The translations under genes and the position numbers were made by a program. DNA of 64,000 bases from a virus (lineage: Duplodnaviria > Caudoviricetes). Shown here in pieces: positions 1 through 64,000 of the stretch. Location: positions 64,001-128,000 of the IMG/VR virus record IMGVR_UViG_3300035101_000015, one strand, 5' to 3'. Positions within the stretch are counted from its first letter, which is position 1; each line of letters begins with the position of its first letter. The notes under the pieces were generated by a model. That model ran no database searches and was not told the DNA's origin. It saw nothing but the letters and a program-made list of their open reading frames with translations.

Positions 1-25
1 GATTCGTGTTGGTCGGTGTCGTGCC

Positions 26-1762
26 TCACATCCACGTGTTCTTGGAGGGGGAACCCCTCTTCACGCTGGCAACTGACTGGATACTCGGTTCTACCACCTC
101 GGAAGCCGTATCAGCAAACGGCAGCTCATCGAGGTACGCCGTCCTCAAGTAGCTGAACGACAGAGGTGTGAAGACTTCGTCTGCAGAGGAGGCAGCGAGC
201 TTTGCAATCCCTTCGTCGGTTGGTGCCGCCTTGGGGAGCATGTCTTGAGCGCTTGCCACCATCTCCATCAGAGCTGTCCGATACCCGTTGTACGCAACCC
301 CAATCTTACGTAGGTCTTCGGAACTATGGGAAGTGGGTGGTTCATCACTTCCCTTCTCGGTGATGATGATGCGCTTCTCTACGAAAGGACCGAGTCCTGA
401 ACGACCCTGGAGAAGCGGCATGAGGAGGCGCGCCAAAGAGGGCATGAAACTCGAGGAATCGAGCGCACACGCCTGACTTTCCTCCACTTTCGGGAACACC
501 TTGTTGGCCGCTGCCAGCTCATTCGCCAGGTCCTTCTTGCCCAGACGGATGAGGGTGATGCGCTGGAACTCCTTGGGCTTCAACACGATACCCATGCTGG
601 CCGTTGTACCAAGCGCCTTCTCCTCAGGCACCGAGGCCAGGGCGTTGATGGCGCTCTCCGGGAGGTCCTTCTCGGTCTTCGTCAGCAGAGGTACAGCCTT
701 CCCTGCGAACTGTGAGGGGATGACGTCCTTCTTGATTTCACCCTGCTTGTCCTCTGCCGACTTGATGCCGAACGCCTTCTTCAGCATGTCGTCAGGCACA
801 CTCGCAACCTTGGCTGCGGTGTCCATATCCATCTCGCCGGCGCAGTAGACCGAGGCAACTTTCTCCCCTGCCTCAGCACTGGGGATGTAGCGCGTGTCCC
901 CTTGCCTCACGATGAATACCATCACCTTGGCGGTGCGGTCAGCGCCGATGAAGACGAAGCTGATGTCGAAGAAGCGTGGGTAGGGATTGTAGACGAAGAC
1001 CTTCCTGCCGTCGGGCAGGATGCGGTTCATGTGGTTCTTCGTCCACTCATCGTAGTCGTTGCGGGTGATGCTGAGACCACGAATGCCAACACCATCCTTG
1101 GCCCTGAGCTCCTTGTGAAACTTGACTATGGCCAGACCCGGATAGGCGAACTTCTTCGGGTCGAAGGTCTTCATCGCCTCCTGATAGAGCTTCCAGTCGG
1201 TGGTGATTGAACTCAGGTCGTAGCAGACCTTCGAGCCCATGGAGACGTCTGGGTACTGCCCGAGCTTGAGCTTGTCCCACACGGGCACGCCACCGAACTT
1301 CACGCACTTGTCGTGGTCGACTCGGCAGACGAGCTCGACGCGCTTCATCCCCTCATTCCACACCGCAAGTTCAACCTGACCGTAGGCTCGGCTTGGGTCC
1401 TTGTTACGATGGTGTGCGTAGGGGTACGCATTGTAGAAGGTCGGGTAGCCGTAGGTCCACTTCTGACCAAGCGGGCGGTCGACTAGCGGATTGCCGGACC
1501 ATCCCGGAGGTGTGTGGATGAGCCCCGCCTCCTCGAAGTGGTCTCCGTTGATGTTGCTGCCGTAGTACTCACCCGCACCCATGGCGTTGACGAGAACGTA
1601 TTGGCAACCAGGCTTCGGCTTGAGGTTGGCGATGTACTGCAGCACCTCAGGAAGCAGGTTGACCGATGCCGTCTTCTCGAAATACGAGTCGGCAGGGCCG
1701 AAGAGTGGCACGGCAGACAAGCCGTGCTCACTCTCTGAGAGGAAGGTGCTGAGCTTGTACAT
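26..1762 (-). CDS. Putative prohead (capsid maturation) protease
   Basis: 578 aa; GSNINGDHF, YAHHRN, DVSMG and FFDISFVFIGAD motifs resemble HK97/assemblin-type protease motifs; located in the head-gene block. Confidence 0.55.
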   Translation of the reverse strand: MYKLSTFLSESEHGLSAVPLFGPADSYFEKTASVNLLPEVLQYIANLKPKPGCQYVLVNAMGAGEYYGSNINGDHFEEAGLIHTPPGWSGNPLVDRPLGQKWTYGYPTFYNAYPYAHHRNKDPSRAYGQVELAVWNEGMKRVELVCRVDHDKCVKFGGVPVWDKLKLGQYPDVSMGSKVCYDLSSITTDWKLYQEAMKTFDPKKFAYPGLAIVKFHKELRAKDGVGIRGLSITRNDYDEWTKNHMNRILPDGRKVFVYNPYPRFFDISFVFIGADRTAKVMVFIVRQGDTRYIPSAEAGEKVASVYCAGEMDMDTAAKVASVPDDMLKKAFGIKSAEDKQGEIKKDVIPSQFAGKAVPLLTKTEKDLPESAINALASVPEEKALGTTASMGIVLKPKEFQRITLIRLGKKDLANELAAANKVFPKVEESQACALDSSSFMPSLARLLMPLLQGRSGLGPFVEKRIIITEKGSDEPPTSHSSEDLRKIGVAYNGYRTALMEMVASAQDMLPKAAPTDEGIAKLAASSADEVFTPLSFSYLRTAYLDELPFADTASEVVEPSIQSVASVKRGSPSKNTWM

Positions 1763-1764
1763 GC

Positions 1765-2295
1765 TCAGAGGTTCCGGCGGTACCTCACAGGGCCGAACTC
1801 ACCCTCGATGCCGAAACCACTAGGCTGGGCCTGCGGTGGCTTCATGGTGCTCATGAGGATGGTGCCGGCAGTCTCCGGGCTCTCCATCATGCGGCGCATG
1901 AGTGAACCAGATACGACAGGGTCTTTGCCGTAGGCCGGGTTGATGCTACGCATGGAGTCGTAGGCGGTGTTGAAGAACTTCGGGTTGCTCTTCTGCTGTG
2001 CTCCCAGGTCTGGGTTCGCTTCCAGCATGGCAGTGAACTGCCGTCGCTTGCTCGCGGCACCCATGAGCTTCTGGGCTCCGACACCCACACCAGCCACACC
2101 AGCAGCGCCGAGAGCGCCGGCCGCACCCATCGCCACGTTCTCCCCAATCTTCCCGCCGGAGCCCTTGAGGCCACCCCAAATGCTCTTCATGAAGCTGGGG
2201 TCCGCTGCCTTCCTCCCACCCCGTGCAGCAGCACCAAGCAGCTTCCCGAAGAACGCTTCCTTGGTCTGCAGTGCATCATCAAGAGGGCTGGTCAT
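1765..2295 (-). CDS. Gly/Ala-rich putative virion protein
   Basis: 176 aa; glycine-zipper-like hydrophobic segment; coupled to neighbouring genes. Confidence 0.6.
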   Translation of the reverse strand: MTSPLDDALQTKEAFFGKLLGAAARGGRKAADPSFMKSIWGGLKGSGGKIGENVAMGAAGALGAAGVAGVGVGAQKLMGAASKRRQFTAMLEANPDLGAQQKSNPKFFNTAYDSMRSINPAYGKDPVVSGSLMRRMMESPETAGTILMSTMKPPQAQPSGFGIEGEFGPVRYRRNL

Positions 2296-3800
2296 CAGTA
2301 CGCTCCCATTTGAAGTTGCTGCCTGCGAATCATCCCTTGGTGCGTGTACGGGACCTGTGACATCGCGTAGTTCTTGATTTGCTGGTAGGTGGGGCTGTAG
2401 CGCATACGGTCGCTGAGTTCCTTCGCTCCCAGCGCACCGGCGCCAACCGCCACGGCAGTCGGTGCCAGCCTGCCTGCTGTCGCCATACGCTGCGCCCCCT
2501 TGGACCCAGCGCCGAACAGAACCTCGCCAGTCTCCTGGCCTGCCTTGCCGGTGTACTTACCGGCTGTCTGCAGCGCCTGCCGAACTTTTGGGACAAGTCC
2601 GCCCGTCGCCTTGAGCTTCTGAAACAACGCCAGCTTCTGCAGGAACCCGTCGAGCTCGTCACGATGAGTGATGAGTTCCTCCTGTGCCGCATGAACCTCC
2701 GCCAGCTTGTCGAGCGTGGTGCAGTAGGCCGCCATGGAACCCACCAACGGGTGCTTGGGGTTGACGAATCCCTGATGTGCAGTCTTCTCGAGAGACCCAC
2801 CAACAGCATCCACCGATGGGAACACACCATCCTCGACGAGTCGTGGGCCGATGTGAGCGAAGGCGGTCTTCACGTAGTCCGCATCGGTGATGACCTGCTG
2901 CCACGCGGCGAGAATCTGCCCGAGCTCGACGCCATCCATCGCAGCCTGCTTGACCTGCTGGTAGACGTCATCCAGGCACTCCCGGAACTGGTTCTCCAGG
3001 GAGAACAGGTCGCTGGTGAGATGCTCGGCCGCGCCCGCCAGCTTGTCCCGAAGCTCGGTGGCATCACCGGTTGGGTTGGCATGGGGGTACGGTTCATCCT
3101 TGGCGTCGAATGCCTCCCGGAGCATGGTCTCCTCCGGGTCGAAGTCCAAGGCGGAGCCGTGCTTCACCACCACTGGCTGCTTACCAGTCATGGCTGAGAG
3201 CATCTTGACCTGCATCGCCTTCTGCTTCTGACCGAATGGGTCGAAGCCAGCCGAGCCGTAGCCTGGCAGCGAGTAGGACTTCATGACGTCGCCCTGCATG
3301 TCCTGAGCGATGTCCATCATCGTCGGACCACCGACGCGCACCTGTGCGGCCTTCTCGAGCTCGGCGTGTGCACTCAGGGCGTCATGAACCACTGCCAGGT
3401 TCCGGTCCAGCACCTCGGAGGTCTTGGCCTGCGGCGGAGGCAGTGAGTAATCGGCGAGCCCACGGTCGAAGACCGTGCCGCCACCACCGTCATTGAGGTC
3501 CCGAAGTACATCCGCCGGGTCGGCGGGTCCTCCATGGAACTCGATGTACTTGTGACTCGAGCCCTCCTTGTTGAACTCGGTCAGGTAGGCATTGGTGTTC
3601 GCAAACTCGATGACTCGACGCACCTGCTCGGGGCTGAGCCCGGCGTGCTTGACCGTTTCGACGACTGCGTCACTGAGCGTCTCGGACTGGCCATCGACGT
3701 AGCGCTTGGACGCGCATTTGCCGAGAACCTCGAGCTCCTCGCCCGTCTTCGGAACGGCGTGCTGCTGCTGAAGCAGCGTAACGGAAGGGAGGTCGTGCAT
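2295..3800 (-). CDS. Hypothetical virion/head protein
   Basis: 501-aa ORF with many K-x-A motifs and a basic Gly-rich C-terminus. Confidence 0.65.
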   Translation of the reverse strand: MHDLPSVTLLQQQHAVPKTGEELEVLGKCASKRYVDGQSETLSDAVVETVKHAGLSPEQVRRVIEFANTNAYLTEFNKEGSSHKYIEFHGGPADPADVLRDLNDGGGGTVFDRGLADYSLPPPQAKTSEVLDRNLAVVHDALSAHAELEKAAQVRVGGPTMMDIAQDMQGDVMKSYSLPGYGSAGFDPFGQKQKAMQVKMLSAMTGKQPVVVKHGSALDFDPEETMLREAFDAKDEPYPHANPTGDATELRDKLAGAAEHLTSDLFSLENQFRECLDDVYQQVKQAAMDGVELGQILAAWQQVITDADYVKTAFAHIGPRLVEDGVFPSVDAVGGSLEKTAHQGFVNPKHPLVGSMAAYCTTLDKLAEVHAAQEELITHRDELDGFLQKLALFQKLKATGGLVPKVRQALQTAGKYTGKAGQETGEVLFGAGSKGAQRMATAGRLAPTAVAVGAGALGAKELSDRMRYSPTYQQIKNYAMSQVPYTHQGMIRRQQLQMGAY

Positions 3801-3850
3801 CGGAAACCCTTTCAGTTGTCCTCTACAGAAGTACCATGTACCTATTGAGC

Positions 3851-4555
3851 ATGGGAAGCGAGGACCTGGTCAGCCGCAAGGAGGCCGCAGCCATCTTGGG
3901 CACCACCGTCAAGATGGTAACCTACTGGACAGACAAGGAAATCCTCAAGGCCCACCCAGTCGACGGGGACCCACTCGGTAGGCTCATGTACGACCGAGAG
4001 GAAGTGGCGGCCCTAGCCGAAGCGCATGAGCGTGGAGAGAAGCTCTCCGACGTTGCCATGACCGCCAAGGTAGCCTATGCCTCCGCGCGTGTAGCACAGA
4101 GGAAGGCGGACATGCTAATGCGTGCGTTTGGGTACGGTCCGTCGCTGAGCACGGACCCAGAGTCCGTGCGCGCTCTGCACCTCGAGGCGGAGGAGGATTG
4201 CAAGCGGGTCATCAACGGTGAGGAGCGAGTCAGCTACTGGGCTGACAAGTTCTTCGGCATCTGCGACATCTACATGGAGCATGTAGCTGAAGTGATGAAG
4301 ACCGAGGAGCCATGGGAGCCCTACCTCACCCTGATGAGGCGACTCGCCAAGAATGCCGATTACGATGAGGCCGCCCACAACCCACTGCTGCGGCACGCCT
4401 ACCACCAGTTGACAGCATCCAGAGCTGCATTCCGGCAATCCTTCTTCACCTACCTCAGTGCCAAATTCGGAGTTAGAAAAGCGAGGAAGGCATTCCCTCA
4501 GGAGTTCGGCGGTGAGATGTACCGCATCATGCGCTACGCGGTGACGAACCGCTAG
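3851..4555 (+). CDS. HTH (MerR/excisionase-like) DNA-binding protein
   Basis: N-terminal LVSRKEAAAILGTTVKMVTYW...LMYDREEV winged-HTH pattern; start is 3851 or 3836. Confidence 0.65.
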   Translation: MGSEDLVSRKEAAAILGTTVKMVTYWTDKEILKAHPVDGDPLGRLMYDREEVAALAEAHERGEKLSDVAMTAKVAYASARVAQRKADMLMRAFGYGPSLSTDPESVRALHLEAEEDCKRVINGEERVSYWADKFFGICDIYMEHVAEVMKTEEPWEPYLTLMRRLAKNADYDEAAHNPLLRHAYHQLTASRAAFRQSFFTYLSAKFGVRKARKAFPQEFGGEMYRIMRYAVTNR

Positions 4556-6363
4556 CCCTGGTCGATTGGCCCCGGCCAGTTCTGCTTGCGGAAGCCGTGG
4601 GCGTCCTCGGTGTCCGGCGCGATGATGTCCGGGCGCGGGTGGTCGAACATCGATGCGAGCCAGCAGTACAAGAACGCGTGGAAGGAGTCGTCCGGCTTGT
4701 CGACGCCGTGCTTGTACTGAATCATCTTCAGGTTCTCGTTGTACTCACTGAAGATGTTGAGCATGTCCTGACCGAAGGGGTCACGGAAGTCCTGCCACCG
4801 TGGGAACTCACACTTGCCACGCTTGATGGCGTTGAAGATGTCGCTCATTACCTCAGTGCGGCTCACTAGGTAGCGCTGCAGCTTCCCATCCCACACCACC
4901 TTGCCTCGAGCAGAGCGAGCCAAGTACTGGAACTTGCGCACGCGCTGAGCGCCGAACGTCTTCACCAACTTGTAGTTGCTGCTAAATCCTCCGCCGTAGT
5001 CGGAGCCAATCCACTTCACGTTGAAGAACCGGATGAGCTCGATGATGCGCTCGATTTGCACGTCGGGGTCCACCTCCTCACCCACGAACCGGTGGGCGAA
5101 GATGACCCGGAACTTCATGTCGATGTACATCCCGAGGAAGATGACGGTGTAGCTGTGCTCTCCTGTGCCCCAGTCGATACCGGCATACACGCCCTGCGCA
5201 TAGCTGAGCTTGCGGTAGTTCTCCATGTCCGCCATCTTCAGCTCGCCCTTGCAGGCGTCTCTCAGTTGGCGGGTGGTGAGTGGACGAAGACCGGAGTCGT
5301 AGGAGAGCCCGAGGCACTCGTTGTAGAACTTCTCTCGGGGGTAGTGCTCGTAGTTGTGGAGGATGTCGTTCTGCCAGTCGACCCACGGCACCATGAGCTG
5401 AGGGATGCGGTAGCTCTCCCAAGGAGCCTCCTTCACCATCCTCATCCACGTCGCGTCTGGGTGCATCGGGTTGATGAGCCGCTTGCACTTCTCACAGATG
5501 AGCCCACGCTTGCCGATGTTCTTCTCACCAAGGACGTTCCAGAACCTACCTGCTTCTCCTCCATGAGCATCACAAGGGACCACCCACTCGTTCTGGGTGC
5601 TCATGTTCGCGCGGTAGTACTCGAGGTGATTGTCCAGACTCTTCGGTGTCCCCGAGTACACCTGGCGCTTCAACGTCTTGGGAGCGTGGCTGAGACACTG
5701 CTCGATGACCGGGACGTTGTCCTGCAGCACATCCTGGAACTCATCGATGGCCAGCATGTAGGCTGGGATGCCGCGCGTGCGGTCAGCATTCAGGTAGGCG
5801 TAGCGCAGCGTAATCTTCGAGCGGTTGATGAACTGCTTCTCGAAGATGTTCTGCGACAGCATCGTCGTGGTGAACCGACGCAGCACGGGGCTGGTCTCGA
5901 TGGGTTCCTTCACACGGTCGTTGCTGAAGGTCTTCGTCTGCGTAGCTGATGGACTGACATACAGAGCCTTGTACGTCGGGATGAGGCTCATGTAGCAGAT
6001 GATGATGTTGCCCAGCAGAGTGCTCTTCTCGACCTGGCGTCCACAGAACAACAGCAGCCGCTTCGCCGGCGTGTTGTAGCAACGCACCATGTGCCGGCGA
6101 CCCTCGAAGCTGAACTTGTCTATCTTGACGCGCTCGTCTTCGTTGCCATCTTCATCGATGAACTTCTCCGCTCGTGGCATCCAGAACGCGTAGGAGGTGA
6201 AGTCCGCTGGAGTCAGAGCGGGTATCTTCTCCTGCTTCTTCCTAGCGTTCTGCAGGACTATGGGGTCTTCGACGAGCTCCGGCTCAGGTATCCAAATGCG
6301 GTCGTCGTACCAAGTATCGTCCCACTCGTCCTCGGGTTCGACGTAGACTGGTTCAGCCGCCAT
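4552..6363 (-). CDS. terL: Terminase large subunit (gpA-like)
   Basis: Walker A GRQVEKST, Walker B IDEFQD, SGTP motif III, nuclease GIDWG and PDDSFHA; GGAGG RBS before the ATG at 6363. Confidence 0.9.
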   Translation of the reverse strand: MAAEPVYVEPEDEWDDTWYDDRIWIPEPELVEDPIVLQNARKKQEKIPALTPADFTSYAFWMPRAEKFIDEDGNEDERVKIDKFSFEGRRHMVRCYNTPAKRLLLFCGRQVEKSTLLGNIIICYMSLIPTYKALYVSPSATQTKTFSNDRVKEPIETSPVLRRFTTTMLSQNIFEKQFINRSKITLRYAYLNADRTRGIPAYMLAIDEFQDVLQDNVPVIEQCLSHAPKTLKRQVYSGTPKSLDNHLEYYRANMSTQNEWVVPCDAHGGEAGRFWNVLGEKNIGKRGLICEKCKRLINPMHPDATWMRMVKEAPWESYRIPQLMVPWVDWQNDILHNYEHYPREKFYNECLGLSYDSGLRPLTTRQLRDACKGELKMADMENYRKLSYAQGVYAGIDWGTGEHSYTVIFLGMYIDMKFRVIFAHRFVGEEVDPDVQIERIIELIRFFNVKWIGSDYGGGFSSNYKLVKTFGAQRVRKFQYLARSARGKVVWDGKLQRYLVSRTEVMSDIFNAIKRGKCEFPRWQDFRDPFGQDMLNIFSEYNENLKMIQYKHGVDKPDDSFHAFLYCWLASMFDHPRPDIIAPDTEDAHGFRKQNWPGPIDQG

Positions 6364-6617
6364 GTACCCTCCGAGGTTCACAGACGACCTGGGTCAAGCA
6401 GTTCAATGGCTCGGTGAATCTCTGTTCGCTGCCGTACCAAACCTCAGCGGGCAAGTCGCTTTTGCGGAGGACCCTGATGGTGACTGGATAGCGCTGCAAC
6501 TTGTAGAACCCGTCGCAAAAGAGCTCCGTGAACACTTCAGTGCTTACACTAAGGGGTATCTGAGAGAGTGTGGATGGCACGTCGACCGCTTCCGATTTCG
6601 TGCAGGTCGATTCGAGT

Positions 6618-7091
6618 TCAGGTGTCGCCCAGAGACAACCTACCGTTCAGCGCCGCGTAGAACTGCCCGGCGAGGGTCGCTGGGTCCACCACGTTCCCAA
6701 ACCCCCGAGCCCGAAAGTACCAGCTCACCAGGTCAGGGGTGTACTTTGCCACCAGCCTGCGCTTGTCAGCTTGGAAGAACTCCATGGCGACCGGGCTCAG
6801 CACCTGAGGGAAGTGCTCCAGCCAGTAGGCTTCCCATCTCTTCTGCTGATTGGCATCAGCTTTTCTCAGGTCCCCCGCCGCCTTCGGCAGGAAGAAGTGA
6901 ATGACGAGGTCGCCATCTATGACGGTGAACTCGGCGATGAAGTGTGGGAGCTCCGTGCGCACGAACCTTGGCACGGCCCTCACCACATCCGCTTCCGTTC
7001 CTTCCATGAGCCTGCTCTCCGAACCGAGCATCCCAACCACCTTGTCCTCAGGCACTCCCTGCAACGCCACCGTTCGTTCATCGTTCGACAT
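6618..7091 (-). CDS. Hypothetical protein
   Basis: ORF with AGGAG RBS before the ATG at 7091; overlaps the end of the upstream gene. Confidence 0.6.
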   Translation of the reverse strand: MSNDERTVALQGVPEDKVVGMLGSESRLMEGTEADVVRAVPRFVRTELPHFIAEFTVIDGDLVIHFFLPKAAGDLRKADANQQKRWEAYWLEHFPQVLSPVAMEFFQADKRRLVAKYTPDLVSWYFRARGFGNVVDPATLAGQFYAALNGRLSLGDT

Positions 7092-8013
7092 CTGCTGACT
7101 CCTCTGGGCTGGCAATCGGCATCACGTCTACGGTGTGCTCTCCTGAAGTGAGCTCACCGATGTATGGCACGTCCTCCTTGTCCGTCTTCAAGGCAATGGC
7201 CTGCAGCTCAGCCTGCAGGTCCGAGTCTGGACTGCCGATGTCATTCATCATCTCCCCAAGCATCTTGCTGGCGAGTACGTAGTCCCTGGTCTCCGAAGCA
7301 CCGCTGTGTCCGCCCACCTGAGACGAAGTGAATGCCTGCAGCATGGTGGACGCTCTGGTAGCCGTTAGCAGACGTGACAGGTCTAGCTGGTTCGGCATGT
7401 ACCCCATCCGCATCTGGTTGAGGATGGTGCCCATGGTCCTCGTAGGCTGGTCCGCCATCATGCGCCGTGGGTCACGATAGGCTGACTTCTTCATCGCAGC
7501 GCGCATCTGGTCTTCGTACTCATCCGAGTCTGGATGAACGAAGTCCACGCGCAGTCGGAGGATGGCTCGCAGCTCAGTGCTGTCGAGAGTGCTCGTGTTG
7601 AAGAAAAAGAACTTGTAGCGTCCTACAGCCTCCACATCACAACCGTGCCCTAGTGCCTTCATCCGATGAGAGATGAGAGCGAGAGGGTCATCCGTGATGA
7701 GCATCGCCTCCATGTCCTCCTTGGCCCTGGGGTCCTCGAGAATCTCCAGGGCCTGCCGCACCGGCTTGTTGGGGTGGAAGAGGTAGTGGATGCAGTGCTT
7801 CGCCAAGAAGCGGCTGGACGCGGAGTGCAATAGGTCGTGGGGCCGGAAGTTCTTTGGCAGCTTTAGGCCACGCCGCAGGCGGTCCAGGTAGGAGGGGCTG
7901 AGAAAATCGAGCTGCTTGAGCCGCAGCAGGTCTATGACGTCATCATTGCTGTAGTTGTCCGGGTGTACCAGTAGGTACTTGATGTACACCTCGCACGGGC
8001 TGCGGCGAATCAT
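7078..8013 (-). CDS. Hypothetical protein
   Basis: 311-aa ORF with GGAGGGG RBS; lies upstream of terL. Confidence 0.7.
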   Translation of the reverse strand: MIRRSPCEVYIKYLLVHPDNYSNDDVIDLLRLKQLDFLSPSYLDRLRRGLKLPKNFRPHDLLHSASSRFLAKHCIHYLFHPNKPVRQALEILEDPRAKEDMEAMLITDDPLALISHRMKALGHGCDVEAVGRYKFFFFNTSTLDSTELRAILRLRVDFVHPDSDEYEDQMRAAMKKSAYRDPRRMMADQPTRTMGTILNQMRMGYMPNQLDLSRLLTATRASTMLQAFTSSQVGGHSGASETRDYVLASKMLGEMMNDIGSPDSDLQAELQAIALKTDKEDVPYIGELTSGEHTVDVMPIASPEESADVER

Positions 8014-8060
8014 CCCCTCCGAAGATGTACCAGACGGAGAGAATGCTCAAGTAGTTCGTG

Positions 8061-10244
8061 CTACTGACCCTGGAATGCCAGAACCTTGAGCCCCTCGAGG
8101 ACCTCTTCAACCGTGCGCACTGCGCGCTCGAGCGCCGTGGTCGGCAGGTCCATGCCAACGCGGGCAGCCAGCAACAAATCGCAGAGTTTCTGCTGTGCTT
8201 CCTCAATGGAGGGCATGTAGCTCACGAAGCTCATGATGTTCTCGGGGTTGATGAACCCGAGGCTCAGGACCGTGTCGACAGCGGTGGGGTCGGGAATGAC
8301 CGCCGCCTCCTTCGTGAGGTCGCGACGTAGGCGCCCAGCGATGACCACGAGCTCCTGAGCCCGAGCGCGGGCCAACTTGTCCTGCTCCTCAGCCAGCCGG
8401 ATGGGTCGACCCGTCACCACTTTCACAGGCTCGTTCAGGGAGTGAGCCAGCTTCTGGACCCCGTGGGCCTGCTCCACCCCGAGTGCCGCCAGGAGGAACA
8501 TCGCCTGGTCCAGGTCCACCATCTGGGTCTCCGCGCTGGCGAGCTTGGACACGGCCGGGCCGGCGAAGCTGAAGCAGTCCTCGGCGCCTCGCACCCAGAC
8601 GTGGCTCTCCTTCTGCTCCTCGCCCTCCTCAGGCTCGTTGCTCTCCATACCCTCGGGGACACCCTCCGGGGCGGACTCGTGCCAGTCCTCGGGGGCCTCG
8701 CCCTGAGGCTCCTCGGAGCCAACCAGGGCCACGGCATCCGCAGCGCCCAGCGGAGTCCACTGCCAGTGCTGGGGAATCAGCACCTTGCCCTCGGGTGACT
8801 GAAGCACCGTCTGGATGTTGGGCTGGATGCTCACCTCCACGGGCCGGCCGTCGAAGGTGTTGCCCATCAGGGTAGGAGGCTCACCCGGCGAGGCATAGGA
8901 ACCACCCTGCAGCTCGAGCGGAATGGTGGCCTGCAGCTCACCCTCATCGGTGTAGCTGAAGAAGGCACCAGAACCACCAGGCTCCCCTGTAGGAAGGTTG
9001 CCGCCGTCGCCGGCAGGCACGCCCATGATGTCCGGCTGCATCGCCGAGTGAGAGCCATTCGTGAACATCGCCAGAGGGAGGGGAGTGCCATCGACATCGA
9101 GCAGGTTCGGGATGACGAAGCCGATGAGCTCCTTCCCACTCTGTTCGTCGGTCACCTTGTATAGGCCCGCCTCGTTGATGACCTCAGGCTGCTCCTGGTC
9201 GAGAGCACCCTCATCAGGCTGGGCAGTGGCGCCCTCGGTCATGGTGACCTGGCCAGACTCATCCGCTGCCAGCGCCACCTTCTCACCGAAGTGCTGCACC
9301 ACATCCCGGCGGCTCACAGGTACGGTGGTCGGCCTCCAATACAGGACGCTGGCCGTCTTCATGAGGTAGCCGTCAGGCTGCTTGATGAGCTGGACCACCG
9401 TCGGCTTGATGTTGGAGGCCAGTGCAGAGGCGCGCTTCTCCTGACTCACCGGCTCGTACTTGGCAAGGATTCCCAGCGGTCCAACCGTAGCGCTGTTGTT
9501 GTGCTGGTAGGCTGCCTGCAGGCTCTCATCCGAGCCCAGCTTCTCGAAGAACGAGTCCACGTCGGATTCGTTGAAGGTAGTGATGAGAGCAGCAGTGAGA
9601 GAGGCAGTCCTGTGGAAGGCGACCTTGGCAGAGGCAGTCTTCTCCTTCGTGGTGGGCGGCTTTCGGAAGCCGGCATCCTTCTCTTCTAGCTCCTTGATGA
9701 GGTACTCCTCGAGCACCGAGCTCTGCTTGCCCATGCCAGCATTCATCGCCACGCCACCACCACCGAAGCCGTAGTTCTGACGGTACGGTGGGTAGAGCTG
9801 CGAAATCATGGACTGGTCACCAGGCGTCTGTGAGGTGACGTCGAACGCCTGAGGACGGAACAGCGCCTGACGCAGGCGCGCCTCGGTCAGCGGGAGCACC
9901 TTGCCCGTGTCGTTCACGAGCAGGTCGAACGGAGCCAGCTTGCGCTCGCGGATGATGACGGGGATGCGGACGGCACGAATGCCGGCTGCCTCCATCATGT
10001 CCGGGCTGGTCCCCATCTGAGCTTCGCTCTTGCTCGAGATTTCGACCTGCCCCATCCCGTAGCCGCGCTCGCTGTCCACACGCTCCATCGTCACGTGAGG
10101 CTCGAAGTCGGCGATGTACGGGACCTGCTTGTACAGCTCCTGCAGGATTTCCTGCGGCCACTGGTTCGGGTCCTCGGGAAGGTCGACTTCACCGGCGGTC
10201 TTCTCGAGCGCGACTTCAGGCTGGATGAACAGAGGCTGCGTCAT
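8061..10244 (-). CDS. Large hypothetical virion protein
   Basis: ~727 aa; GAGG RBS before the ATG at 10244; many K-x-A motifs. Confidence 0.7.
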   Translation of the reverse strand: MTQPLFIQPEVALEKTAGEVDLPEDPNQWPQEILQELYKQVPYIADFEPHVTMERVDSERGYGMGQVEISSKSEAQMGTSPDMMEAAGIRAVRIPVIIRERKLAPFDLLVNDTGKVLPLTEARLRQALFRPQAFDVTSQTPGDQSMISQLYPPYRQNYGFGGGGVAMNAGMGKQSSVLEEYLIKELEEKDAGFRKPPTTKEKTASAKVAFHRTASLTAALITTFNESDVDSFFEKLGSDESLQAAYQHNNSATVGPLGILAKYEPVSQEKRASALASNIKPTVVQLIKQPDGYLMKTASVLYWRPTTVPVSRRDVVQHFGEKVALAADESGQVTMTEGATAQPDEGALDQEQPEVINEAGLYKVTDEQSGKELIGFVIPNLLDVDGTPLPLAMFTNGSHSAMQPDIMGVPAGDGGNLPTGEPGGSGAFFSYTDEGELQATIPLELQGGSYASPGEPPTLMGNTFDGRPVEVSIQPNIQTVLQSPEGKVLIPQHWQWTPLGAADAVALVGSEEPQGEAPEDWHESAPEGVPEGMESNEPEEGEEQKESHVWVRGAEDCFSFAGPAVSKLASAETQMVDLDQAMFLLAALGVEQAHGVQKLAHSLNEPVKVVTGRPIRLAEEQDKLARARAQELVVIAGRLRRDLTKEAAVIPDPTAVDTVLSLGFINPENIMSFVSYMPSIEEAQQKLCDLLLAARVGMDLPTTALERAVRTVEEVLEGLKVLAFQGQ

Positions 10245-10252
10245 GTCTTTCC

Positions 10253-10924
10253 TCACGGCGGTACGCTGATTATGGCATCGAAGCTGGCTTTAGCAGAAGG
10301 TGTGGGCCCGAAGATGAGGACCCCGAAGACGTCGGGCTGGCTGAAGGGTAGTGGAGGCACCCCAGTATCCACTGGTGACTGTAGCTGTGGAGCCTGGGCC
10401 GCCAGCCATGCGGAGACTGCTCCCACCGTAGTTCCAGAGAAGGAAATGATGTAGAACGGCCCCACGCCGAGCGCAGCGGTGAGTGAGGCAGCAGCTTGAA
10501 TCGCCGGAATCTTGATGGCCAGCGCAGCCTTGATGAGCAACTGCAGCCCACCAAGTTGTACTTGTAGCGTCGCAGCCAATGCCGCCGTGGCAGCGAGCTC
10601 GGCACCGAGACTGAGCTGAATGGGTGGAAGCCCGAGTGACAGAGCACCAGCCAGTGCAACCTGCAGTTGAGCCAGTGCAGCAATGGATGCCTTGAGTGCA
10701 CCGATGATGCCGATGTCGCCGATGGAGATACTCAGTGACAGGCTAGCTTGTGCTGCCAGCGCAGCGTTGAACTGTGCTGCCAGCGCAACCTGGAATGGAC
10801 CGAGGCCGAGAGCGAGCAGCGCGTCTATCTGAGCACCCAGTGGGTTCAACAGAGCGACGGCTGCAGCCGCACCGACGTTGAAGTCGATGAGATTGATAGC
10901 GCGGTAGGCGTCGGGTAGAGCCAT
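10253..10924 (-). CDS. Ala/Leu-rich hypothetical structural protein
   Basis: 223-aa ORF in an operon with the baseplate gene. Confidence 0.55.
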   Translation of the reverse strand: MALPDAYRAINLIDFNVGAAAAVALLNPLGAQIDALLALGLGPFQVALAAQFNAALAAQASLSLSISIGDIGIIGALKASIAALAQLQVALAGALSLGLPPIQLSLGAELAATAALAATLQVQLGGLQLLIKAALAIKIPAIQAAASLTAALGVGPFYIISFSGTTVGAVSAWLAAQAPQLQSPVDTGVPPLPFSQPDVFGVLIFGPTPSAKASFDAIISVPP

Positions 10925-10927
10925 GAA

Positions 10928-12190
10928 TCAGACGAGGATGGTGGGGTTACCTGTAGAGATGACCCCTTCGAGGAACTGACCGGAGAGGATGGTACCTGGT
11001 CCCTGCGGTGTGGTGATGGCAATTGGAATCGTGATGGCCACGCGTACCGTCGAGCCTACCGATGCCACCGGCTTTCCGCCACCATTGAGCACCAGGCCAC
11101 CTCCGGCCGTGCCCAGCTCCGCACCACTCTTGCCGATGAGCTTCACCGAGCCCTCGGCTTCGACGGACACGTTCTTCTTGCAGAAGATTTCGATGTTGTC
11201 GTCCACGGTGAGCCGGAGCTTCTTCTTCACCCGCAGGTTCACTGAGCCTTCCCAGCGCCCCATCATGTTGCCTGCACGGTCTACGAAGATGCGCAGCTTC
11301 ACATCCTCAGCGTCTGCCTTGAATTCACCCGCATCCGTCTCAAACCCGTTGCGGGCCAGCACCATCTCGAAGACTGTGTCCTCGTCAGTCCCAATCTCGA
11401 GCTGGTTGTTGTTTGAATCCTCACCAGCATCACCAGTGGGCTCCGGTACTGGAGAACGTACTCGACCCATGGCGAAACGCATGTCTGCATACTCATCGTT
11501 GGCGAACACGCGCACGGTGTGACGCCATTCCGTATCCGGGTCGTCGTTACCCCGGTCCTGCACACCCCAGTTGATGGAGCCGCCCGAGTTGAAGTGGTTG
11601 TACTTCTGGCTGATGTCGGTGACGAGGTTCTGCAGCGGGATGCAAATCCGTTGTGCGAGTGGGGTCGCGCCAAATTGGGCCACTCCTCCACGATGCAAAA
11701 TCATGAAGTTCCCATCTCTCGTTCGGGCTACGATGTCGCCCGGCTTCCCACGAGTCCTGCCACCTGCGTACGTGTAGTCGCTGGTACTCTCCGTATTGCC
11801 CGCCGCATCCGGTGAGGTTCCCGCAGGGGCCTCCTCGCTTGAGGTATCGGGAATCGTCACCATAGGCATGATGAAGGCCAGGACAAACGGCGGCGGCCCG
11901 TCCGAAGGAATGCAGATGAGACACTTCGCTCCTACCTCCGGTACAACGTAGAGACCCTCACCCTGGTTGGCGTTCATGTAGGGACTCGCAACCTGCAGGT
12001 CGAGCATGACCTTCTGGTCGAAGATGGTGGCGACGTCCACCGTCCAGTTGGTCATGTTGACGTTGAAGATACGCGCCTCGTGAACGTAGGCGGCGACTGC
12101 ACCCTCAGGCTGAGTCCACGATGAACGAGCGAAGCTACTCCACGCCAGTGGGTTGAAGTAGTCGGTGTACATGCCCTTGAGTGCGGGCAT
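10928..12190 (-). CDS. Putative baseplate spike / gp5-gpV-like protein
   Basis: N-terminal OB-fold-like GEGLYVVPEVGAKCLI; C-terminal beta-strand repeats (VSVEAEGSVKLIG). Confidence 0.55.
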   Translation of the reverse strand: MPALKGMYTDYFNPLAWSSFARSSWTQPEGAVAAYVHEARIFNVNMTNWTVDVATIFDQKVMLDLQVASPYMNANQGEGLYVVPEVGAKCLICIPSDGPPPFVLAFIMPMVTIPDTSSEEAPAGTSPDAAGNTESTSDYTYAGGRTRGKPGDIVARTRDGNFMILHRGGVAQFGATPLAQRICIPLQNLVTDISQKYNHFNSGGSINWGVQDRGNDDPDTEWRHTVRVFANDEYADMRFAMGRVRSPVPEPTGDAGEDSNNNQLEIGTDEDTVFEMVLARNGFETDAGEFKADAEDVKLRIFVDRAGNMMGRWEGSVNLRVKKKLRLTVDDNIEIFCKKNVSVEAEGSVKLIGKSGAELGTAGGGLVLNGGGKPVASVGSTVRVAITIPIAITTPQGPGTILSGQFLEGVISTGNPTILV

Positions 12191-15100
12191 CTAGTACCCC
12201 CACTCGGGCAGACCCTTCAGATGAGGCGCCTTGAAGTGGTGGCGCTTCTTCGTCATGCCGAACTCCGCACCGTAGGCCGCACCCGGAATGGGATGCAATC
12301 CATGAAGGTCGCTCGCCGAGCCCTCTGCCGCAGCGTCGGTCAGGGTCTTGGTCAGCCGGTTGTAGTTCAGCTTGGCCATCCAGTCTTCTTGCATCGCCCG
12401 GGGCATCACATCAATACCCTTCATGATGGGAGCGTGGGTGATGGGCTTCTTGCCGGATTTCACGAGCTGGGAGTTCACCGCTCGGACCTTCGAGGTGGGC
12501 TGGTACTCACCCTTCAGGATACCGGACGCACCTCCTGGAGAGCGTACACGTGTGAGGTTGCTCATCCCCTTCACCACCGTCTCGATGTGCTGGCGGCGCA
12601 CGCCCTCGTTCTTGAAGATGCCATGGAGCTCGTCCGTCAGGTAGTTCTGCACGCGCTCCATGTTGTTGGTGGCCTTGTACAAGTCGTGTGGGTTCACGAA
12701 GGTACGGGCGGGGTCACTGAGCTGCTGACCAGCCTCGACCTTCATACCCACCTTCGGCGGAGTCCAACCAGGCGCCTGCATGTTAGGTAGTGAGGTATGA
12801 AGTGACCTACCAGTTCGGTCCTTTGGAACGAAGTGCTTCATCCCATCGATGAAGATGTTGGTACCAGTACGACCCGTCTCCACCTTGTCGACGGTACCAG
12901 ATTTCATGGCTAGAGAGGCAGAGTCCGGGATGCGCTTCGGCAGCAGCGTGAGCTGCTTGGTGCGGTCGAACATGCCGAGCGTTCCACCACCCTCTGCTTT
13001 CACACCACCTGAATGGAATGCCTTCAGCGCGAGCTGCACCGAGCGCTCACCGAGAGACTGCGCTCCGAGCACGCCGACGTTGGTGCCCTTGTCGTAGTAC
13101 TGACCTGTAGGACTGAGCCCAGCGCACTTCTGGCAGAGACCCTCTCCATGCTCACACTTCAGGGTCGAGCGCACGACAGCCTGCGCGTTCTTGTCGAGCC
13201 GGCGAATCTGACCGACCACGTCTGGGGACATGATGGTCCCCTTCTTGAAAGTGCGACCACGCACCTTCAAGTCCGTCGCGAGCTCGCGGTCGTGCACGTC
13301 CTTGCTGCCTATAGGCAGGCCAACACCACGCTGGGTACCACAATCGTCACCATTCACCACCATGTTCATCGTGGTGTTGATGAGCTGCTTGGAGAAGTAC
13401 CCCGGGTCCTGAACCTCCTGCACCTTCTGGATGGAGCCCTTGCGGGCACCGCTGGACTGGGTCCAGTACCCCGCCACGTCGAGTCCTTCGGAGTAGGACT
13501 TCGTCACCGGCATCGGTATGGTTCGCCCAGCAGCATCCTCGAGGAGCATCGGTGCCAGCTTGAGCTGCTGGTACTGTGACCACTTCGGCTTGATGCCAGC
13601 ATCGTGCATCCTGAAGAGGTTGTCCGGGTTCTTGGTGGCACCAGACAGGTGCTTCTGCTGCATCTGAGTGGTGGCCTTACCCCACTCGGCAATGGCACGC
13701 TGCTCCTTCTGAGCCTTGGTCAACCCAGAGTTGTTTATCATGTCCACACGCCGCTGCGTGGCTCGGATGATGGGGTCTCGAACCTTCCTGTCAGGTGTCA
13801 GGTCATCGAGGCTGAGCGAGTGGGTACCGACGGGAAGGGTTTGAACCTTCTTGGGATTCTCCGCTGCGTCGATTGCACCAGGACCCACATGCTTGCCTGG
13901 GTGCTTCAACCGAATCTGTCCATAGGAGGCATCGAAGCCAAAGTCCTTGAGCTTGTTGGCTGCATCCCCAAACTCCTGAGGGTGCTTCCTTGCCAGCTCA
14001 CCGTACAGCTCATCGATACCCCTGCCGTTGAGCTGGAACTTGTGGTCTGTCAACACGCGCTGCTGCATCGGCTTGGGCAGCGCGGTCGACAGCAGAGCTC
14101 GACCCGGTGTCGTCTTGCCTAGCCCCTTGATTTGCGCCAGCTCATCGATGCCGAGCTTGCCCGACTGCACAGCCTTCAGTGCATCAGCGGGGCTGCCGAA
14201 CCTTCGGTTACCGGTACCACGCACCTGAGTCATCTTGTAGAGACCGAGCGCGCTCTCGAGCGTGGGGGTGTACGCCACGCGCCCAGTCGCCTCATTGAAG
14301 AGGTTCCTGGAAGGCATCATGCCGCGAGCCTCTTCGACTGCCTCGTCGCTTATCGGCACGTACATGCTCATCTGGTCGCCATCGAAGTCGGCGTTGTACC
14401 CAGAGACGGTGAGCGGATGAATCTTGATGGCCTTGCCCTTCACCCGATGAGCCTTGAACGCCTGGATGCTGTGCTTGTGCAAAGCTGGGTCGCGCTTCAT
14501 GAGCAGCGGCCGTTCCTCCATCACCATGTCGAGCGCACGCTGGACGTTCTTGTCTCGATGCACACCCTTCTTCGTCAGCATCTCCTGCGCCTCGAGGGCG
14601 CTGGGCGCAACGCCGAGCTCGGTCATCTTCTTGACCACGAACGGTCGGAACAATTTCAGCGCCTTCTCCTGAGGGACGCCCACGTCATCCAACCCCATGC
14701 CCGGCTCTGGCACGATGGTCGAGCGCATGCTCATGTCCTGACGTCGACTGAGCAGCGTCTTCTGGAAGTAACCTTCCTTAGGTGACGCGCCGGAGATGAG
14801 CTCCATGACGCCCTTGGCCTTCTTGGTACCCTTCTCCGAGCTGGACTGCCCGACACCAACCAGGGCCTTCAGGCCATCGTACATCTCTCGGCGGTGCTCC
14901 TTCAGGTCGGCATCCCCGATACCGAGGTGTGCCTTACCCTTGAGCTCTTTGAGCTGACCGTTGTTCTGAGCGAAGTTGGAGTAGAGACCGTTGAGGTCCT
15001 CCCAGCGCACGTTGCCATCCTTCATGATGCTCGGTGGGCGCATGGCAGGAGGAAGCACGGGGAGGTTCTTGACGGTGTACGCGTCGTCGGGACTGACCCC

Positions 15101-18100
15101 CTTCTCCTTGAGCAGGCTGAGGTACTTCACCCGCTTCAGAGCATTGTCGAGCTTCTGGGTGTTGGCTCCATGAGCAAACCCTGAGGGGATGTTGGCAGCA
15201 TGCAAGTCCTTCTTGGCTTGGTCGAGGGCCTTGTCGACGCTGAGCCCTTTCAGCGCGCCGGCGATTGCTGCCCCACCAGTATCACCCTTGCCTAGTGCAA
15301 CGACGTTGCCCTTCTTGTCCAGAGCCTTGTCACCATTGACCACGTCGTTGTACTGCCTACCAGTGAGGCCGAGCACCTTCTGGATGGCACCCTCGAACAT
15401 CGGGTTCGGCATGGGCTCGGCGAGCTTCATGTGACTCCACTTCTTGCCGCCCACACCACCAGTCACCTTCTCGTCGAACAATCCTCCTGGTAGAGGCTTG
15501 AGGTTGCCCTCCTTGTCCACCTTTGAGTAGGTCAAGCGGCTGGGCTGCTTGAGCTCACCCGAGGACATCTTCATCACCTCAGCATCCGTGAGCGGGCTGA
15601 GCTGCATCCGGTGGCCCTTCTTCTCCACATTCACACCGGAGGCACGCAGCATGTCGGTGAACTTGCGGAAGGCGAAGGTGGGCTTGGGAGTAGGCAGTGG
15701 CTCACCTAGCTGGATGGAGTTCCACACCTCATGGTGCTGACTGGGGAACTTCTTCGCCTCGGGTGCAGGGTCGGGGCCCTGGGACTTCCACGTCTGCGCC
15801 TCACGGATGTTGGCCTTCGCTCCATGGGCCAGCAGTACGTTGAGTCCGAGATTGCCGAACGACTGCCCGCCACTCTTGCCTCCACTGGTGGGCATGAGGT
15901 TGACGTCGTAGGTCTCGGGCGTCTCGCCCTTGAGCGTCAGACCAGAGCGGACGCTGACCTTCTTGTCCACCTGGTGCTGCAGCTTGAGCATGTGCTGGGG
16001 TCCAACCAGAGCCTTGCCCAGGCTCTTCCCCGTCCTCGGGTCTACGAGCTCCTCTTGGTCACTCAGGCCGTGCCTCTTGAGCTCCTTCTTCACTCGGTCG
16101 ACCTGGTCCACACCGTGCTCGAAGTTGTCGATGACGATGGGCTTGCCAGTCTTCTTGGCCACCTTGCCCAGTGCTGTCTCCAGCACCTGACCGACGTTCA
16201 TACGTCCGGGCACGCCCGATGGATTGAGGGCCACCTGCACGACCTCGCCGGACTTGGTACGTGGCATCTCCTCGTCAGGTACGACCTTGGTCACGATGCC
16301 CTTGTTGCCATGACGGCCGGTGAGCTTGTCGCCGACCTGCATCTGCTCCTCGGTCTTGACGTGTACGGTGACCTCGCCCTTCTTGTTCTTGTGGACGCCT
16401 ACGACCTTTCCACCGTAGTCGCTGTCCCACTTGAGTGAGGCGTCACTGTGCTGCCCAGCGAGGCTCTTTCGGATGCGAGCGATGCCCGAACGGTCGGTGA
16501 TTTGCACGGGACGTGTCGCCAATACCAGAGGGTCACCTGGATTCACATGCTGACCGACCTTCACCACACCATCATCACCCAGCTTCCCGTACTGCTCCTT
16601 CTTGTAGGACTCCGGGTGCTGCACCTGGAACTTCTTCGGAGCGGTGACGTCCTGGTCGGTGAGCTTCACACTCGGCTTGTGCATGTGCTCGCTGCGCAAC
16701 TTCTTGGCAGCGCTCTCACTGATGACGACGCCATCCTCGAAGTTGTATCCCTTCCAGGGGATGTAGGCGACGTTGAGGTTGGCACCCAACGCCAGCTTGC
16801 CTTTCTTGGTGAAGTTGGTGTCGGCTACAGGCTGACCAGCCTTGACCTTCTGGCCCGGCTTGACCGTGGCCTCGGAGTTGAGAACGGACTTGGCGTCGTT
16901 CAGGGGGAAGTTGTCGTAGAGCTGGACGGTGTGAGCCTTGCCCTTGGAGTCCTTGAGCACGACTCCCTTCTTGGTGACCTTCTCCACAGTCCCATCCACC
17001 GGCGACATGTGCCCAGACTGTCGACCGATGAACTCCTCGAAGCTGCGAACACCCTTGCGGCCCGAGCCGGTGCCAACCTGTACCAGTGGCTCTTCACGGT
17101 CCTTCAAGCTGATGGCCTGCTCGATGTGGTGGGTCGCGTAGCTGGCGCGGTTGCCTGAGTTGTTCCCCATGAAGGGGATGAGGTTGCTCGTCATGCTGAA
17201 CGCCTGCGATGGGTGGAACATCGCGTACTGGGCGTCCTTCATACTCATCTCCTCGAGCTCGTTCGCCTTCGAGGAGACCTTCACCTTTGAGCCTACCGCT
17301 GTGGGTTTGCCACCTTCCCACTTCACCTGGTCTGGCAGAACCACGTTCGACTTGACGAAAGTGCCTGGTCCGATGAGCTCCTTCTTGCCAGTTTTCAAGT
17401 TGTATACCGGAATGCGTGGTTCTTTCCCCACCTTCTTCACACCCATTGGCAAGTGAAGCGTCACGCCAGTCTTCTGGCCCTCAGGGGTATGCAGTGGGTC
17501 AACGAACCCGAAGTGGCTGGGGTTGATGAGCTTCGCCTCATCCATGATGGCGTTCTCGCTCTGAATGCCACCTGGGCCCATGATGGTGGTGGACATCGAC
17601 GAGGCCATCATCTCTACAGGATTGACCTGGTCCGCCACCCGCATCGCCGAGTTCTTCCTGAAGGTGTCCTGCACGGGCTTGTTGAACACCTCACTGCGGA
17701 CGACGTCTCTTGGTGAACTGGCGTTGTTGATTTGCCGCAGCATCTTGTTGCGGATGGACTTGGCCGTCTTCCAATCGGTCAGCTTGTCGTGAGCGTAGTC
17801 GCCTACGCTGCGCAGGTCCTTGAACACCAAGTTGTCCCGGTCGTCCTCTGGCGCGCCGGCCTGGACCTTGAGCATCTTGGAGGTGGCCCTGGTGAAGGCG
17901 TCACCCTCCACTCGGTCGAACTTCTTGCCCAGCGTGAGCTCGGTGGCATCGGGTCGGACCTCCGAGGCCATCAGGGTGTCCCGCACGTACGCCTCGGCCG
18001 CCTCCCTGTCCTTGGGCGCGAACTTGCGGTCGGCCTTGAAGAAGCGCTCGAGCGCGGTACCGGCGCCACGCGCATTCTTGTTGGCCTCGAGGACGTCCTT

Positions 18101-18652
18101 GCCCCATTGCCGCTCGAGCGTGTCATCGTCGACCCCCATCGCCTTCATGATGGGGTAGACGGGGATGCTCTTCGACTTCCCCCGCTCCATAAGGAAGGTC
18201 TTCTTCTCAGGATTGAAAGTGATGTCGAATGCCGGACGGTTGGCGATGTTGAACCTGGTCTCGAGCTCACCACTCTGACGGCGTCGGGTGTAGACCCCTG
18301 GCTTGAGCTGCCACTGGTTGTCAGCCTGGTATTCCTGACCGCCCACGATGTAGCTGTAGCGACGGGTGAGCACGGGCAGCTCCGCCACCTTCATCCGCTG
18401 AGTGGTCTCCTTACCTGTCTTGTGGTCCTTGAGGGCCATGGTGGCGTACACCGGTCGGCTGAAAGTGCCGCCCTCCACCTTGGCCTTGTGCTGACCCTCG
18501 ATGTCATCGGAGTCGGCTTTCTCCATCTGCACGTCCAGGTCCTTCAGGACGAGCGACTGCTCTCGTCCCTCGACCGGGAAGTGGGAGCGGATTCCTTCCA
18601 GCGCCCGCTCCTTGAAATCCGCAAACGCCTCGTCGTGGTCCAGGTACGCCAT
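12191..18652 (-). CDS. DNA-directed RNA polymerase, fused beta-beta' single polypeptide
   Basis: beta motifs (HTPEG, GYNFEDG, GDKLTGRHGNKG, LNPSGVPGRMNVGQ, KLQHQVDKK) followed in frame by beta' motifs (LPVLPPAMRP, RDPALHK, NADFDGDQM, GARKG, CEHGEGLCQKC, AQSLGERSVQLALKAFHSGG). Confidence 0.95.
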   Translation of the reverse strand: MAYLDHDEAFADFKERALEGIRSHFPVEGREQSLVLKDLDVQMEKADSDDIEGQHKAKVEGGTFSRPVYATMALKDHKTGKETTQRMKVAELPVLTRRYSYIVGGQEYQADNQWQLKPGVYTRRRQSGELETRFNIANRPAFDITFNPEKKTFLMERGKSKSIPVYPIMKAMGVDDDTLERQWGKDVLEANKNARGAGTALERFFKADRKFAPKDREAAEAYVRDTLMASEVRPDATELTLGKKFDRVEGDAFTRATSKMLKVQAGAPEDDRDNLVFKDLRSVGDYAHDKLTDWKTAKSIRNKMLRQINNASSPRDVVRSEVFNKPVQDTFRKNSAMRVADQVNPVEMMASSMSTTIMGPGGIQSENAIMDEAKLINPSHFGFVDPLHTPEGQKTGVTLHLPMGVKKVGKEPRIPVYNLKTGKKELIGPGTFVKSNVVLPDQVKWEGGKPTAVGSKVKVSSKANELEEMSMKDAQYAMFHPSQAFSMTSNLIPFMGNNSGNRASYATHHIEQAISLKDREEPLVQVGTGSGRKGVRSFEEFIGRQSGHMSPVDGTVEKVTKKGVVLKDSKGKAHTVQLYDNFPLNDAKSVLNSEATVKPGQKVKAGQPVADTNFTKKGKLALGANLNVAYIPWKGYNFEDGVVISESAAKKLRSEHMHKPSVKLTDQDVTAPKKFQVQHPESYKKEQYGKLGDDGVVKVGQHVNPGDPLVLATRPVQITDRSGIARIRKSLAGQHSDASLKWDSDYGGKVVGVHKNKKGEVTVHVKTEEQMQVGDKLTGRHGNKGIVTKVVPDEEMPRTKSGEVVQVALNPSGVPGRMNVGQVLETALGKVAKKTGKPIVIDNFEHGVDQVDRVKKELKRHGLSDQEELVDPRTGKSLGKALVGPQHMLKLQHQVDKKVSVRSGLTLKGETPETYDVNLMPTSGGKSGGQSFGNLGLNVLLAHGAKANIREAQTWKSQGPDPAPEAKKFPSQHHEVWNSIQLGEPLPTPKPTFAFRKFTDMLRASGVNVEKKGHRMQLSPLTDAEVMKMSSGELKQPSRLTYSKVDKEGNLKPLPGGLFDEKVTGGVGGKKWSHMKLAEPMPNPMFEGAIQKVLGLTGRQYNDVVNGDKALDKKGNVVALGKGDTGGAAIAGALKGLSVDKALDQAKKDLHAANIPSGFAHGANTQKLDNALKRVKYLSLLKEKGVSPDDAYTVKNLPVLPPAMRPPSIMKDGNVRWEDLNGLYSNFAQNNGQLKELKGKAHLGIGDADLKEHRREMYDGLKALVGVGQSSSEKGTKKAKGVMELISGASPKEGYFQKTLLSRRQDMSMRSTIVPEPGMGLDDVGVPQEKALKLFRPFVVKKMTELGVAPSALEAQEMLTKKGVHRDKNVQRALDMVMEERPLLMKRDPALHKHSIQAFKAHRVKGKAIKIHPLTVSGYNADFDGDQMSMYVPISDEAVEEARGMMPSRNLFNEATGRVAYTPTLESALGLYKMTQVRGTGNRRFGSPADALKAVQSGKLGIDELAQIKGLGKTTPGRALLSTALPKPMQQRVLTDHKFQLNGRGIDELYGELARKHPQEFGDAANKLKDFGFDASYGQIRLKHPGKHVGPGAIDAAENPKKVQTLPVGTHSLSLDDLTPDRKVRDPIIRATQRRVDMINNSGLTKAQKEQRAIAEWGKATTQMQQKHLSGATKNPDNLFRMHDAGIKPKWSQYQQLKLAPMLLEDAAGRTIPMPVTKSYSEGLDVAGYWTQSSGARKGSIQKVQEVQDPGYFSKQLINTTMNMVVNGDDCGTQRGVGLPIGSKDVHDRELATDLKVRGRTFKKGTIMSPDVVGQIRRLDKNAQAVVRSTLKCEHGEGLCQKCAGLSPTGQYYDKGTNVGVLGAQSLGERSVQLALKAFHSGGVKAEGGGTLGMFDRTKQLTLLPKRIPDSASLAMKSGTVDKVETGRTGTNIFIDGMKHFVPKDRTGRSLHTSLPNMQAPGWTPPKVGMKVEAGQQLSDPARTFVNPHDLYKATNNMERVQNYLTDELHGIFKNEGVRRQHIETVVKGMSNLTRVRSPGGASGILKGEYQPTSKVRAVNSQLVKSGKKPITHAPIMKGIDVMPRAMQEDWMAKLNYNRLTKTLTDAAAEGSASDLHGLHPIPGAAYGAEFGMTKKRHHFKAPHLKGLPEWGY

Positions 18653-18692
18653 GGGCTAGTCGATTCTAGCGTACTTCATGGCGGAAAGGCGC

Positions 18693-18721
18693 TGCAAGGA
18701 GTTGATGAACACCGGGATAAG
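18693..18721 (+). promoter_or_regulatory. Putative promoter TGCAAG-N17-GATAAG
   Basis: Bipartite motif repeated at the head of four plus-strand blocks. Confidence 0.6.
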
Positions 18722-18760
18722 AGGCGTGAAGGTGGCTCATCCGCCTTTCAGAAAGGAAGC

Positions 18761-18892
18761 ATGTCAGGACCAGGCAACACAGGAGCACTCCTCGAGGACG
18801 AGTTGGACGACATCTACAGTGAAGACGGCCAGTCCGAAGAGGAGGACGAGGAGGACACGGATTCTGACGATGATGACGGGGACGACGACTGA
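18761..18892 (+). CDS. Small, extremely acidic protein (43 aa)
   Basis: AAAGGAAG RBS; MSGPGNTGALLEDELDDIYSEDGQSEEEDEEDTDSDDDDGDDD. Confidence 0.5.
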   Translation: MSGPGNTGALLEDELDDIYSEDGQSEEEDEEDTDSDDDDGDDD

Positions 18893-18955
18893 TGTGGTTG
18901 CCGTTTCTCGCAGGCGTAGCCCAGGGGGTGACGCTGTTTCTGATGGAGGTAGTCA

Positions 18956-19552
18956 GTGCTTCTCAATCCCATGCAAGGCGTACCCGTCCTGCCAGGGACC
19001 CGAATGCTGACTGAGAGCTTTGGCTTGGTGGGGGTCCTCATCGAGGACCCCCGCCGCGCCGGGCGCAACTGGACCATCACCAACCTGTTCGCGCCCGTCG
19101 GCCGGGCTCTCAACGGCATCCGAGCCAAGCTGGTCGACGAAAAGGGTTTCGTTAGCTTCGTGAACCAACGAGACCTGGAGCTGCTGCTGGACATAGCCCA
19201 GCCAGGCCAGTGGTGCCCCTGGACCGAATCTCGCTACCCCGGCATCAACTCGTTCGAGGAAGGGTGGTTCGGCATCTGCTGTGACGACGATGACCTGCTC
19301 GATGACCTGTACGAGCGAGAGCTCATGCTCCGCCAGCAGTACAACGGGCTCATCCCAGACGGTGTTGAGCTGAGCAGGAGAGTTCATCTCGAAGACAACA
19401 ACGACCAGGAGGAGCTGCTGTTGCTTCTCTGGGACCGTGACCCCGATACCAACTATGCCCCCGACACCAGGATGGAAACTCTGCGACGTCGTTGGGTACA
19501 AGTCGAAAGGAGAAGACTGATATGGTCCAGAGTTTCGGACATGCAGCAGTAG
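18956..19552 (+). CDS. Hypothetical protein
   Basis: 198 aa; GGAGG RBS with GTG start. Confidence 0.65.
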   Translation: MLLNPMQGVPVLPGTRMLTESFGLVGVLIEDPRRAGRNWTITNLFAPVGRALNGIRAKLVDEKGFVSFVNQRDLELLLDIAQPGQWCPWTESRYPGINSFEEGWFGICCDDDDLLDDLYERELMLRQQYNGLIPDGVELSRRVHLEDNNDQEELLLLLWDRDPDTNYAPDTRMETLRRRWVQVERRRLIWSRVSDMQQ

Positions 19553-20139
19553 CGAGTGGGCTCGCGCCCATCAACTACGACTCGGAGAAGCTCTGCCCTG
19601 AGTGCGGAAAGAACATCATGCTCACGGAAGCAGCGGTGCTTCTCCAAATCGTGATGCCGACGGCGAACGAGCTTCGCCAGGTACTCTACATGCCGTTCGA
19701 GAGAGCGGACGGTGGGTACGCCTACGAACCCTACTTCTTTCATGCAGAGTGCTGGGCAGCCAACAACGAGGCGCTCGACAAGCTGCTGAGCGAGTACGAC
19801 TGCCACGCAGTACACGACGACCACAGCTTCATGACCTGCAAGCTGTGTTGCAGCGGGCTCCGAGTCGGTGAGCCTGCAGCGCTGGTGTCCCATGGTGAGC
19901 TTCGAGCGAGCCAGCGGTCACCAGACGGCATTCACACGCCGACGTTCTACACCTATCCCAACGGGCGAGAGCTGCTGTGCCTGTCTTGCATCCGCTCGTT
20001 GAATGAAGAAATCATGGGCCTGTGGGACCACATCTCGTATAGCGGTGAGTGTCCCGGTTGTACCTACGACAGAATCTGGCGCACCGGTGCGGTATGCCAA
20101 CACGAGTATGAAGACCCCTCTGATGAGGATGACGAATAG
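19492..20139 (+). CDS. Cys-rich (zinc-binding) hypothetical protein
   Basis: Several CxxC/HxxC pairs; start codon uncertain. Confidence 0.6.
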   Translation: MGTSRKEKTDMVQSFGHAAVASGLAPINYDSEKLCPECGKNIMLTEAAVLLQIVMPTANELRQVLYMPFERADGGYAYEPYFFHAECWAANNEALDKLLSEYDCHAVHDDHSFMTCKLCCSGLRVGEPAALVSHGELRASQRSPDGIHTPTFYTYPNGRELLCLSCIRSLNEEIMGLWDHISYSGECPGCTYDRIWRTGAVCQHEYEDPSDEDDE

Positions 20140-20151
20140 GAGAACGAACGC

Positions 20152-21339
20152 ATGGCTACATTGGAACAGGTAATCGCCACCTGCCTCATGACTCCGAGGC
20201 ACGACCCCAGGGACGCAGCGTGTGTCTGGGGGTTGCCGCTGAACATCGTGGGGCTCTCTGGAGGCGGGAAGTCCGAGCGCATCGCTCAAGCATGTGCCGC
20301 CGTTGGCCTGCCGCTCTTCGTTGTGTTTCCAGCGTCGAAGCAGCCGGAGGACTTCGGCGGCGCGCCGTTCATGTCAGCAGATGGCATCATCATCGAGTGC
20401 ATTCTCCCTCAAGCCAACAAGCTGCGGGACCTCGGTCAGGGTGTCCTGGCGATTGATGAGCTCAGCACCGCACGTCCTGCAGTCCAGGCGTCGGCGCTGG
20501 GCTTGGTCAACGACCGCCGCGTCGGTGACCATCTACTTCCTCCCAGGGTTCGCGTCGTCACGGCAATGAACCCCACCGAGTACGCCGCCGGTGGCTTCAC
20601 TCTGGAAGCTCCGCTGGCGAACCGCATGATGCACGTCACATACGACATGCCTACCGTGAGTGAGTGGACCGATTGGCTCACTGGGCAACCTCAGCACCAC
20701 CTCGAGAGCGTGGTCAACGCAGAGCAGAAGATTCTGGCAGGCTGGGATGAGCACTGGTCACAACTCCGTGGACTCATGGTTGGGTTCATGGAATCGAACC
20801 AGTCGCAGCTCCACCAGCAGCCCAAACCCGATGACCCAGACGCTAGTGGACCGTGGCGTAGCCCACGCATGTGGCACTGGGCCGGGCGTGGAATCGCTGC
20901 TTCGCGCTGCCTGGGGATGCCTGGCGACATCGAGAACAAGCTCATCGCTGGCTGCGTAGGTGAAGGGGTACTGCCTGAGTGGATTGAGTGGGTCAGCAAG
21001 GCCGACTTACCTCACCCGAGGGACATGCTCCAGAAGAACTGGATGCCGGACACCCAGCGTCTGGACATCACCATGGCCGCACTCACCTCGATGTCGATGT
21101 GGGTCTGCGACATGAAGGACCTGCAGGCGCAGCAGCAGTATGCCATCCCCGCTTGGGGCCTGGTGGACCGTGTGTTCGACGCCGGACTGGCCGACGTCGC
21201 CATGAAGCCAGCGAGCGCGCTGCTCGGCAAGAACCTGGGGCACACCAGCCCCAATCCGAGCTTGAAGCAGGCGGCGCGAGAGGTCATCCTCAAGCTCGGC
21301 CGCAGTGGCTACGCCAAGTTCGCAGGACTCATCCAATGA
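20152..21339 (+). CDS. MoxR-type AAA+ ATPase
   Basis: Walker A GLSGGGKS, Walker B AIDELS, TAMNP sensor, PLANR arginine finger, SPRMW. Confidence 0.85.
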   Translation: MATLEQVIATCLMTPRHDPRDAACVWGLPLNIVGLSGGGKSERIAQACAAVGLPLFVVFPASKQPEDFGGAPFMSADGIIIECILPQANKLRDLGQGVLAIDELSTARPAVQASALGLVNDRRVGDHLLPPRVRVVTAMNPTEYAAGGFTLEAPLANRMMHVTYDMPTVSEWTDWLTGQPQHHLESVVNAEQKILAGWDEHWSQLRGLMVGFMESNQSQLHQQPKPDDPDASGPWRSPRMWHWAGRGIAASRCLGMPGDIENKLIAGCVGEGVLPEWIEWVSKADLPHPRDMLQKNWMPDTQRLDITMAALTSMSMWVCDMKDLQAQQQYAIPAWGLVDRVFDAGLADVAMKPASALLGKNLGHTSPNPSLKQAAREVILKLGRSGYAKFAGLIQ

Positions 21340-27617: not shown

Positions 27618-29683
27618 ACCGGCGCTGCCTCTCTACGTGGTGGGCGCTGCTCTGGCAGCGGGCGCATATCCACCTGCGGGCCACCTCCACCCTGCTGTAG
27701 GTGGCTGAGCATCTGCGCAACGAGCTGAGCGAGCTCGGGGGACTGAGCCTCGAGTGCCTCCAGCGCCATCTGCTGCTGGTCGGGCGGGAGCTGGGAAATC
27801 TGCTGAGCGTAGCCCTGGGCCATAGCCAGCGGGTCGCCACCCATCTGACCATCCTCGAGGCGGTTGCCCATACCGAGCTGGCTCTGTGCCTCCTGGCCGA
27901 GCGCGCTCAGGGGTCCCCCGCCGGGCATGCCTGCCACGGGCTGTGGCGCCGGACCCATCGGTACACCGCCCTGCGCTGGAGGCATGGCCCCAGCGGCATT
28001 GAGCGGGCCGGGTGGCGGCTGGGCGCCCATCTGCGCAGCCATGGCAGGGTCCATCGCCCCTTCTGGACCACCAGGTTCACCTGGGGCTGGAGCACCTTGC
28101 TCGGACATCATCCCAGCCTGCGCTTCGGCCTGGTACTTCATCATGACCTTCTGTGCCTCTCCCTGCACTTCGGCCATGGCTAGCTGCTGCTTGCGCGTCG
28201 ACTGCAGCCGCTTGTCGATTTCTCGCATCATGATTTCGTCCTCGTCTTCCTGACTGAGGTCAGCGTCTGCGAGGAGGGTGGTGTCCGAAATCTTCTGTGC
28301 CTGGTTGAGCTGGAAGAGGTACGCCTTGCGCTGGATGTCGTCGGCCATCTTGAAAGGCTTGAAGCGGATGTTCGCCTCCGGCCAATCGAGGTAGTTGGCA
28401 ATCATCTTCATGACCCAGTTGGCCATGAGCTTCTGTCGCAGGACGTAGCCGATGAACGCATTCTCGAGCATGCGCATCGAGACGTTGGTGCCGGCGTAGC
28501 TCATCCCGCCCTGGAGGAACTCGCGCGGCACGCCCATACCCATGATGAGCTGCTCGGAGTGCATCTGCATCTCCTGGAAGAGCAGCAGGGCCTTGCCATC
28601 ACCACCGATGCTCTGGTTGCCCAGTGGCAGTGGCATGATGGGGATGTAGTTGTGGTCGTAGCGCCAGCGCGCAATCTCCGCAGCGACCTGTTCCTTCCAC
28701 TGCGTGAGGTTGATGGTGCTGAAGGGGTCGGTGGTCCCACTCGCCGCCTGCGGGAACAGCACGCGCAGCGGGACGATGTGCTCGAGCAGGATGGCCTCTT
28801 GGGCCTTCTTCATGAGCTGCAGGTAGAACGCGTCCTTGAGCACCGGCAGGATGAGCGGGATGCCCCAGCCTCGGTCCTGCCACGCCAGCGTCGGGCGCTT
28901 CAGGTGGAAGAAGTTGTCCTTGCTGAAGACGATGCCCTTCTGCTGACGTAGGGCCTGGATGAAGATTTGAGGGATGCCCTCGACCACATCCTTCTTGCCG
29001 ATGACGATGTCGCTGCGAAGGGGCCCGGGGATGTTGTAGAAGTAGGTACTCTCACCAGTGATGTCGTTGTAGGTGATTTCGATGTCTTCGACGTTCCACC
29101 GGACGAGACGGATGCCGGACGCGTTCTTGTAGTACACGTCCTTGACTTCAGCTTCCTCGATGTTCCCGCAGCTCGGGCAGTTCAACCGGAAGCCGTAGTT
29201 GGTGAACGTCCAGAACTGACGCACCTTGCTGGCACGCTCGGTCCACCCACACTGACGGCAGGAGATGTACTTCTGGAACGGGAAACTGATGCTGACCGGG
29301 CAGTTGCCGTAGCAGCCATAGTCCAGACCCGCCTCCACCTGGAAGGAGCGGAAGAGAAGGTGGTCATGGTAGTACTCCTCCCACCGACGCTTCACCTCGC
29401 CACTGTCGTGGTCGACGATGATGTCCGTGATGGGATACTCCGCCAGTTTGAAGACCGTGGCGTTGATGAGCGGGTTGGTGAGGAAGTAGTAGCGGCAGTA
29501 CTTGAACAGCTCCTTGACCGTCGTCGGCAAGTACGTGTGTGCAATGTCGAAGAACGGGTTGGGGTAGTTCACCCCGTTCAACATGCTGCCCTGGATGCGC
29601 CCACGCGTTACGCCAGCGCCACCCCGGCCTGGCCCCATCGGAGAGGTGCCGAAGTTGAAACTGCAGACGCCTGGAAACGTCAT
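27614..29683 (-). CDS. Portal protein
   Basis: NPLINATVFKLAEYPI, HLKRPTL...GWGIPLI, MGVPREF; low-complexity Q/P/G tail. Confidence 0.75.
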   Translation of the reverse strand: MTFPGVCSFNFGTSPMGPGRGGAGVTRGRIQGSMLNGVNYPNPFFDIAHTYLPTTVKELFKYCRYYFLTNPLINATVFKLAEYPITDIIVDHDSGEVKRRWEEYYHDHLLFRSFQVEAGLDYGCYGNCPVSISFPFQKYISCRQCGWTERASKVRQFWTFTNYGFRLNCPSCGNIEEAEVKDVYYKNASGIRLVRWNVEDIEITYNDITGESTYFYNIPGPLRSDIVIGKKDVVEGIPQIFIQALRQQKGIVFSKDNFFHLKRPTLAWQDRGWGIPLILPVLKDAFYLQLMKKAQEAILLEHIVPLRVLFPQAASGTTDPFSTINLTQWKEQVAAEIARWRYDHNYIPIMPLPLGNQSIGGDGKALLLFQEMQMHSEQLIMGMGVPREFLQGGMSYAGTNVSMRMLENAFIGYVLRQKLMANWVMKMIANYLDWPEANIRFKPFKMADDIQRKAYLFQLNQAQKISDTTLLADADLSQEDEDEIMMREIDKRLQSTRKQQLAMAEVQGEAQKVMMKYQAEAQAGMMSEQGAPAPGEPGGPEGAMDPAMAAQMGAQPPPGPLNAAGAMPPAQGGVPMGPAPQPVAGMPGGGPLSALGQEAQSQLGMGNRLEDGQMGGDPLAMAQGYAQQISQLPPDQQQMALEALEAQSPELAQLVAQMLSHLQQGGGGPQVDMRPLPEQRPPRREAAPV

Positions 29684-30717
29684 CCGCCGAACCCTTCTGG
29701 AAGCCTACCCTGAACCGAGGGTGATTCGATACGCTCCGCTGGCGCCGCCTGACCCTCAGCCTCCTCAGGGTATGGTGGCGGCTCCGCCGGGCGCTTCCGC
29801 CTGAGCAGCCTGCCCACCGCCTTGCCTCCCGCCGACAGGCCGGTGCCCAGCAACGTGGCGCCGGCGAGCGGCATGGCGGTCAGCGTGTAGGGGGCCATGT
29901 CCACGAAGCTCTGCGCCGCCCGCGCGCCCCGGCTGGACTCGCCAGGCTGACTCTTCCGAGCCGCCTCGGCCGCCATGAACCCAGCGGGCATGCCGAACGT
30001 CATTAGCTTGCCACCCACGGAAGGGGAGCCATGCCACTGCTGCCCGAGGGTGGCCTTCATCCCTTCGATGCCCTTACCAGTAGCCATGGTGCGGAAGAAG
30101 CCAGGGACGCTGGTCATCCCGAGCTCTTCCGCCTTTCGGGCGTGCTGTTCAGCCTTGCGCAGGGACTGCCGCTGGGCCATCAGCTTCTTCCTGGCCGGCC
30201 CCTTGGCCGTCCTAAGAGACTTGCCCGTCTCCGACAGGCGCTTGCTGATGTCTGCGCCCCCGGCGCCTATGGAGCGCACGGCGGCGCTGCGGGAGCGGAA
30301 GCCGCCCGGGAGCGCCCCTGTGACGCCATGGACCTGACGCTGGCCGAAGCGACTGATGGCGCCCAGAGCGCCCTCTCGCTTGGCCATCTGGCGGGCGTGC
30401 TGAATGCCTCGCTTGCCGGCCAGCATGCCACCCGCGCCACCGGCAGCGGCGCCCAGACCACCGCCCAGGGCCGCACCGCGCATCCCGCCGGCGAGGGCGC
30501 CCGCCAGACCAGAGCCACCCTGCTCCTTGGCCTGCCGATAGCCTTTGACTCCCCCGGCAAGGGCGCCCAGCCCAGCGCCGGCGGTGCCGCCCAGAGCAGC
30601 GGTAGAACCCCCAGCCAGCGCTCTCTGACCCAGTCGTTGCAGAATCCCAGCAGGGGCTCCCACCTTCTCGAGCTCGTCGTTGAACGCGAGCATCATGACT
30701 TCCTTGGGGTCAGACAT
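29680..30717 (-). CDS. Basic Gly/Ala-rich virion protein
   Basis: FNDELEKVG leader followed by glycine-zipper segments. Confidence 0.6.
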   Translation of the reverse strand: MSDPKEVMMLAFNDELEKVGAPAGILQRLGQRALAGGSTAALGGTAGAGLGALAGGVKGYRQAKEQGGSGLAGALAGGMRGAALGGGLGAAAGGAGGMLAGKRGIQHARQMAKREGALGAISRFGQRQVHGVTGALPGGFRSRSAAVRSIGAGGADISKRLSETGKSLRTAKGPARKKLMAQRQSLRKAEQHARKAEELGMTSVPGFFRTMATGKGIEGMKATLGQQWHGSPSVGGKLMTFGMPAGFMAAEAARKSQPGESSRGARAAQSFVDMAPYTLTAMPLAGATLLGTGLSAGGKAVGRLLRRKRPAEPPPYPEEAEGQAAPAERIESPSVQGRLPEGFGG

Positions 30718-31549
30718 GCGTCGTCAGCGGTAGCTGCGCCCGCAGCGCGGCTCGGCTCTCCTCGAGGTATTCTCGCACATCCAGCATGCGTCTGAGCTGC
30801 TCATCAGTGACGGTATCGCCGGTGGGTGCCTTGCCGCTCTTCCGCACCTCCGGCCAGAGCTCTTTGACCTCTTCACAGTCGACTGGGTAGTCCTCAACGT
30901 CATCCATCGTCACCCACTCGAGTGGCTCGATGGGGCAGAACGTCCCATTGAACATGTGGACCTGCTCAAGGAAGTCGTTGAGCTCCTCACTGAACTCCAC
31001 GTCCTGTCGTACCCGGTTGGCTACATCCACCGCCACCATCGCTTGCGCCACCGTGGGCACCTGCATCACCTCGAAGTCCGGGGGCACGCCGTTGAACGCC
31101 ATGCAGCACCAGACGAACACCTCCCACTCCTCCCAGAAGTTGTCGTTGAAGTGCAGCGTCTTGAGGGCCTGCACCTTGTGCATGTTGGCATCACTGATGT
31201 TCTGGCCACCAAAGTCCTGAGGAATGCGCCACTCGAGCGTCTCGGGCTCCCACGTCATCCACTCCGGGCCGTACTCCCGAAGCAGAATGAGGTCCAGCAT
31301 GATGGGGTGAGTATCGGGGTGCTGGAAGATGTTCTTGGCTGTGACGGGGCTCGGCTTCTCATCCGGTGCAGGCACGCCCACCGACTCGTCCGTGACCCCC
31401 TGTGTGGTCTCATCGAGGTCCGTGATGTTGTCCTCACGGGCCGTGACCGTCTCGTTGTCCTCCACCGACTCCGCAGCGAGCTTGCTGAGCCCCAAGCTCG
31501 TGGCAGCGCGTTTGAAGCGCTCCCCGAAGTCGACGGACGGCAGAGTCAT
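30710..31549 (-). CDS. Hypothetical protein
   Basis: 279-aa ORF, translationally coupled. Confidence 0.7.
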   Translation of the reverse strand: MTLPSVDFGERFKRAATSLGLSKLAAESVEDNETVTAREDNITDLDETTQGVTDESVGVPAPDEKPSPVTAKNIFQHPDTHPIMLDLILLREYGPEWMTWEPETLEWRIPQDFGGQNISDANMHKVQALKTLHFNDNFWEEWEVFVWCCMAFNGVPPDFEVMQVPTVAQAMVAVDVANRVRQDVEFSEELNDFLEQVHMFNGTFCPIEPLEWVTMDDVEDYPVDCEEVKELWPEVRKSGKAPTGDTVTDEQLRRMLDVREYLEESRAALRAQLPLTTHV

Positions 31550-32577
31550 GCGCTCTGCTCAGCCTGTTGCACCGGTGAGTCGTCGTTGTTCGCCATCCGC
31601 ATGATGACCAGCCTCTGGTCACGCGGCAGGCTGTTGAAGATGGCCTGTGGGTCCTTGGACATCTCTTCCGCCACCTCAGCTCCGAAGCGCTGCTTGAGCG
31701 TCGAGACGTTGTTCGCCAGGTACTCGGTCAGTCGACGGCGAGTGATGTACTCATTTCCGATGACGATGGCTGCTTGTGGGTCTTCCTTGTTCCCTTGTGC
31801 TGCAGTCTTGCCGAAGGTGGTGTAGTACGCGTCCGGGATGTCGCCGTAGTGCTGCTGCAGGCATGCCGCCTTGTCGAACTCCTGCAGGGCGAGAGCCCAG
31901 TCCTCTGGAGGCATGGCAGCCCTGCACTCAGCCAGCTTGCTGAGCACCGCCTTGTGGCCCTCATCCAGGATGTTCGACTGGCGAGCCTCGAGGCAGACCT
32001 GGATGTCGGACTCAGGGGCGTAGGTCACCGACCCGTACTTCTCGATGAGTGGGTCGGTGTAGATGTCCAGGGCACTGGCCCGCTTCACCAGATTCCCACA
32101 GTAGGTGTGACGGTCCGCCGGCTGCATGAACTTCCAGGTGTCCATGAAGTAGCGGGCCGCTTCCTTGACCTGCAGGTAGTTGTCCAGCGGGTACATCTCT
32201 CGCTCGGGAAGCGCGTAGTGCTGGGCCTTCTTCTCCTGCACCACCTTCGGCGGCTCATGGCTGGTGACATCGACATGAGGCTGAAGAGCACCCATTTGCG
32301 GCAGCTTCGGCGGCTGCTCTCCCGCAACGGGGTTCTCCTCCTCATCCATGATGGCCCTGTGGAATGCGTCGATGGATGAGTCACCCTGGGACTCCTGCTT
32401 CACGGCAGAAGCCGTCTTCGGGATGACGAACTTCTCGCGCTTCTTCGGGTCGTTGTCCTTGCTGGGCACGCTCTGAGACGTCATGTCGTACGTCTCGGCG
32501 AGCTCGGCTCCCTTCTCGAGCACGTCCCCACCGATGCGCTTCCAGAGTTGAATCTTGTGTACCCGTTCCATCTTCAC
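31546..32577 (-). CDS. Hypothetical head-associated protein
   Basis: 343 aa; YALPEREMYPLD...AARYF segment resembles a segment of the upstream gene. Confidence 0.65.
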   Translation of the reverse strand: MKMERVHKIQLWKRIGGDVLEKGAELAETYDMTSQSVPSKDNDPKKREKFVIPKTASAVKQESQGDSSIDAFHRAIMDEEENPVAGEQPPKLPQMGALQPHVDVTSHEPPKVVQEKKAQHYALPEREMYPLDNYLQVKEAARYFMDTWKFMQPADRHTYCGNLVKRASALDIYTDPLIEKYGSVTYAPESDIQVCLEARQSNILDEGHKAVLSKLAECRAAMPPEDWALALQEFDKAACLQQHYGDIPDAYYTTFGKTAAQGNKEDPQAAIVIGNEYITRRRLTEYLANNVSTLKQRFGAEVAEEMSKDPQAIFNSLPRDQRLVIMRMANNDDSPVQQAEQSA

Positions 32578-33095
32578 CCCGTGCCAGTCACCGGCGGCTT
32601 CCCGCCGAGGACGTTCGGATTCACCATGCTACCAGACTGACGTGCCTGGGCGAGGTTTCGCTGGATGCCCGCCTTCGTGCTCTTGACGGCTTCCGGTCCG
32701 ACCAAGGCCAAGTGTGCAGCACGAGCCAGCCCCAGAGCAATCTTCTCCAGCTCCTCCGGGGGCTCGATGCCATACCACCCACATGCCTTGACGAGGTTGG
32801 CTGCCGCAGTCTTCTGCGCCACCACGGGCAGCTTGTCTGCGGTCTTCATGAAGTACTCGACGCTGAGTGCGGTGTTGCCAGCATCACTGCAGGCGAACTT
32901 GCGGAGCTCCACGTCTCCATCCTGCAACACCAACGCGTACAGGTCGTCGGGCAGCTCGGCCCGTCGCTCTGGTGGTAGATGCTCAGCGTTCTTGATGAGG
33001 TCGGGTACGGACTCTTGGGTCGGGAAGATGGAACGAAGAACCGCCCCGTTGTAGTCGTCGCCGGCGTCGATGACCAGGCCGCTGAGCTTCTCCAT
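32574..33095 (-). CDS. Hypothetical head-associated protein
   Basis: GGAGG RBS before the ATG at 33095; LPDDLYAL...RKFA...EYF. Confidence 0.65.
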   Translation of the reverse strand: MEKLSGLVIDAGDDYNGAVLRSIFPTQESVPDLIKNAEHLPPERRAELPDDLYALVLQDGDVELRKFACSDAGNTALSVEYFMKTADKLPVVAQKTAAANLVKACGWYGIEPPEELEKIALGLARAAHLALVGPEAVKSTKAGIQRNLAQARQSGSMVNPNVLGGKPPVTGTG

Positions 33096-33109
33096 GGGTC
33101 CTCCAGGGG

Positions 33110-33163
33110 AGCGTAATCGCGCAGAACTGCACTTGCAAGAGTACATCGGGGCCCGGGGATAAG
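33110..33163. promoter_or_regulatory. Divergent promoters sharing a CTTGCAAG palindrome
   Basis: Plus strand TGCAAG-N18-GATAAG (33134-33163); minus strand TTGCAA-N17-TACGCT (33138-33110). Confidence 0.55.
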
Positions 33164-33202
33164 GGAATCGGACAAGAGGCCATAGTAGCCATAGGAGGAC
33201 GA

Positions 33203-33814
33203 ATGAGTCAGAACGGACAACCCGGCTGTTTCGGGGTGCAGTGGGACGCCAACGCAGTCGAATGTCGTGGGGGCCTCGACCCCAACTACGCCCACCCGCA
33301 GAACGGGGGCAACCGCCGGGAGATGTGTCGGTGGTACTCCCAGTGTTCTGCAGCGACGAATCACCAGCGCCTCCAGAGCGCTGCGAAGGTGGTGCCTCCA
33401 CCACCGCCAGTACAATCGCCACTGCTCTCTCAGCAGTCTCTGGTGAGGCCACCTGCACCGAGCGTGGTTGCCCCACCAGCACCGATGACCGCCATCGTGC
33501 CCCAGGCGCAGGCGCAACCCCAGCAGCCGAGGGTGATTCATGGACCGCCACCGGCACAGCAGATTGCCTACGTTGGCAATCAACCCTACACGCAGCCAAT
33601 CCATGCTGCTATGCCGACCATGGTTCCGATGAACCAGACGATGCAGGGCGCCCAGACCAACAGTTTCCTGATGGTGCCCGAGCCAGAGGACGAGGAAGTC
33701 CCCTGGTCCGCCAGGCTCTGGCGGAACACCTACCGCGCGATGGGCAAGGCCGCGTTCATGACGTTGGCCAACTTCATAGACTTCAACCCGATTGGAAGAC
33801 ACCGCCAAGACTAA
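33203..33814 (+). CDS. Hypothetical protein (N-terminal Cys cluster, Pro/Gln-rich)
   Basis: AGGAGG RBS; four N-terminal Cys residues. Confidence 0.7.
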   Translation: MSQNGQPGCFGVQWDANAVECRGGLDPNYAHPQNGGNRREMCRWYSQCSAATNHQRLQSAAKVVPPPPPVQSPLLSQQSLVRPPAPSVVAPPAPMTAIVPQAQAQPQQPRVIHGPPPAQQIAYVGNQPYTQPIHAAMPTMVPMNQTMQGAQTNSFLMVPEPEDEEVPWSARLWRNTYRAMGKAAFMTLANFIDFNPIGRHRQD

Positions 33815-33832
33815 CGGTGGTACAACCCGCAC

Positions 33833-35602
33833 ATGTACGTTGTGAAGCGTGACCCCAACAAGGGGTACATCGACACATGGCTCTGGGTGCCTCGCAGCTA
33901 CATCAACGTCGATGGCACCAAGCAGAGCTTGACCCATGTCTTCACCGACAGGGGAGGAGGCATGAAGGTCATCGAGCTGTTCCAGGAGGCTCCGTACCAC
34001 TTGCTGGTACCACGAGCCTTCTGGACCCCGGCCGAGCTCCCGTTCGAGGTGGTGGACTGTCGTCCGCTCAACTACGAGCAGGTGAACTTCGCCTCACGCA
34101 TCAAGCTGGACCACCGGCTGCAGGAGAACCTGAAGGGAGCACATGAGTTGCTACCTACGGGTGATGACGTCCAACGCAAGTCGCTCAACGCCATGCAGAT
34201 GGCGATGGGCGGAGTGCTGCAGCTCGCGTGTGGCAAGGGCAAGACTCCGGTCGCCCTTCGCCACATTGCAGACGCTCAGATGCCCGCACTGGTGATGGTG
34301 GACAACACCCAGCTACTCGAGCAGTGGCAGAAGGAAATTGACCAGTTCCTCATCGTACCGGGAGGCATTGGCATTATTGCCGAGGGGAAGAAGGACTGGA
34401 AGAAGGGTCTCGTACTCGGGACCTACATCTCCGTCGCCAACTGGGCGGAGAGCATGCCTGAAGAGGTGCGCCGATTCTACGGCAACGTCTACTGGGACGA
34501 GGGACATCACCTCAGCGCGCCCGTGTTCTCGAAAACTGCCCCTCTATTCTACGGGCAGCGGTACTGCCTGACTGCGACTCCCGAGCGCGTGGATGGCTAC
34601 CACATCATTGCCGACCTACACGTCGGCGAAATCCTGCACAAGGACCTCACGCAGCCACTGAAGGCACGGTTCATCTTCTACTGGACCGGGCTAGAGCTGG
34701 ACCTGACGGACCCACAGTGTGATGTGCTCGACAAGAACAGGGAGATTCACTCGTCGAAGGTGTTCAAGTACTTCGGCAGGTGGAGACAACGGCTCTGGAT
34801 GATTGTCCAGGACTGCATCGATGCCGTACAGTTTGGACGCAAGGTGCTGGTCGTAGGCTCGAGCATTGACGAGGTGGTCAACCTCATGGCCATCTGGACG
34901 CGTGGGGCGTACACCGACCTCATCACCGACATACCCTACCCCCAACCCCACGAGGTCGGTGAGACCCTGACACCGCTGCCATTGAAACCAGCGGAGGGCA
35001 AACGGCTCGAGGTGAACCTGGAGAAGCAGAGGAAGAAAGTGGCCGCTGGGAATCTCTCTGCACTGCAGCAGCAGGAGGCAGAGGGTCGACTGGCTTCCAT
35101 CGAGCTCGACTGGCAGAAGTACCAGGTCCACAAGAAGTGTGAGAACCTCAACGATAGACGAAGGCAGAAGTTCATCGATGAGCTAACTGCCGAGAACAGC
35201 ACCGCTGGGTTCATGACCTACGGCGTTCCCGCCAAGACCCGACAGGAGTTCGTGCGAACCAGGGATGTGACTTTCGCCATCATGAAGTACGGGAAGGAGG
35301 GGCTCGACGCCCCTCACCTCGACACCATCTTGGTGAGCACTCCATTCTCCCAGAAGGGAGGGCTGCAGCAGCTCATGGGGCGCATCACCGGCCGGCCCAT
35401 GCCGGGCAAGAAGAAGTGCATCGTGGCGTTCTACCGGGACAACATCGGTGCCATGCACGGAATGTGCGACAAGCTGGAAGGACACCTTCGACAGTGGCCC
35501 ATCGATGAGGGTGGGCCTCTCGACTTTGAACACGTCAACAACCCGAAGAGGATACGGTGGCAGAAAGCATCAAGTTTGAAGGACGCCTTTGGGCAGTCGT
35601 GA
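33833..35602 (+). CDS. Superfamily 2 helicase
   Basis: LACGKGKT, WDEGHH, LTATP, EGLDAP, QQLMGR. Confidence 0.9.
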   Translation: MYVVKRDPNKGYIDTWLWVPRSYINVDGTKQSLTHVFTDRGGGMKVIELFQEAPYHLLVPRAFWTPAELPFEVVDCRPLNYEQVNFASRIKLDHRLQENLKGAHELLPTGDDVQRKSLNAMQMAMGGVLQLACGKGKTPVALRHIADAQMPALVMVDNTQLLEQWQKEIDQFLIVPGGIGIIAEGKKDWKKGLVLGTYISVANWAESMPEEVRRFYGNVYWDEGHHLSAPVFSKTAPLFYGQRYCLTATPERVDGYHIIADLHVGEILHKDLTQPLKARFIFYWTGLELDLTDPQCDVLDKNREIHSSKVFKYFGRWRQRLWMIVQDCIDAVQFGRKVLVVGSSIDEVVNLMAIWTRGAYTDLITDIPYPQPHEVGETLTPLPLKPAEGKRLEVNLEKQRKKVAAGNLSALQQQEAEGRLASIELDWQKYQVHKKCENLNDRRRQKFIDELTAENSTAGFMTYGVPAKTRQEFVRTRDVTFAIMKYGKEGLDAPHLDTILVSTPFSQKGGLQQLMGRITGRPMPGKKKCIVAFYRDNIGAMHGMCDKLEGHLRQWPIDEGGPLDFEHVNNPKRIRWQKASSLKDAFGQS

Positions 35603-35991
35603 CGGCAGCGAGTGGCCGTCGATTCATCGGTGAGGTGGTGACCGTCACGGAGGATGAGGAGTCGGAGGTCATCAAGTTCATGCGACTCGACCCCGCCTAC
35701 GAAATCACCACCCTCATGAGGCCAGTGCCTACAGGGCCGAGGCCAGACGAGATGGCCATCCAGCGCCAGACGTTGGTGTTCCCAGTGGATGCTTGTGCGT
35801 ACGACTGCTCCGTGCAGTTGTCGTATCCGTCCGAGGTTCACTTCGCTGACGACTTTCACGAGAACGACAGACGGATGTTCATCGACCAGATTCGCATGGT
35901 GCGAGCACAAATGGTCGAGGGTCGGGGACAAAAGCTGGGGCTGGCAAAACCGCCACCCGGCTTCGACCCAACCAAGTTCAAAGGAAGCTGA
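35557..35991 (+). CDS. Hypothetical protein
   Basis: 144-aa ORF; GAGGA RBS with GTG start. Confidence 0.6.
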   Translation: MAESIKFEGRLWAVVTAASGRRFIGEVVTVTEDEESEVIKFMRLDPAYEITTLMRPVPTGPRPDEMAIQRQTLVFPVDACAYDCSVQLSYPSEVHFADDFHENDRRMFIDQIRMVRAQMVEGRGQKLGLAKPPPGFDPTKFKGS

Positions 35992-35995
35992 CTCG

Positions 35996-36811
35996 ATGGT
36001 AGCTCCTGACTACAACAAGACGCTGCCCGTGCTGCAGCAGCAGTGGTCACGGTGCCAGAACTGCGAGCTCGGGCAGCGACGAGTGAAGGTCGGCGGACAG
36101 TTCGTGTTCGGCGAGGGCACCCCCGGTGGCATTCTGTTCATCGGGGAGGGACCCGGCAAGGATGAGGAGAAGGAGGGCCGCCCGTTCATCGGAAAGAGCG
36201 GGCAGGTCCTCCGAGACGTGCTGGGTCAGCTCGGTCTAACGGATGTCTCCTACATCACTAACACCGTATGCTGCAGGAGCTGTGCCCAGCAGTTCAGTAG
36301 GGAAGGACAACCGCAGACGTACGACGATGGTCAACCACGAATCGCAGACCAGCCACCGACGACGTTGCAGGTGCATGCCTGCTCACCTCGCCTGTACGAA
36401 GAAATCTACCTGGTCGACCCAGTACTCATCGTGACACTGGGAGGTGGTGCAGCGGAGGCCATGCTGCATCGTGCTGTGACCATCACATCGGAGTGCGGGA
36501 ACGCATACGTCGTGAAGATTCCTGGGGCGGCCACCGTCCCCCAGCTTACAGAGAAGAGGCAGCAGTGGCTGCGCAAGGTGAAGAAGCAGTGGGTAATGCC
36601 CACCGCACAGAACTACGTCGAGTACCACTGCGTGCTCAACCTTCACCCAGCCTACGTGCTGCGCAACCTGAAGGACGAGAGACCTGGCAACCCAGCAGAA
36701 AGGTTCTTCGAGACCATGAAGCTGGTGAAGAAGGTGTACCTCAAGTACCTGCGAGAAGTTTTCGGACAAGCACAACAAGACGAGACCGTCTATACGGAGG
36801 AGCATGGCTAG
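35996..36811 (+). CDS. Uracil-DNA glycosylase, family 4-like
   Basis: CQNC, GEGPGKDE, GRPFIGKSG, HPAY. Confidence 0.85.
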   Translation: MVAPDYNKTLPVLQQQWSRCQNCELGQRRVKVGGQFVFGEGTPGGILFIGEGPGKDEEKEGRPFIGKSGQVLRDVLGQLGLTDVSYITNTVCCRSCAQQFSREGQPQTYDDGQPRIADQPPTTLQVHACSPRLYEEIYLVDPVLIVTLGGGAAEAMLHRAVTITSECGNAYVVKIPGAATVPQLTEKRQQWLRKVKKQWVMPTAQNYVEYHCVLNLHPAYVLRNLKDERPGNPAERFFETMKLVKKVYLKYLREVFGQAQQDETVYTEEHG

Positions 36812-37241
36812 GCACAACGAGGTCCCCATCAACAGCGTCCCGGAGGTCGCTGCGTTGGAACAGACCAAAGCACGCATGAGAAAGTTCATGGAGGACAACT
36901 CCCAGTTCTTCGAGTGGTGGACCGAGCTCGTGGAGGAGTACAACGACCGTCTGCAGGCAGCAGAGAAGGCAGTGAGAGCCCGCCAGGTCAGTTGTGGCGA
37001 GCTCGAGCTCGGCTCGTACCAGACGAGGTACGACTGGGAGTACATGTACGAGCGCTACGGGCGCGAGGGTTTCCTCGAGCGCGGTGGCAAGCTCAACACC
37101 GTCGTCGTCAAGGACGGTGACAAGAAGCGGGTCGACATGCAGATTGACTCTGGGAAGATTCCTGCCGAGGACGCCCAGCACATCCGAAAGAAGGGACCCA
37201 AGTTCACCATCCCCAAGCCCATCGGGATGCCATCGCTATGA
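36804..37241 (+). CDS. Hypothetical protein
   Basis: GGAGG RBS; coupled ORF. Confidence 0.7.
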   Translation: MARHNEVPINSVPEVAALEQTKARMRKFMEDNSQFFEWWTELVEEYNDRLQAAEKAVRARQVSCGELELGSYQTRYDWEYMYERYGREGFLERGGKLNTVVVKDGDKKRVDMQIDSGKIPAEDAQHIRKKGPKFTIPKPIGMPSL

Positions 37242-37549
37242 ACTGGGCTGGGACGCTGGAGAAGTACGGTTGGCGGGCGGACGAGGTCGGCAACGAGCCC
37301 TTCCACCCGCTGGCGCTCCAAGCACAGCAGGCGCGTGCCAACGGTCAATCCGTGGCGCGCATCAGCACTACCGTGGGAACCTCTGAGGGATATGGCGACA
37401 TCAAGGTGAGCTTCACCGTCAGCGTCGACTGTGTCCAGGCCGAGGCCACCATGAACCTGGCAGGCGAGGCTGCCTTCCTGAAGGCTGTCGAGCTGGTGAA
37501 CGATAGTGCTCGCTTCCTCGGCATGACCGAGTTGGTGCAGAAACGATGA
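37238..37549 (+). CDS. Hypothetical protein
   Basis: ATGA-coupled ORF. Confidence 0.65.
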   Translation: MNWAGTLEKYGWRADEVGNEPFHPLALQAQQARANGQSVARISTTVGTSEGYGDIKVSFTVSVDCVQAEATMNLAGEAAFLKAVELVNDSARFLGMTELVQKR

Positions 37550-37902
37550 GCGTCAAGGGAACGCTTCGTGGTTCTGAGCTGGTCCTCGGTCGACTGACCG
37601 TGGACTGGCTCACGCAGCCATCGCTCACCATCACCGCACTCGCTGCCATCGTCGACTCGACGACTGGAGCGACGCACGCGTGGCTGGATGGCAGACAAGT
37701 AGCGTGGTCTTCGCACACGGCTAAGGCACTGGAGGCTCTTCGCAAGAGTGTCGAGTCCGACATGGCAGCGGTTCACCTCATTGGTGGTGGTGCTACCGGG
37801 CCAGTGGACGAGAGAGGACTCGAGGCGTCGGAGGGTGGTCTGAGCGAGCACCTGGGTACCGCCTCCGACAACTCGGATGAGGGAGGCACGCCTTCCATCT
37901 AG
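37546..37902 (+). CDS. Hypothetical protein
   Basis: ATGA-coupled ORF. Confidence 0.65.
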   Translation: MSVKGTLRGSELVLGRLTVDWLTQPSLTITALAAIVDSTTGATHAWLDGRQVAWSSHTAKALEALRKSVESDMAAVHLIGGGATGPVDERGLEASEGGLSEHLGTASDNSDEGGTPSI

Positions 37903-38001
37903 CCCTAGATGTTGGGGTGCAAAAGCCAATCGCCCCAACACCTTGTGGCGCACACGAAAAGCGTTGACCGGCCCACGGTAACCCGTACCGTGGTCAGTCC
38001 G

Positions 38002-38029
38002 CGCAAGGCTCACGTGGGTGCGTGATAAG
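38002..38029 (+). promoter_or_regulatory. Putative promoter CGCAAG-N16-GATAAG
   Basis: Shared motif upstream of the replication operon. Confidence 0.55.
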
Positions 38030-38053
38030 GGCTAGCGCGAACAGGAGAATAGG

Positions 38054-39448
38054 ATGGCGTCATGGGAACACCAACTTCTTTCGAGAATCATCCGCACAGG
38101 CGACATGAACACGGTGCTCCAGTGGGGCATCGGCTACGAGGACTTCCTGACGAGTGAGGGAAGAGCCATCTTCCAACACATGCTCGGGTACTTCCAGATG
38201 CCCGAGACTTCGGGCGCCGTACTCGGGCCCTACGCACTGCAGCAGCACTACCCTACCTTCCATCTGTGCGACGACGGTTCGATGACCATCGACTCCCTCT
38301 GTCACGAGGTGCGTCAGAATCGAATCAAGACTGAGGGACACGAGCTCATCGTCAAGGCGAGCGAGATGCTCCAGATGAACCCGATGGCGGCGGTCAACCA
38401 CCTATCCAACGGGTCCAACTACCTGCAGTCCATCGGCACTACGCGCAAGACGGACGTCTTCATGGACGAGTCCATGGGACGAACGATGCAGCGCTACGAG
38501 CTGAAGGAGCAGGGCGTCGACATGTCGGTGTGCCCGATGCCGTGGGAGCCGTTGCAGGAGGCCACAGGTGGCCTCGAGGAGGAGGACTACGTCGTCATCT
38601 ACGGACGACCTAAGTCGATGAAGACGTGGGTGCTCGCATTCCTCATTGCCTGGTGCATAGACCAGGGAAAGCGGATGCTCATCTACACGAAGGAGATGAC
38701 GGCCGACAACATCTTCCAGAGAGTGGCAGCGGTCCTCGCTGGAGTTCGGTATCACGAGTTCCGGCGTGCCCGCCTCAACCCAGAGGAGAAGGCAGCCATC
38801 TACGCAGTGTGGCGGTACATCTACGCCATCCGGCAGCAGCAGCCCATAGTCTGCCTGTCCGCCAAGGATGCAGGCCATGGAGGCGACACTGTTCCATGGC
38901 TGCGCAGCAAGGTGGAGCAGCACAGACCCGACATCTGCTGCATCGACGGGATGTATCTGATGTCCAGCACGAGCGCCAACCCTCGACAGAAGGACAACGC
39001 TCGGGTGAGAGACATCAGTCGTGCCTTGAGGCAGATGAACCTGGATACGCGTGTGCCTATCATCTCCACCATCCAGGCCAACCGAGAGGCCGCGAAGCAC
39101 TCAGATGCGAACCTGGATGAGATTGCGTTCTCGGACGCCATCGGACAAGACGCCACGCTCGCCATGCGGGTCATCAATGAGAAGCACCAGCCAACGCTGG
39201 CACTCGTAGTTGGTGGCTCACGCGAGTACGACCTGGAGGGATTCCGCATCTACGGGCTGCCTGCCTACAACTTCGGCTACGCCGGACCGCTCACCACTGC
39301 CGAGGTGCTTGCTGCACAACAAGCGGACAACCCAGAGGTAGCAGTCGGCAAGCAGGGTCGTAGGAAGACTGCTGCAAAGCAGGTACAAGACATGAGCGAG
39401 GTCGCCCAGGCGGCCCAGAAATTCCAGAGCATGAACACGGAGGACTGA
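38054..39448 (+). CDS. dnaB: DnaB-like replicative helicase
   Basis: GRPKSMKT, KEM, IDGMYLM, TIQANR, FSDAIGQDA. Confidence 0.85.
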   Translation: MASWEHQLLSRIIRTGDMNTVLQWGIGYEDFLTSEGRAIFQHMLGYFQMPETSGAVLGPYALQQHYPTFHLCDDGSMTIDSLCHEVRQNRIKTEGHELIVKASEMLQMNPMAAVNHLSNGSNYLQSIGTTRKTDVFMDESMGRTMQRYELKEQGVDMSVCPMPWEPLQEATGGLEEEDYVVIYGRPKSMKTWVLAFLIAWCIDQGKRMLIYTKEMTADNIFQRVAAVLAGVRYHEFRRARLNPEEKAAIYAVWRYIYAIRQQQPIVCLSAKDAGHGGDTVPWLRSKVEQHRPDICCIDGMYLMSSTSANPRQKDNARVRDISRALRQMNLDTRVPIISTIQANREAAKHSDANLDEIAFSDAIGQDATLAMRVINEKHQPTLALVVGGSREYDLEGFRIYGLPAYNFGYAGPLTTAEVLAAQQADNPEVAVGKQGRRKTAAKQVQDMSEVAQAAQKFQSMNTED

Positions 39449-40491
39449 TGGACGTACAGGCGGAGGTCCTCGCTGTCGCTCAGTCGTACCTACGCAAGGT
39501 AGGGCGCTCGGGCGCCGAGAACATCATGGCCATCTGTCCCTTCCATAGGAAGCTGGACGGGTCCGAGGAATCTACTCCGTCATTCTCCATGTCCCTGACG
39601 AAGGGGGTGTACTTCTGCCACGCGTGCCACGCCAAGGGCAGCTTGTACACCTTCTTCAAGGAGCTGGGACTCGACCGGCAGACCATCAACTTTCGATACG
39701 GTTTGCTGCTCGATGGTGTGGCGAAGAACATGCCGGCGCGCCCAGACCCTGGGCGCCCGCGTGAGATATGGGTCGACCTTGAGTCGGCAATCGATGAAGC
39801 CCTGCTTGGTCTGTTCGACCACGATGTGACCGCCCTGCTCCCCGACTTCGACCCAGAGACGTTGAACCACTTTGACGTTGGATGGGACGGGTGGTGGAAC
39901 CGCGTCACCTTCCCCATCCGGGACATGGACGGAAAGCTCATCGCCATCAGTGGCAGGGCGGTCTACCCAGAGCAGGAGCCCAGGTACAAAATCTACGAGG
40001 AGGAATACAAGGTCTGGGACTTCCCGCCCCGCTACGGATGGAACAAGCGTACCGCCCTCTGGAACGCTTGCGCGGTCTACCCAGAACTTCATCTCCACAC
40101 CCCCGACCAGGGATTCATAGTGGTGGTGGAGGGGTTCAAGGCTGCCATGTGGGTGTGGCAGGCAGGGATAACGAACGTGGTAGCCCTGCTCGGAAGTTAT
40201 TTGTCCTGGGAGCAGGGGTGGATACTTGAACGCCTCGGCGTCCCGGTGTACTTGTTCTTGGACAACAACGCTCCAGGGTGGGCAGGTCAGATAGACGCAG
40301 CCGCCCGGCTTACAGAGAAAGGGGTGACCGTACGATTCATCGAGTACCCGTTGAGGCTGCAAGATGATGAAGACGCACAGCCCGACAGCCTTACCGAGCT
40401 TGAAGTACTACAACAAAAGGCGAGAGCGCCTCACTACAGAGACTGGCTGCTGAAGCAGCATGGAGAACGGCATGGCATTCGGCAAGGATGA
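39448..40491 (+). CDS. dnaG: DnaG-like primase
   Basis: CPFH...CHAC zinc finger, FPIRD...GR, PRYK, Toprim VVEG. Confidence 0.85.
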   Translation: MDVQAEVLAVAQSYLRKVGRSGAENIMAICPFHRKLDGSEESTPSFSMSLTKGVYFCHACHAKGSLYTFFKELGLDRQTINFRYGLLLDGVAKNMPARPDPGRPREIWVDLESAIDEALLGLFDHDVTALLPDFDPETLNHFDVGWDGWWNRVTFPIRDMDGKLIAISGRAVYPEQEPRYKIYEEEYKVWDFPPRYGWNKRTALWNACAVYPELHLHTPDQGFIVVVEGFKAAMWVWQAGITNVVALLGSYLSWEQGWILERLGVPVYLFLDNNAPGWAGQIDAAARLTEKGVTVRFIEYPLRLQDDEDAQPDSLTELEVLQQKARAPHYRDWLLKQHGERHGIRQG

Positions 40492-41914
40492 CACACAGCT
40501 ATCGAACATCCCCGTCTATGGCTCCTCTGGGAGCTTCACTCAGACGGGGCACACCTCAAGCGTGGCGCGCAGGGGCAGGAGCAAGATGCCCTACTGGCGC
40601 AATACACTCGAGCTGAGCGAAGACCCTCAGCGACCAGACCGCATTCGGCTCATTCCAGCCGACTACAAGCAGCACGTGACTGACCCAGGAACTGGTCAAC
40701 TCGTGGAGATGTCCCGCCCCTTCGTGGAGTTCCGAGAGCACTTCCACGCATCCAGCAATCGAGGTGCAATCTGCAGCGCGGGACCGCGCTTCCTCGACAA
40801 GCAGAATCGAGACCCCTGTCGTGGTTGCGACATCTGGGAGGAGGACAAGGCAGAGCGCGACGCGAAGAAGGCTCGAGGTGATGAGACCAAGGGGCCCAAT
40901 CGCATCTCGCGCATGGACAAGTTCGCGTTCACCGCACTGGACTACGCGTACTACTTCGAGATGCCGCAGACAGACAACCGCACTGGCCAGTTCCGCATGA
41001 ACCCGAAGACCAACCAGCCCTACATGGAGTGGGTCAAGGCGTTCAACCCACAGGACCCGGTGTTCACTGGGCGCAAGTGGCGAGAAGGCTCCACGCGACC
41101 GTGGATTATGCCCAAGACGCAGAAGGACAAGCTGGTCGACCGCAACATCATCATCGGCAACCAGTGCCTGGCATGTGGGCAGCCGGGGATGTACTCACGC
41201 GGTTGGTACTGTGGCAATCCTCAGTGCCGACAGCTCATCTTCGACCCCAACAACACGACGCTCAGTCTGGATGAGCAGAAGACGAAGTCCCGTGAGCTCT
41301 ACACTTGCCCACACTGCAGCACGCGGTCGCATCCCGTCGAGGTCGTCCAGTGCTTGCACTGTGGTGGTGACAAGCGGGCCCAGATTTTCGATGTGGACCT
41401 GTACGTCTACCTGGCGCCCACAGGCAACGGGAAGCAGAAGAGTCTGGAGATTGTGACACACAGCGCACCAGGGCCTGTCGTGTTGCAGGACCCGGAGTCG
41501 ATGAAGTGGGTCAAGCCCCTCAAGCTCATCGAGCGGTTCGCACCCACGGCCCTCGAGGAGCAGGCGAAGCTGTGGAACATCACCACCCCAGCGCCTGCAC
41601 CACAGCCTGCGGCACCTCAACAGCAACAGTGGGCACCACCCCCAGGAGCTCCGGCAGCGTACGCGCCGCCTGCCCCTGCGCCCGCAGCAGCCATGCCGCC
41701 AAACCCGATGGGAGCGCCTGCCGATGCGGCCGGCAACCCCATCTATCAGCCACCCATGGCGCCTCCCCCGGCGCCGGCTCCGGTGGCCCCACCTCAACCC
41801 CCACCACCGATGGCGCCGCCAGCGCCTCCGGCTCCTCCAGCCACGCCAGCCCAAGAGGGTGACGTAGCCTCCATGCTCGCAGCATTGGGCGGAGGTTCCG
41901 GGAACAATAGCTAG
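40460..41914 (+). CDS. Putative ssDNA-binding protein with zinc ribbons and Pro-rich tail
   Basis: Located between primase and polymerase; IRLIP...EHF...CS...CRGC pattern like gp32-type SSBs; start may be 40472. Confidence 0.5.
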   Translation: MENGMAFGKDDTQLSNIPVYGSSGSFTQTGHTSSVARRGRSKMPYWRNTLELSEDPQRPDRIRLIPADYKQHVTDPGTGQLVEMSRPFVEFREHFHASSNRGAICSAGPRFLDKQNRDPCRGCDIWEEDKAERDAKKARGDETKGPNRISRMDKFAFTALDYAYYFEMPQTDNRTGQFRMNPKTNQPYMEWVKAFNPQDPVFTGRKWREGSTRPWIMPKTQKDKLVDRNIIIGNQCLACGQPGMYSRGWYCGNPQCRQLIFDPNNTTLSLDEQKTKSRELYTCPHCSTRSHPVEVVQCLHCGGDKRAQIFDVDLYVYLAPTGNGKQKSLEIVTHSAPGPVVLQDPESMKWVKPLKLIERFAPTALEEQAKLWNITTPAPAPQPAAPQQQQWAPPPGAPAAYAPPAPAPAAAMPPNPMGAPADAAGNPIYQPPMAPPPAPAPVAPPQPPPPMAPPAPPAPPATPAQEGDVASMLAALGGGSGNNS

Positions 41915-41920
41915 GGACCA

Positions 41921-41958
41921 GGCGCCCGCTCCTACCTTTTCTCCGGGGAGCGGGCGCC
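41921..41958 (+). other. 12-bp intergenic hairpin
   Basis: GGCGCCCGCTCC/GGAGCGGGCGCC. Confidence 0.4.
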
Positions 41959-41977
41959 GAATCCCGTCTGGTGAAAC

Positions 41978-43921
41978 ATGACAGGTTGGAACATCGACGT
42001 TCCCACCACGGACTACTACGGACCGTGGCCCGGGGAACCAATGCACGAGTTCGATGCTGACGCAGTCCAAGCACTCGTCAACGAGCTTCAGGCTCAGCCA
42101 CTCATAGCCATCGATACAGAGACGACCGGCCTCACTCTGTGGAAGGACCTTCCTCTGTACTGGTCGCTGGCGTGGGGGAACAAGCGCTGCACGCTACACG
42201 CGAGCATGCTCCACTACTTCCAGGGCGTCTTCAACGACCCGTCCAAGTGGTGGGTGTTCGCCAACGCGAAGTACGACGCGCACATCTTAGCCAACGTGAG
42301 TACCTTCTTCGCAGGGAACCTCGTGGACACACAGGTGATGCACGCGCTGCTATACGAGGACAAGCCGCACCGACTCAAGTTCATGTGCAAGCACATCTTG
42401 GGCTGGACGTGGGGCGACTTCGAGGACACCTTCGGCAAGATTGGCAAGCGCCAGAGTGCCGAGGACGTCATCCGCAAGGCGGAGCGTGAGGACTTCCCAC
42501 TGCTGGTCGAGTACGCAGCCAATGACGCGTGGGGAACCCTGGGCGTGTTCAACGAGCTGCGTGGACAGCTCGAGCGCGCCGGCACGCATTCTCTCTTCAG
42601 GAGCAAGCCTCCCTACATAGAGAACCTGTGGGACCTCTTCTACAAGGTGGAGGTTCCCTACACGAAGTGCCTGTGGCGCATGGAGCGACACGGCATCAAG
42701 GTAAATCGGCAGACGCTGGAGAACGCCCGACCGCAAGCCGAGGCTGAGCTGGACCGCATCGGGCGCGAGCTGTTCCGCCTGCGCGGGCAGCCTGTGAACA
42801 TCAACAGCACACCGCAGCTCAAGAAGTGGCTCATCGACGAGAAGGGACTCAAGCCCATCAAGTGGACGAAGGGCGGGAAGAAGGGCATCCGTCAGCCCAG
42901 CACCGACGCACAGTTCCTACAGCACTACGCCGACCAAGGTGTGGAGGAGTGCGCGCTCATCCTGCAGCACCGTGACTACTCCAAGCTGCTGGGGACGTAC
43001 ATCAACGGGCTGCACGAGCTGCTCGACCCAGTGGACCGCATCCACACGAAGTTCAACCAGGACGTGGCACGCACTGGACGACTGTCGAGCTCGGAGCCCA
43101 ACCTGCAGAACATCCCACGACCGGAGAACGACCACTGGAACCTACGTGGCGCCTTCGTCCCCGAGGATGGCTACACGATGCTGTGCCTAGACTACGCCCA
43201 GTTGGAGATGCGGCTGCTGGCCGCTGCCTCGCTCGAGCAGAGCATGATTGAGATGATTCACTCGGGCAAGGACATCCACATGGGCAACGCCGAAATCGTC
43301 TTCGGGCTTCCCTACGACGACATCAAGGCAGCCAAGAAGAAGGACAAGGCCGACTTCACCGAGTACGACAAGCAGTGCATGGCTGCTCGGTCAGCCGTGA
43401 AGAACATCGGCTTCGGCATCCTGTACGGCATGGGCCCCAACAAGATGGCGAACGACTTGGGCATAACAGTAGAGGAAGCTGAGGCGAAGATTGCTCAGTT
43501 CCTCGATACCTACCCTGCAGTGAAGGCATTCACCGAGGAGGCGGTTCAGGAGACGGAGCGCACCGGCTACGCATTCACCGTGCTCGGCCGACGGCGCAAC
43601 ATCCCCGAGATTGCCTCCAACAGTCGTGCCGAGCGAAGTCGTGGTGAACGGCTGGCGGTGAACACCCAGATTCAGGGTAGTGCTGCTGACGTGGTGAAGA
43701 TGGCCCAGATTCTCTACGACAAGCTGGGCTTCGAGCGTGACTTCGGTTGCCGCATGCTCCTGCAGGTTCATGACGAGCTCGTGTTCGAGTGCCCCAACCA
43801 ACACGTAGACCATATGCTGGGGGAGATTCAGGAGATGATGCAGCACCCATTCAGTGAAGACCTGGCTGTCTTTCTCGAGGCAGATGGTGGCAAGGGCACT
43901 TCATGGGGTGAGGCGAAGTAG
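41978..43921 (+). CDS. polA: DNA polymerase family A (3'-5' exonuclease + polymerase)
   Basis: DTETTG, NAKYD, YAANDA; TGRLSS, DYAQLEMR, KNIGFGILYG, QVHDEL. Confidence 0.95.
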   Translation: MTGWNIDVPTTDYYGPWPGEPMHEFDADAVQALVNELQAQPLIAIDTETTGLTLWKDLPLYWSLAWGNKRCTLHASMLHYFQGVFNDPSKWWVFANAKYDAHILANVSTFFAGNLVDTQVMHALLYEDKPHRLKFMCKHILGWTWGDFEDTFGKIGKRQSAEDVIRKAEREDFPLLVEYAANDAWGTLGVFNELRGQLERAGTHSLFRSKPPYIENLWDLFYKVEVPYTKCLWRMERHGIKVNRQTLENARPQAEAELDRIGRELFRLRGQPVNINSTPQLKKWLIDEKGLKPIKWTKGGKKGIRQPSTDAQFLQHYADQGVEECALILQHRDYSKLLGTYINGLHELLDPVDRIHTKFNQDVARTGRLSSSEPNLQNIPRPENDHWNLRGAFVPEDGYTMLCLDYAQLEMRLLAAASLEQSMIEMIHSGKDIHMGNAEIVFGLPYDDIKAAKKKDKADFTEYDKQCMAARSAVKNIGFGILYGMGPNKMANDLGITVEEAEAKIAQFLDTYPAVKAFTEEAVQETERTGYAFTVLGRRRNIPEIASNSRAERSRGERLAVNTQIQGSAADVVKMAQILYDKLGFERDFGCRMLLQVHDELVFECPNQHVDHMLGEIQEMMQHPFSEDLAVFLEADGGKGTSWGEAK

Positions 43922-43970
43922 CTGGTGGGGCCTCCCGAGGTCGGGTATCCTCTGACCAAAGGAGGCCACC

Positions 43971-44150
43971 ATGCCCGAGAACGATGAAGGAATGGACAAG
44001 TTCGGTGTAGATGAAACGCAGGGACTCTCTTCCGAGGAGCAGGAGAAGCGCGCCGCCAAGGGCTGCCCACGATGTGGGAAGGAGCTCGTCAAGCACGGCG
44101 CGGTCATCCTCTGCCCCGACTGCGGAAGTGAGCCCTTCGAGAAGGGCTAG
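43971..44150 (+). CDS. Small zinc-ribbon protein (59 aa, absent from the ORF track)
   Basis: AAAGGAGG RBS; MPENDEG...CPRCG...CPDCGSEPFEKG. Confidence 0.65.
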   Translation: MPENDEGMDKFGVDETQGLSSEEQEKRAAKGCPRCGKELVKHGAVILCPDCGSEPFEKG

Positions 44151-44151
44151 G

Positions 44152-45519
44152 ATGGCAACACGGAAGAAGGGAAAGAAGAAGACTACGAAGAAGACCACGA
44201 AGAGAGCGGCGGTGAAGAGGACTCCCCCGCCGCCCGTGGTCACAGGAGGGGGCGAACCGCTGGCGTCACTGGCGGTCGCTCCTCCCCCACCGCCCACGAC
44301 GGACCAGGCATTCCTGGAGCGTCAGGCGGCACTCGATGCAGTGGCCAATGCCTTCAATGAAGATGGTCACATGGTCATGGTGCGTGGGGATGAGGCGCCC
44401 AATCCCTACATCCTGCGGCGGCCCACTGGCATCATGGAGCTCGACATCGACCTCGCTGGTGGCTGGCCTGCTGGTGGAGCGTGCTTCGTCTCCGGGCCGG
44501 ACAACTCCGGCAAGACGTGGCTGATGCTCCAGACGATGGCAATGCAGCAGCGCATCTACGGACAGCGTTGCGTGCAGGCTATGGCCATCACTGAAGGTGG
44601 CTTCCCATACGACCAGTGCATGCGGGTCGGGCTGCGCATCGCAGTGCCTGACGACATGATTCGCCAGTGGCAGCAGGTACGCGTCCAACGTGGCCTAGCC
44701 CCCTACACGGTGCAGGACCTCACCTACTTCAAGGAGCAAGTAGGCGACTTCCGCATCATCCGTGGGTCCACTGGTGAAGAAGTGTTGAGCGTGCTCCTCC
44801 AGGTCATAGGAACCCGAGCATGCTCCATCGTATGCGTCGACTCGCTACAGGGGCTCCGTCCCCTTGCCGATGCAGACAAGGAGATGGATGAGGCATCCAA
44901 GCGCGCGGCACACGCCTCGATGATTACCGAGTTCTTCAAGCGCTACATCCCCATCACCACAGGGCTGTCGGGAGTGAACTCGACCACGCTGCTGATGACG
45001 CAGCAGGTACGCTCCAACTCTGCCAAGGCAGAGGCTTCAGCCAACATCCAGAAGTACCTGAAGGATTGGGCCATCGCTGGCTCCTACGCCGGTCGTCACT
45101 ACAAGCTGGTCGACCTCATCTTGTACGACGGCGCTGTCGACAAGCGGGAGGTGTCAGGGCAGGGCAAGATTGCCGTTGGCAAGACCCTGAAGTGGGAGTT
45201 CGAGAAGGGCAAGGCCGGCACCCACGACAACATCCAAGGCGAGGTCCAGTACCGGTACATGCTCAATGACGGTACGGCATTCCCACCAGGTGTCGACTTC
45301 CTAGGCACTGTCATGGACTCCGCACAGCAGCGTGGCGTCCTCCGCAAGGTGGGGAGCAAATACACACTGGTGCGACCAGACACCAACCAGGTGCTGGAGG
45401 AGTACTCCGCCCCGAGTCTCAAGGCGTTCAGGCGCTGCATGGAGCTCGACGAGGAGTTCGAGATGTCCGTCAGGCTGGAGGTACTCGCAGCAGCAGGTGT
45501 CCAATGCCTCTATCAGTGA
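44152..45519 (+). CDS. recA: RecA-family recombinase with basic N-terminal tail
   Basis: PTGIMELDIDLAGG, GPDNSGKT, CVDSL, QQVR, EKGK. Confidence 0.85.
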   Translation: MATRKKGKKKTTKKTTKRAAVKRTPPPPVVTGGGEPLASLAVAPPPPPTTDQAFLERQAALDAVANAFNEDGHMVMVRGDEAPNPYILRRPTGIMELDIDLAGGWPAGGACFVSGPDNSGKTWLMLQTMAMQQRIYGQRCVQAMAITEGGFPYDQCMRVGLRIAVPDDMIRQWQQVRVQRGLAPYTVQDLTYFKEQVGDFRIIRGSTGEEVLSVLLQVIGTRACSIVCVDSLQGLRPLADADKEMDEASKRAAHASMITEFFKRYIPITTGLSGVNSTTLLMTQQVRSNSAKAEASANIQKYLKDWAIAGSYAGRHYKLVDLILYDGAVDKREVSGQGKIAVGKTLKWEFEKGKAGTHDNIQGEVQYRYMLNDGTAFPPGVDFLGTVMDSAQQRGVLRKVGSKYTLVRPDTNQVLEEYSAPSLKAFRRCMELDEEFEMSVRLEVLAAAGVQCLYQ

Positions 45520-46016
45520 AGGTACGACTCGACTACGACGACACGCCGCGCACTCCCTACATCACCATCAACGTACGCACGGATGATGGTCAGGGAGCCT
45601 CGCAGCCCATCAACTACTTCAACCTATTTGGCAGCGAGCACGTCGTCTTCATCCTTCCTCCCGAGGGTGGACGCCCGATGAAGAAGAAGGCCATCAAGAA
45701 GCGGTCAGAGAAGCAGGAGACGAAGCGCATCGAGGCAGTCGGGGGTCGCCGCCACAGTGGAAGCGGCTCCCGTGCCGGGTATAAGTCCGACGGTAGCGTC
45801 GGTAACCGCTATCGAATGGAGAACAAGTTCACTACGGCCGAATCGAGACGTGTGGAGCTGAAGGAGCTACGCAAGCTGAGAAGCGAGTGCCTGAATGGGC
45901 AGGTTCCCGTCTTCAACATCGACTTCCAAGACAAGCACACTGGCGCCACCAAGGAGAGCTGGGTGCTCATCCCTACCAAGGAGTGGGAGAGGCTAGCCAA
46001 TGCTGAGAACGATTGA
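45504..46016 (+). CDS. PD-(D/E)XK nuclease / resolvase-like
   Basis: E..., RHSGSG, KSDG, MENK. Confidence 0.55.
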   Translation: MPLSVKVRLDYDDTPRTPYITINVRTDDGQGASQPINYFNLFGSEHVVFILPPEGGRPMKKKAIKKRSEKQETKRIEAVGGRRHSGSGSRAGYKSDGSVGNRYRMENKFTTAESRRVELKELRKLRSECLNGQVPVFNIDFQDKHTGATKESWVLIPTKEWERLANAEND

Positions 46017-46851
46017 GGAGCTGAGAGCGCTCGATGCACCTACGAGGCAGGCGCTCGTCCACCACGCCATGCAACTCTCCACGCTGTGGTACCAGTGGAA
46101 GCTGCAGCATGATGGAGCGTTCACCATCACGGTGAAGCACGAGACGTCCAGAGAGCGGAAGACGGGCGTGCATGCCTCCGAGCTGCACGGCTGTCTCCGC
46201 AAGCTGGTCTATGCCGTTCGTGGTGAACCACGTCAGAGCGGCAACCGCGACGTGAACATGCAGCGCCGCTTCGACATCGGCACCATGACCCACGAGCTCA
46301 TTCAGCACGAGTTCAAGGAAATGTGTGCTTGGCTGAGGCAGTATGGGACCGAGCTCTACTTCGATGCGGAGGTGCCCATCCACCCAGGGCTCGGAGGTGT
46401 CGCCCAGGGGTATCACATGTACTCCAGTTGCGATGGTGTCTTCACCTTCTGCACCCAGGGAGCCCCCTACCTACGCGTAGGGCTGGAAATCAAGACGTCG
46501 TCGTACCTCGAGTTCGACAAGCTGACGAAGCCGAAGGAGGACCACGCTTGGCAGACGTGCATGTACCAACGTGCGCTCGACCTGCCGTACATGTGGGTTC
46601 TCTACTACAACAAGAGCAACAGCAACACGACACCCAGCGAGGCGCCGTGGCTGTTCCAGTTCAACGAGCCACTATGGAGTGGCACCATCGAGCCACGCAT
46701 CATGAGTGCGTACCAGATGGCCAGTGCAGGCCAGCTACCCGCACGTGAGGAAGGCCGACCGTGCGGGTGGTGCGCGTGGGCGTGGACTTGTAACCCCAAC
46801 TGCATGCGAAACAAGGAGGCTCAGGGCGGTAGCGCCGCCAGAGAGTTCTGA
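46000..46851 (+). CDS. Cas4-like PD-(D/E)XK exonuclease
   Basis: ASELHGC, CDG, LEIKT, QTCMY, CGWC...C. Confidence 0.8.
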   Translation: MLRTIEELRALDAPTRQALVHHAMQLSTLWYQWKLQHDGAFTITVKHETSRERKTGVHASELHGCLRKLVYAVRGEPRQSGNRDVNMQRRFDIGTMTHELIQHEFKEMCAWLRQYGTELYFDAEVPIHPGLGGVAQGYHMYSSCDGVFTFCTQGAPYLRVGLEIKTSSYLEFDKLTKPKEDHAWQTCMYQRALDLPYMWVLYYNKSNSNTTPSEAPWLFQFNEPLWSGTIEPRIMSAYQMASAGQLPAREEGRPCGWCAWAWTCNPNCMRNKEAQGGSAAREF

Positions 46852-47429
46852 TGCTAGATGTACCCGAGCAGCTCGGGCTGTCGAATACCGAGCAACAGAA
46901 CCTGCACCAGCAGTGGAGCACCTTCAACCAGGTGCAGCAGAGATTGAAGCAGGAGGGATTCGTGCCGCTGCCGTACCCCCAATACGCGTGTCCAGGCTAT
47001 CTGGATGTCGAAACGCTCACCGCACATGACTCACGCACTCTGACGATGGAGTACGCCAAGTACAAGGCGTGGCGAGACTTCACTGCCGAGCGCCTGGCCT
47101 ACTCCGAGCAGATTCTGCTGGAGACGAGCAACGAGATGAGCGCCATCGAGGCGCGCACGAAGAAGCGACTGCAGCAGGACTCCAAGAAGAAGTTCACGAA
47201 GGACGAGATTCGCGAGGAGGCCAGGAGCGACCAGCGCTACGAGCAGCTCAAGCTCCAGGAGCAGGAGAACAAGCAGCTCAAGGTCGCCTACGAGACACAG
47301 AGGGACCGGTTCTCCAACGGAATGAGCCTCATCTCGAGGGCCATCACCATGCGTGGTCAGGACATCGAGCAGGGCAACCGAGGCAGCAACATCGGTGCCA
47401 CTGGGACGCAGAGAGAGTTCGGAGGATGA
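46851..47429 (+). CDS. Coiled-coil protein (possibly UvsY-like)
   Basis: Helical, ends LISRAIT; located in the recombination block. Confidence 0.5.
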   Translation: MLDVPEQLGLSNTEQQNLHQQWSTFNQVQQRLKQEGFVPLPYPQYACPGYLDVETLTAHDSRTLTMEYAKYKAWRDFTAERLAYSEQILLETSNEMSAIEARTKKRLQQDSKKKFTKDEIREEARSDQRYEQLKLQEQENKQLKVAYETQRDRFSNGMSLISRAITMRGQDIEQGNRGSNIGATGTQREFGG

Positions 47430-47929
47430 TTCACATCACCATACCGAGCATCCCCATTAGCTCCAACAACGCGTACTTCACGATGGTGAAGAGGCAGGGC
47501 AAGGGCAAGTCGACCCCCATCCGTGTGCTGACCCCCAAGGGGAAGAAGTACAAGAAGGAGACGGCAACCTACATCACCCGCCACTATCCCAGTGAGCTGA
47601 GGTTCTTTCAGCCCAACGTGCCGTACGCGTTGTTGGTCCACTTCATCTTCGGGGATGAGGTCACCCTGCTCAACAAGGGGTACCCAGAAAAAGCCAAGAC
47701 TCGGTATAAGAAGCTCGACGTGGGGAACCGTCTCAAGCTATTTGAGGACGCTCTCACTGACGCAACCGGATGCGACGACTCGCAACACTGGATGGTATCC
47801 CTGAGCAAAGCCTGCGGTAGGTCCGACGAGACTCACCTGTGGGTTTGGAACATGGAAGATGAACCCTACAACCCCCTCGTCAACATCCGAGACACGCTCC
47901 TCGCCGCTGGCGAGTTGCAACAGGACTGA
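47426..47929 (+). CDS. rusA: RusA-like Holliday junction resolvase
   Basis: PISSNNAY, KLDVGNRLKLFEDAL, DDSQ; GGAGG RBS. Confidence 0.8.
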   Translation: MIHITIPSIPISSNNAYFTMVKRQGKGKSTPIRVLTPKGKKYKKETATYITRHYPSELRFFQPNVPYALLVHFIFGDEVTLLNKGYPEKAKTRYKKLDVGNRLKLFEDALTDATGCDDSQHWMVSLSKACGRSDETHLWVWNMEDEPYNPLVNIRDTLLAAGELQQD

Positions 47930-48272
47930 GCTCTACCAGCTCTGCCGGAGGTCTGGTATCAACGTCCACCCCGGCACACCAAGAGAATGGCTACTCGGGT
48001 ATCTCACCGGAGAATACGACGCTCCTCCCATGGCCGAGGAGGAGCACCCCGTCGACAAGTGGAGGCTTGGAATCATCAGCTTCCTTCTGGACTACTGGGA
48101 GCGTGTACACCCTCAGTTGAAGTGCCCAGCGAAGAACATGAAGCACTCTGACCCAGCGCAGCGCAATGAGCGGCCCTGCTTCGGGTGCTCGGACCTGCAG
48201 GTGATGACCTGCGTGGCCGACAACGCCAGGAATGAAGCTCGCATACGTATGTACCAACCAGGGAGAAAGTAG
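47859..48272 (+). CDS. Hypothetical protein
   Basis: 137-aa ORF with Cys cluster. Confidence 0.55.
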   Translation: MNPTTPSSTSETRSSPLASCNRTELYQLCRRSGINVHPGTPREWLLGYLTGEYDAPPMAEEEHPVDKWRLGIISFLLDYWERVHPQLKCPAKNMKHSDPAQRNERPCFGCSDLQVMTCVADNARNEARIRMYQPGRK

Positions 48273-48273
48273 C

Positions 48274-49230
48274 GTGCAGCAGAACATGATTTCGATTGCC
48301 AACGCGCCGCGCGACCTCGCGGCCCTGACTCAGCTCAAGCGTCGTCAGCTCTACCTGCTGGCAACCAACCTGAAGCTGTTGAACGACGAGCAGCGGGAGT
48401 CGGCGTTCCTCGCCATGAGTCCCGAGCAGCAGGCAGGCACCGTCCTCCAGGGCCTCCAGGCCATGGATGCAGCCGGTGGTGCCCCGATGGAGGTAGCTCC
48501 GGCAGCACAGCCACAGGTCGCCCCGGCGGCGGTCCCAGTGGCTGCAGCTCCGCCCCAGGCTCCTGCACCTGTAGCACCAGCTCCGGCGGCCCCGGCCATA
48601 CCCCCTGCAGGGTATGCGCCAGCTCCGATGGCCCCACCACCCGCACAGCCGGTCGCGGCGCCGCCCCCACCGCAGATGCCAGCTCCGATGGCTCCTCAGC
48701 CTCCCCAGGCACCTGCCGCTCCACCGATGCCCATGGCTCCACAGGCGCCCCCACCGGCTCCTGCAGCGCCTGTGGCCGCACCACCGATGCCTCCACAGCC
48801 GGTGGCACCTCCTCCGCCCCAGGCACCGCCCCCGATGGCCCCTCAGCCTGTGGCAGCTCCGCCGGCCCCTGCGCCTGTACCCATGGCTCCACAGGCAGCA
48901 CCCCCAGCCGCCATGCCTCCGAGGACCCCACAGACTGCCACCGACCCAGGTGCCAGTGCGGGAGGGCCCGCTCCGCAGCTTCAGCAGCTCGTGGGCATCC
49001 TGACGAAGATGAACGCTGGACAGGAGGCCATGGCGAAGGGCCTCGATGGCCTGAGCAAGAACGTCAACGGCTCCGTCCTGCTTCAGCGGGTCATCCTCCA
49101 AATCCTACTCACGCTCGCAGAGCTGCAGGGGATGGACCAGGATGCACTCATCAAGCAGGTGAAGCTGGGTGACGCCGACGCCGTCGAGAAGTTCATCGCC
49201 GCGCTGGGAACCAGCCAGGGAAAATCCTGA
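48274..49230 (+). CDS. Pro/Ala-rich hypothetical protein
   Basis: GGAG RBS before the GTG at 48274; long PAP/PPQ low-complexity core. Confidence 0.65.
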   Translation: MQQNMISIANAPRDLAALTQLKRRQLYLLATNLKLLNDEQRESAFLAMSPEQQAGTVLQGLQAMDAAGGAPMEVAPAAQPQVAPAAVPVAAAPPQAPAPVAPAPAAPAIPPAGYAPAPMAPPPAQPVAAPPPPQMPAPMAPQPPQAPAAPPMPMAPQAPPPAPAAPVAAPPMPPQPVAPPPPQAPPPMAPQPVAAPPAPAPVPMAPQAAPPAAMPPRTPQTATDPGASAGGPAPQLQQLVGILTKMNAGQEAMAKGLDGLSKNVNGSVLLQRVILQILLTLAELQGMDQDALIKQVKLGDADAVEKFIAALGTSQGKS

Positions 49231-49421
49231 GCCGCATCTGGCCTGGGGCAGTACTACCCAAGGCTGATGAGCTGGTTCAGGTCAGCTCTCCCGGGGAGGC
49301 CGCCGCGTGCGGTCTCCCCGTGAGCAAGCGAGGAATCGGAGAGCACGCGTACGATGTGCCCACCTAGCCCGTCGTGGGGATTGGGCTCGAGGTAGCGGAA
49401 CGCGTCGTGTAGGAGGTCACC

Positions 49422-49829
49422 ATGGATGTCACGCACGATTGCGAGCTTGCAGCCATTGCCGCCAGGGAACCCTGGAGGCAGAGGGTGGGCTACCCGAACA
49501 CGGTCGACGACCCGCTCTGGTCCCCCGAAGAGCACGAAGAGTGCGACGGGGAGCTGGAGCAGGAGGAGGGCGCCAAGTACTGGTGCTGCTCCAAGTGCGG
49601 CTACATCGGCTGGTCAACTTCCGGCAAGCACTATCCGATTCTTCACCCGAGGGAGTTCTTCGAGTGGTGCAGGGAGTTCTTCTTGATGAGCCGGCGTGAA
49701 GACACCGAGCTCACAGAAGAGGAAATCTCCGACCAGATGCTCTTCCTCATGGGCGTTGTGCTCAAGCACGCGTCCACGAAGAAGCCCGAAGAGATTCGGG
49801 ACTTCGTAGAGCGAATAGCCGCCCTCTGA
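49422..49829 (+). CDS. Hypothetical zinc-finger protein
   Basis: AGGAGG RBS; HEEC...CSKCG. Confidence 0.65.
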   Translation: MDVTHDCELAAIAAREPWRQRVGYPNTVDDPLWSPEEHEECDGELEQEEGAKYWCCSKCGYIGWSTSGKHYPILHPREFFEWCREFFLMSRREDTELTEEEISDQMLFLMGVVLKHASTKKPEEIRDFVERIAAL

Positions 49830-49834
49830 TGGCG

Positions 49835-49860
49835 GGGAGGGGCTCGGGACCCTCCCTTTT
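49835..49860 (+). terminator. Intrinsic terminator
   Basis: GGGAGGG/CCCTCCC stem followed by TTTT at the convergence point. Confidence 0.55.
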
Positions 49861-50266
49861 AGCCCCTCTTCTTTCGGATGCGCACACCAGTCATTCTGGG
49901 AGCTCGAGGTGTACTTCCTGTCAGCACACGCCTGCCCTTCAGCACACCAGTTGTGCCAGTCACCGGGGCAGACGCTGGTGTGACCCTGCGGGTAGGCTTG
50001 ACACCAGATGTCGTCGAGTAGCGACCTAGCCGACCAGTGATGGCACTTGTAGTCTGCGTCACAGGAATGAATGGACGCAGTGCAAACCTCGAGGGCTTCT
50101 GACCCGTACCCTGTGGTGAGAAACTCGGACCTGGCAAGTCGAGAATCTCCGGTGGGGGTGTGGGTCCTGGGGGTACGGGCGGTACGTAGGTCTGATAGGG
50201 TCCATACCCAAACGTCACTGTGAGCGGCCCAAATGGGATGCTCGTCCTAGCAACGAAACCAATCAC
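49859..50266 (-). CDS. Hypothetical protein
   Basis: Coupled ORF at the end of the tail block. Confidence 0.45.
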   Translation of the reverse strand: MIGFVARTSIPFGPLTVTFGYGPYQTYVPPVPPGPTPPPEILDLPGPSFSPQGTGQKPSRFALRPFIPVTQTTSAITGRLGRYSTTSGVKPTRRVTPASAPVTGTTGVLKGRRVLTGSTPRAPRMTGVRIRKKRG

Positions 50267-50775
50267 GTTGCAGCCCCACGACGGGCAGGTACGTTGGGCT
50301 GCGGGTTGATACCGTTGCCGTACTCGTCACGAATCTCCCACGTCTTCAACGGAGTGGTGTTGTCATCATCGAATAGAACGAGCTGGCCTGGATTGCCTGA
50401 CGTTTGCTCCATGCGATTGGTAGCCAACTTCCGTAGGAGCTCAGAGTTCGTCCCCAGCGTGTCGATGTCCTCCTGCGTCACCTTGATGGGCTTCGTACCA
50501 GAAGCATTGAGTAGTGGAGCTGAGTCACTCACCTGAATGTAGGCAGAGTAGGTATCTGGACCGTACGTAGTGAAGAACGACCCGGGGATGTCGAAGTAGT
50601 AGAGCCCTGGCCGCTGCGTACTCTCCGAAACGGTGGCAGAGACTGAGGCAGAGTCATCCGGTGCAACTGTGGTTATGGTGAACTTGTCGGAGGTGAGTCC
50701 AGTCCTCGGTGTACCGTCGCTGGCGACCACACCGAACCATACCCGTAGGCTGCTTCCAACAACTCCCCAGTACAT
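50263..50775 (-). CDS. Putative tail-associated protein
   Basis: Ig-like beta-rich N-terminus (PGLYYF). Confidence 0.55.
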   Translation of the reverse strand: MYWGVVGSSLRVWFGVVASDGTPRTGLTSDKFTITTVAPDDSASVSATVSESTQRPGLYYFDIPGSFFTTYGPDTYSAYIQVSDSAPLLNASGTKPIKVTQEDIDTLGTNSELLRKLATNRMEQTSGNPGQLVLFDDDNTTPLKTWEIRDEYGNGINPQPNVPARRGAAT

Positions 50776-51161
50776 CAGACGATGGCTCCTTGACCCTTCG
50801 AGGCATCGATGAGGCCAGCGCTGTTGTTGGTGATGAGACTCACGCTGTTCTGTACCTTCACGTCAGCGATGTTGTGGTTGGCACCATACGATATGACGGT
50901 GTAGCTCCCATCCTCGAACTCTACGGTGTAGGGAGACAGAATCTCCACGAACCTGGCGTAGGTCACACCGGAGAGCACCTTCTCGGTACTGTGTCGATGA
51001 GTGTCCGGGAAGGGCATACCCTCCACATCATCCTCGAGCTTCTTCAACTCAAGACGAAACCAGTTGACGTCGAAGTTGTAGAAGCCCCCGCCGAGGTCCA
51101 CGAGGTCGGCCTGGGGAACGTGAATGACGTTCGTGTTGCCCCAGTCAACGCTGATTGCCAC
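50775..51161 (-). CDS. Putative structural protein
   Basis: GGAGG RBS with GTG start; 128 aa. Confidence 0.6.
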   Translation of the reverse strand: MAISVDWGNTNVIHVPQADLVDLGGGFYNFDVNWFRLELKKLEDDVEGMPFPDTHRHSTEKVLSGVTYARFVEILSPYTVEFEDGSYTVISYGANHNIADVKVQNSVSLITNNSAGLIDASKGQGAIV

Positions 51162-51597
51162 CCTCCAACTCCTTGATTCGTTTCTTCGCAGCCCTGAGCT
51201 CAGTGTGGAGCTCTACGATTCGCTCCTGCAGCTCCTGCTCGTTGCCGTTGGTACGCGTTAGGTGGTTCTGTAGTACCTCATTCTGGTCAGCAACCTTCTG
51301 CTTGAGCTGCGTGATTTGCTTCTCCTTCGACCTTAGCAGGTCCCATGCCGAGAAGAGCTGCTGCTGTGCTACATCAGCCGCGTGGTTCATGGAGCTGGAT
51401 AGTTTCGATAGGTAGGAAATCTTCCTATCGTCTGGCCATTCCTGGAACTTCTCACCCCATTGCAGAGTGGCGATGTTGCTTTCCATGCCCGGCAGACGCT
51501 TCAAGGACTTCAACTGTCCAAGCGTGTCTGGCTCAAAGTCTGGGTAGCCCAGAATCTCGGTTGCAGCAGGTACTTCAGAATCCTTGGGCTCAGTCAT
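51145..51597 (-). CDS. Coiled-coil hypothetical protein
   Basis: 150-aa heptad-rich ORF. Confidence 0.6.
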   Translation of the reverse strand: MTEPKDSEVPAATEILGYPDFEPDTLGQLKSLKRLPGMESNIATLQWGEKFQEWPDDRKISYLSKLSSSMNHAADVAQQQLFSAWDLLRSKEKQITQLKQKVADQNEVLQNHLTRTNGNEQELQERIVELHTELRAAKKRIKELEGGNQR

Positions 51598-53404
51598 CTC
51601 TCACCATCTGAACGACCTTCGTCAGGCCATTCACGTTGTCCACGGTGTCGGTGAAGCGTACCGCCTTGTAGAGAGGACTTCCAGTACTCTTGCGCACGCG
51701 TCCCAAGACCGGCTGGTCCACCGTGAAGGACCGCGTAGCTTGAATCTCCCCATTCACATCGGTCAGCCCCTCCAGCACAGCCCCTGTACTGGTGATGGTC
51801 CCGGTGGCAGGTGTAGCTGGCGTGCCAGTCACCGCGTACGTGTAGGCGTTCACCCCCGTAACCGTAATCTGAAAGACGCCGTTGTACTCCTGCTGGTCTG
51901 CACCTCTAACGACCACCTTGTCGTTGGTCACTAGGCCATGTGCGGTGTGCGCTACGGTAGCTGTCGAGCCAGAGCGGGTGATGGTGACGCTTTCCTCATA
52001 GGGCAGGTCACCTGTGCCGTCCGCAGCCTCTACCAACACACGAGCATTCTGCAGGTCTGAGTCGTTCTCGTCCCTCACATTGATGAGCGTCGTCACCGGG
52101 TCGATGACGATGTTCACCGTCGCCCCGGCGCTCTTGTAGCTGAAGTTCCCAGTGCCGCCGACGATGTTGATGGTCACAGTGCCACTGGTACGTGCGACGT
52201 AGAACGTCGAGTCGTTCTGCGCATTGCTGGCATTGAAGCCACTGGTGGTCATGCCTCTCAGTGTGATGGATGTAGGCGACGACGTACCGAACTCGATGGC
52301 GTGGTGTGCGTTCGTCCCCTTGCTGAACGTCATGTCGTCCAAGTAGCCATCGGGGTCGGTAGCCACGTTCCACACCAGCGCCGAGGCGTCAGCAGCCACC
52401 GTAGGCGTGAGCACAAAAGAACCGGTCATGTCGGTTCCTGGTGCCGTGATGGCGTTGCAGCCGGTGAAGATGCTGTTGCTACATTCGCTAGTCGACAGGA
52501 ACGTAAACGTGTTCATGCCAGTGAACTGGCACCTCTTCGCCGTGAACGTCCCCGCTGTGACAACGAGCGTCCCCCTGCTCGTCGTGCCGAGAGAGCGAAT
52601 CTGGTAGTTGGTCCATTCGACGTTGCTGCTGGCGTTGACAACCTCAAAGCGGTTGAAGGCCGACGTGACCTTCAACGTATCGAGGATGTTGATGACTCGG
52701 TCAGAGTCTCGCCAGTCGACCGCTGTGGATACGGTCCCCATTTGCAGGAAACCCTGGAACAGGTACGTACCCTTGATTTCCTGCAACAACCCCCATCGAT
52801 TGGTGCTGCTGTTCGCCGTGGCCTCGCATCCAGCAAGCGTGGCGTAGTTGGCCGCCTCACCAGCCGTCGCGTCGATGCGACACCGACCGTAGCGCATCGC
52901 GTCGATGGCCCACGGAGAGCCCTTCGTTGGGCCGCCAGTGGGAAGACTGGCTTGGCCGCCAAAGTACTGCAGCGTCGCACCAGGAGTGCCTGTCGTGGCA
53001 TCCTGTGCCACCGTCGGGTTGACTGGATAGGGATTCCAAAGACCGAAGACTTCGGTGTCCGACCCACCGACGTACCACTGCTTGTAGTCGCCGGAACCAG
53101 ACCCAATCAGAAGTTGGATACCACCACTCGCACGAGCGGCGACCGAGTTCATGGTCGCGTGCGCCAGGAACATGATGACGGCGCCATCGGTCGGGACAGT
53201 AATCCCAGAGCCGTAGTTGTAAATCATGCCCCTGGTTGCACTCGCCCAAGCGTTCTTGGAGATGCAGTTGTTGCCCTGGATGTAGTAGTCCGTCTCAGGC
53301 GCGTTCAGACCAGCAGGCCCACCTCCGAGCGCTGTCCACCCAGTGGTACTAGCGAACTCGATTTGGATGGTCGAGAGGTCCGTGACATAGGACGGAGCCG
53401 CCAT
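51590..53404 (-). CDS. Putative tail fibre/spike structural protein
   Basis: 604 aa; Thr/Gly-rich, beta-helix-like, with TVAHTAHGL...YNG motif. Confidence 0.6.
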   Translation of the reverse strand: MAAPSYVTDLSTIQIEFASTTGWTALGGGPAGLNAPETDYYIQGNNCISKNAWASATRGMIYNYGSGITVPTDGAVIMFLAHATMNSVAARASGGIQLLIGSGSGDYKQWYVGGSDTEVFGLWNPYPVNPTVAQDATTGTPGATLQYFGGQASLPTGGPTKGSPWAIDAMRYGRCRIDATAGEAANYATLAGCEATANSSTNRWGLLQEIKGTYLFQGFLQMGTVSTAVDWRDSDRVINILDTLKVTSAFNRFEVVNASSNVEWTNYQIRSLGTTSRGTLVVTAGTFTAKRCQFTGMNTFTFLSTSECSNSIFTGCNAITAPGTDMTGSFVLTPTVAADASALVWNVATDPDGYLDDMTFSKGTNAHHAIEFGTSSPTSITLRGMTTSGFNASNAQNDSTFYVARTSGTVTINIVGGTGNFSYKSAGATVNIVIDPVTTLINVRDENDSDLQNARVLVEAADGTGDLPYEESVTITRSGSTATVAHTAHGLVTNDKVVVRGADQQEYNGVFQITVTGVNAYTYAVTGTPATPATGTITSTGAVLEGLTDVNGEIQATRSFTVDQPVLGRVRKSTGSPLYKAVRFTDTVDNVNGLTKVVQMVRDD

Positions 53405-53421
53405 ACAGATTCACCAAGATG

Positions 53422-55818
53422 CTACGCATCGCTCTGCCGAATCGCTGCGACTGAAGCGTTCGAGGAGCCGAAGACTGCATTGGCCTCAAAGGTCTTGATG
53501 GGAGTGGACCCACCATCACGAACTCGAACGAAGAGGTTGCGGTCCGACTGGTAGACGCCTGTGAAGCCTTCGCTGGAACCGTTGGCGAGCACATCCACGT
53601 AGGCCAGGAAGACATCGTTGTCGACGTTCGCCGGGTCTCCGCTGTAGCTTGTGGATGGAATGGTGAAGGTACTACCAGTCCACGACACGTAGTCCTGCCG
53701 CTTGTAGATACCACTGTTGAGCTGTACGCGCAGACGGCTGTTGTTGGGGTCCTGACCATTGGAGGGTGTGTCACCCGCAATGGGCACCGCCTCTGCACCA
53801 GTCTTGACCACCACTGAAGTCTCAGTTCCGCCGCTGAGCGCAGTGCTGAGCAGCCACTGACCCTTCTCCAACGCCGAGCCAGTACGTGGGCCCACCAGCA
53901 CACGGTCCTCTCCACTCACCAGACCGGTCACCGTGAACGTGACGTTGTTGGGTGGGATGCGCAGGGTACCTGTCAGGTCAGTGAACTTGTCCTGAGCACC
54001 GACATCGTTCGGGTCGAAGCCAACACCAAAGGCGCCGATGATGTTCGTACCGGTGGACTGACCGATGGAGGGAGTGGAGACGGTACGTGGGGTAGGTGCT
54101 CCATTCACCAATGCTTCAGCGGTAGAACCACGCTCGTAGATAGGCAGGTCATCCACTGGAGCGGAGCCGGCCAAGCGCTGAATCCAGATGGTTCCTGTCA
54201 GTCCCTGGTCGTCAACAGCGAGCATGCGCCCTTCACCACCAGCCTTGTCATCATCAGTGATGGTGGCGTTGATTTTCGCAGTTGCCCCGGAACTGAGTCC
54301 GGTGATGTCATCATTGTCCGCCAGGATACTCCCGGCGATGTTCTCCAGAGCGACGATGAGCGTACCGGCGGTCCAGTAGAGCACCTTACCGGCATTCTTG
54401 ATGGTACCACCACCATCCGGCTCGAAGGTGACGTATTCACCAACGACGAATGAACCAGACTCGTTGTCAGTAGCGAGCTCAGTGCCCCAGTACAGCACGG
54501 CGTTCTCAGTGAACGGGCCATTCTGCTCGCCGTCATAGTCAAACTCGTGGGTGATGCCACGGAAGGTCTCACCAGCCTGCCCGTAGAACAGCGGGCTTCC
54601 TTTGACGGTGAACCATAGGTCACTGCCCGCACTGCCTGTCCAACCACCACTGTCCTCTGCGCGGTTGCCAGTGTGAGCACCTGCTGCAGCTCCATCGACA
54701 TGGACGTAGTCTGTGGCAGTCCCATCAGCATGACGGACAACGATGAAGTAGGCGTTGCCTGCCGTCAGCGTGATGTTGTCGTTGAAGCGGAAGACGACCT
54801 CCTGGTAGGTGGAGCTCAGTAGAGAGGTCAGCACAGGCTCAGAAGTAGCCAGCGCGGACCCCGTAGGCGCACCAGGAGTGGCATCATCGGAGTCGTAGAG
54901 CTCCGCCACCATGGTGCCTGTCGGAGAGCCAGCGCCAACCTTGAGGCGGAAGCGAGCCTCTACCAGCTTCTCGGAGATGGTAGCGTGCGGGTCGAACTCC
55001 TGGCCCTGACCAGTAATGGTCGCGTTGTCGACGACGTAGTCAGTGCCTGTATCCGTTCCATTGTCGACGATGTGAGCACGCTGAGTCTTCTGCTTGTTCC
55101 ACTCATAGGTATCGTTGAGGCTCTGGCTGCCCTTATCGTACTGCGAGTAGTAGGGCTCACCAGTGCCATCACCATCGATGTCGATGAGCTGGTAGCCCTC
55201 AGTATTGGCGATGGTCGTCCAGCCCTCGATGGTGCTGTCTGAGCTGTTGTTGTTGATGTCGTCGACCGTTGAGATGGCCGAGACGGATACACCAAGACCG
55301 AGGGTGACCGAGAACTCCGCGTAGGTGTCACCAAGCTCTCGCGCCATTGTCAGAACACGCTTGCCGTCGATGTCCGCTCCACCCTCACGCGTCTTGATGA
55401 GGAACTGGGAGATGATGTTCTGCGCGGGCACAGCGTTGATGCCAGTGCCCCAGAAGGGCACCAGTACCTTGTCATCCTGGACCACTATGATTTCGGTTCC
55501 GGACTGCACCGTACCCACGATTTGCAACCCGGAGTACTGCGTGTTCCCTCCATCCTGCGTGATGCTGCAGTCATAGAGGTGCATCGCGACGGTATCGTCG
55601 ATGTTGTAGGGCGAGTTCAGCGAGAAAATCTTGTCAGTGGAGCGCTCGGATGGCGTGTCGCTCGTGATGTCGATGAGGTCATCGCCAGATGCCTGGGCGT
55701 CATCAGCGAGGTCCTGCAGCCACCTGTGAAGCTGAAGCCCCGTGTAGTACGTCGAAGCTCCACCGGTCCATCGGATGTTGCCACTGGAGTCAACAGAGAT
55801 GTCGTCACCGATTGCCAT
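53422..55818 (-). CDS. Putative virion structural (tail) protein
   Basis: 798 aa; beta-rich, acidic, Gly/Thr-rich. Confidence 0.6.
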   Translation of the reverse strand: MAIGDDISVDSSGNIRWTGGASTYYTGLQLHRWLQDLADDAQASGDDLIDITSDTPSERSTDKIFSLNSPYNIDDTVAMHLYDCSITQDGGNTQYSGLQIVGTVQSGTEIIVVQDDKVLVPFWGTGINAVPAQNIISQFLIKTREGGADIDGKRVLTMARELGDTYAEFSVTLGLGVSVSAISTVDDINNNSSDSTIEGWTTIANTEGYQLIDIDGDGTGEPYYSQYDKGSQSLNDTYEWNKQKTQRAHIVDNGTDTGTDYVVDNATITGQGQEFDPHATISEKLVEARFRLKVGAGSPTGTMVAELYDSDDATPGAPTGSALATSEPVLTSLLSSTYQEVVFRFNDNITLTAGNAYFIVVRHADGTATDYVHVDGAAAGAHTGNRAEDSGGWTGSAGSDLWFTVKGSPLFYGQAGETFRGITHEFDYDGEQNGPFTENAVLYWGTELATDNESGSFVVGEYVTFEPDGGGTIKNAGKVLYWTAGTLIVALENIAGSILADNDDITGLSSGATAKINATITDDDKAGGEGRMLAVDDQGLTGTIWIQRLAGSAPVDDLPIYERGSTAEALVNGAPTPRTVSTPSIGQSTGTNIIGAFGVGFDPNDVGAQDKFTDLTGTLRIPPNNVTFTVTGLVSGEDRVLVGPRTGSALEKGQWLLSTALSGGTETSVVVKTGAEAVPIAGDTPSNGQDPNNSRLRVQLNSGIYKRQDYVSWTGSTFTIPSTSYSGDPANVDNDVFLAYVDVLANGSSEGFTGVYQSDRNLFVRVRDGGSTPIKTFEANAVFGSSNASVAAIRQSDA

Positions 55819-55834
55819 TGTAGTTCCTCTTGCT

Positions 55835-56335
55835 TCACTTCATTGAGCTAACCGCCCAGACGCTCAGTCCGAACACCGTGGCAGCACCGACCGCACCCAC
55901 GATAATACCGAAAGTCCTGGTGTTATACCAAGGCGGGCCCTTGCGGAGCTCACCCTCAAGCTCTGCGCTTTTCTTCTCCACGCGTTCTAGGCGTGTCTGC
56001 AGGTCAAGACGAATCTCCTTGTGGGCGCTCTCCTCGATTTCCAGCAGTCCCTGCCAGTAGTCTCGCTCATTACTCTGCAGACGGCGCGCCGACGTGTAGC
56101 AGAGGTCGAGCTGGAGCCTGTACTGCTCCATGTAGTTCGCCCAGCGCAGCGCAGTGGCAGGGTCGTAGAGCTGGCCGGAGAACGGAGCCTTCTCTCCTTT
56201 GGTGAGTACCACGATGTTGTCGTCACCAGATGGCACGGGCGTGAGCTCGAACCGTGGTACGGGAGGCAGCTCCGGTACCTGTGCGGACAGGAAGGCTGGG
56301 AAGAGGAAGATGAGCAGGAAGACGCGCCAGTTCAT
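55835..56335 (-). CDS. Secreted/membrane coiled-coil protein (spanin-like candidate)
   Basis: N-terminal signal peptide, coiled coil, C-terminal TM segment. Confidence 0.5.
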   Translation of the reverse strand: MNWRVFLLIFLFPAFLSAQVPELPPVPRFELTPVPSGDDNIVVLTKGEKAPFSGQLYDPATALRWANYMEQYRLQLDLCYTSARRLQSNERDYWQGLLEIEESAHKEIRLDLQTRLERVEKKSAELEGELRKGPPWYNTRTFGIIVGAVGAATVFGLSVWAVSSMK

Positions 56336-59300
56336 TGCTTGGCCTCCATCAGCTTGGCGAGCTCGAGCAGCATGGCCACTTTGATGTGCTGCTGTGGGTT
56401 CTTGCCCAGCATAGCCTTCATCATCTCGACCTTCATGGTCATCAGCCCACTAAAGAGCTTCTTGGGGATGTGAGCCCGGTAGGCAGCGATGGCCTCGTCC
56501 CTGTTGTCGAACCCTAGGAAGACCTTGTACTCGTCGAATGTCCCATCTGGCTTCCTCTGGATGGCCCAGAACGCATGCTCAGACTTCTTCTTGGGACCAA
56601 TGAAGACGTCCAGCCCATCATGGTCCCCACCCAGAGTACGGGGGATGTGCCCGTAGTCGTACCGGTAGCGCCGGCTCCAAGGCTTGCCCTTCTCGTCCCG
56701 GCCCATCATCACGAAGCCTCGGGGGCGGTCGACGCTGATGGGGATGCCCTGAAAGTCCAACTTGAACTTCGTGCTGTCGGTACTGGCCGGCTTGCCCTTG
56801 TACAGGCCCGTCGGGGCCGCTGCTGCCTTCTGCTGGACCGGCAGCGGGCGGCGGCGCGGGACAGCCGGCGCCGGGGGCGCGGCCTGCTGTGGGGCGGCCT
56901 GGGCCGCCTGCGGAGCTGCCTGTGCTGGCTGCTGGGCCGGAGCAGGCTGGCCAGCCAAGTGCTGACCCAGGGCGGTGCCGCCCGCTGCCGCCCCGCCGGC
57001 GGCGGCCCCGCCGGCGAGGGCCGCGCCACCGGAGAAGCCCTTGCCGAACTGCCCAGTGTAGAAGCGACGCAGCATGGGGCTCATGAGCGGCTGCTTGCCT
57101 GGGTCGAGCAGGCCGCTTCGGGCGCCCATCGGGTTCGACTCGATGATTTTGAAGCCCCCACCTTTGACCGGAGCAACGTCGAAGGCAAAGGAAGTCCTAC
57201 GGTGCTGCTCAGGCAGCTTGTCTACGATGTCCTGCACATACTTCGACGCCTCGCGCATCTTCTTGCGCCTGAGTAGCGACAGGGGATTGTAGCGAGGAGA
57301 TGCAAGCGACGGGTCCACCTGGCCGGCAAAGGAGTGGACACGAATCTCCTCCGAGGCTGGGTTGCCGACGAGCTTCGACGCCAGCCGACCGAGCACTCCG
57401 GGGCGCTCGAACTGGACCTTCTTCTGGCTCAGCGCAGCCTTCGGGTTGCGCATGATGTCCTCGAGCACGCGTCCAGCGTAGGCAGGGTCCTTCTTCGCAG
57501 CGGTGTAGAACTTGTCCCAGTCGGACGACTGAGCGAACTCCCCTCCTTGTGCGCGCAGCTTGGCACGCAGCTTCTTGGACTCGCCTTTGGAGTAGTCACG
57601 CCAGAGCCTAGCGAAGTCGTCCGACTCCATTGGGAATTTGCCACTGGCCTGAGCTCCGCCTACGTCCTTGAGGACGAATCCGCCTTTCCCGTACTGCTTC
57701 TGCAGCCGTTGCTGCAGCTTACCTACGAACTCCTCCTGCTGCTTCATTCCTCGAGGAGGCTTCTTCAACCCCATCTCCTTGAGGATGGACCTGACGTGGT
57801 CGCTCACACCTGCACTTTCAGGAAGGGCTCCAGGTGCATGGCGCTGAAAGTATTGATACTCCTTCAGCTTATTCTCACCGATGAGCTCATTGAGGCGAGA
57901 TGCTGCACGCGTGCTGTGTGGGTCCGGTGTCGTAGCGCTACGCACCCAGGCAGTCTCTGTCTCAGGGTCGAAGTGATGAACTGCAGCTCGCACCTTCTTC
58001 GGGCGCTTTGGCTGGGCACCACCGGTGTAGACCATCTCATCAGCACTGTGACGGATGCGGTCGATGAAGCGCCTCGCACGACCCTTTGGCGCCTTCTCAG
58101 ACACCGAGCGCACGAACTTCCCACCCGAGCCCTCTTGAATCTTCCGCAGGAAGGGGTCCGCACTGAAGCGCTTCTTGCGCATCGCCGCGTAGATGAGAGG
58201 AGCTGCAGCGGCTGCCGTACCCAGACCAGCAAGCAGCGGAGCCTTGCTCCTCCTACGCTTCTCTCCCTCCTCCTTGGCCACCTTCGCCATTGCGGTCTTC
58301 ACGTCCGGTGGGATGTCCTGGTCGAGGTGGAAGCTCTTGAAAGCTGGAGCTCTGGGGGCGTAGTGCATCGGTGCTCTCTGCATTGTAACCCGCGCCTGCA
58401 ATCCCTCATACTTCGAGGGGTTCTGGAGCATGTCCTTCTTCATTGCGTGGGACATACCAGTCCCTACGCGTCCAATCACCGGGCCACCCTTGGTGTAGGA
58501 GAACTCGAAACCCCCGGCCATCGTGCCTTGGCGCTTCGTGCCCCTCTCGGGGAAGACGGAGCGCACGAACACATCCTTCTCTGCCTTGAACTTCGCCTTG
58601 ACCGGTGTTGGCTTGTCCCGATGCCACTCGACCACACCCTCCTCAGTGGAGGGCTCGCGGCCTGCCTCGATGTCCGCAATCAGCTTCCGCTTCGCGGCGG
58701 GTGTACTAGCAGTCCTAGGCCGAGATAGCCACGGAGCTGCTCCCACTGCTTGCGCGAGAAGTTCTCGCTTCTGAGCGTATGGCAAACCCTCGACGTCCTT
58801 GCCTTTGAAGCGCGTGACGTCGAAGGCGACTGGGACGAGCCGCCCTTCTTGCTTCTGTTTCTCACGGCTCTTCCACACTCCTGCATTCAGAATACCGCCG
58901 ACTCGAGCAGCCGGCAGAGCCTTTCCCCTATCATCCACGGCATAGAGCTCTCCTCTCAGAATGGTGTCCTTGAGCCCAGACGGAGTCTTGCGCTTGTGGA
59001 AGCCTGGCAGCTTCTGCGTGTGGTCGATGACCCCAGAGGCTCTCTCCGTCGGGCGGTAGCTGAAGACGCGTGGAGTGGTTCCTGGAGACTTGAACTGGTA
59101 CAGAACGTGGGCACCATCAATCTTCGCCTGTAGCTCGGTGTTTGGGTCATCGGTGTTGAGCTGTCCAACGCCACGCTCCTTGTACTTCGGCTTGCTCGAG
59201 GGAAGTAGCTGACTGGGGCCTGCCTTTCTGGACGGTGTGACGTTCTGCACCATCCAGTCACCACCTTTGGTACGCCTCAGAGCGAACTCCTGGTTCTCCT

Positions 59301-64000: not shown

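What the first reader, a model, noticed from the sequence alone, without database searches (positions are those of the whole stretch)
12191..18652. Compact single-chain beta-beta' RNA polymerase inside the virion gene block
Seen: complete cellular-type beta and beta' catalytic motifs fused in 2153 aa, clearly shorter than the two bacterial subunits combined. The beta' N-terminal zinc finger appears to be absent (GLFDEKVTGGVGGKKWSH), and no alpha or sigma gene is recognisable in the window. The gene abuts the baseplate gene. Inference: a phage-lineage RNAP, possibly virion-packaged or late-specific, with an unknown specificity factor.
Basis: partly seen in the sequence, partly recalled or inferred. 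Interest (0 to 1): 0.72.

Follow-up and report, generated by a model that had tools for sequence, protein, structure and literature searches.

The report
Single-chain bacterial-type phage RNA polymerase
An uncultured phage of about 187 kb encodes both large subunits of a bacterial-type RNA polymerase as one 2153-residue protein. The genome also carries its own sigma factor and a conserved phage-specific promoter, so the phage probably transcribes its genes without the host enzyme.

Summary
Window 12191-18652 (-) is one intact ORF of 2153 aa (236 kDa) with beta then beta' domains and all catalytic motifs. The beta' N-terminal zinc finger is deleted: the protein's only four cysteines form the second zinc site.

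It is not a captured host gene. No bacterial genome holds a relative above 30% identity. In a tree it lies outside all 25 sampled bacteria, sister to Salmonella phage Arash and Vibrio phage D69.

The single-chain layout is the norm in a very large metagenomic clade: 1021 clusters at 50% identity, and 92 of 93 long representatives are fused.

A sigma70-family gene lies 77 kb away in the same genome. It is homologous to Arash Gp10 and occurs once in each of four near-complete relatives, which carry one RNAP gene and no alpha.

A GGnATAAG promoter core (here TGCAAG-N17-GATAAG) is conserved next to the RNAP gene across relatives of 44-62% GC.

Virion packaging is inferred only. It rests on Arash proteomics and on the gene's place at the head of a strand block that contains a spike-like gene and the terminase.

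This scan has flagged the same family before on other genomes. I found no paper describing it.

The parts
12191..18652 (-). Single-chain beta-beta' RNA polymerase ORF: 2153 aa, 236 kDa, pI 9.6
15623..18652 (-). beta-like half, residues 1 to about 1010. It lacks the E. coli lineage inserts SI1 and SI2. It keeps NFEDG (16730-16744), GRHGNKG (16298-16318) and the flap-tip helix (16448-16486). The rifampicin-pocket segment lies at 17579-17653.
   Evidence: alignment to Salmonella RpoB; coordinates
12191..15622 (-). beta'-like half, residues about 1011-2153. Contains the clamp helices (14939-14998), NADFDGD (14375-14395), bridge helix (13364-13450), second Zn site (13124-13348) and trigger loop (13004-13051). 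There is no SI3.
15431..15487 (-). Site of the deleted beta' N-terminal zinc finger (residues 1056-1074, GGLFDEKVTGGVGGKKWSH)
   Evidence: The same deletion is present in Arash and Vibrio phage D69.
15539..15637 (-). beta/beta' junction: the beta C-terminus runs straight into the beta' N-terminus with no added linker domain
18653..18760 (.). 108-nt divergent control region between the RNAP gene and a small acidic ORF
18663..18668 (-). TAGAAT, a -10-like box 10 nt upstream of the RNAP ATG with no Shine-Dalgarno sequence after it. TAGAATC (TACAATC in L092) lies at the same spacing in all six close relatives aligned. It suggests a leaderless or near-leaderless RNAP mRNA.
18693..18721 (+). Bipartite promoter-like element TGCAAG-N17-GATAAG pointing away from the RNAP gene
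   Evidence: The strict pattern has 5 copies in the genome, all on the + strand, against 0.075 expected; a weight-matrix scan adds a sixth good + strand site. Conserved at the same place in five relatives. The GGnATAAG core is kept at this place in about 22 of 33 wider relatives.
10928..12190 (-). 420-aa gp5/gpV-like central spike candidate, starting directly after the RNAP stop codon (TAG|ATG)
   Evidence: The synteny is conserved in five relatives.
4552..6381 (-). Large terminase, in the same leftward (minus-strand) gene block as the RNAP
   Evidence: PHROG 675 E 1e-53; Arash TerL homolog

Best explanation
The ORF encodes an active catalytic core of a phage-lineage RNA polymerase of bacterial type, in which beta and beta' form one polypeptide.

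Shown: the domain set, intact catalytic residues, conservation across a very large phage clade, a position outside bacterial RpoB/RpoC, loss of the first zinc finger and of the lineage-specific inserts, and no alpha or omega gene in complete relatives.

Inferred: the covalent link between the two halves replaces the assembly role of the alpha dimer. The core pairs with the phage's own sigma70-family factor (276 aa, G000:C1:4788-5615). The holoenzyme reads the phage-specific promoters with a GGnATAAG -10-like core, here TGCAAR-N16-18-GATAAG, which head the plus-strand non-structural operons.

Also inferred: because the gene heads a leftward block containing a spike-like gene and the terminase, and because the Arash homologues are abundant in particles, the enzyme is probably made late, packed into the virion and injected to start transcription. 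My odds for packaging alone are about 0.6.

The rifampicin pocket differs from the bacterial consensus at Q513R, F514V, H526S, R529S and S531T, so transcription is predicted to be rifampicin-insensitive.
For: Domains and motifs. Catalytic residues are invariant in 20 relatives of 55-77% identity.

Family size and architecture: more than 100 full-length relatives of about 2150 aa. There are 1021 clusters at E<=1e-10 for the family-specific N-terminus, and 92 of 93 long representatives are fused. A further 33 IMG/VR loci hold it; the 28 I could read from the start codon without running off a contig end are single ORFs.

Not bacterial: the best of 599 bacterial matches is 30% identical or less. 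In the tree the family is a clade (100), sister to Arash+D69 (100), and all 25 bacteria sit on the other side (100). The AU test rejects a union with Actinomycetota, p 0.0002.

Sigma: tblastn to Arash Gp10 gives 1e-14 and the profile 5e-42. The profile against PDB hits SigA at 2e-15. The AF2 model has pLDDT 86 and Foldseek finds sigma factors at probability 1.0. Sigma hits lie on contigs of the same lengths as RNAP-bearing contigs. Four of four relatives at 95% completeness or more carry one sigma and one RNAP ORF but no alpha.

Promoter.

Packaging: Arash proteomics. Operon context and synteny.
Against: No experiment exists for this clade apart from Arash particle proteomics. That study called 116 of 272 proteins 'structural', and its authors note that carry-over of abundant proteins is possible.

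The clamp-helix residues that bind sigma70 in E. coli are changed (R275N, R278Q, E295H, A302G). This fits a private sigma but proves nothing.

Which polymerase reads GGnATAAG and which reads the TAGAAT box is unknown. The motif is absent from Arash and D69. The sigma gene's own upstream motif is not conserved in relatives.

The record is 78% complete. The tree has long branches and used a quick LG+G4 search.
Confidence: 0.7

Rival explanations
1. The enzyme is not packaged. It is made after infection, from a host-read promoter such as the TAGAAT box, and serves as a middle or late polymerase, while host RNAP does the early work.
For: A canonical-looking TAnAAT box lies 10-11 nt upstream of the RNAP ATG in all six close relatives aligned, and TAGAAT lies 5-10 nt upstream of two other minus-strand starts. 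The Arash authors themselves allow carry-over of abundant enzymes.
Against: Complete relatives hold only one RNAP and one sigma. The gene sits in the same strand block as the spike-like and terminase genes rather than with early genes. In Arash the homologue gives more spectra than the major capsid protein.
Confidence: 0.25
2. The phage sigma redirects the host RNA polymerase, as T4 gp55 and SPO1 gp28 do, and the single-chain core uses some other factor or none.
For: Phage sigmas that serve host RNAP are common (established knowledge; reviewed in PMC7824862). Binding of this sigma to this core was not tested.
Against: Sigma and the fused core co-occur one-to-one in complete genomes and, by matching contig lengths, on many contigs. 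Both are found in Arash particles. The core keeps the clamp helices and flap-tip helix, which are the two sigma docking sites.
Confidence: 0.15
3. It is a recently captured or contaminating bacterial rpoB-rpoC, for example from a host with fused genes such as Helicobacter or Wolbachia.
For: The fusion order matches natural cellular fusions (PMC7483510). The best PDB and genome matches are bacterial beta' chains.
Against: Identity to every bacterium is 30% or less. The tree and AU test place it outside the bacteria. It sits between phage genes with conserved synteny on contigs of 170-200 kb, two of which have terminal repeats.
Confidence: 0.02
4. It is an inactive polymerase relic used as a structural or DNA-binding virion protein.
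For: It lies in a virion-type gene block and has lost the first zinc finger.
Against: All three catalytic aspartates and the beta DPBB glycine/lysine motif are invariant across relatives down to 55% identity, and the NFED loop, bridge helix and trigger loop are retained with many invariant positions. Inteins sit in the gene in many relatives, which is typical of essential enzymes.
Confidence: 0.02

Closest known systems
RNA polymerase of Salmonella phage Arash (Gp206 + Gp216, with sigma Gp10; PMC10585845) and of Vibrio phages D69, D148 and D181
   Same: Sister clade in the tree. It shares the beta-to-beta'N fusion, the deletion of the first zinc finger, a homologous sigma and a myovirus-size genome of about 180 kb. 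The Arash proteins are abundant in particles.
   Different: Identity is only about 30%. In those phages beta' is split near P0001 residue 1518 into a separate 606-609 aa protein, 4.8 kb away in Arash. Here the whole core is one chain. The GGnATAAG bipartite motif is absent from both genomes. The paper does not comment on the fusion.
Cellular rpoB-rpoC fusions of Helicobacteraceae and Wolbachia (Zakharova et al. 1999; Lane & Darst 2010, as cited in PMC7483510)
   Same: The order is the same (beta then beta') in one polypeptide. This shows that such a tether is compatible with function.
   Different: Those enzymes are ordinary bacterial ones that keep alpha, omega, the zinc finger and lineage inserts. 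This one branches outside bacteria, is about 600 aa shorter than the E. coli pair, and has no alpha gene in its genome.
Multisubunit RNAPs of phiKZ/AR9-type jumbo phages (PMC7598289, PMC7824862)
   Same: They are phage-encoded two-barrel polymerases without alpha or omega, and one set is packaged in the virion.
   Different: Those are split into 4-5 polypeptides, come as two paralogous sets and have no sigma. Here there is one chain, one set and a sigma70-family partner. Pfam cellular domains hit far more strongly here.
Single-chain two-barrel phage RNAPs: YonO, crAss-like gp66, P23-45 tape-measure-fused RNAP (PMC10770324)
   Same: One polypeptide carries both double-psi beta-barrels. Some are delivered with the virion.
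   Different: Those are minimal or highly divergent enzymes lacking most beta/beta' modules. This one keeps the flap, clamp helices, second Zn site, bridge helix and trigger loop of bacterial RNAP.

Membership tests
Bacterial-type beta/beta' RNAP catalytic core | beta' double-psi barrel with NADFDGD | tested here: met
   Residues 1420-1426. The three Asp are invariant in 20 relatives.
Bacterial-type beta/beta' RNAP catalytic core | beta barrel with GxxGNKG lysines and the NFED loop; Rpb2_6 domain | tested here: met
   PF00562 E 7e-66. GRHGNKG at 779-785 and NFEDG at 637-641.
Bacterial-type beta/beta' RNAP catalytic core | Bridge helix, trigger loop and second (C-terminal) Zn site | tested here: met
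   Alignment to Salmonella RpoC. C1771, C1833, C1840 and C1843 correspond to C814, C888, C895 and C898.
Bacterial-type beta/beta' RNAP catalytic core | beta' N-terminal zinc finger (C70, C72, C85, C88) | tested here: not met
   The segment is deleted and there are no other Cys in the protein.
Bacterial RNAP core enzyme (alpha2-beta-beta'-omega) | Separate beta and beta' chains assembled on an alpha dimer, with omega | tested here: not met
   The core is one chain. There are no PF01000, PF01193 or PF01192 hits in the own record and no PF01000 hit in four near-complete relatives. Use of host alpha cannot be excluded.
Sigma70-dependent holoenzyme | A sigma70-family partner encoded with the core | tested here: met
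   276-aa protein. Profile against PDB hits SigA at E 2e-15 over regions 2-4. Foldseek finds sigma factors. One copy per complete genome.
Sigma70-dependent holoenzyme | Physical binding of sigma to the clamp helices and flap tip; promoter-specific initiation | not testable with these tools
   The docking elements are present but diverged.
phiKZ/AR9-type jumbo-phage multisubunit RNAP | beta and beta' each split into two or more polypeptides; virion and non-virion sets; no sigma | tested here: not met
   There is a single ORF, a single set and a sigma. The family definition is from PMC7598289 and PMC7824862.
Arash-like phage RNAP clade | Common descent; beta fused to the beta' N-terminal part; zinc finger lost; Gp10-type sigma | tested here: met
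   Sister groups with support 100. Shared deletion. Sigma homology at 5e-42. The architecture differs: beta' is not split here.
Cellular rpoBC fusions (Helicobacter, Wolbachia) | Nested within its own bacterial lineage | tested here: not met
   It lies outside all 25 bacteria sampled, which include several Pseudomonadota-labelled genomes. No Campylobacterota were in the sample, but identity to any bacterium is 30% or less.

The most novel reading that the evidence does not exclude
This clade carries a self-contained minimal transcription machine of bacterial type. It consists of one 236-kDa beta-beta' chain that needs no alpha or omega, plus one private sigma that reads GGnATAAG promoters. The machine is packed into the virion and injected, and it is the only polymerase the phage needs from first to last gene. 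If so, it would be the simplest known sigma-dependent RNAP and a natural two-component orthogonal expression system.
Probability: 0.3. Interest if true: 0.8.

Novelty: new variant of a known kind. Interest (0 to 1): 0.62.

Why it matters
Phage-encoded cellular-type RNA polymerases are known mainly from phiKZ/AR9-like jumbo phages, where the subunits are fragmented and no sigma exists. Here the opposite design appears: everything is fused into one chain and paired with a sigma70-family factor. It dominates a clade with more than a thousand 50%-identity clusters in metagenomes, yet I found no paper that describes it.

It bears on three questions:
- How far can a bacterial RNAP be pared down? This one has no alpha, no omega, no first zinc finger and none of the E. 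coli inserts SI1, SI2 or SI3.
- How do large phages become independent of host transcription and of rifampicin-type inhibition?
- Could a two-gene, sigma-dependent orthogonal transcription system be built?

Salmonella phage Arash offers a cultured, tractable relative for testing.

Tried and rejected
- AlphaFold of the downstream 420-aa spike candidate with a six-sequence alignment: pLDDT 39, unusable, so no fold search was run.
- A profile of that protein against PDB sequences found nothing meaningful.
- tblastn of that protein and of the 731-aa neighbour against cultured phages gave no match.
- The sigma candidate alone against Pfam and PDB gave no significant hit. Only the family profile and the fold revealed it.
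- Hexamer enrichment in intergenic regions gave no clean second promoter class.
- The GGnATAAG 8-mer is not enriched in count (10 observed against 9.5 expected). Its evidence is its position, its orientation and its conservation.
- The bipartite motif was not found in Arash or D69.
- Scans of IMG/VR for sigma relatives by pattern failed. They were replaced by a profile search of whole records.
- The sigma gene's own upstream GGCATAAG is not conserved in four relatives, so I make no claim of autoregulation.
- A T7-like RNAP search (PF00940) found nothing, but its controls did not ring, so it is uninformative.
- Literature searches for a description of this architecture found none.
Full report
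THE OBJECT
Window 12191-18652 on the minus strand is a single ATG-started ORF of 2153 codons. The window is bases 64001-128000 of a 145,842-bp IMG/VR virus record rated 78% complete, which implies a genome of about 187 kb.

Pfam places Rpb2_3 (339-401), Rpb2_6 (552-903, E 7e-66), Rpb1_1 (1014-1240, below cut-off), Rpb1_2 (1303-1446) and Rpb1_5 (1723-2045) in the cellular beta-then-beta' order.

I aligned it to Salmonella RpoB+RpoC, Arash and Vibrio phage D69. The alignment shows:
- the NFED loop and GRHGNKG;
- the flap-tip helix and the clamp helices;
- NADFDGD, the bridge helix, the second Zn site and the trigger loop.

It also shows what is missing relative to Salmonella:
- beta SI1 (about 225-343), SI2 (about 938-1040) and part of 1122-1180;
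- beta' SI3;
- the beta' N-terminal zinc finger.

The protein has exactly four cysteines, all in the second Zn site, so loss of the first finger is unambiguous. The beta C-terminus runs directly into the beta' N-terminus. The product is 236 kDa with pI 9.6.

IT IS A FAMILY, NOT AN ACCIDENT
A search of 5.8 billion proteins returned more than 100 relatives of 2130-2170 aa at 54-77% identity, on contigs of up to 200 kb. Longer forms carry inteins.

I searched the family-specific first 270 residues against 1.84 billion cluster representatives. This gave 1021 clusters at E<=1e-10. Of the top 150, 93 are 1900 aa or longer, and 92 of those contain all five beta and beta' segments in one chain.

IMG/VR added 33 loci at 37-59% identity. 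Of the 30 that include the start of the gene, 28 are single ORFs of 2047-3249 aa and two are cut by contig ends. In 20 aligned relatives the catalytic aspartates and the GNKG glycines and lysine are invariant, and the NFED loop, bridge helix and trigger loop are retained with many invariant positions. An assembly artefact or a dead gene is therefore excluded.

IT IS NOT A HOST GENE
A scan of one genome for each of 185,579 prokaryote species found 599 matches, none above 30% identity.

I built a maximum-likelihood tree of concatenated beta+beta' with 37 rows and 2143 columns, using LG+G4 and a quick search:
- the family is a clade (support 100);
- it is sister to Arash + Vibrio D69 (100);
- all 25 bacteria from 13 named phyla sit on the other side of a long branch (100).

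An AU test rejects joining the phage clade to Actinomycetota, the source of the best pairwise hits (p 0.0002).

Caveats: the branches are long, composition is heterogeneous, there is no archaeal outgroup and no Campylobacterota were sampled.

CLOSEST CULTURED RELATIVES
In Salmonella phage Arash, Gp206 (1525 aa) equals beta plus the beta' N-terminal part, and Gp216 (606 aa) equals the beta' C-terminal part, 4.8 kb away. Vibrio phage D69 has the same split. Both lack the zinc finger.

The beta-beta' junction is therefore shared by the whole clade. The undivided beta' distinguishes the metagenomic family.

The Arash paper reports Gp206 as the most-detected protein in particle proteomics (3516 spectra), Gp216 among the top five (1210 spectra), and sigma Gp10 at 100% coverage. 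Its authors caution that abundant enzymes may be carried over (PMC10585845).

THE SPECIFICITY FACTOR
No sigma lies in the window. tblastn with Arash Gp10 hit G000:C1:5124-5492 at 1e-14, inside a 276-aa ORF at 4788-5615 (-).
- Alone, this ORF matches no Pfam family.
- It has 114 homologues, many with precomputed Sigma70_r3 or r4 hits. They lie on contigs of the same lengths as RNAP-bearing contigs.
- A profile of 38 of them hits SigA chains in the PDB at 2e-15 across regions 2 to 4.
- The AlphaFold model (pLDDT 86) matches sigma factors in Foldseek at probability 1.0.
- Arash Gp10 matches the profile at 5e-42.
- There is only one paralogue in the record.

Four of four relatives of 95-100% completeness, two of them with terminal repeats, have exactly one sigma, one RNAP ORF and no alpha. 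The own record has no alpha or omega either.

The clamp-helix residues that bind sigma70 in E. coli are changed (R275N, R278Q, E295H, A302G), and the flap-tip hydrophobic patch is partly changed. This fits a private sigma-core pair, but that is inference only. Binding could not be modelled.

PROMOTERS
I tested it.
- The strict pattern has five copies in the genome, all on the plus strand, against 0.075 expected. A weight-matrix scan adds a sixth good site, also on the plus strand.
- Each heads a non-structural plus-strand unit. These include the small acidic ORF plus the MoxR/VWA genes, Ro60, the helicase/UDG pair, and the DnaB/primase/PolA genes.
- One copy (18693-18721) lies in the 108-nt region upstream of the RNAP gene and points away from it. 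In an alignment of that region from six genomes, both boxes are conserved while the rest drifts.
- In the wider set of 33 distinct loci (GC 0.44-0.62), a GGnATAAG lies on the opposite strand 30-100 nt upstream of the RNAP start in about 22. Chance expectation is well under one locus.

A promoter core kept across phages of such different composition argues for recognition by a phage-encoded factor rather than by diverse host sigmas.

The motif is absent from Arash and D69.

The same alignment shows a second conserved block, TAGAATC (TACAATC in one relative), 10-11 nt upstream of the RNAP ATG with no Shine-Dalgarno sequence after it. TAGAAT also lies 5 and 7 nt upstream of two other minus-strand starts. 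This looks like a -10 box for leaderless mRNAs of the structural-side genes. More distant relatives have an ordinary ribosome-binding site instead. Which polymerase uses which class remains open.

CONTEXT
The RNAP gene is the first gene of a leftward operon. Its TAG stop is followed at once by the ATG of a 420-aa protein. That protein has sub-threshold Phage_base_V similarity and language-model look-alikes in Phage_base_V/Gp5_OB clusters.

Next come ORFs of 223, 731 and 311 aa and, further on, the large terminase. This order is conserved in five relatives. The portal lies at 27614-29683. So 'inside the virion gene block' is reasonable, but 'baseplate gene' rests on weak evidence.

MECHANISM PROPOSED
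The single chain is the complete catalytic core. The tether makes an alpha platform unnecessary, as natural cellular fusions show is tolerable (PMC7483510). With the phage sigma it initiates at GGnATAAG-type promoters.

The enzyme is expressed from the same strand block as the spike-like and terminase genes, and its Arash homologues are abundant in particles. It is therefore probably packaged and injected. With only one RNAP per genome, it may serve throughout infection.

The rifampicin pocket differs at Q513R, F514V, H526S, R529S and S531T, which predicts insensitivity.

NOVELTY
Reviews of phage multisubunit RNAPs describe only fragmented, sigma-less enzymes and YonO-like minimal ones. My searches found no description of this architecture.

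This scan has flagged the same family at least four times on other genomes with the same reading. Those notes are not independent evidence.

- the four-cysteine proof of zinc-finger loss;
- the AU test;
- the architecture census;
- one sigma, one RNAP and no alpha in complete relatives;
- the conserved GGnATAAG core and the TAGAAT box beside the gene.

Noticed in passing
window 18761-18892 (+): A 43-aa extremely acidic ORF (run of D/E) is the first gene downstream of the bipartite promoter. Relatives have a 30-54 aa ORF at the same place. It could be a DNA mimic or a host-takeover peptide.
   Followed up: no
window 23076-24923 (+) and 25310-25436 (+): A Ro60/TROVE + vWA protein (Pfam E 4e-55) with a 127-nt tRNA-like RNA just downstream (Rfam tRNA, 49 bits). 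This is probably a YrlA-type Y RNA. Other agents of this scan have followed it up.
   Followed up: partly
window 26018-26171 (-): ARAGORN calls two tandem tRNA genes as tRNA-Phe with the unusual anticodon AAA. Rfam scores only the second as a tRNA.
   Followed up: no
window 56332-60042 (-); also G000:C1:9765-12197 (-): A 1236-aa multidomain protein (2H-SAK phosphoesterase, LigD_N phosphoesterase, ATP-dependent ligase, InPase) and an 810-aa InPase protein. Both resemble the 'polyvalent' injected proteins. This fits a phage that packs many enzymes, as Arash appears to do.
   Followed up: no
window 20152-22775 (+): A MoxR-like AAA_5 ATPase followed by a DUF2201 metallopeptidase/VWA protein. The pair is conserved next to the RNAP region in all five relatives.
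   Followed up: no
G000:C1:145297-145314 and 1379-1390 (-), outside the window: TAGAAT lies 7 and 5 nt upstream of ATG starts of long minus-strand ORFs, like the RNAP gene. This is a possible class of leaderless late transcripts.
   Followed up: partly
L078 (CAZWLF010000008.1, an 18-kb contig binned as Gammaproteobacteria): Separate compact beta (1099 aa) and beta' (1161 aa) that branch outside the 25 bacteria in the tree. Probably another phage or mobile-element RNAP lineage mis-binned in a MAG.
   Followed up: no
L089 (Cobetia phage Carin-5, PV155638.1): A sigma-beta-beta' operon with separate subunits on a very long branch. Its sigma is not related to the family described here.
   Followed up: partly
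proteins P0255, P0258, P0261, P0263, P0280: Family members of 3200-4739 aa, far longer than one or two inteins would explain. They may carry several inteins or extra fused domains.
   Followed up: no
L012 and L055: rpoBC of a MAG labelled Hyphomicrobiales groups with Bacteroidota, and one labelled Coriobacteriaceae groups with Oscillospiraceae. These are likely binning errors in public MAGs.
   Followed up: no
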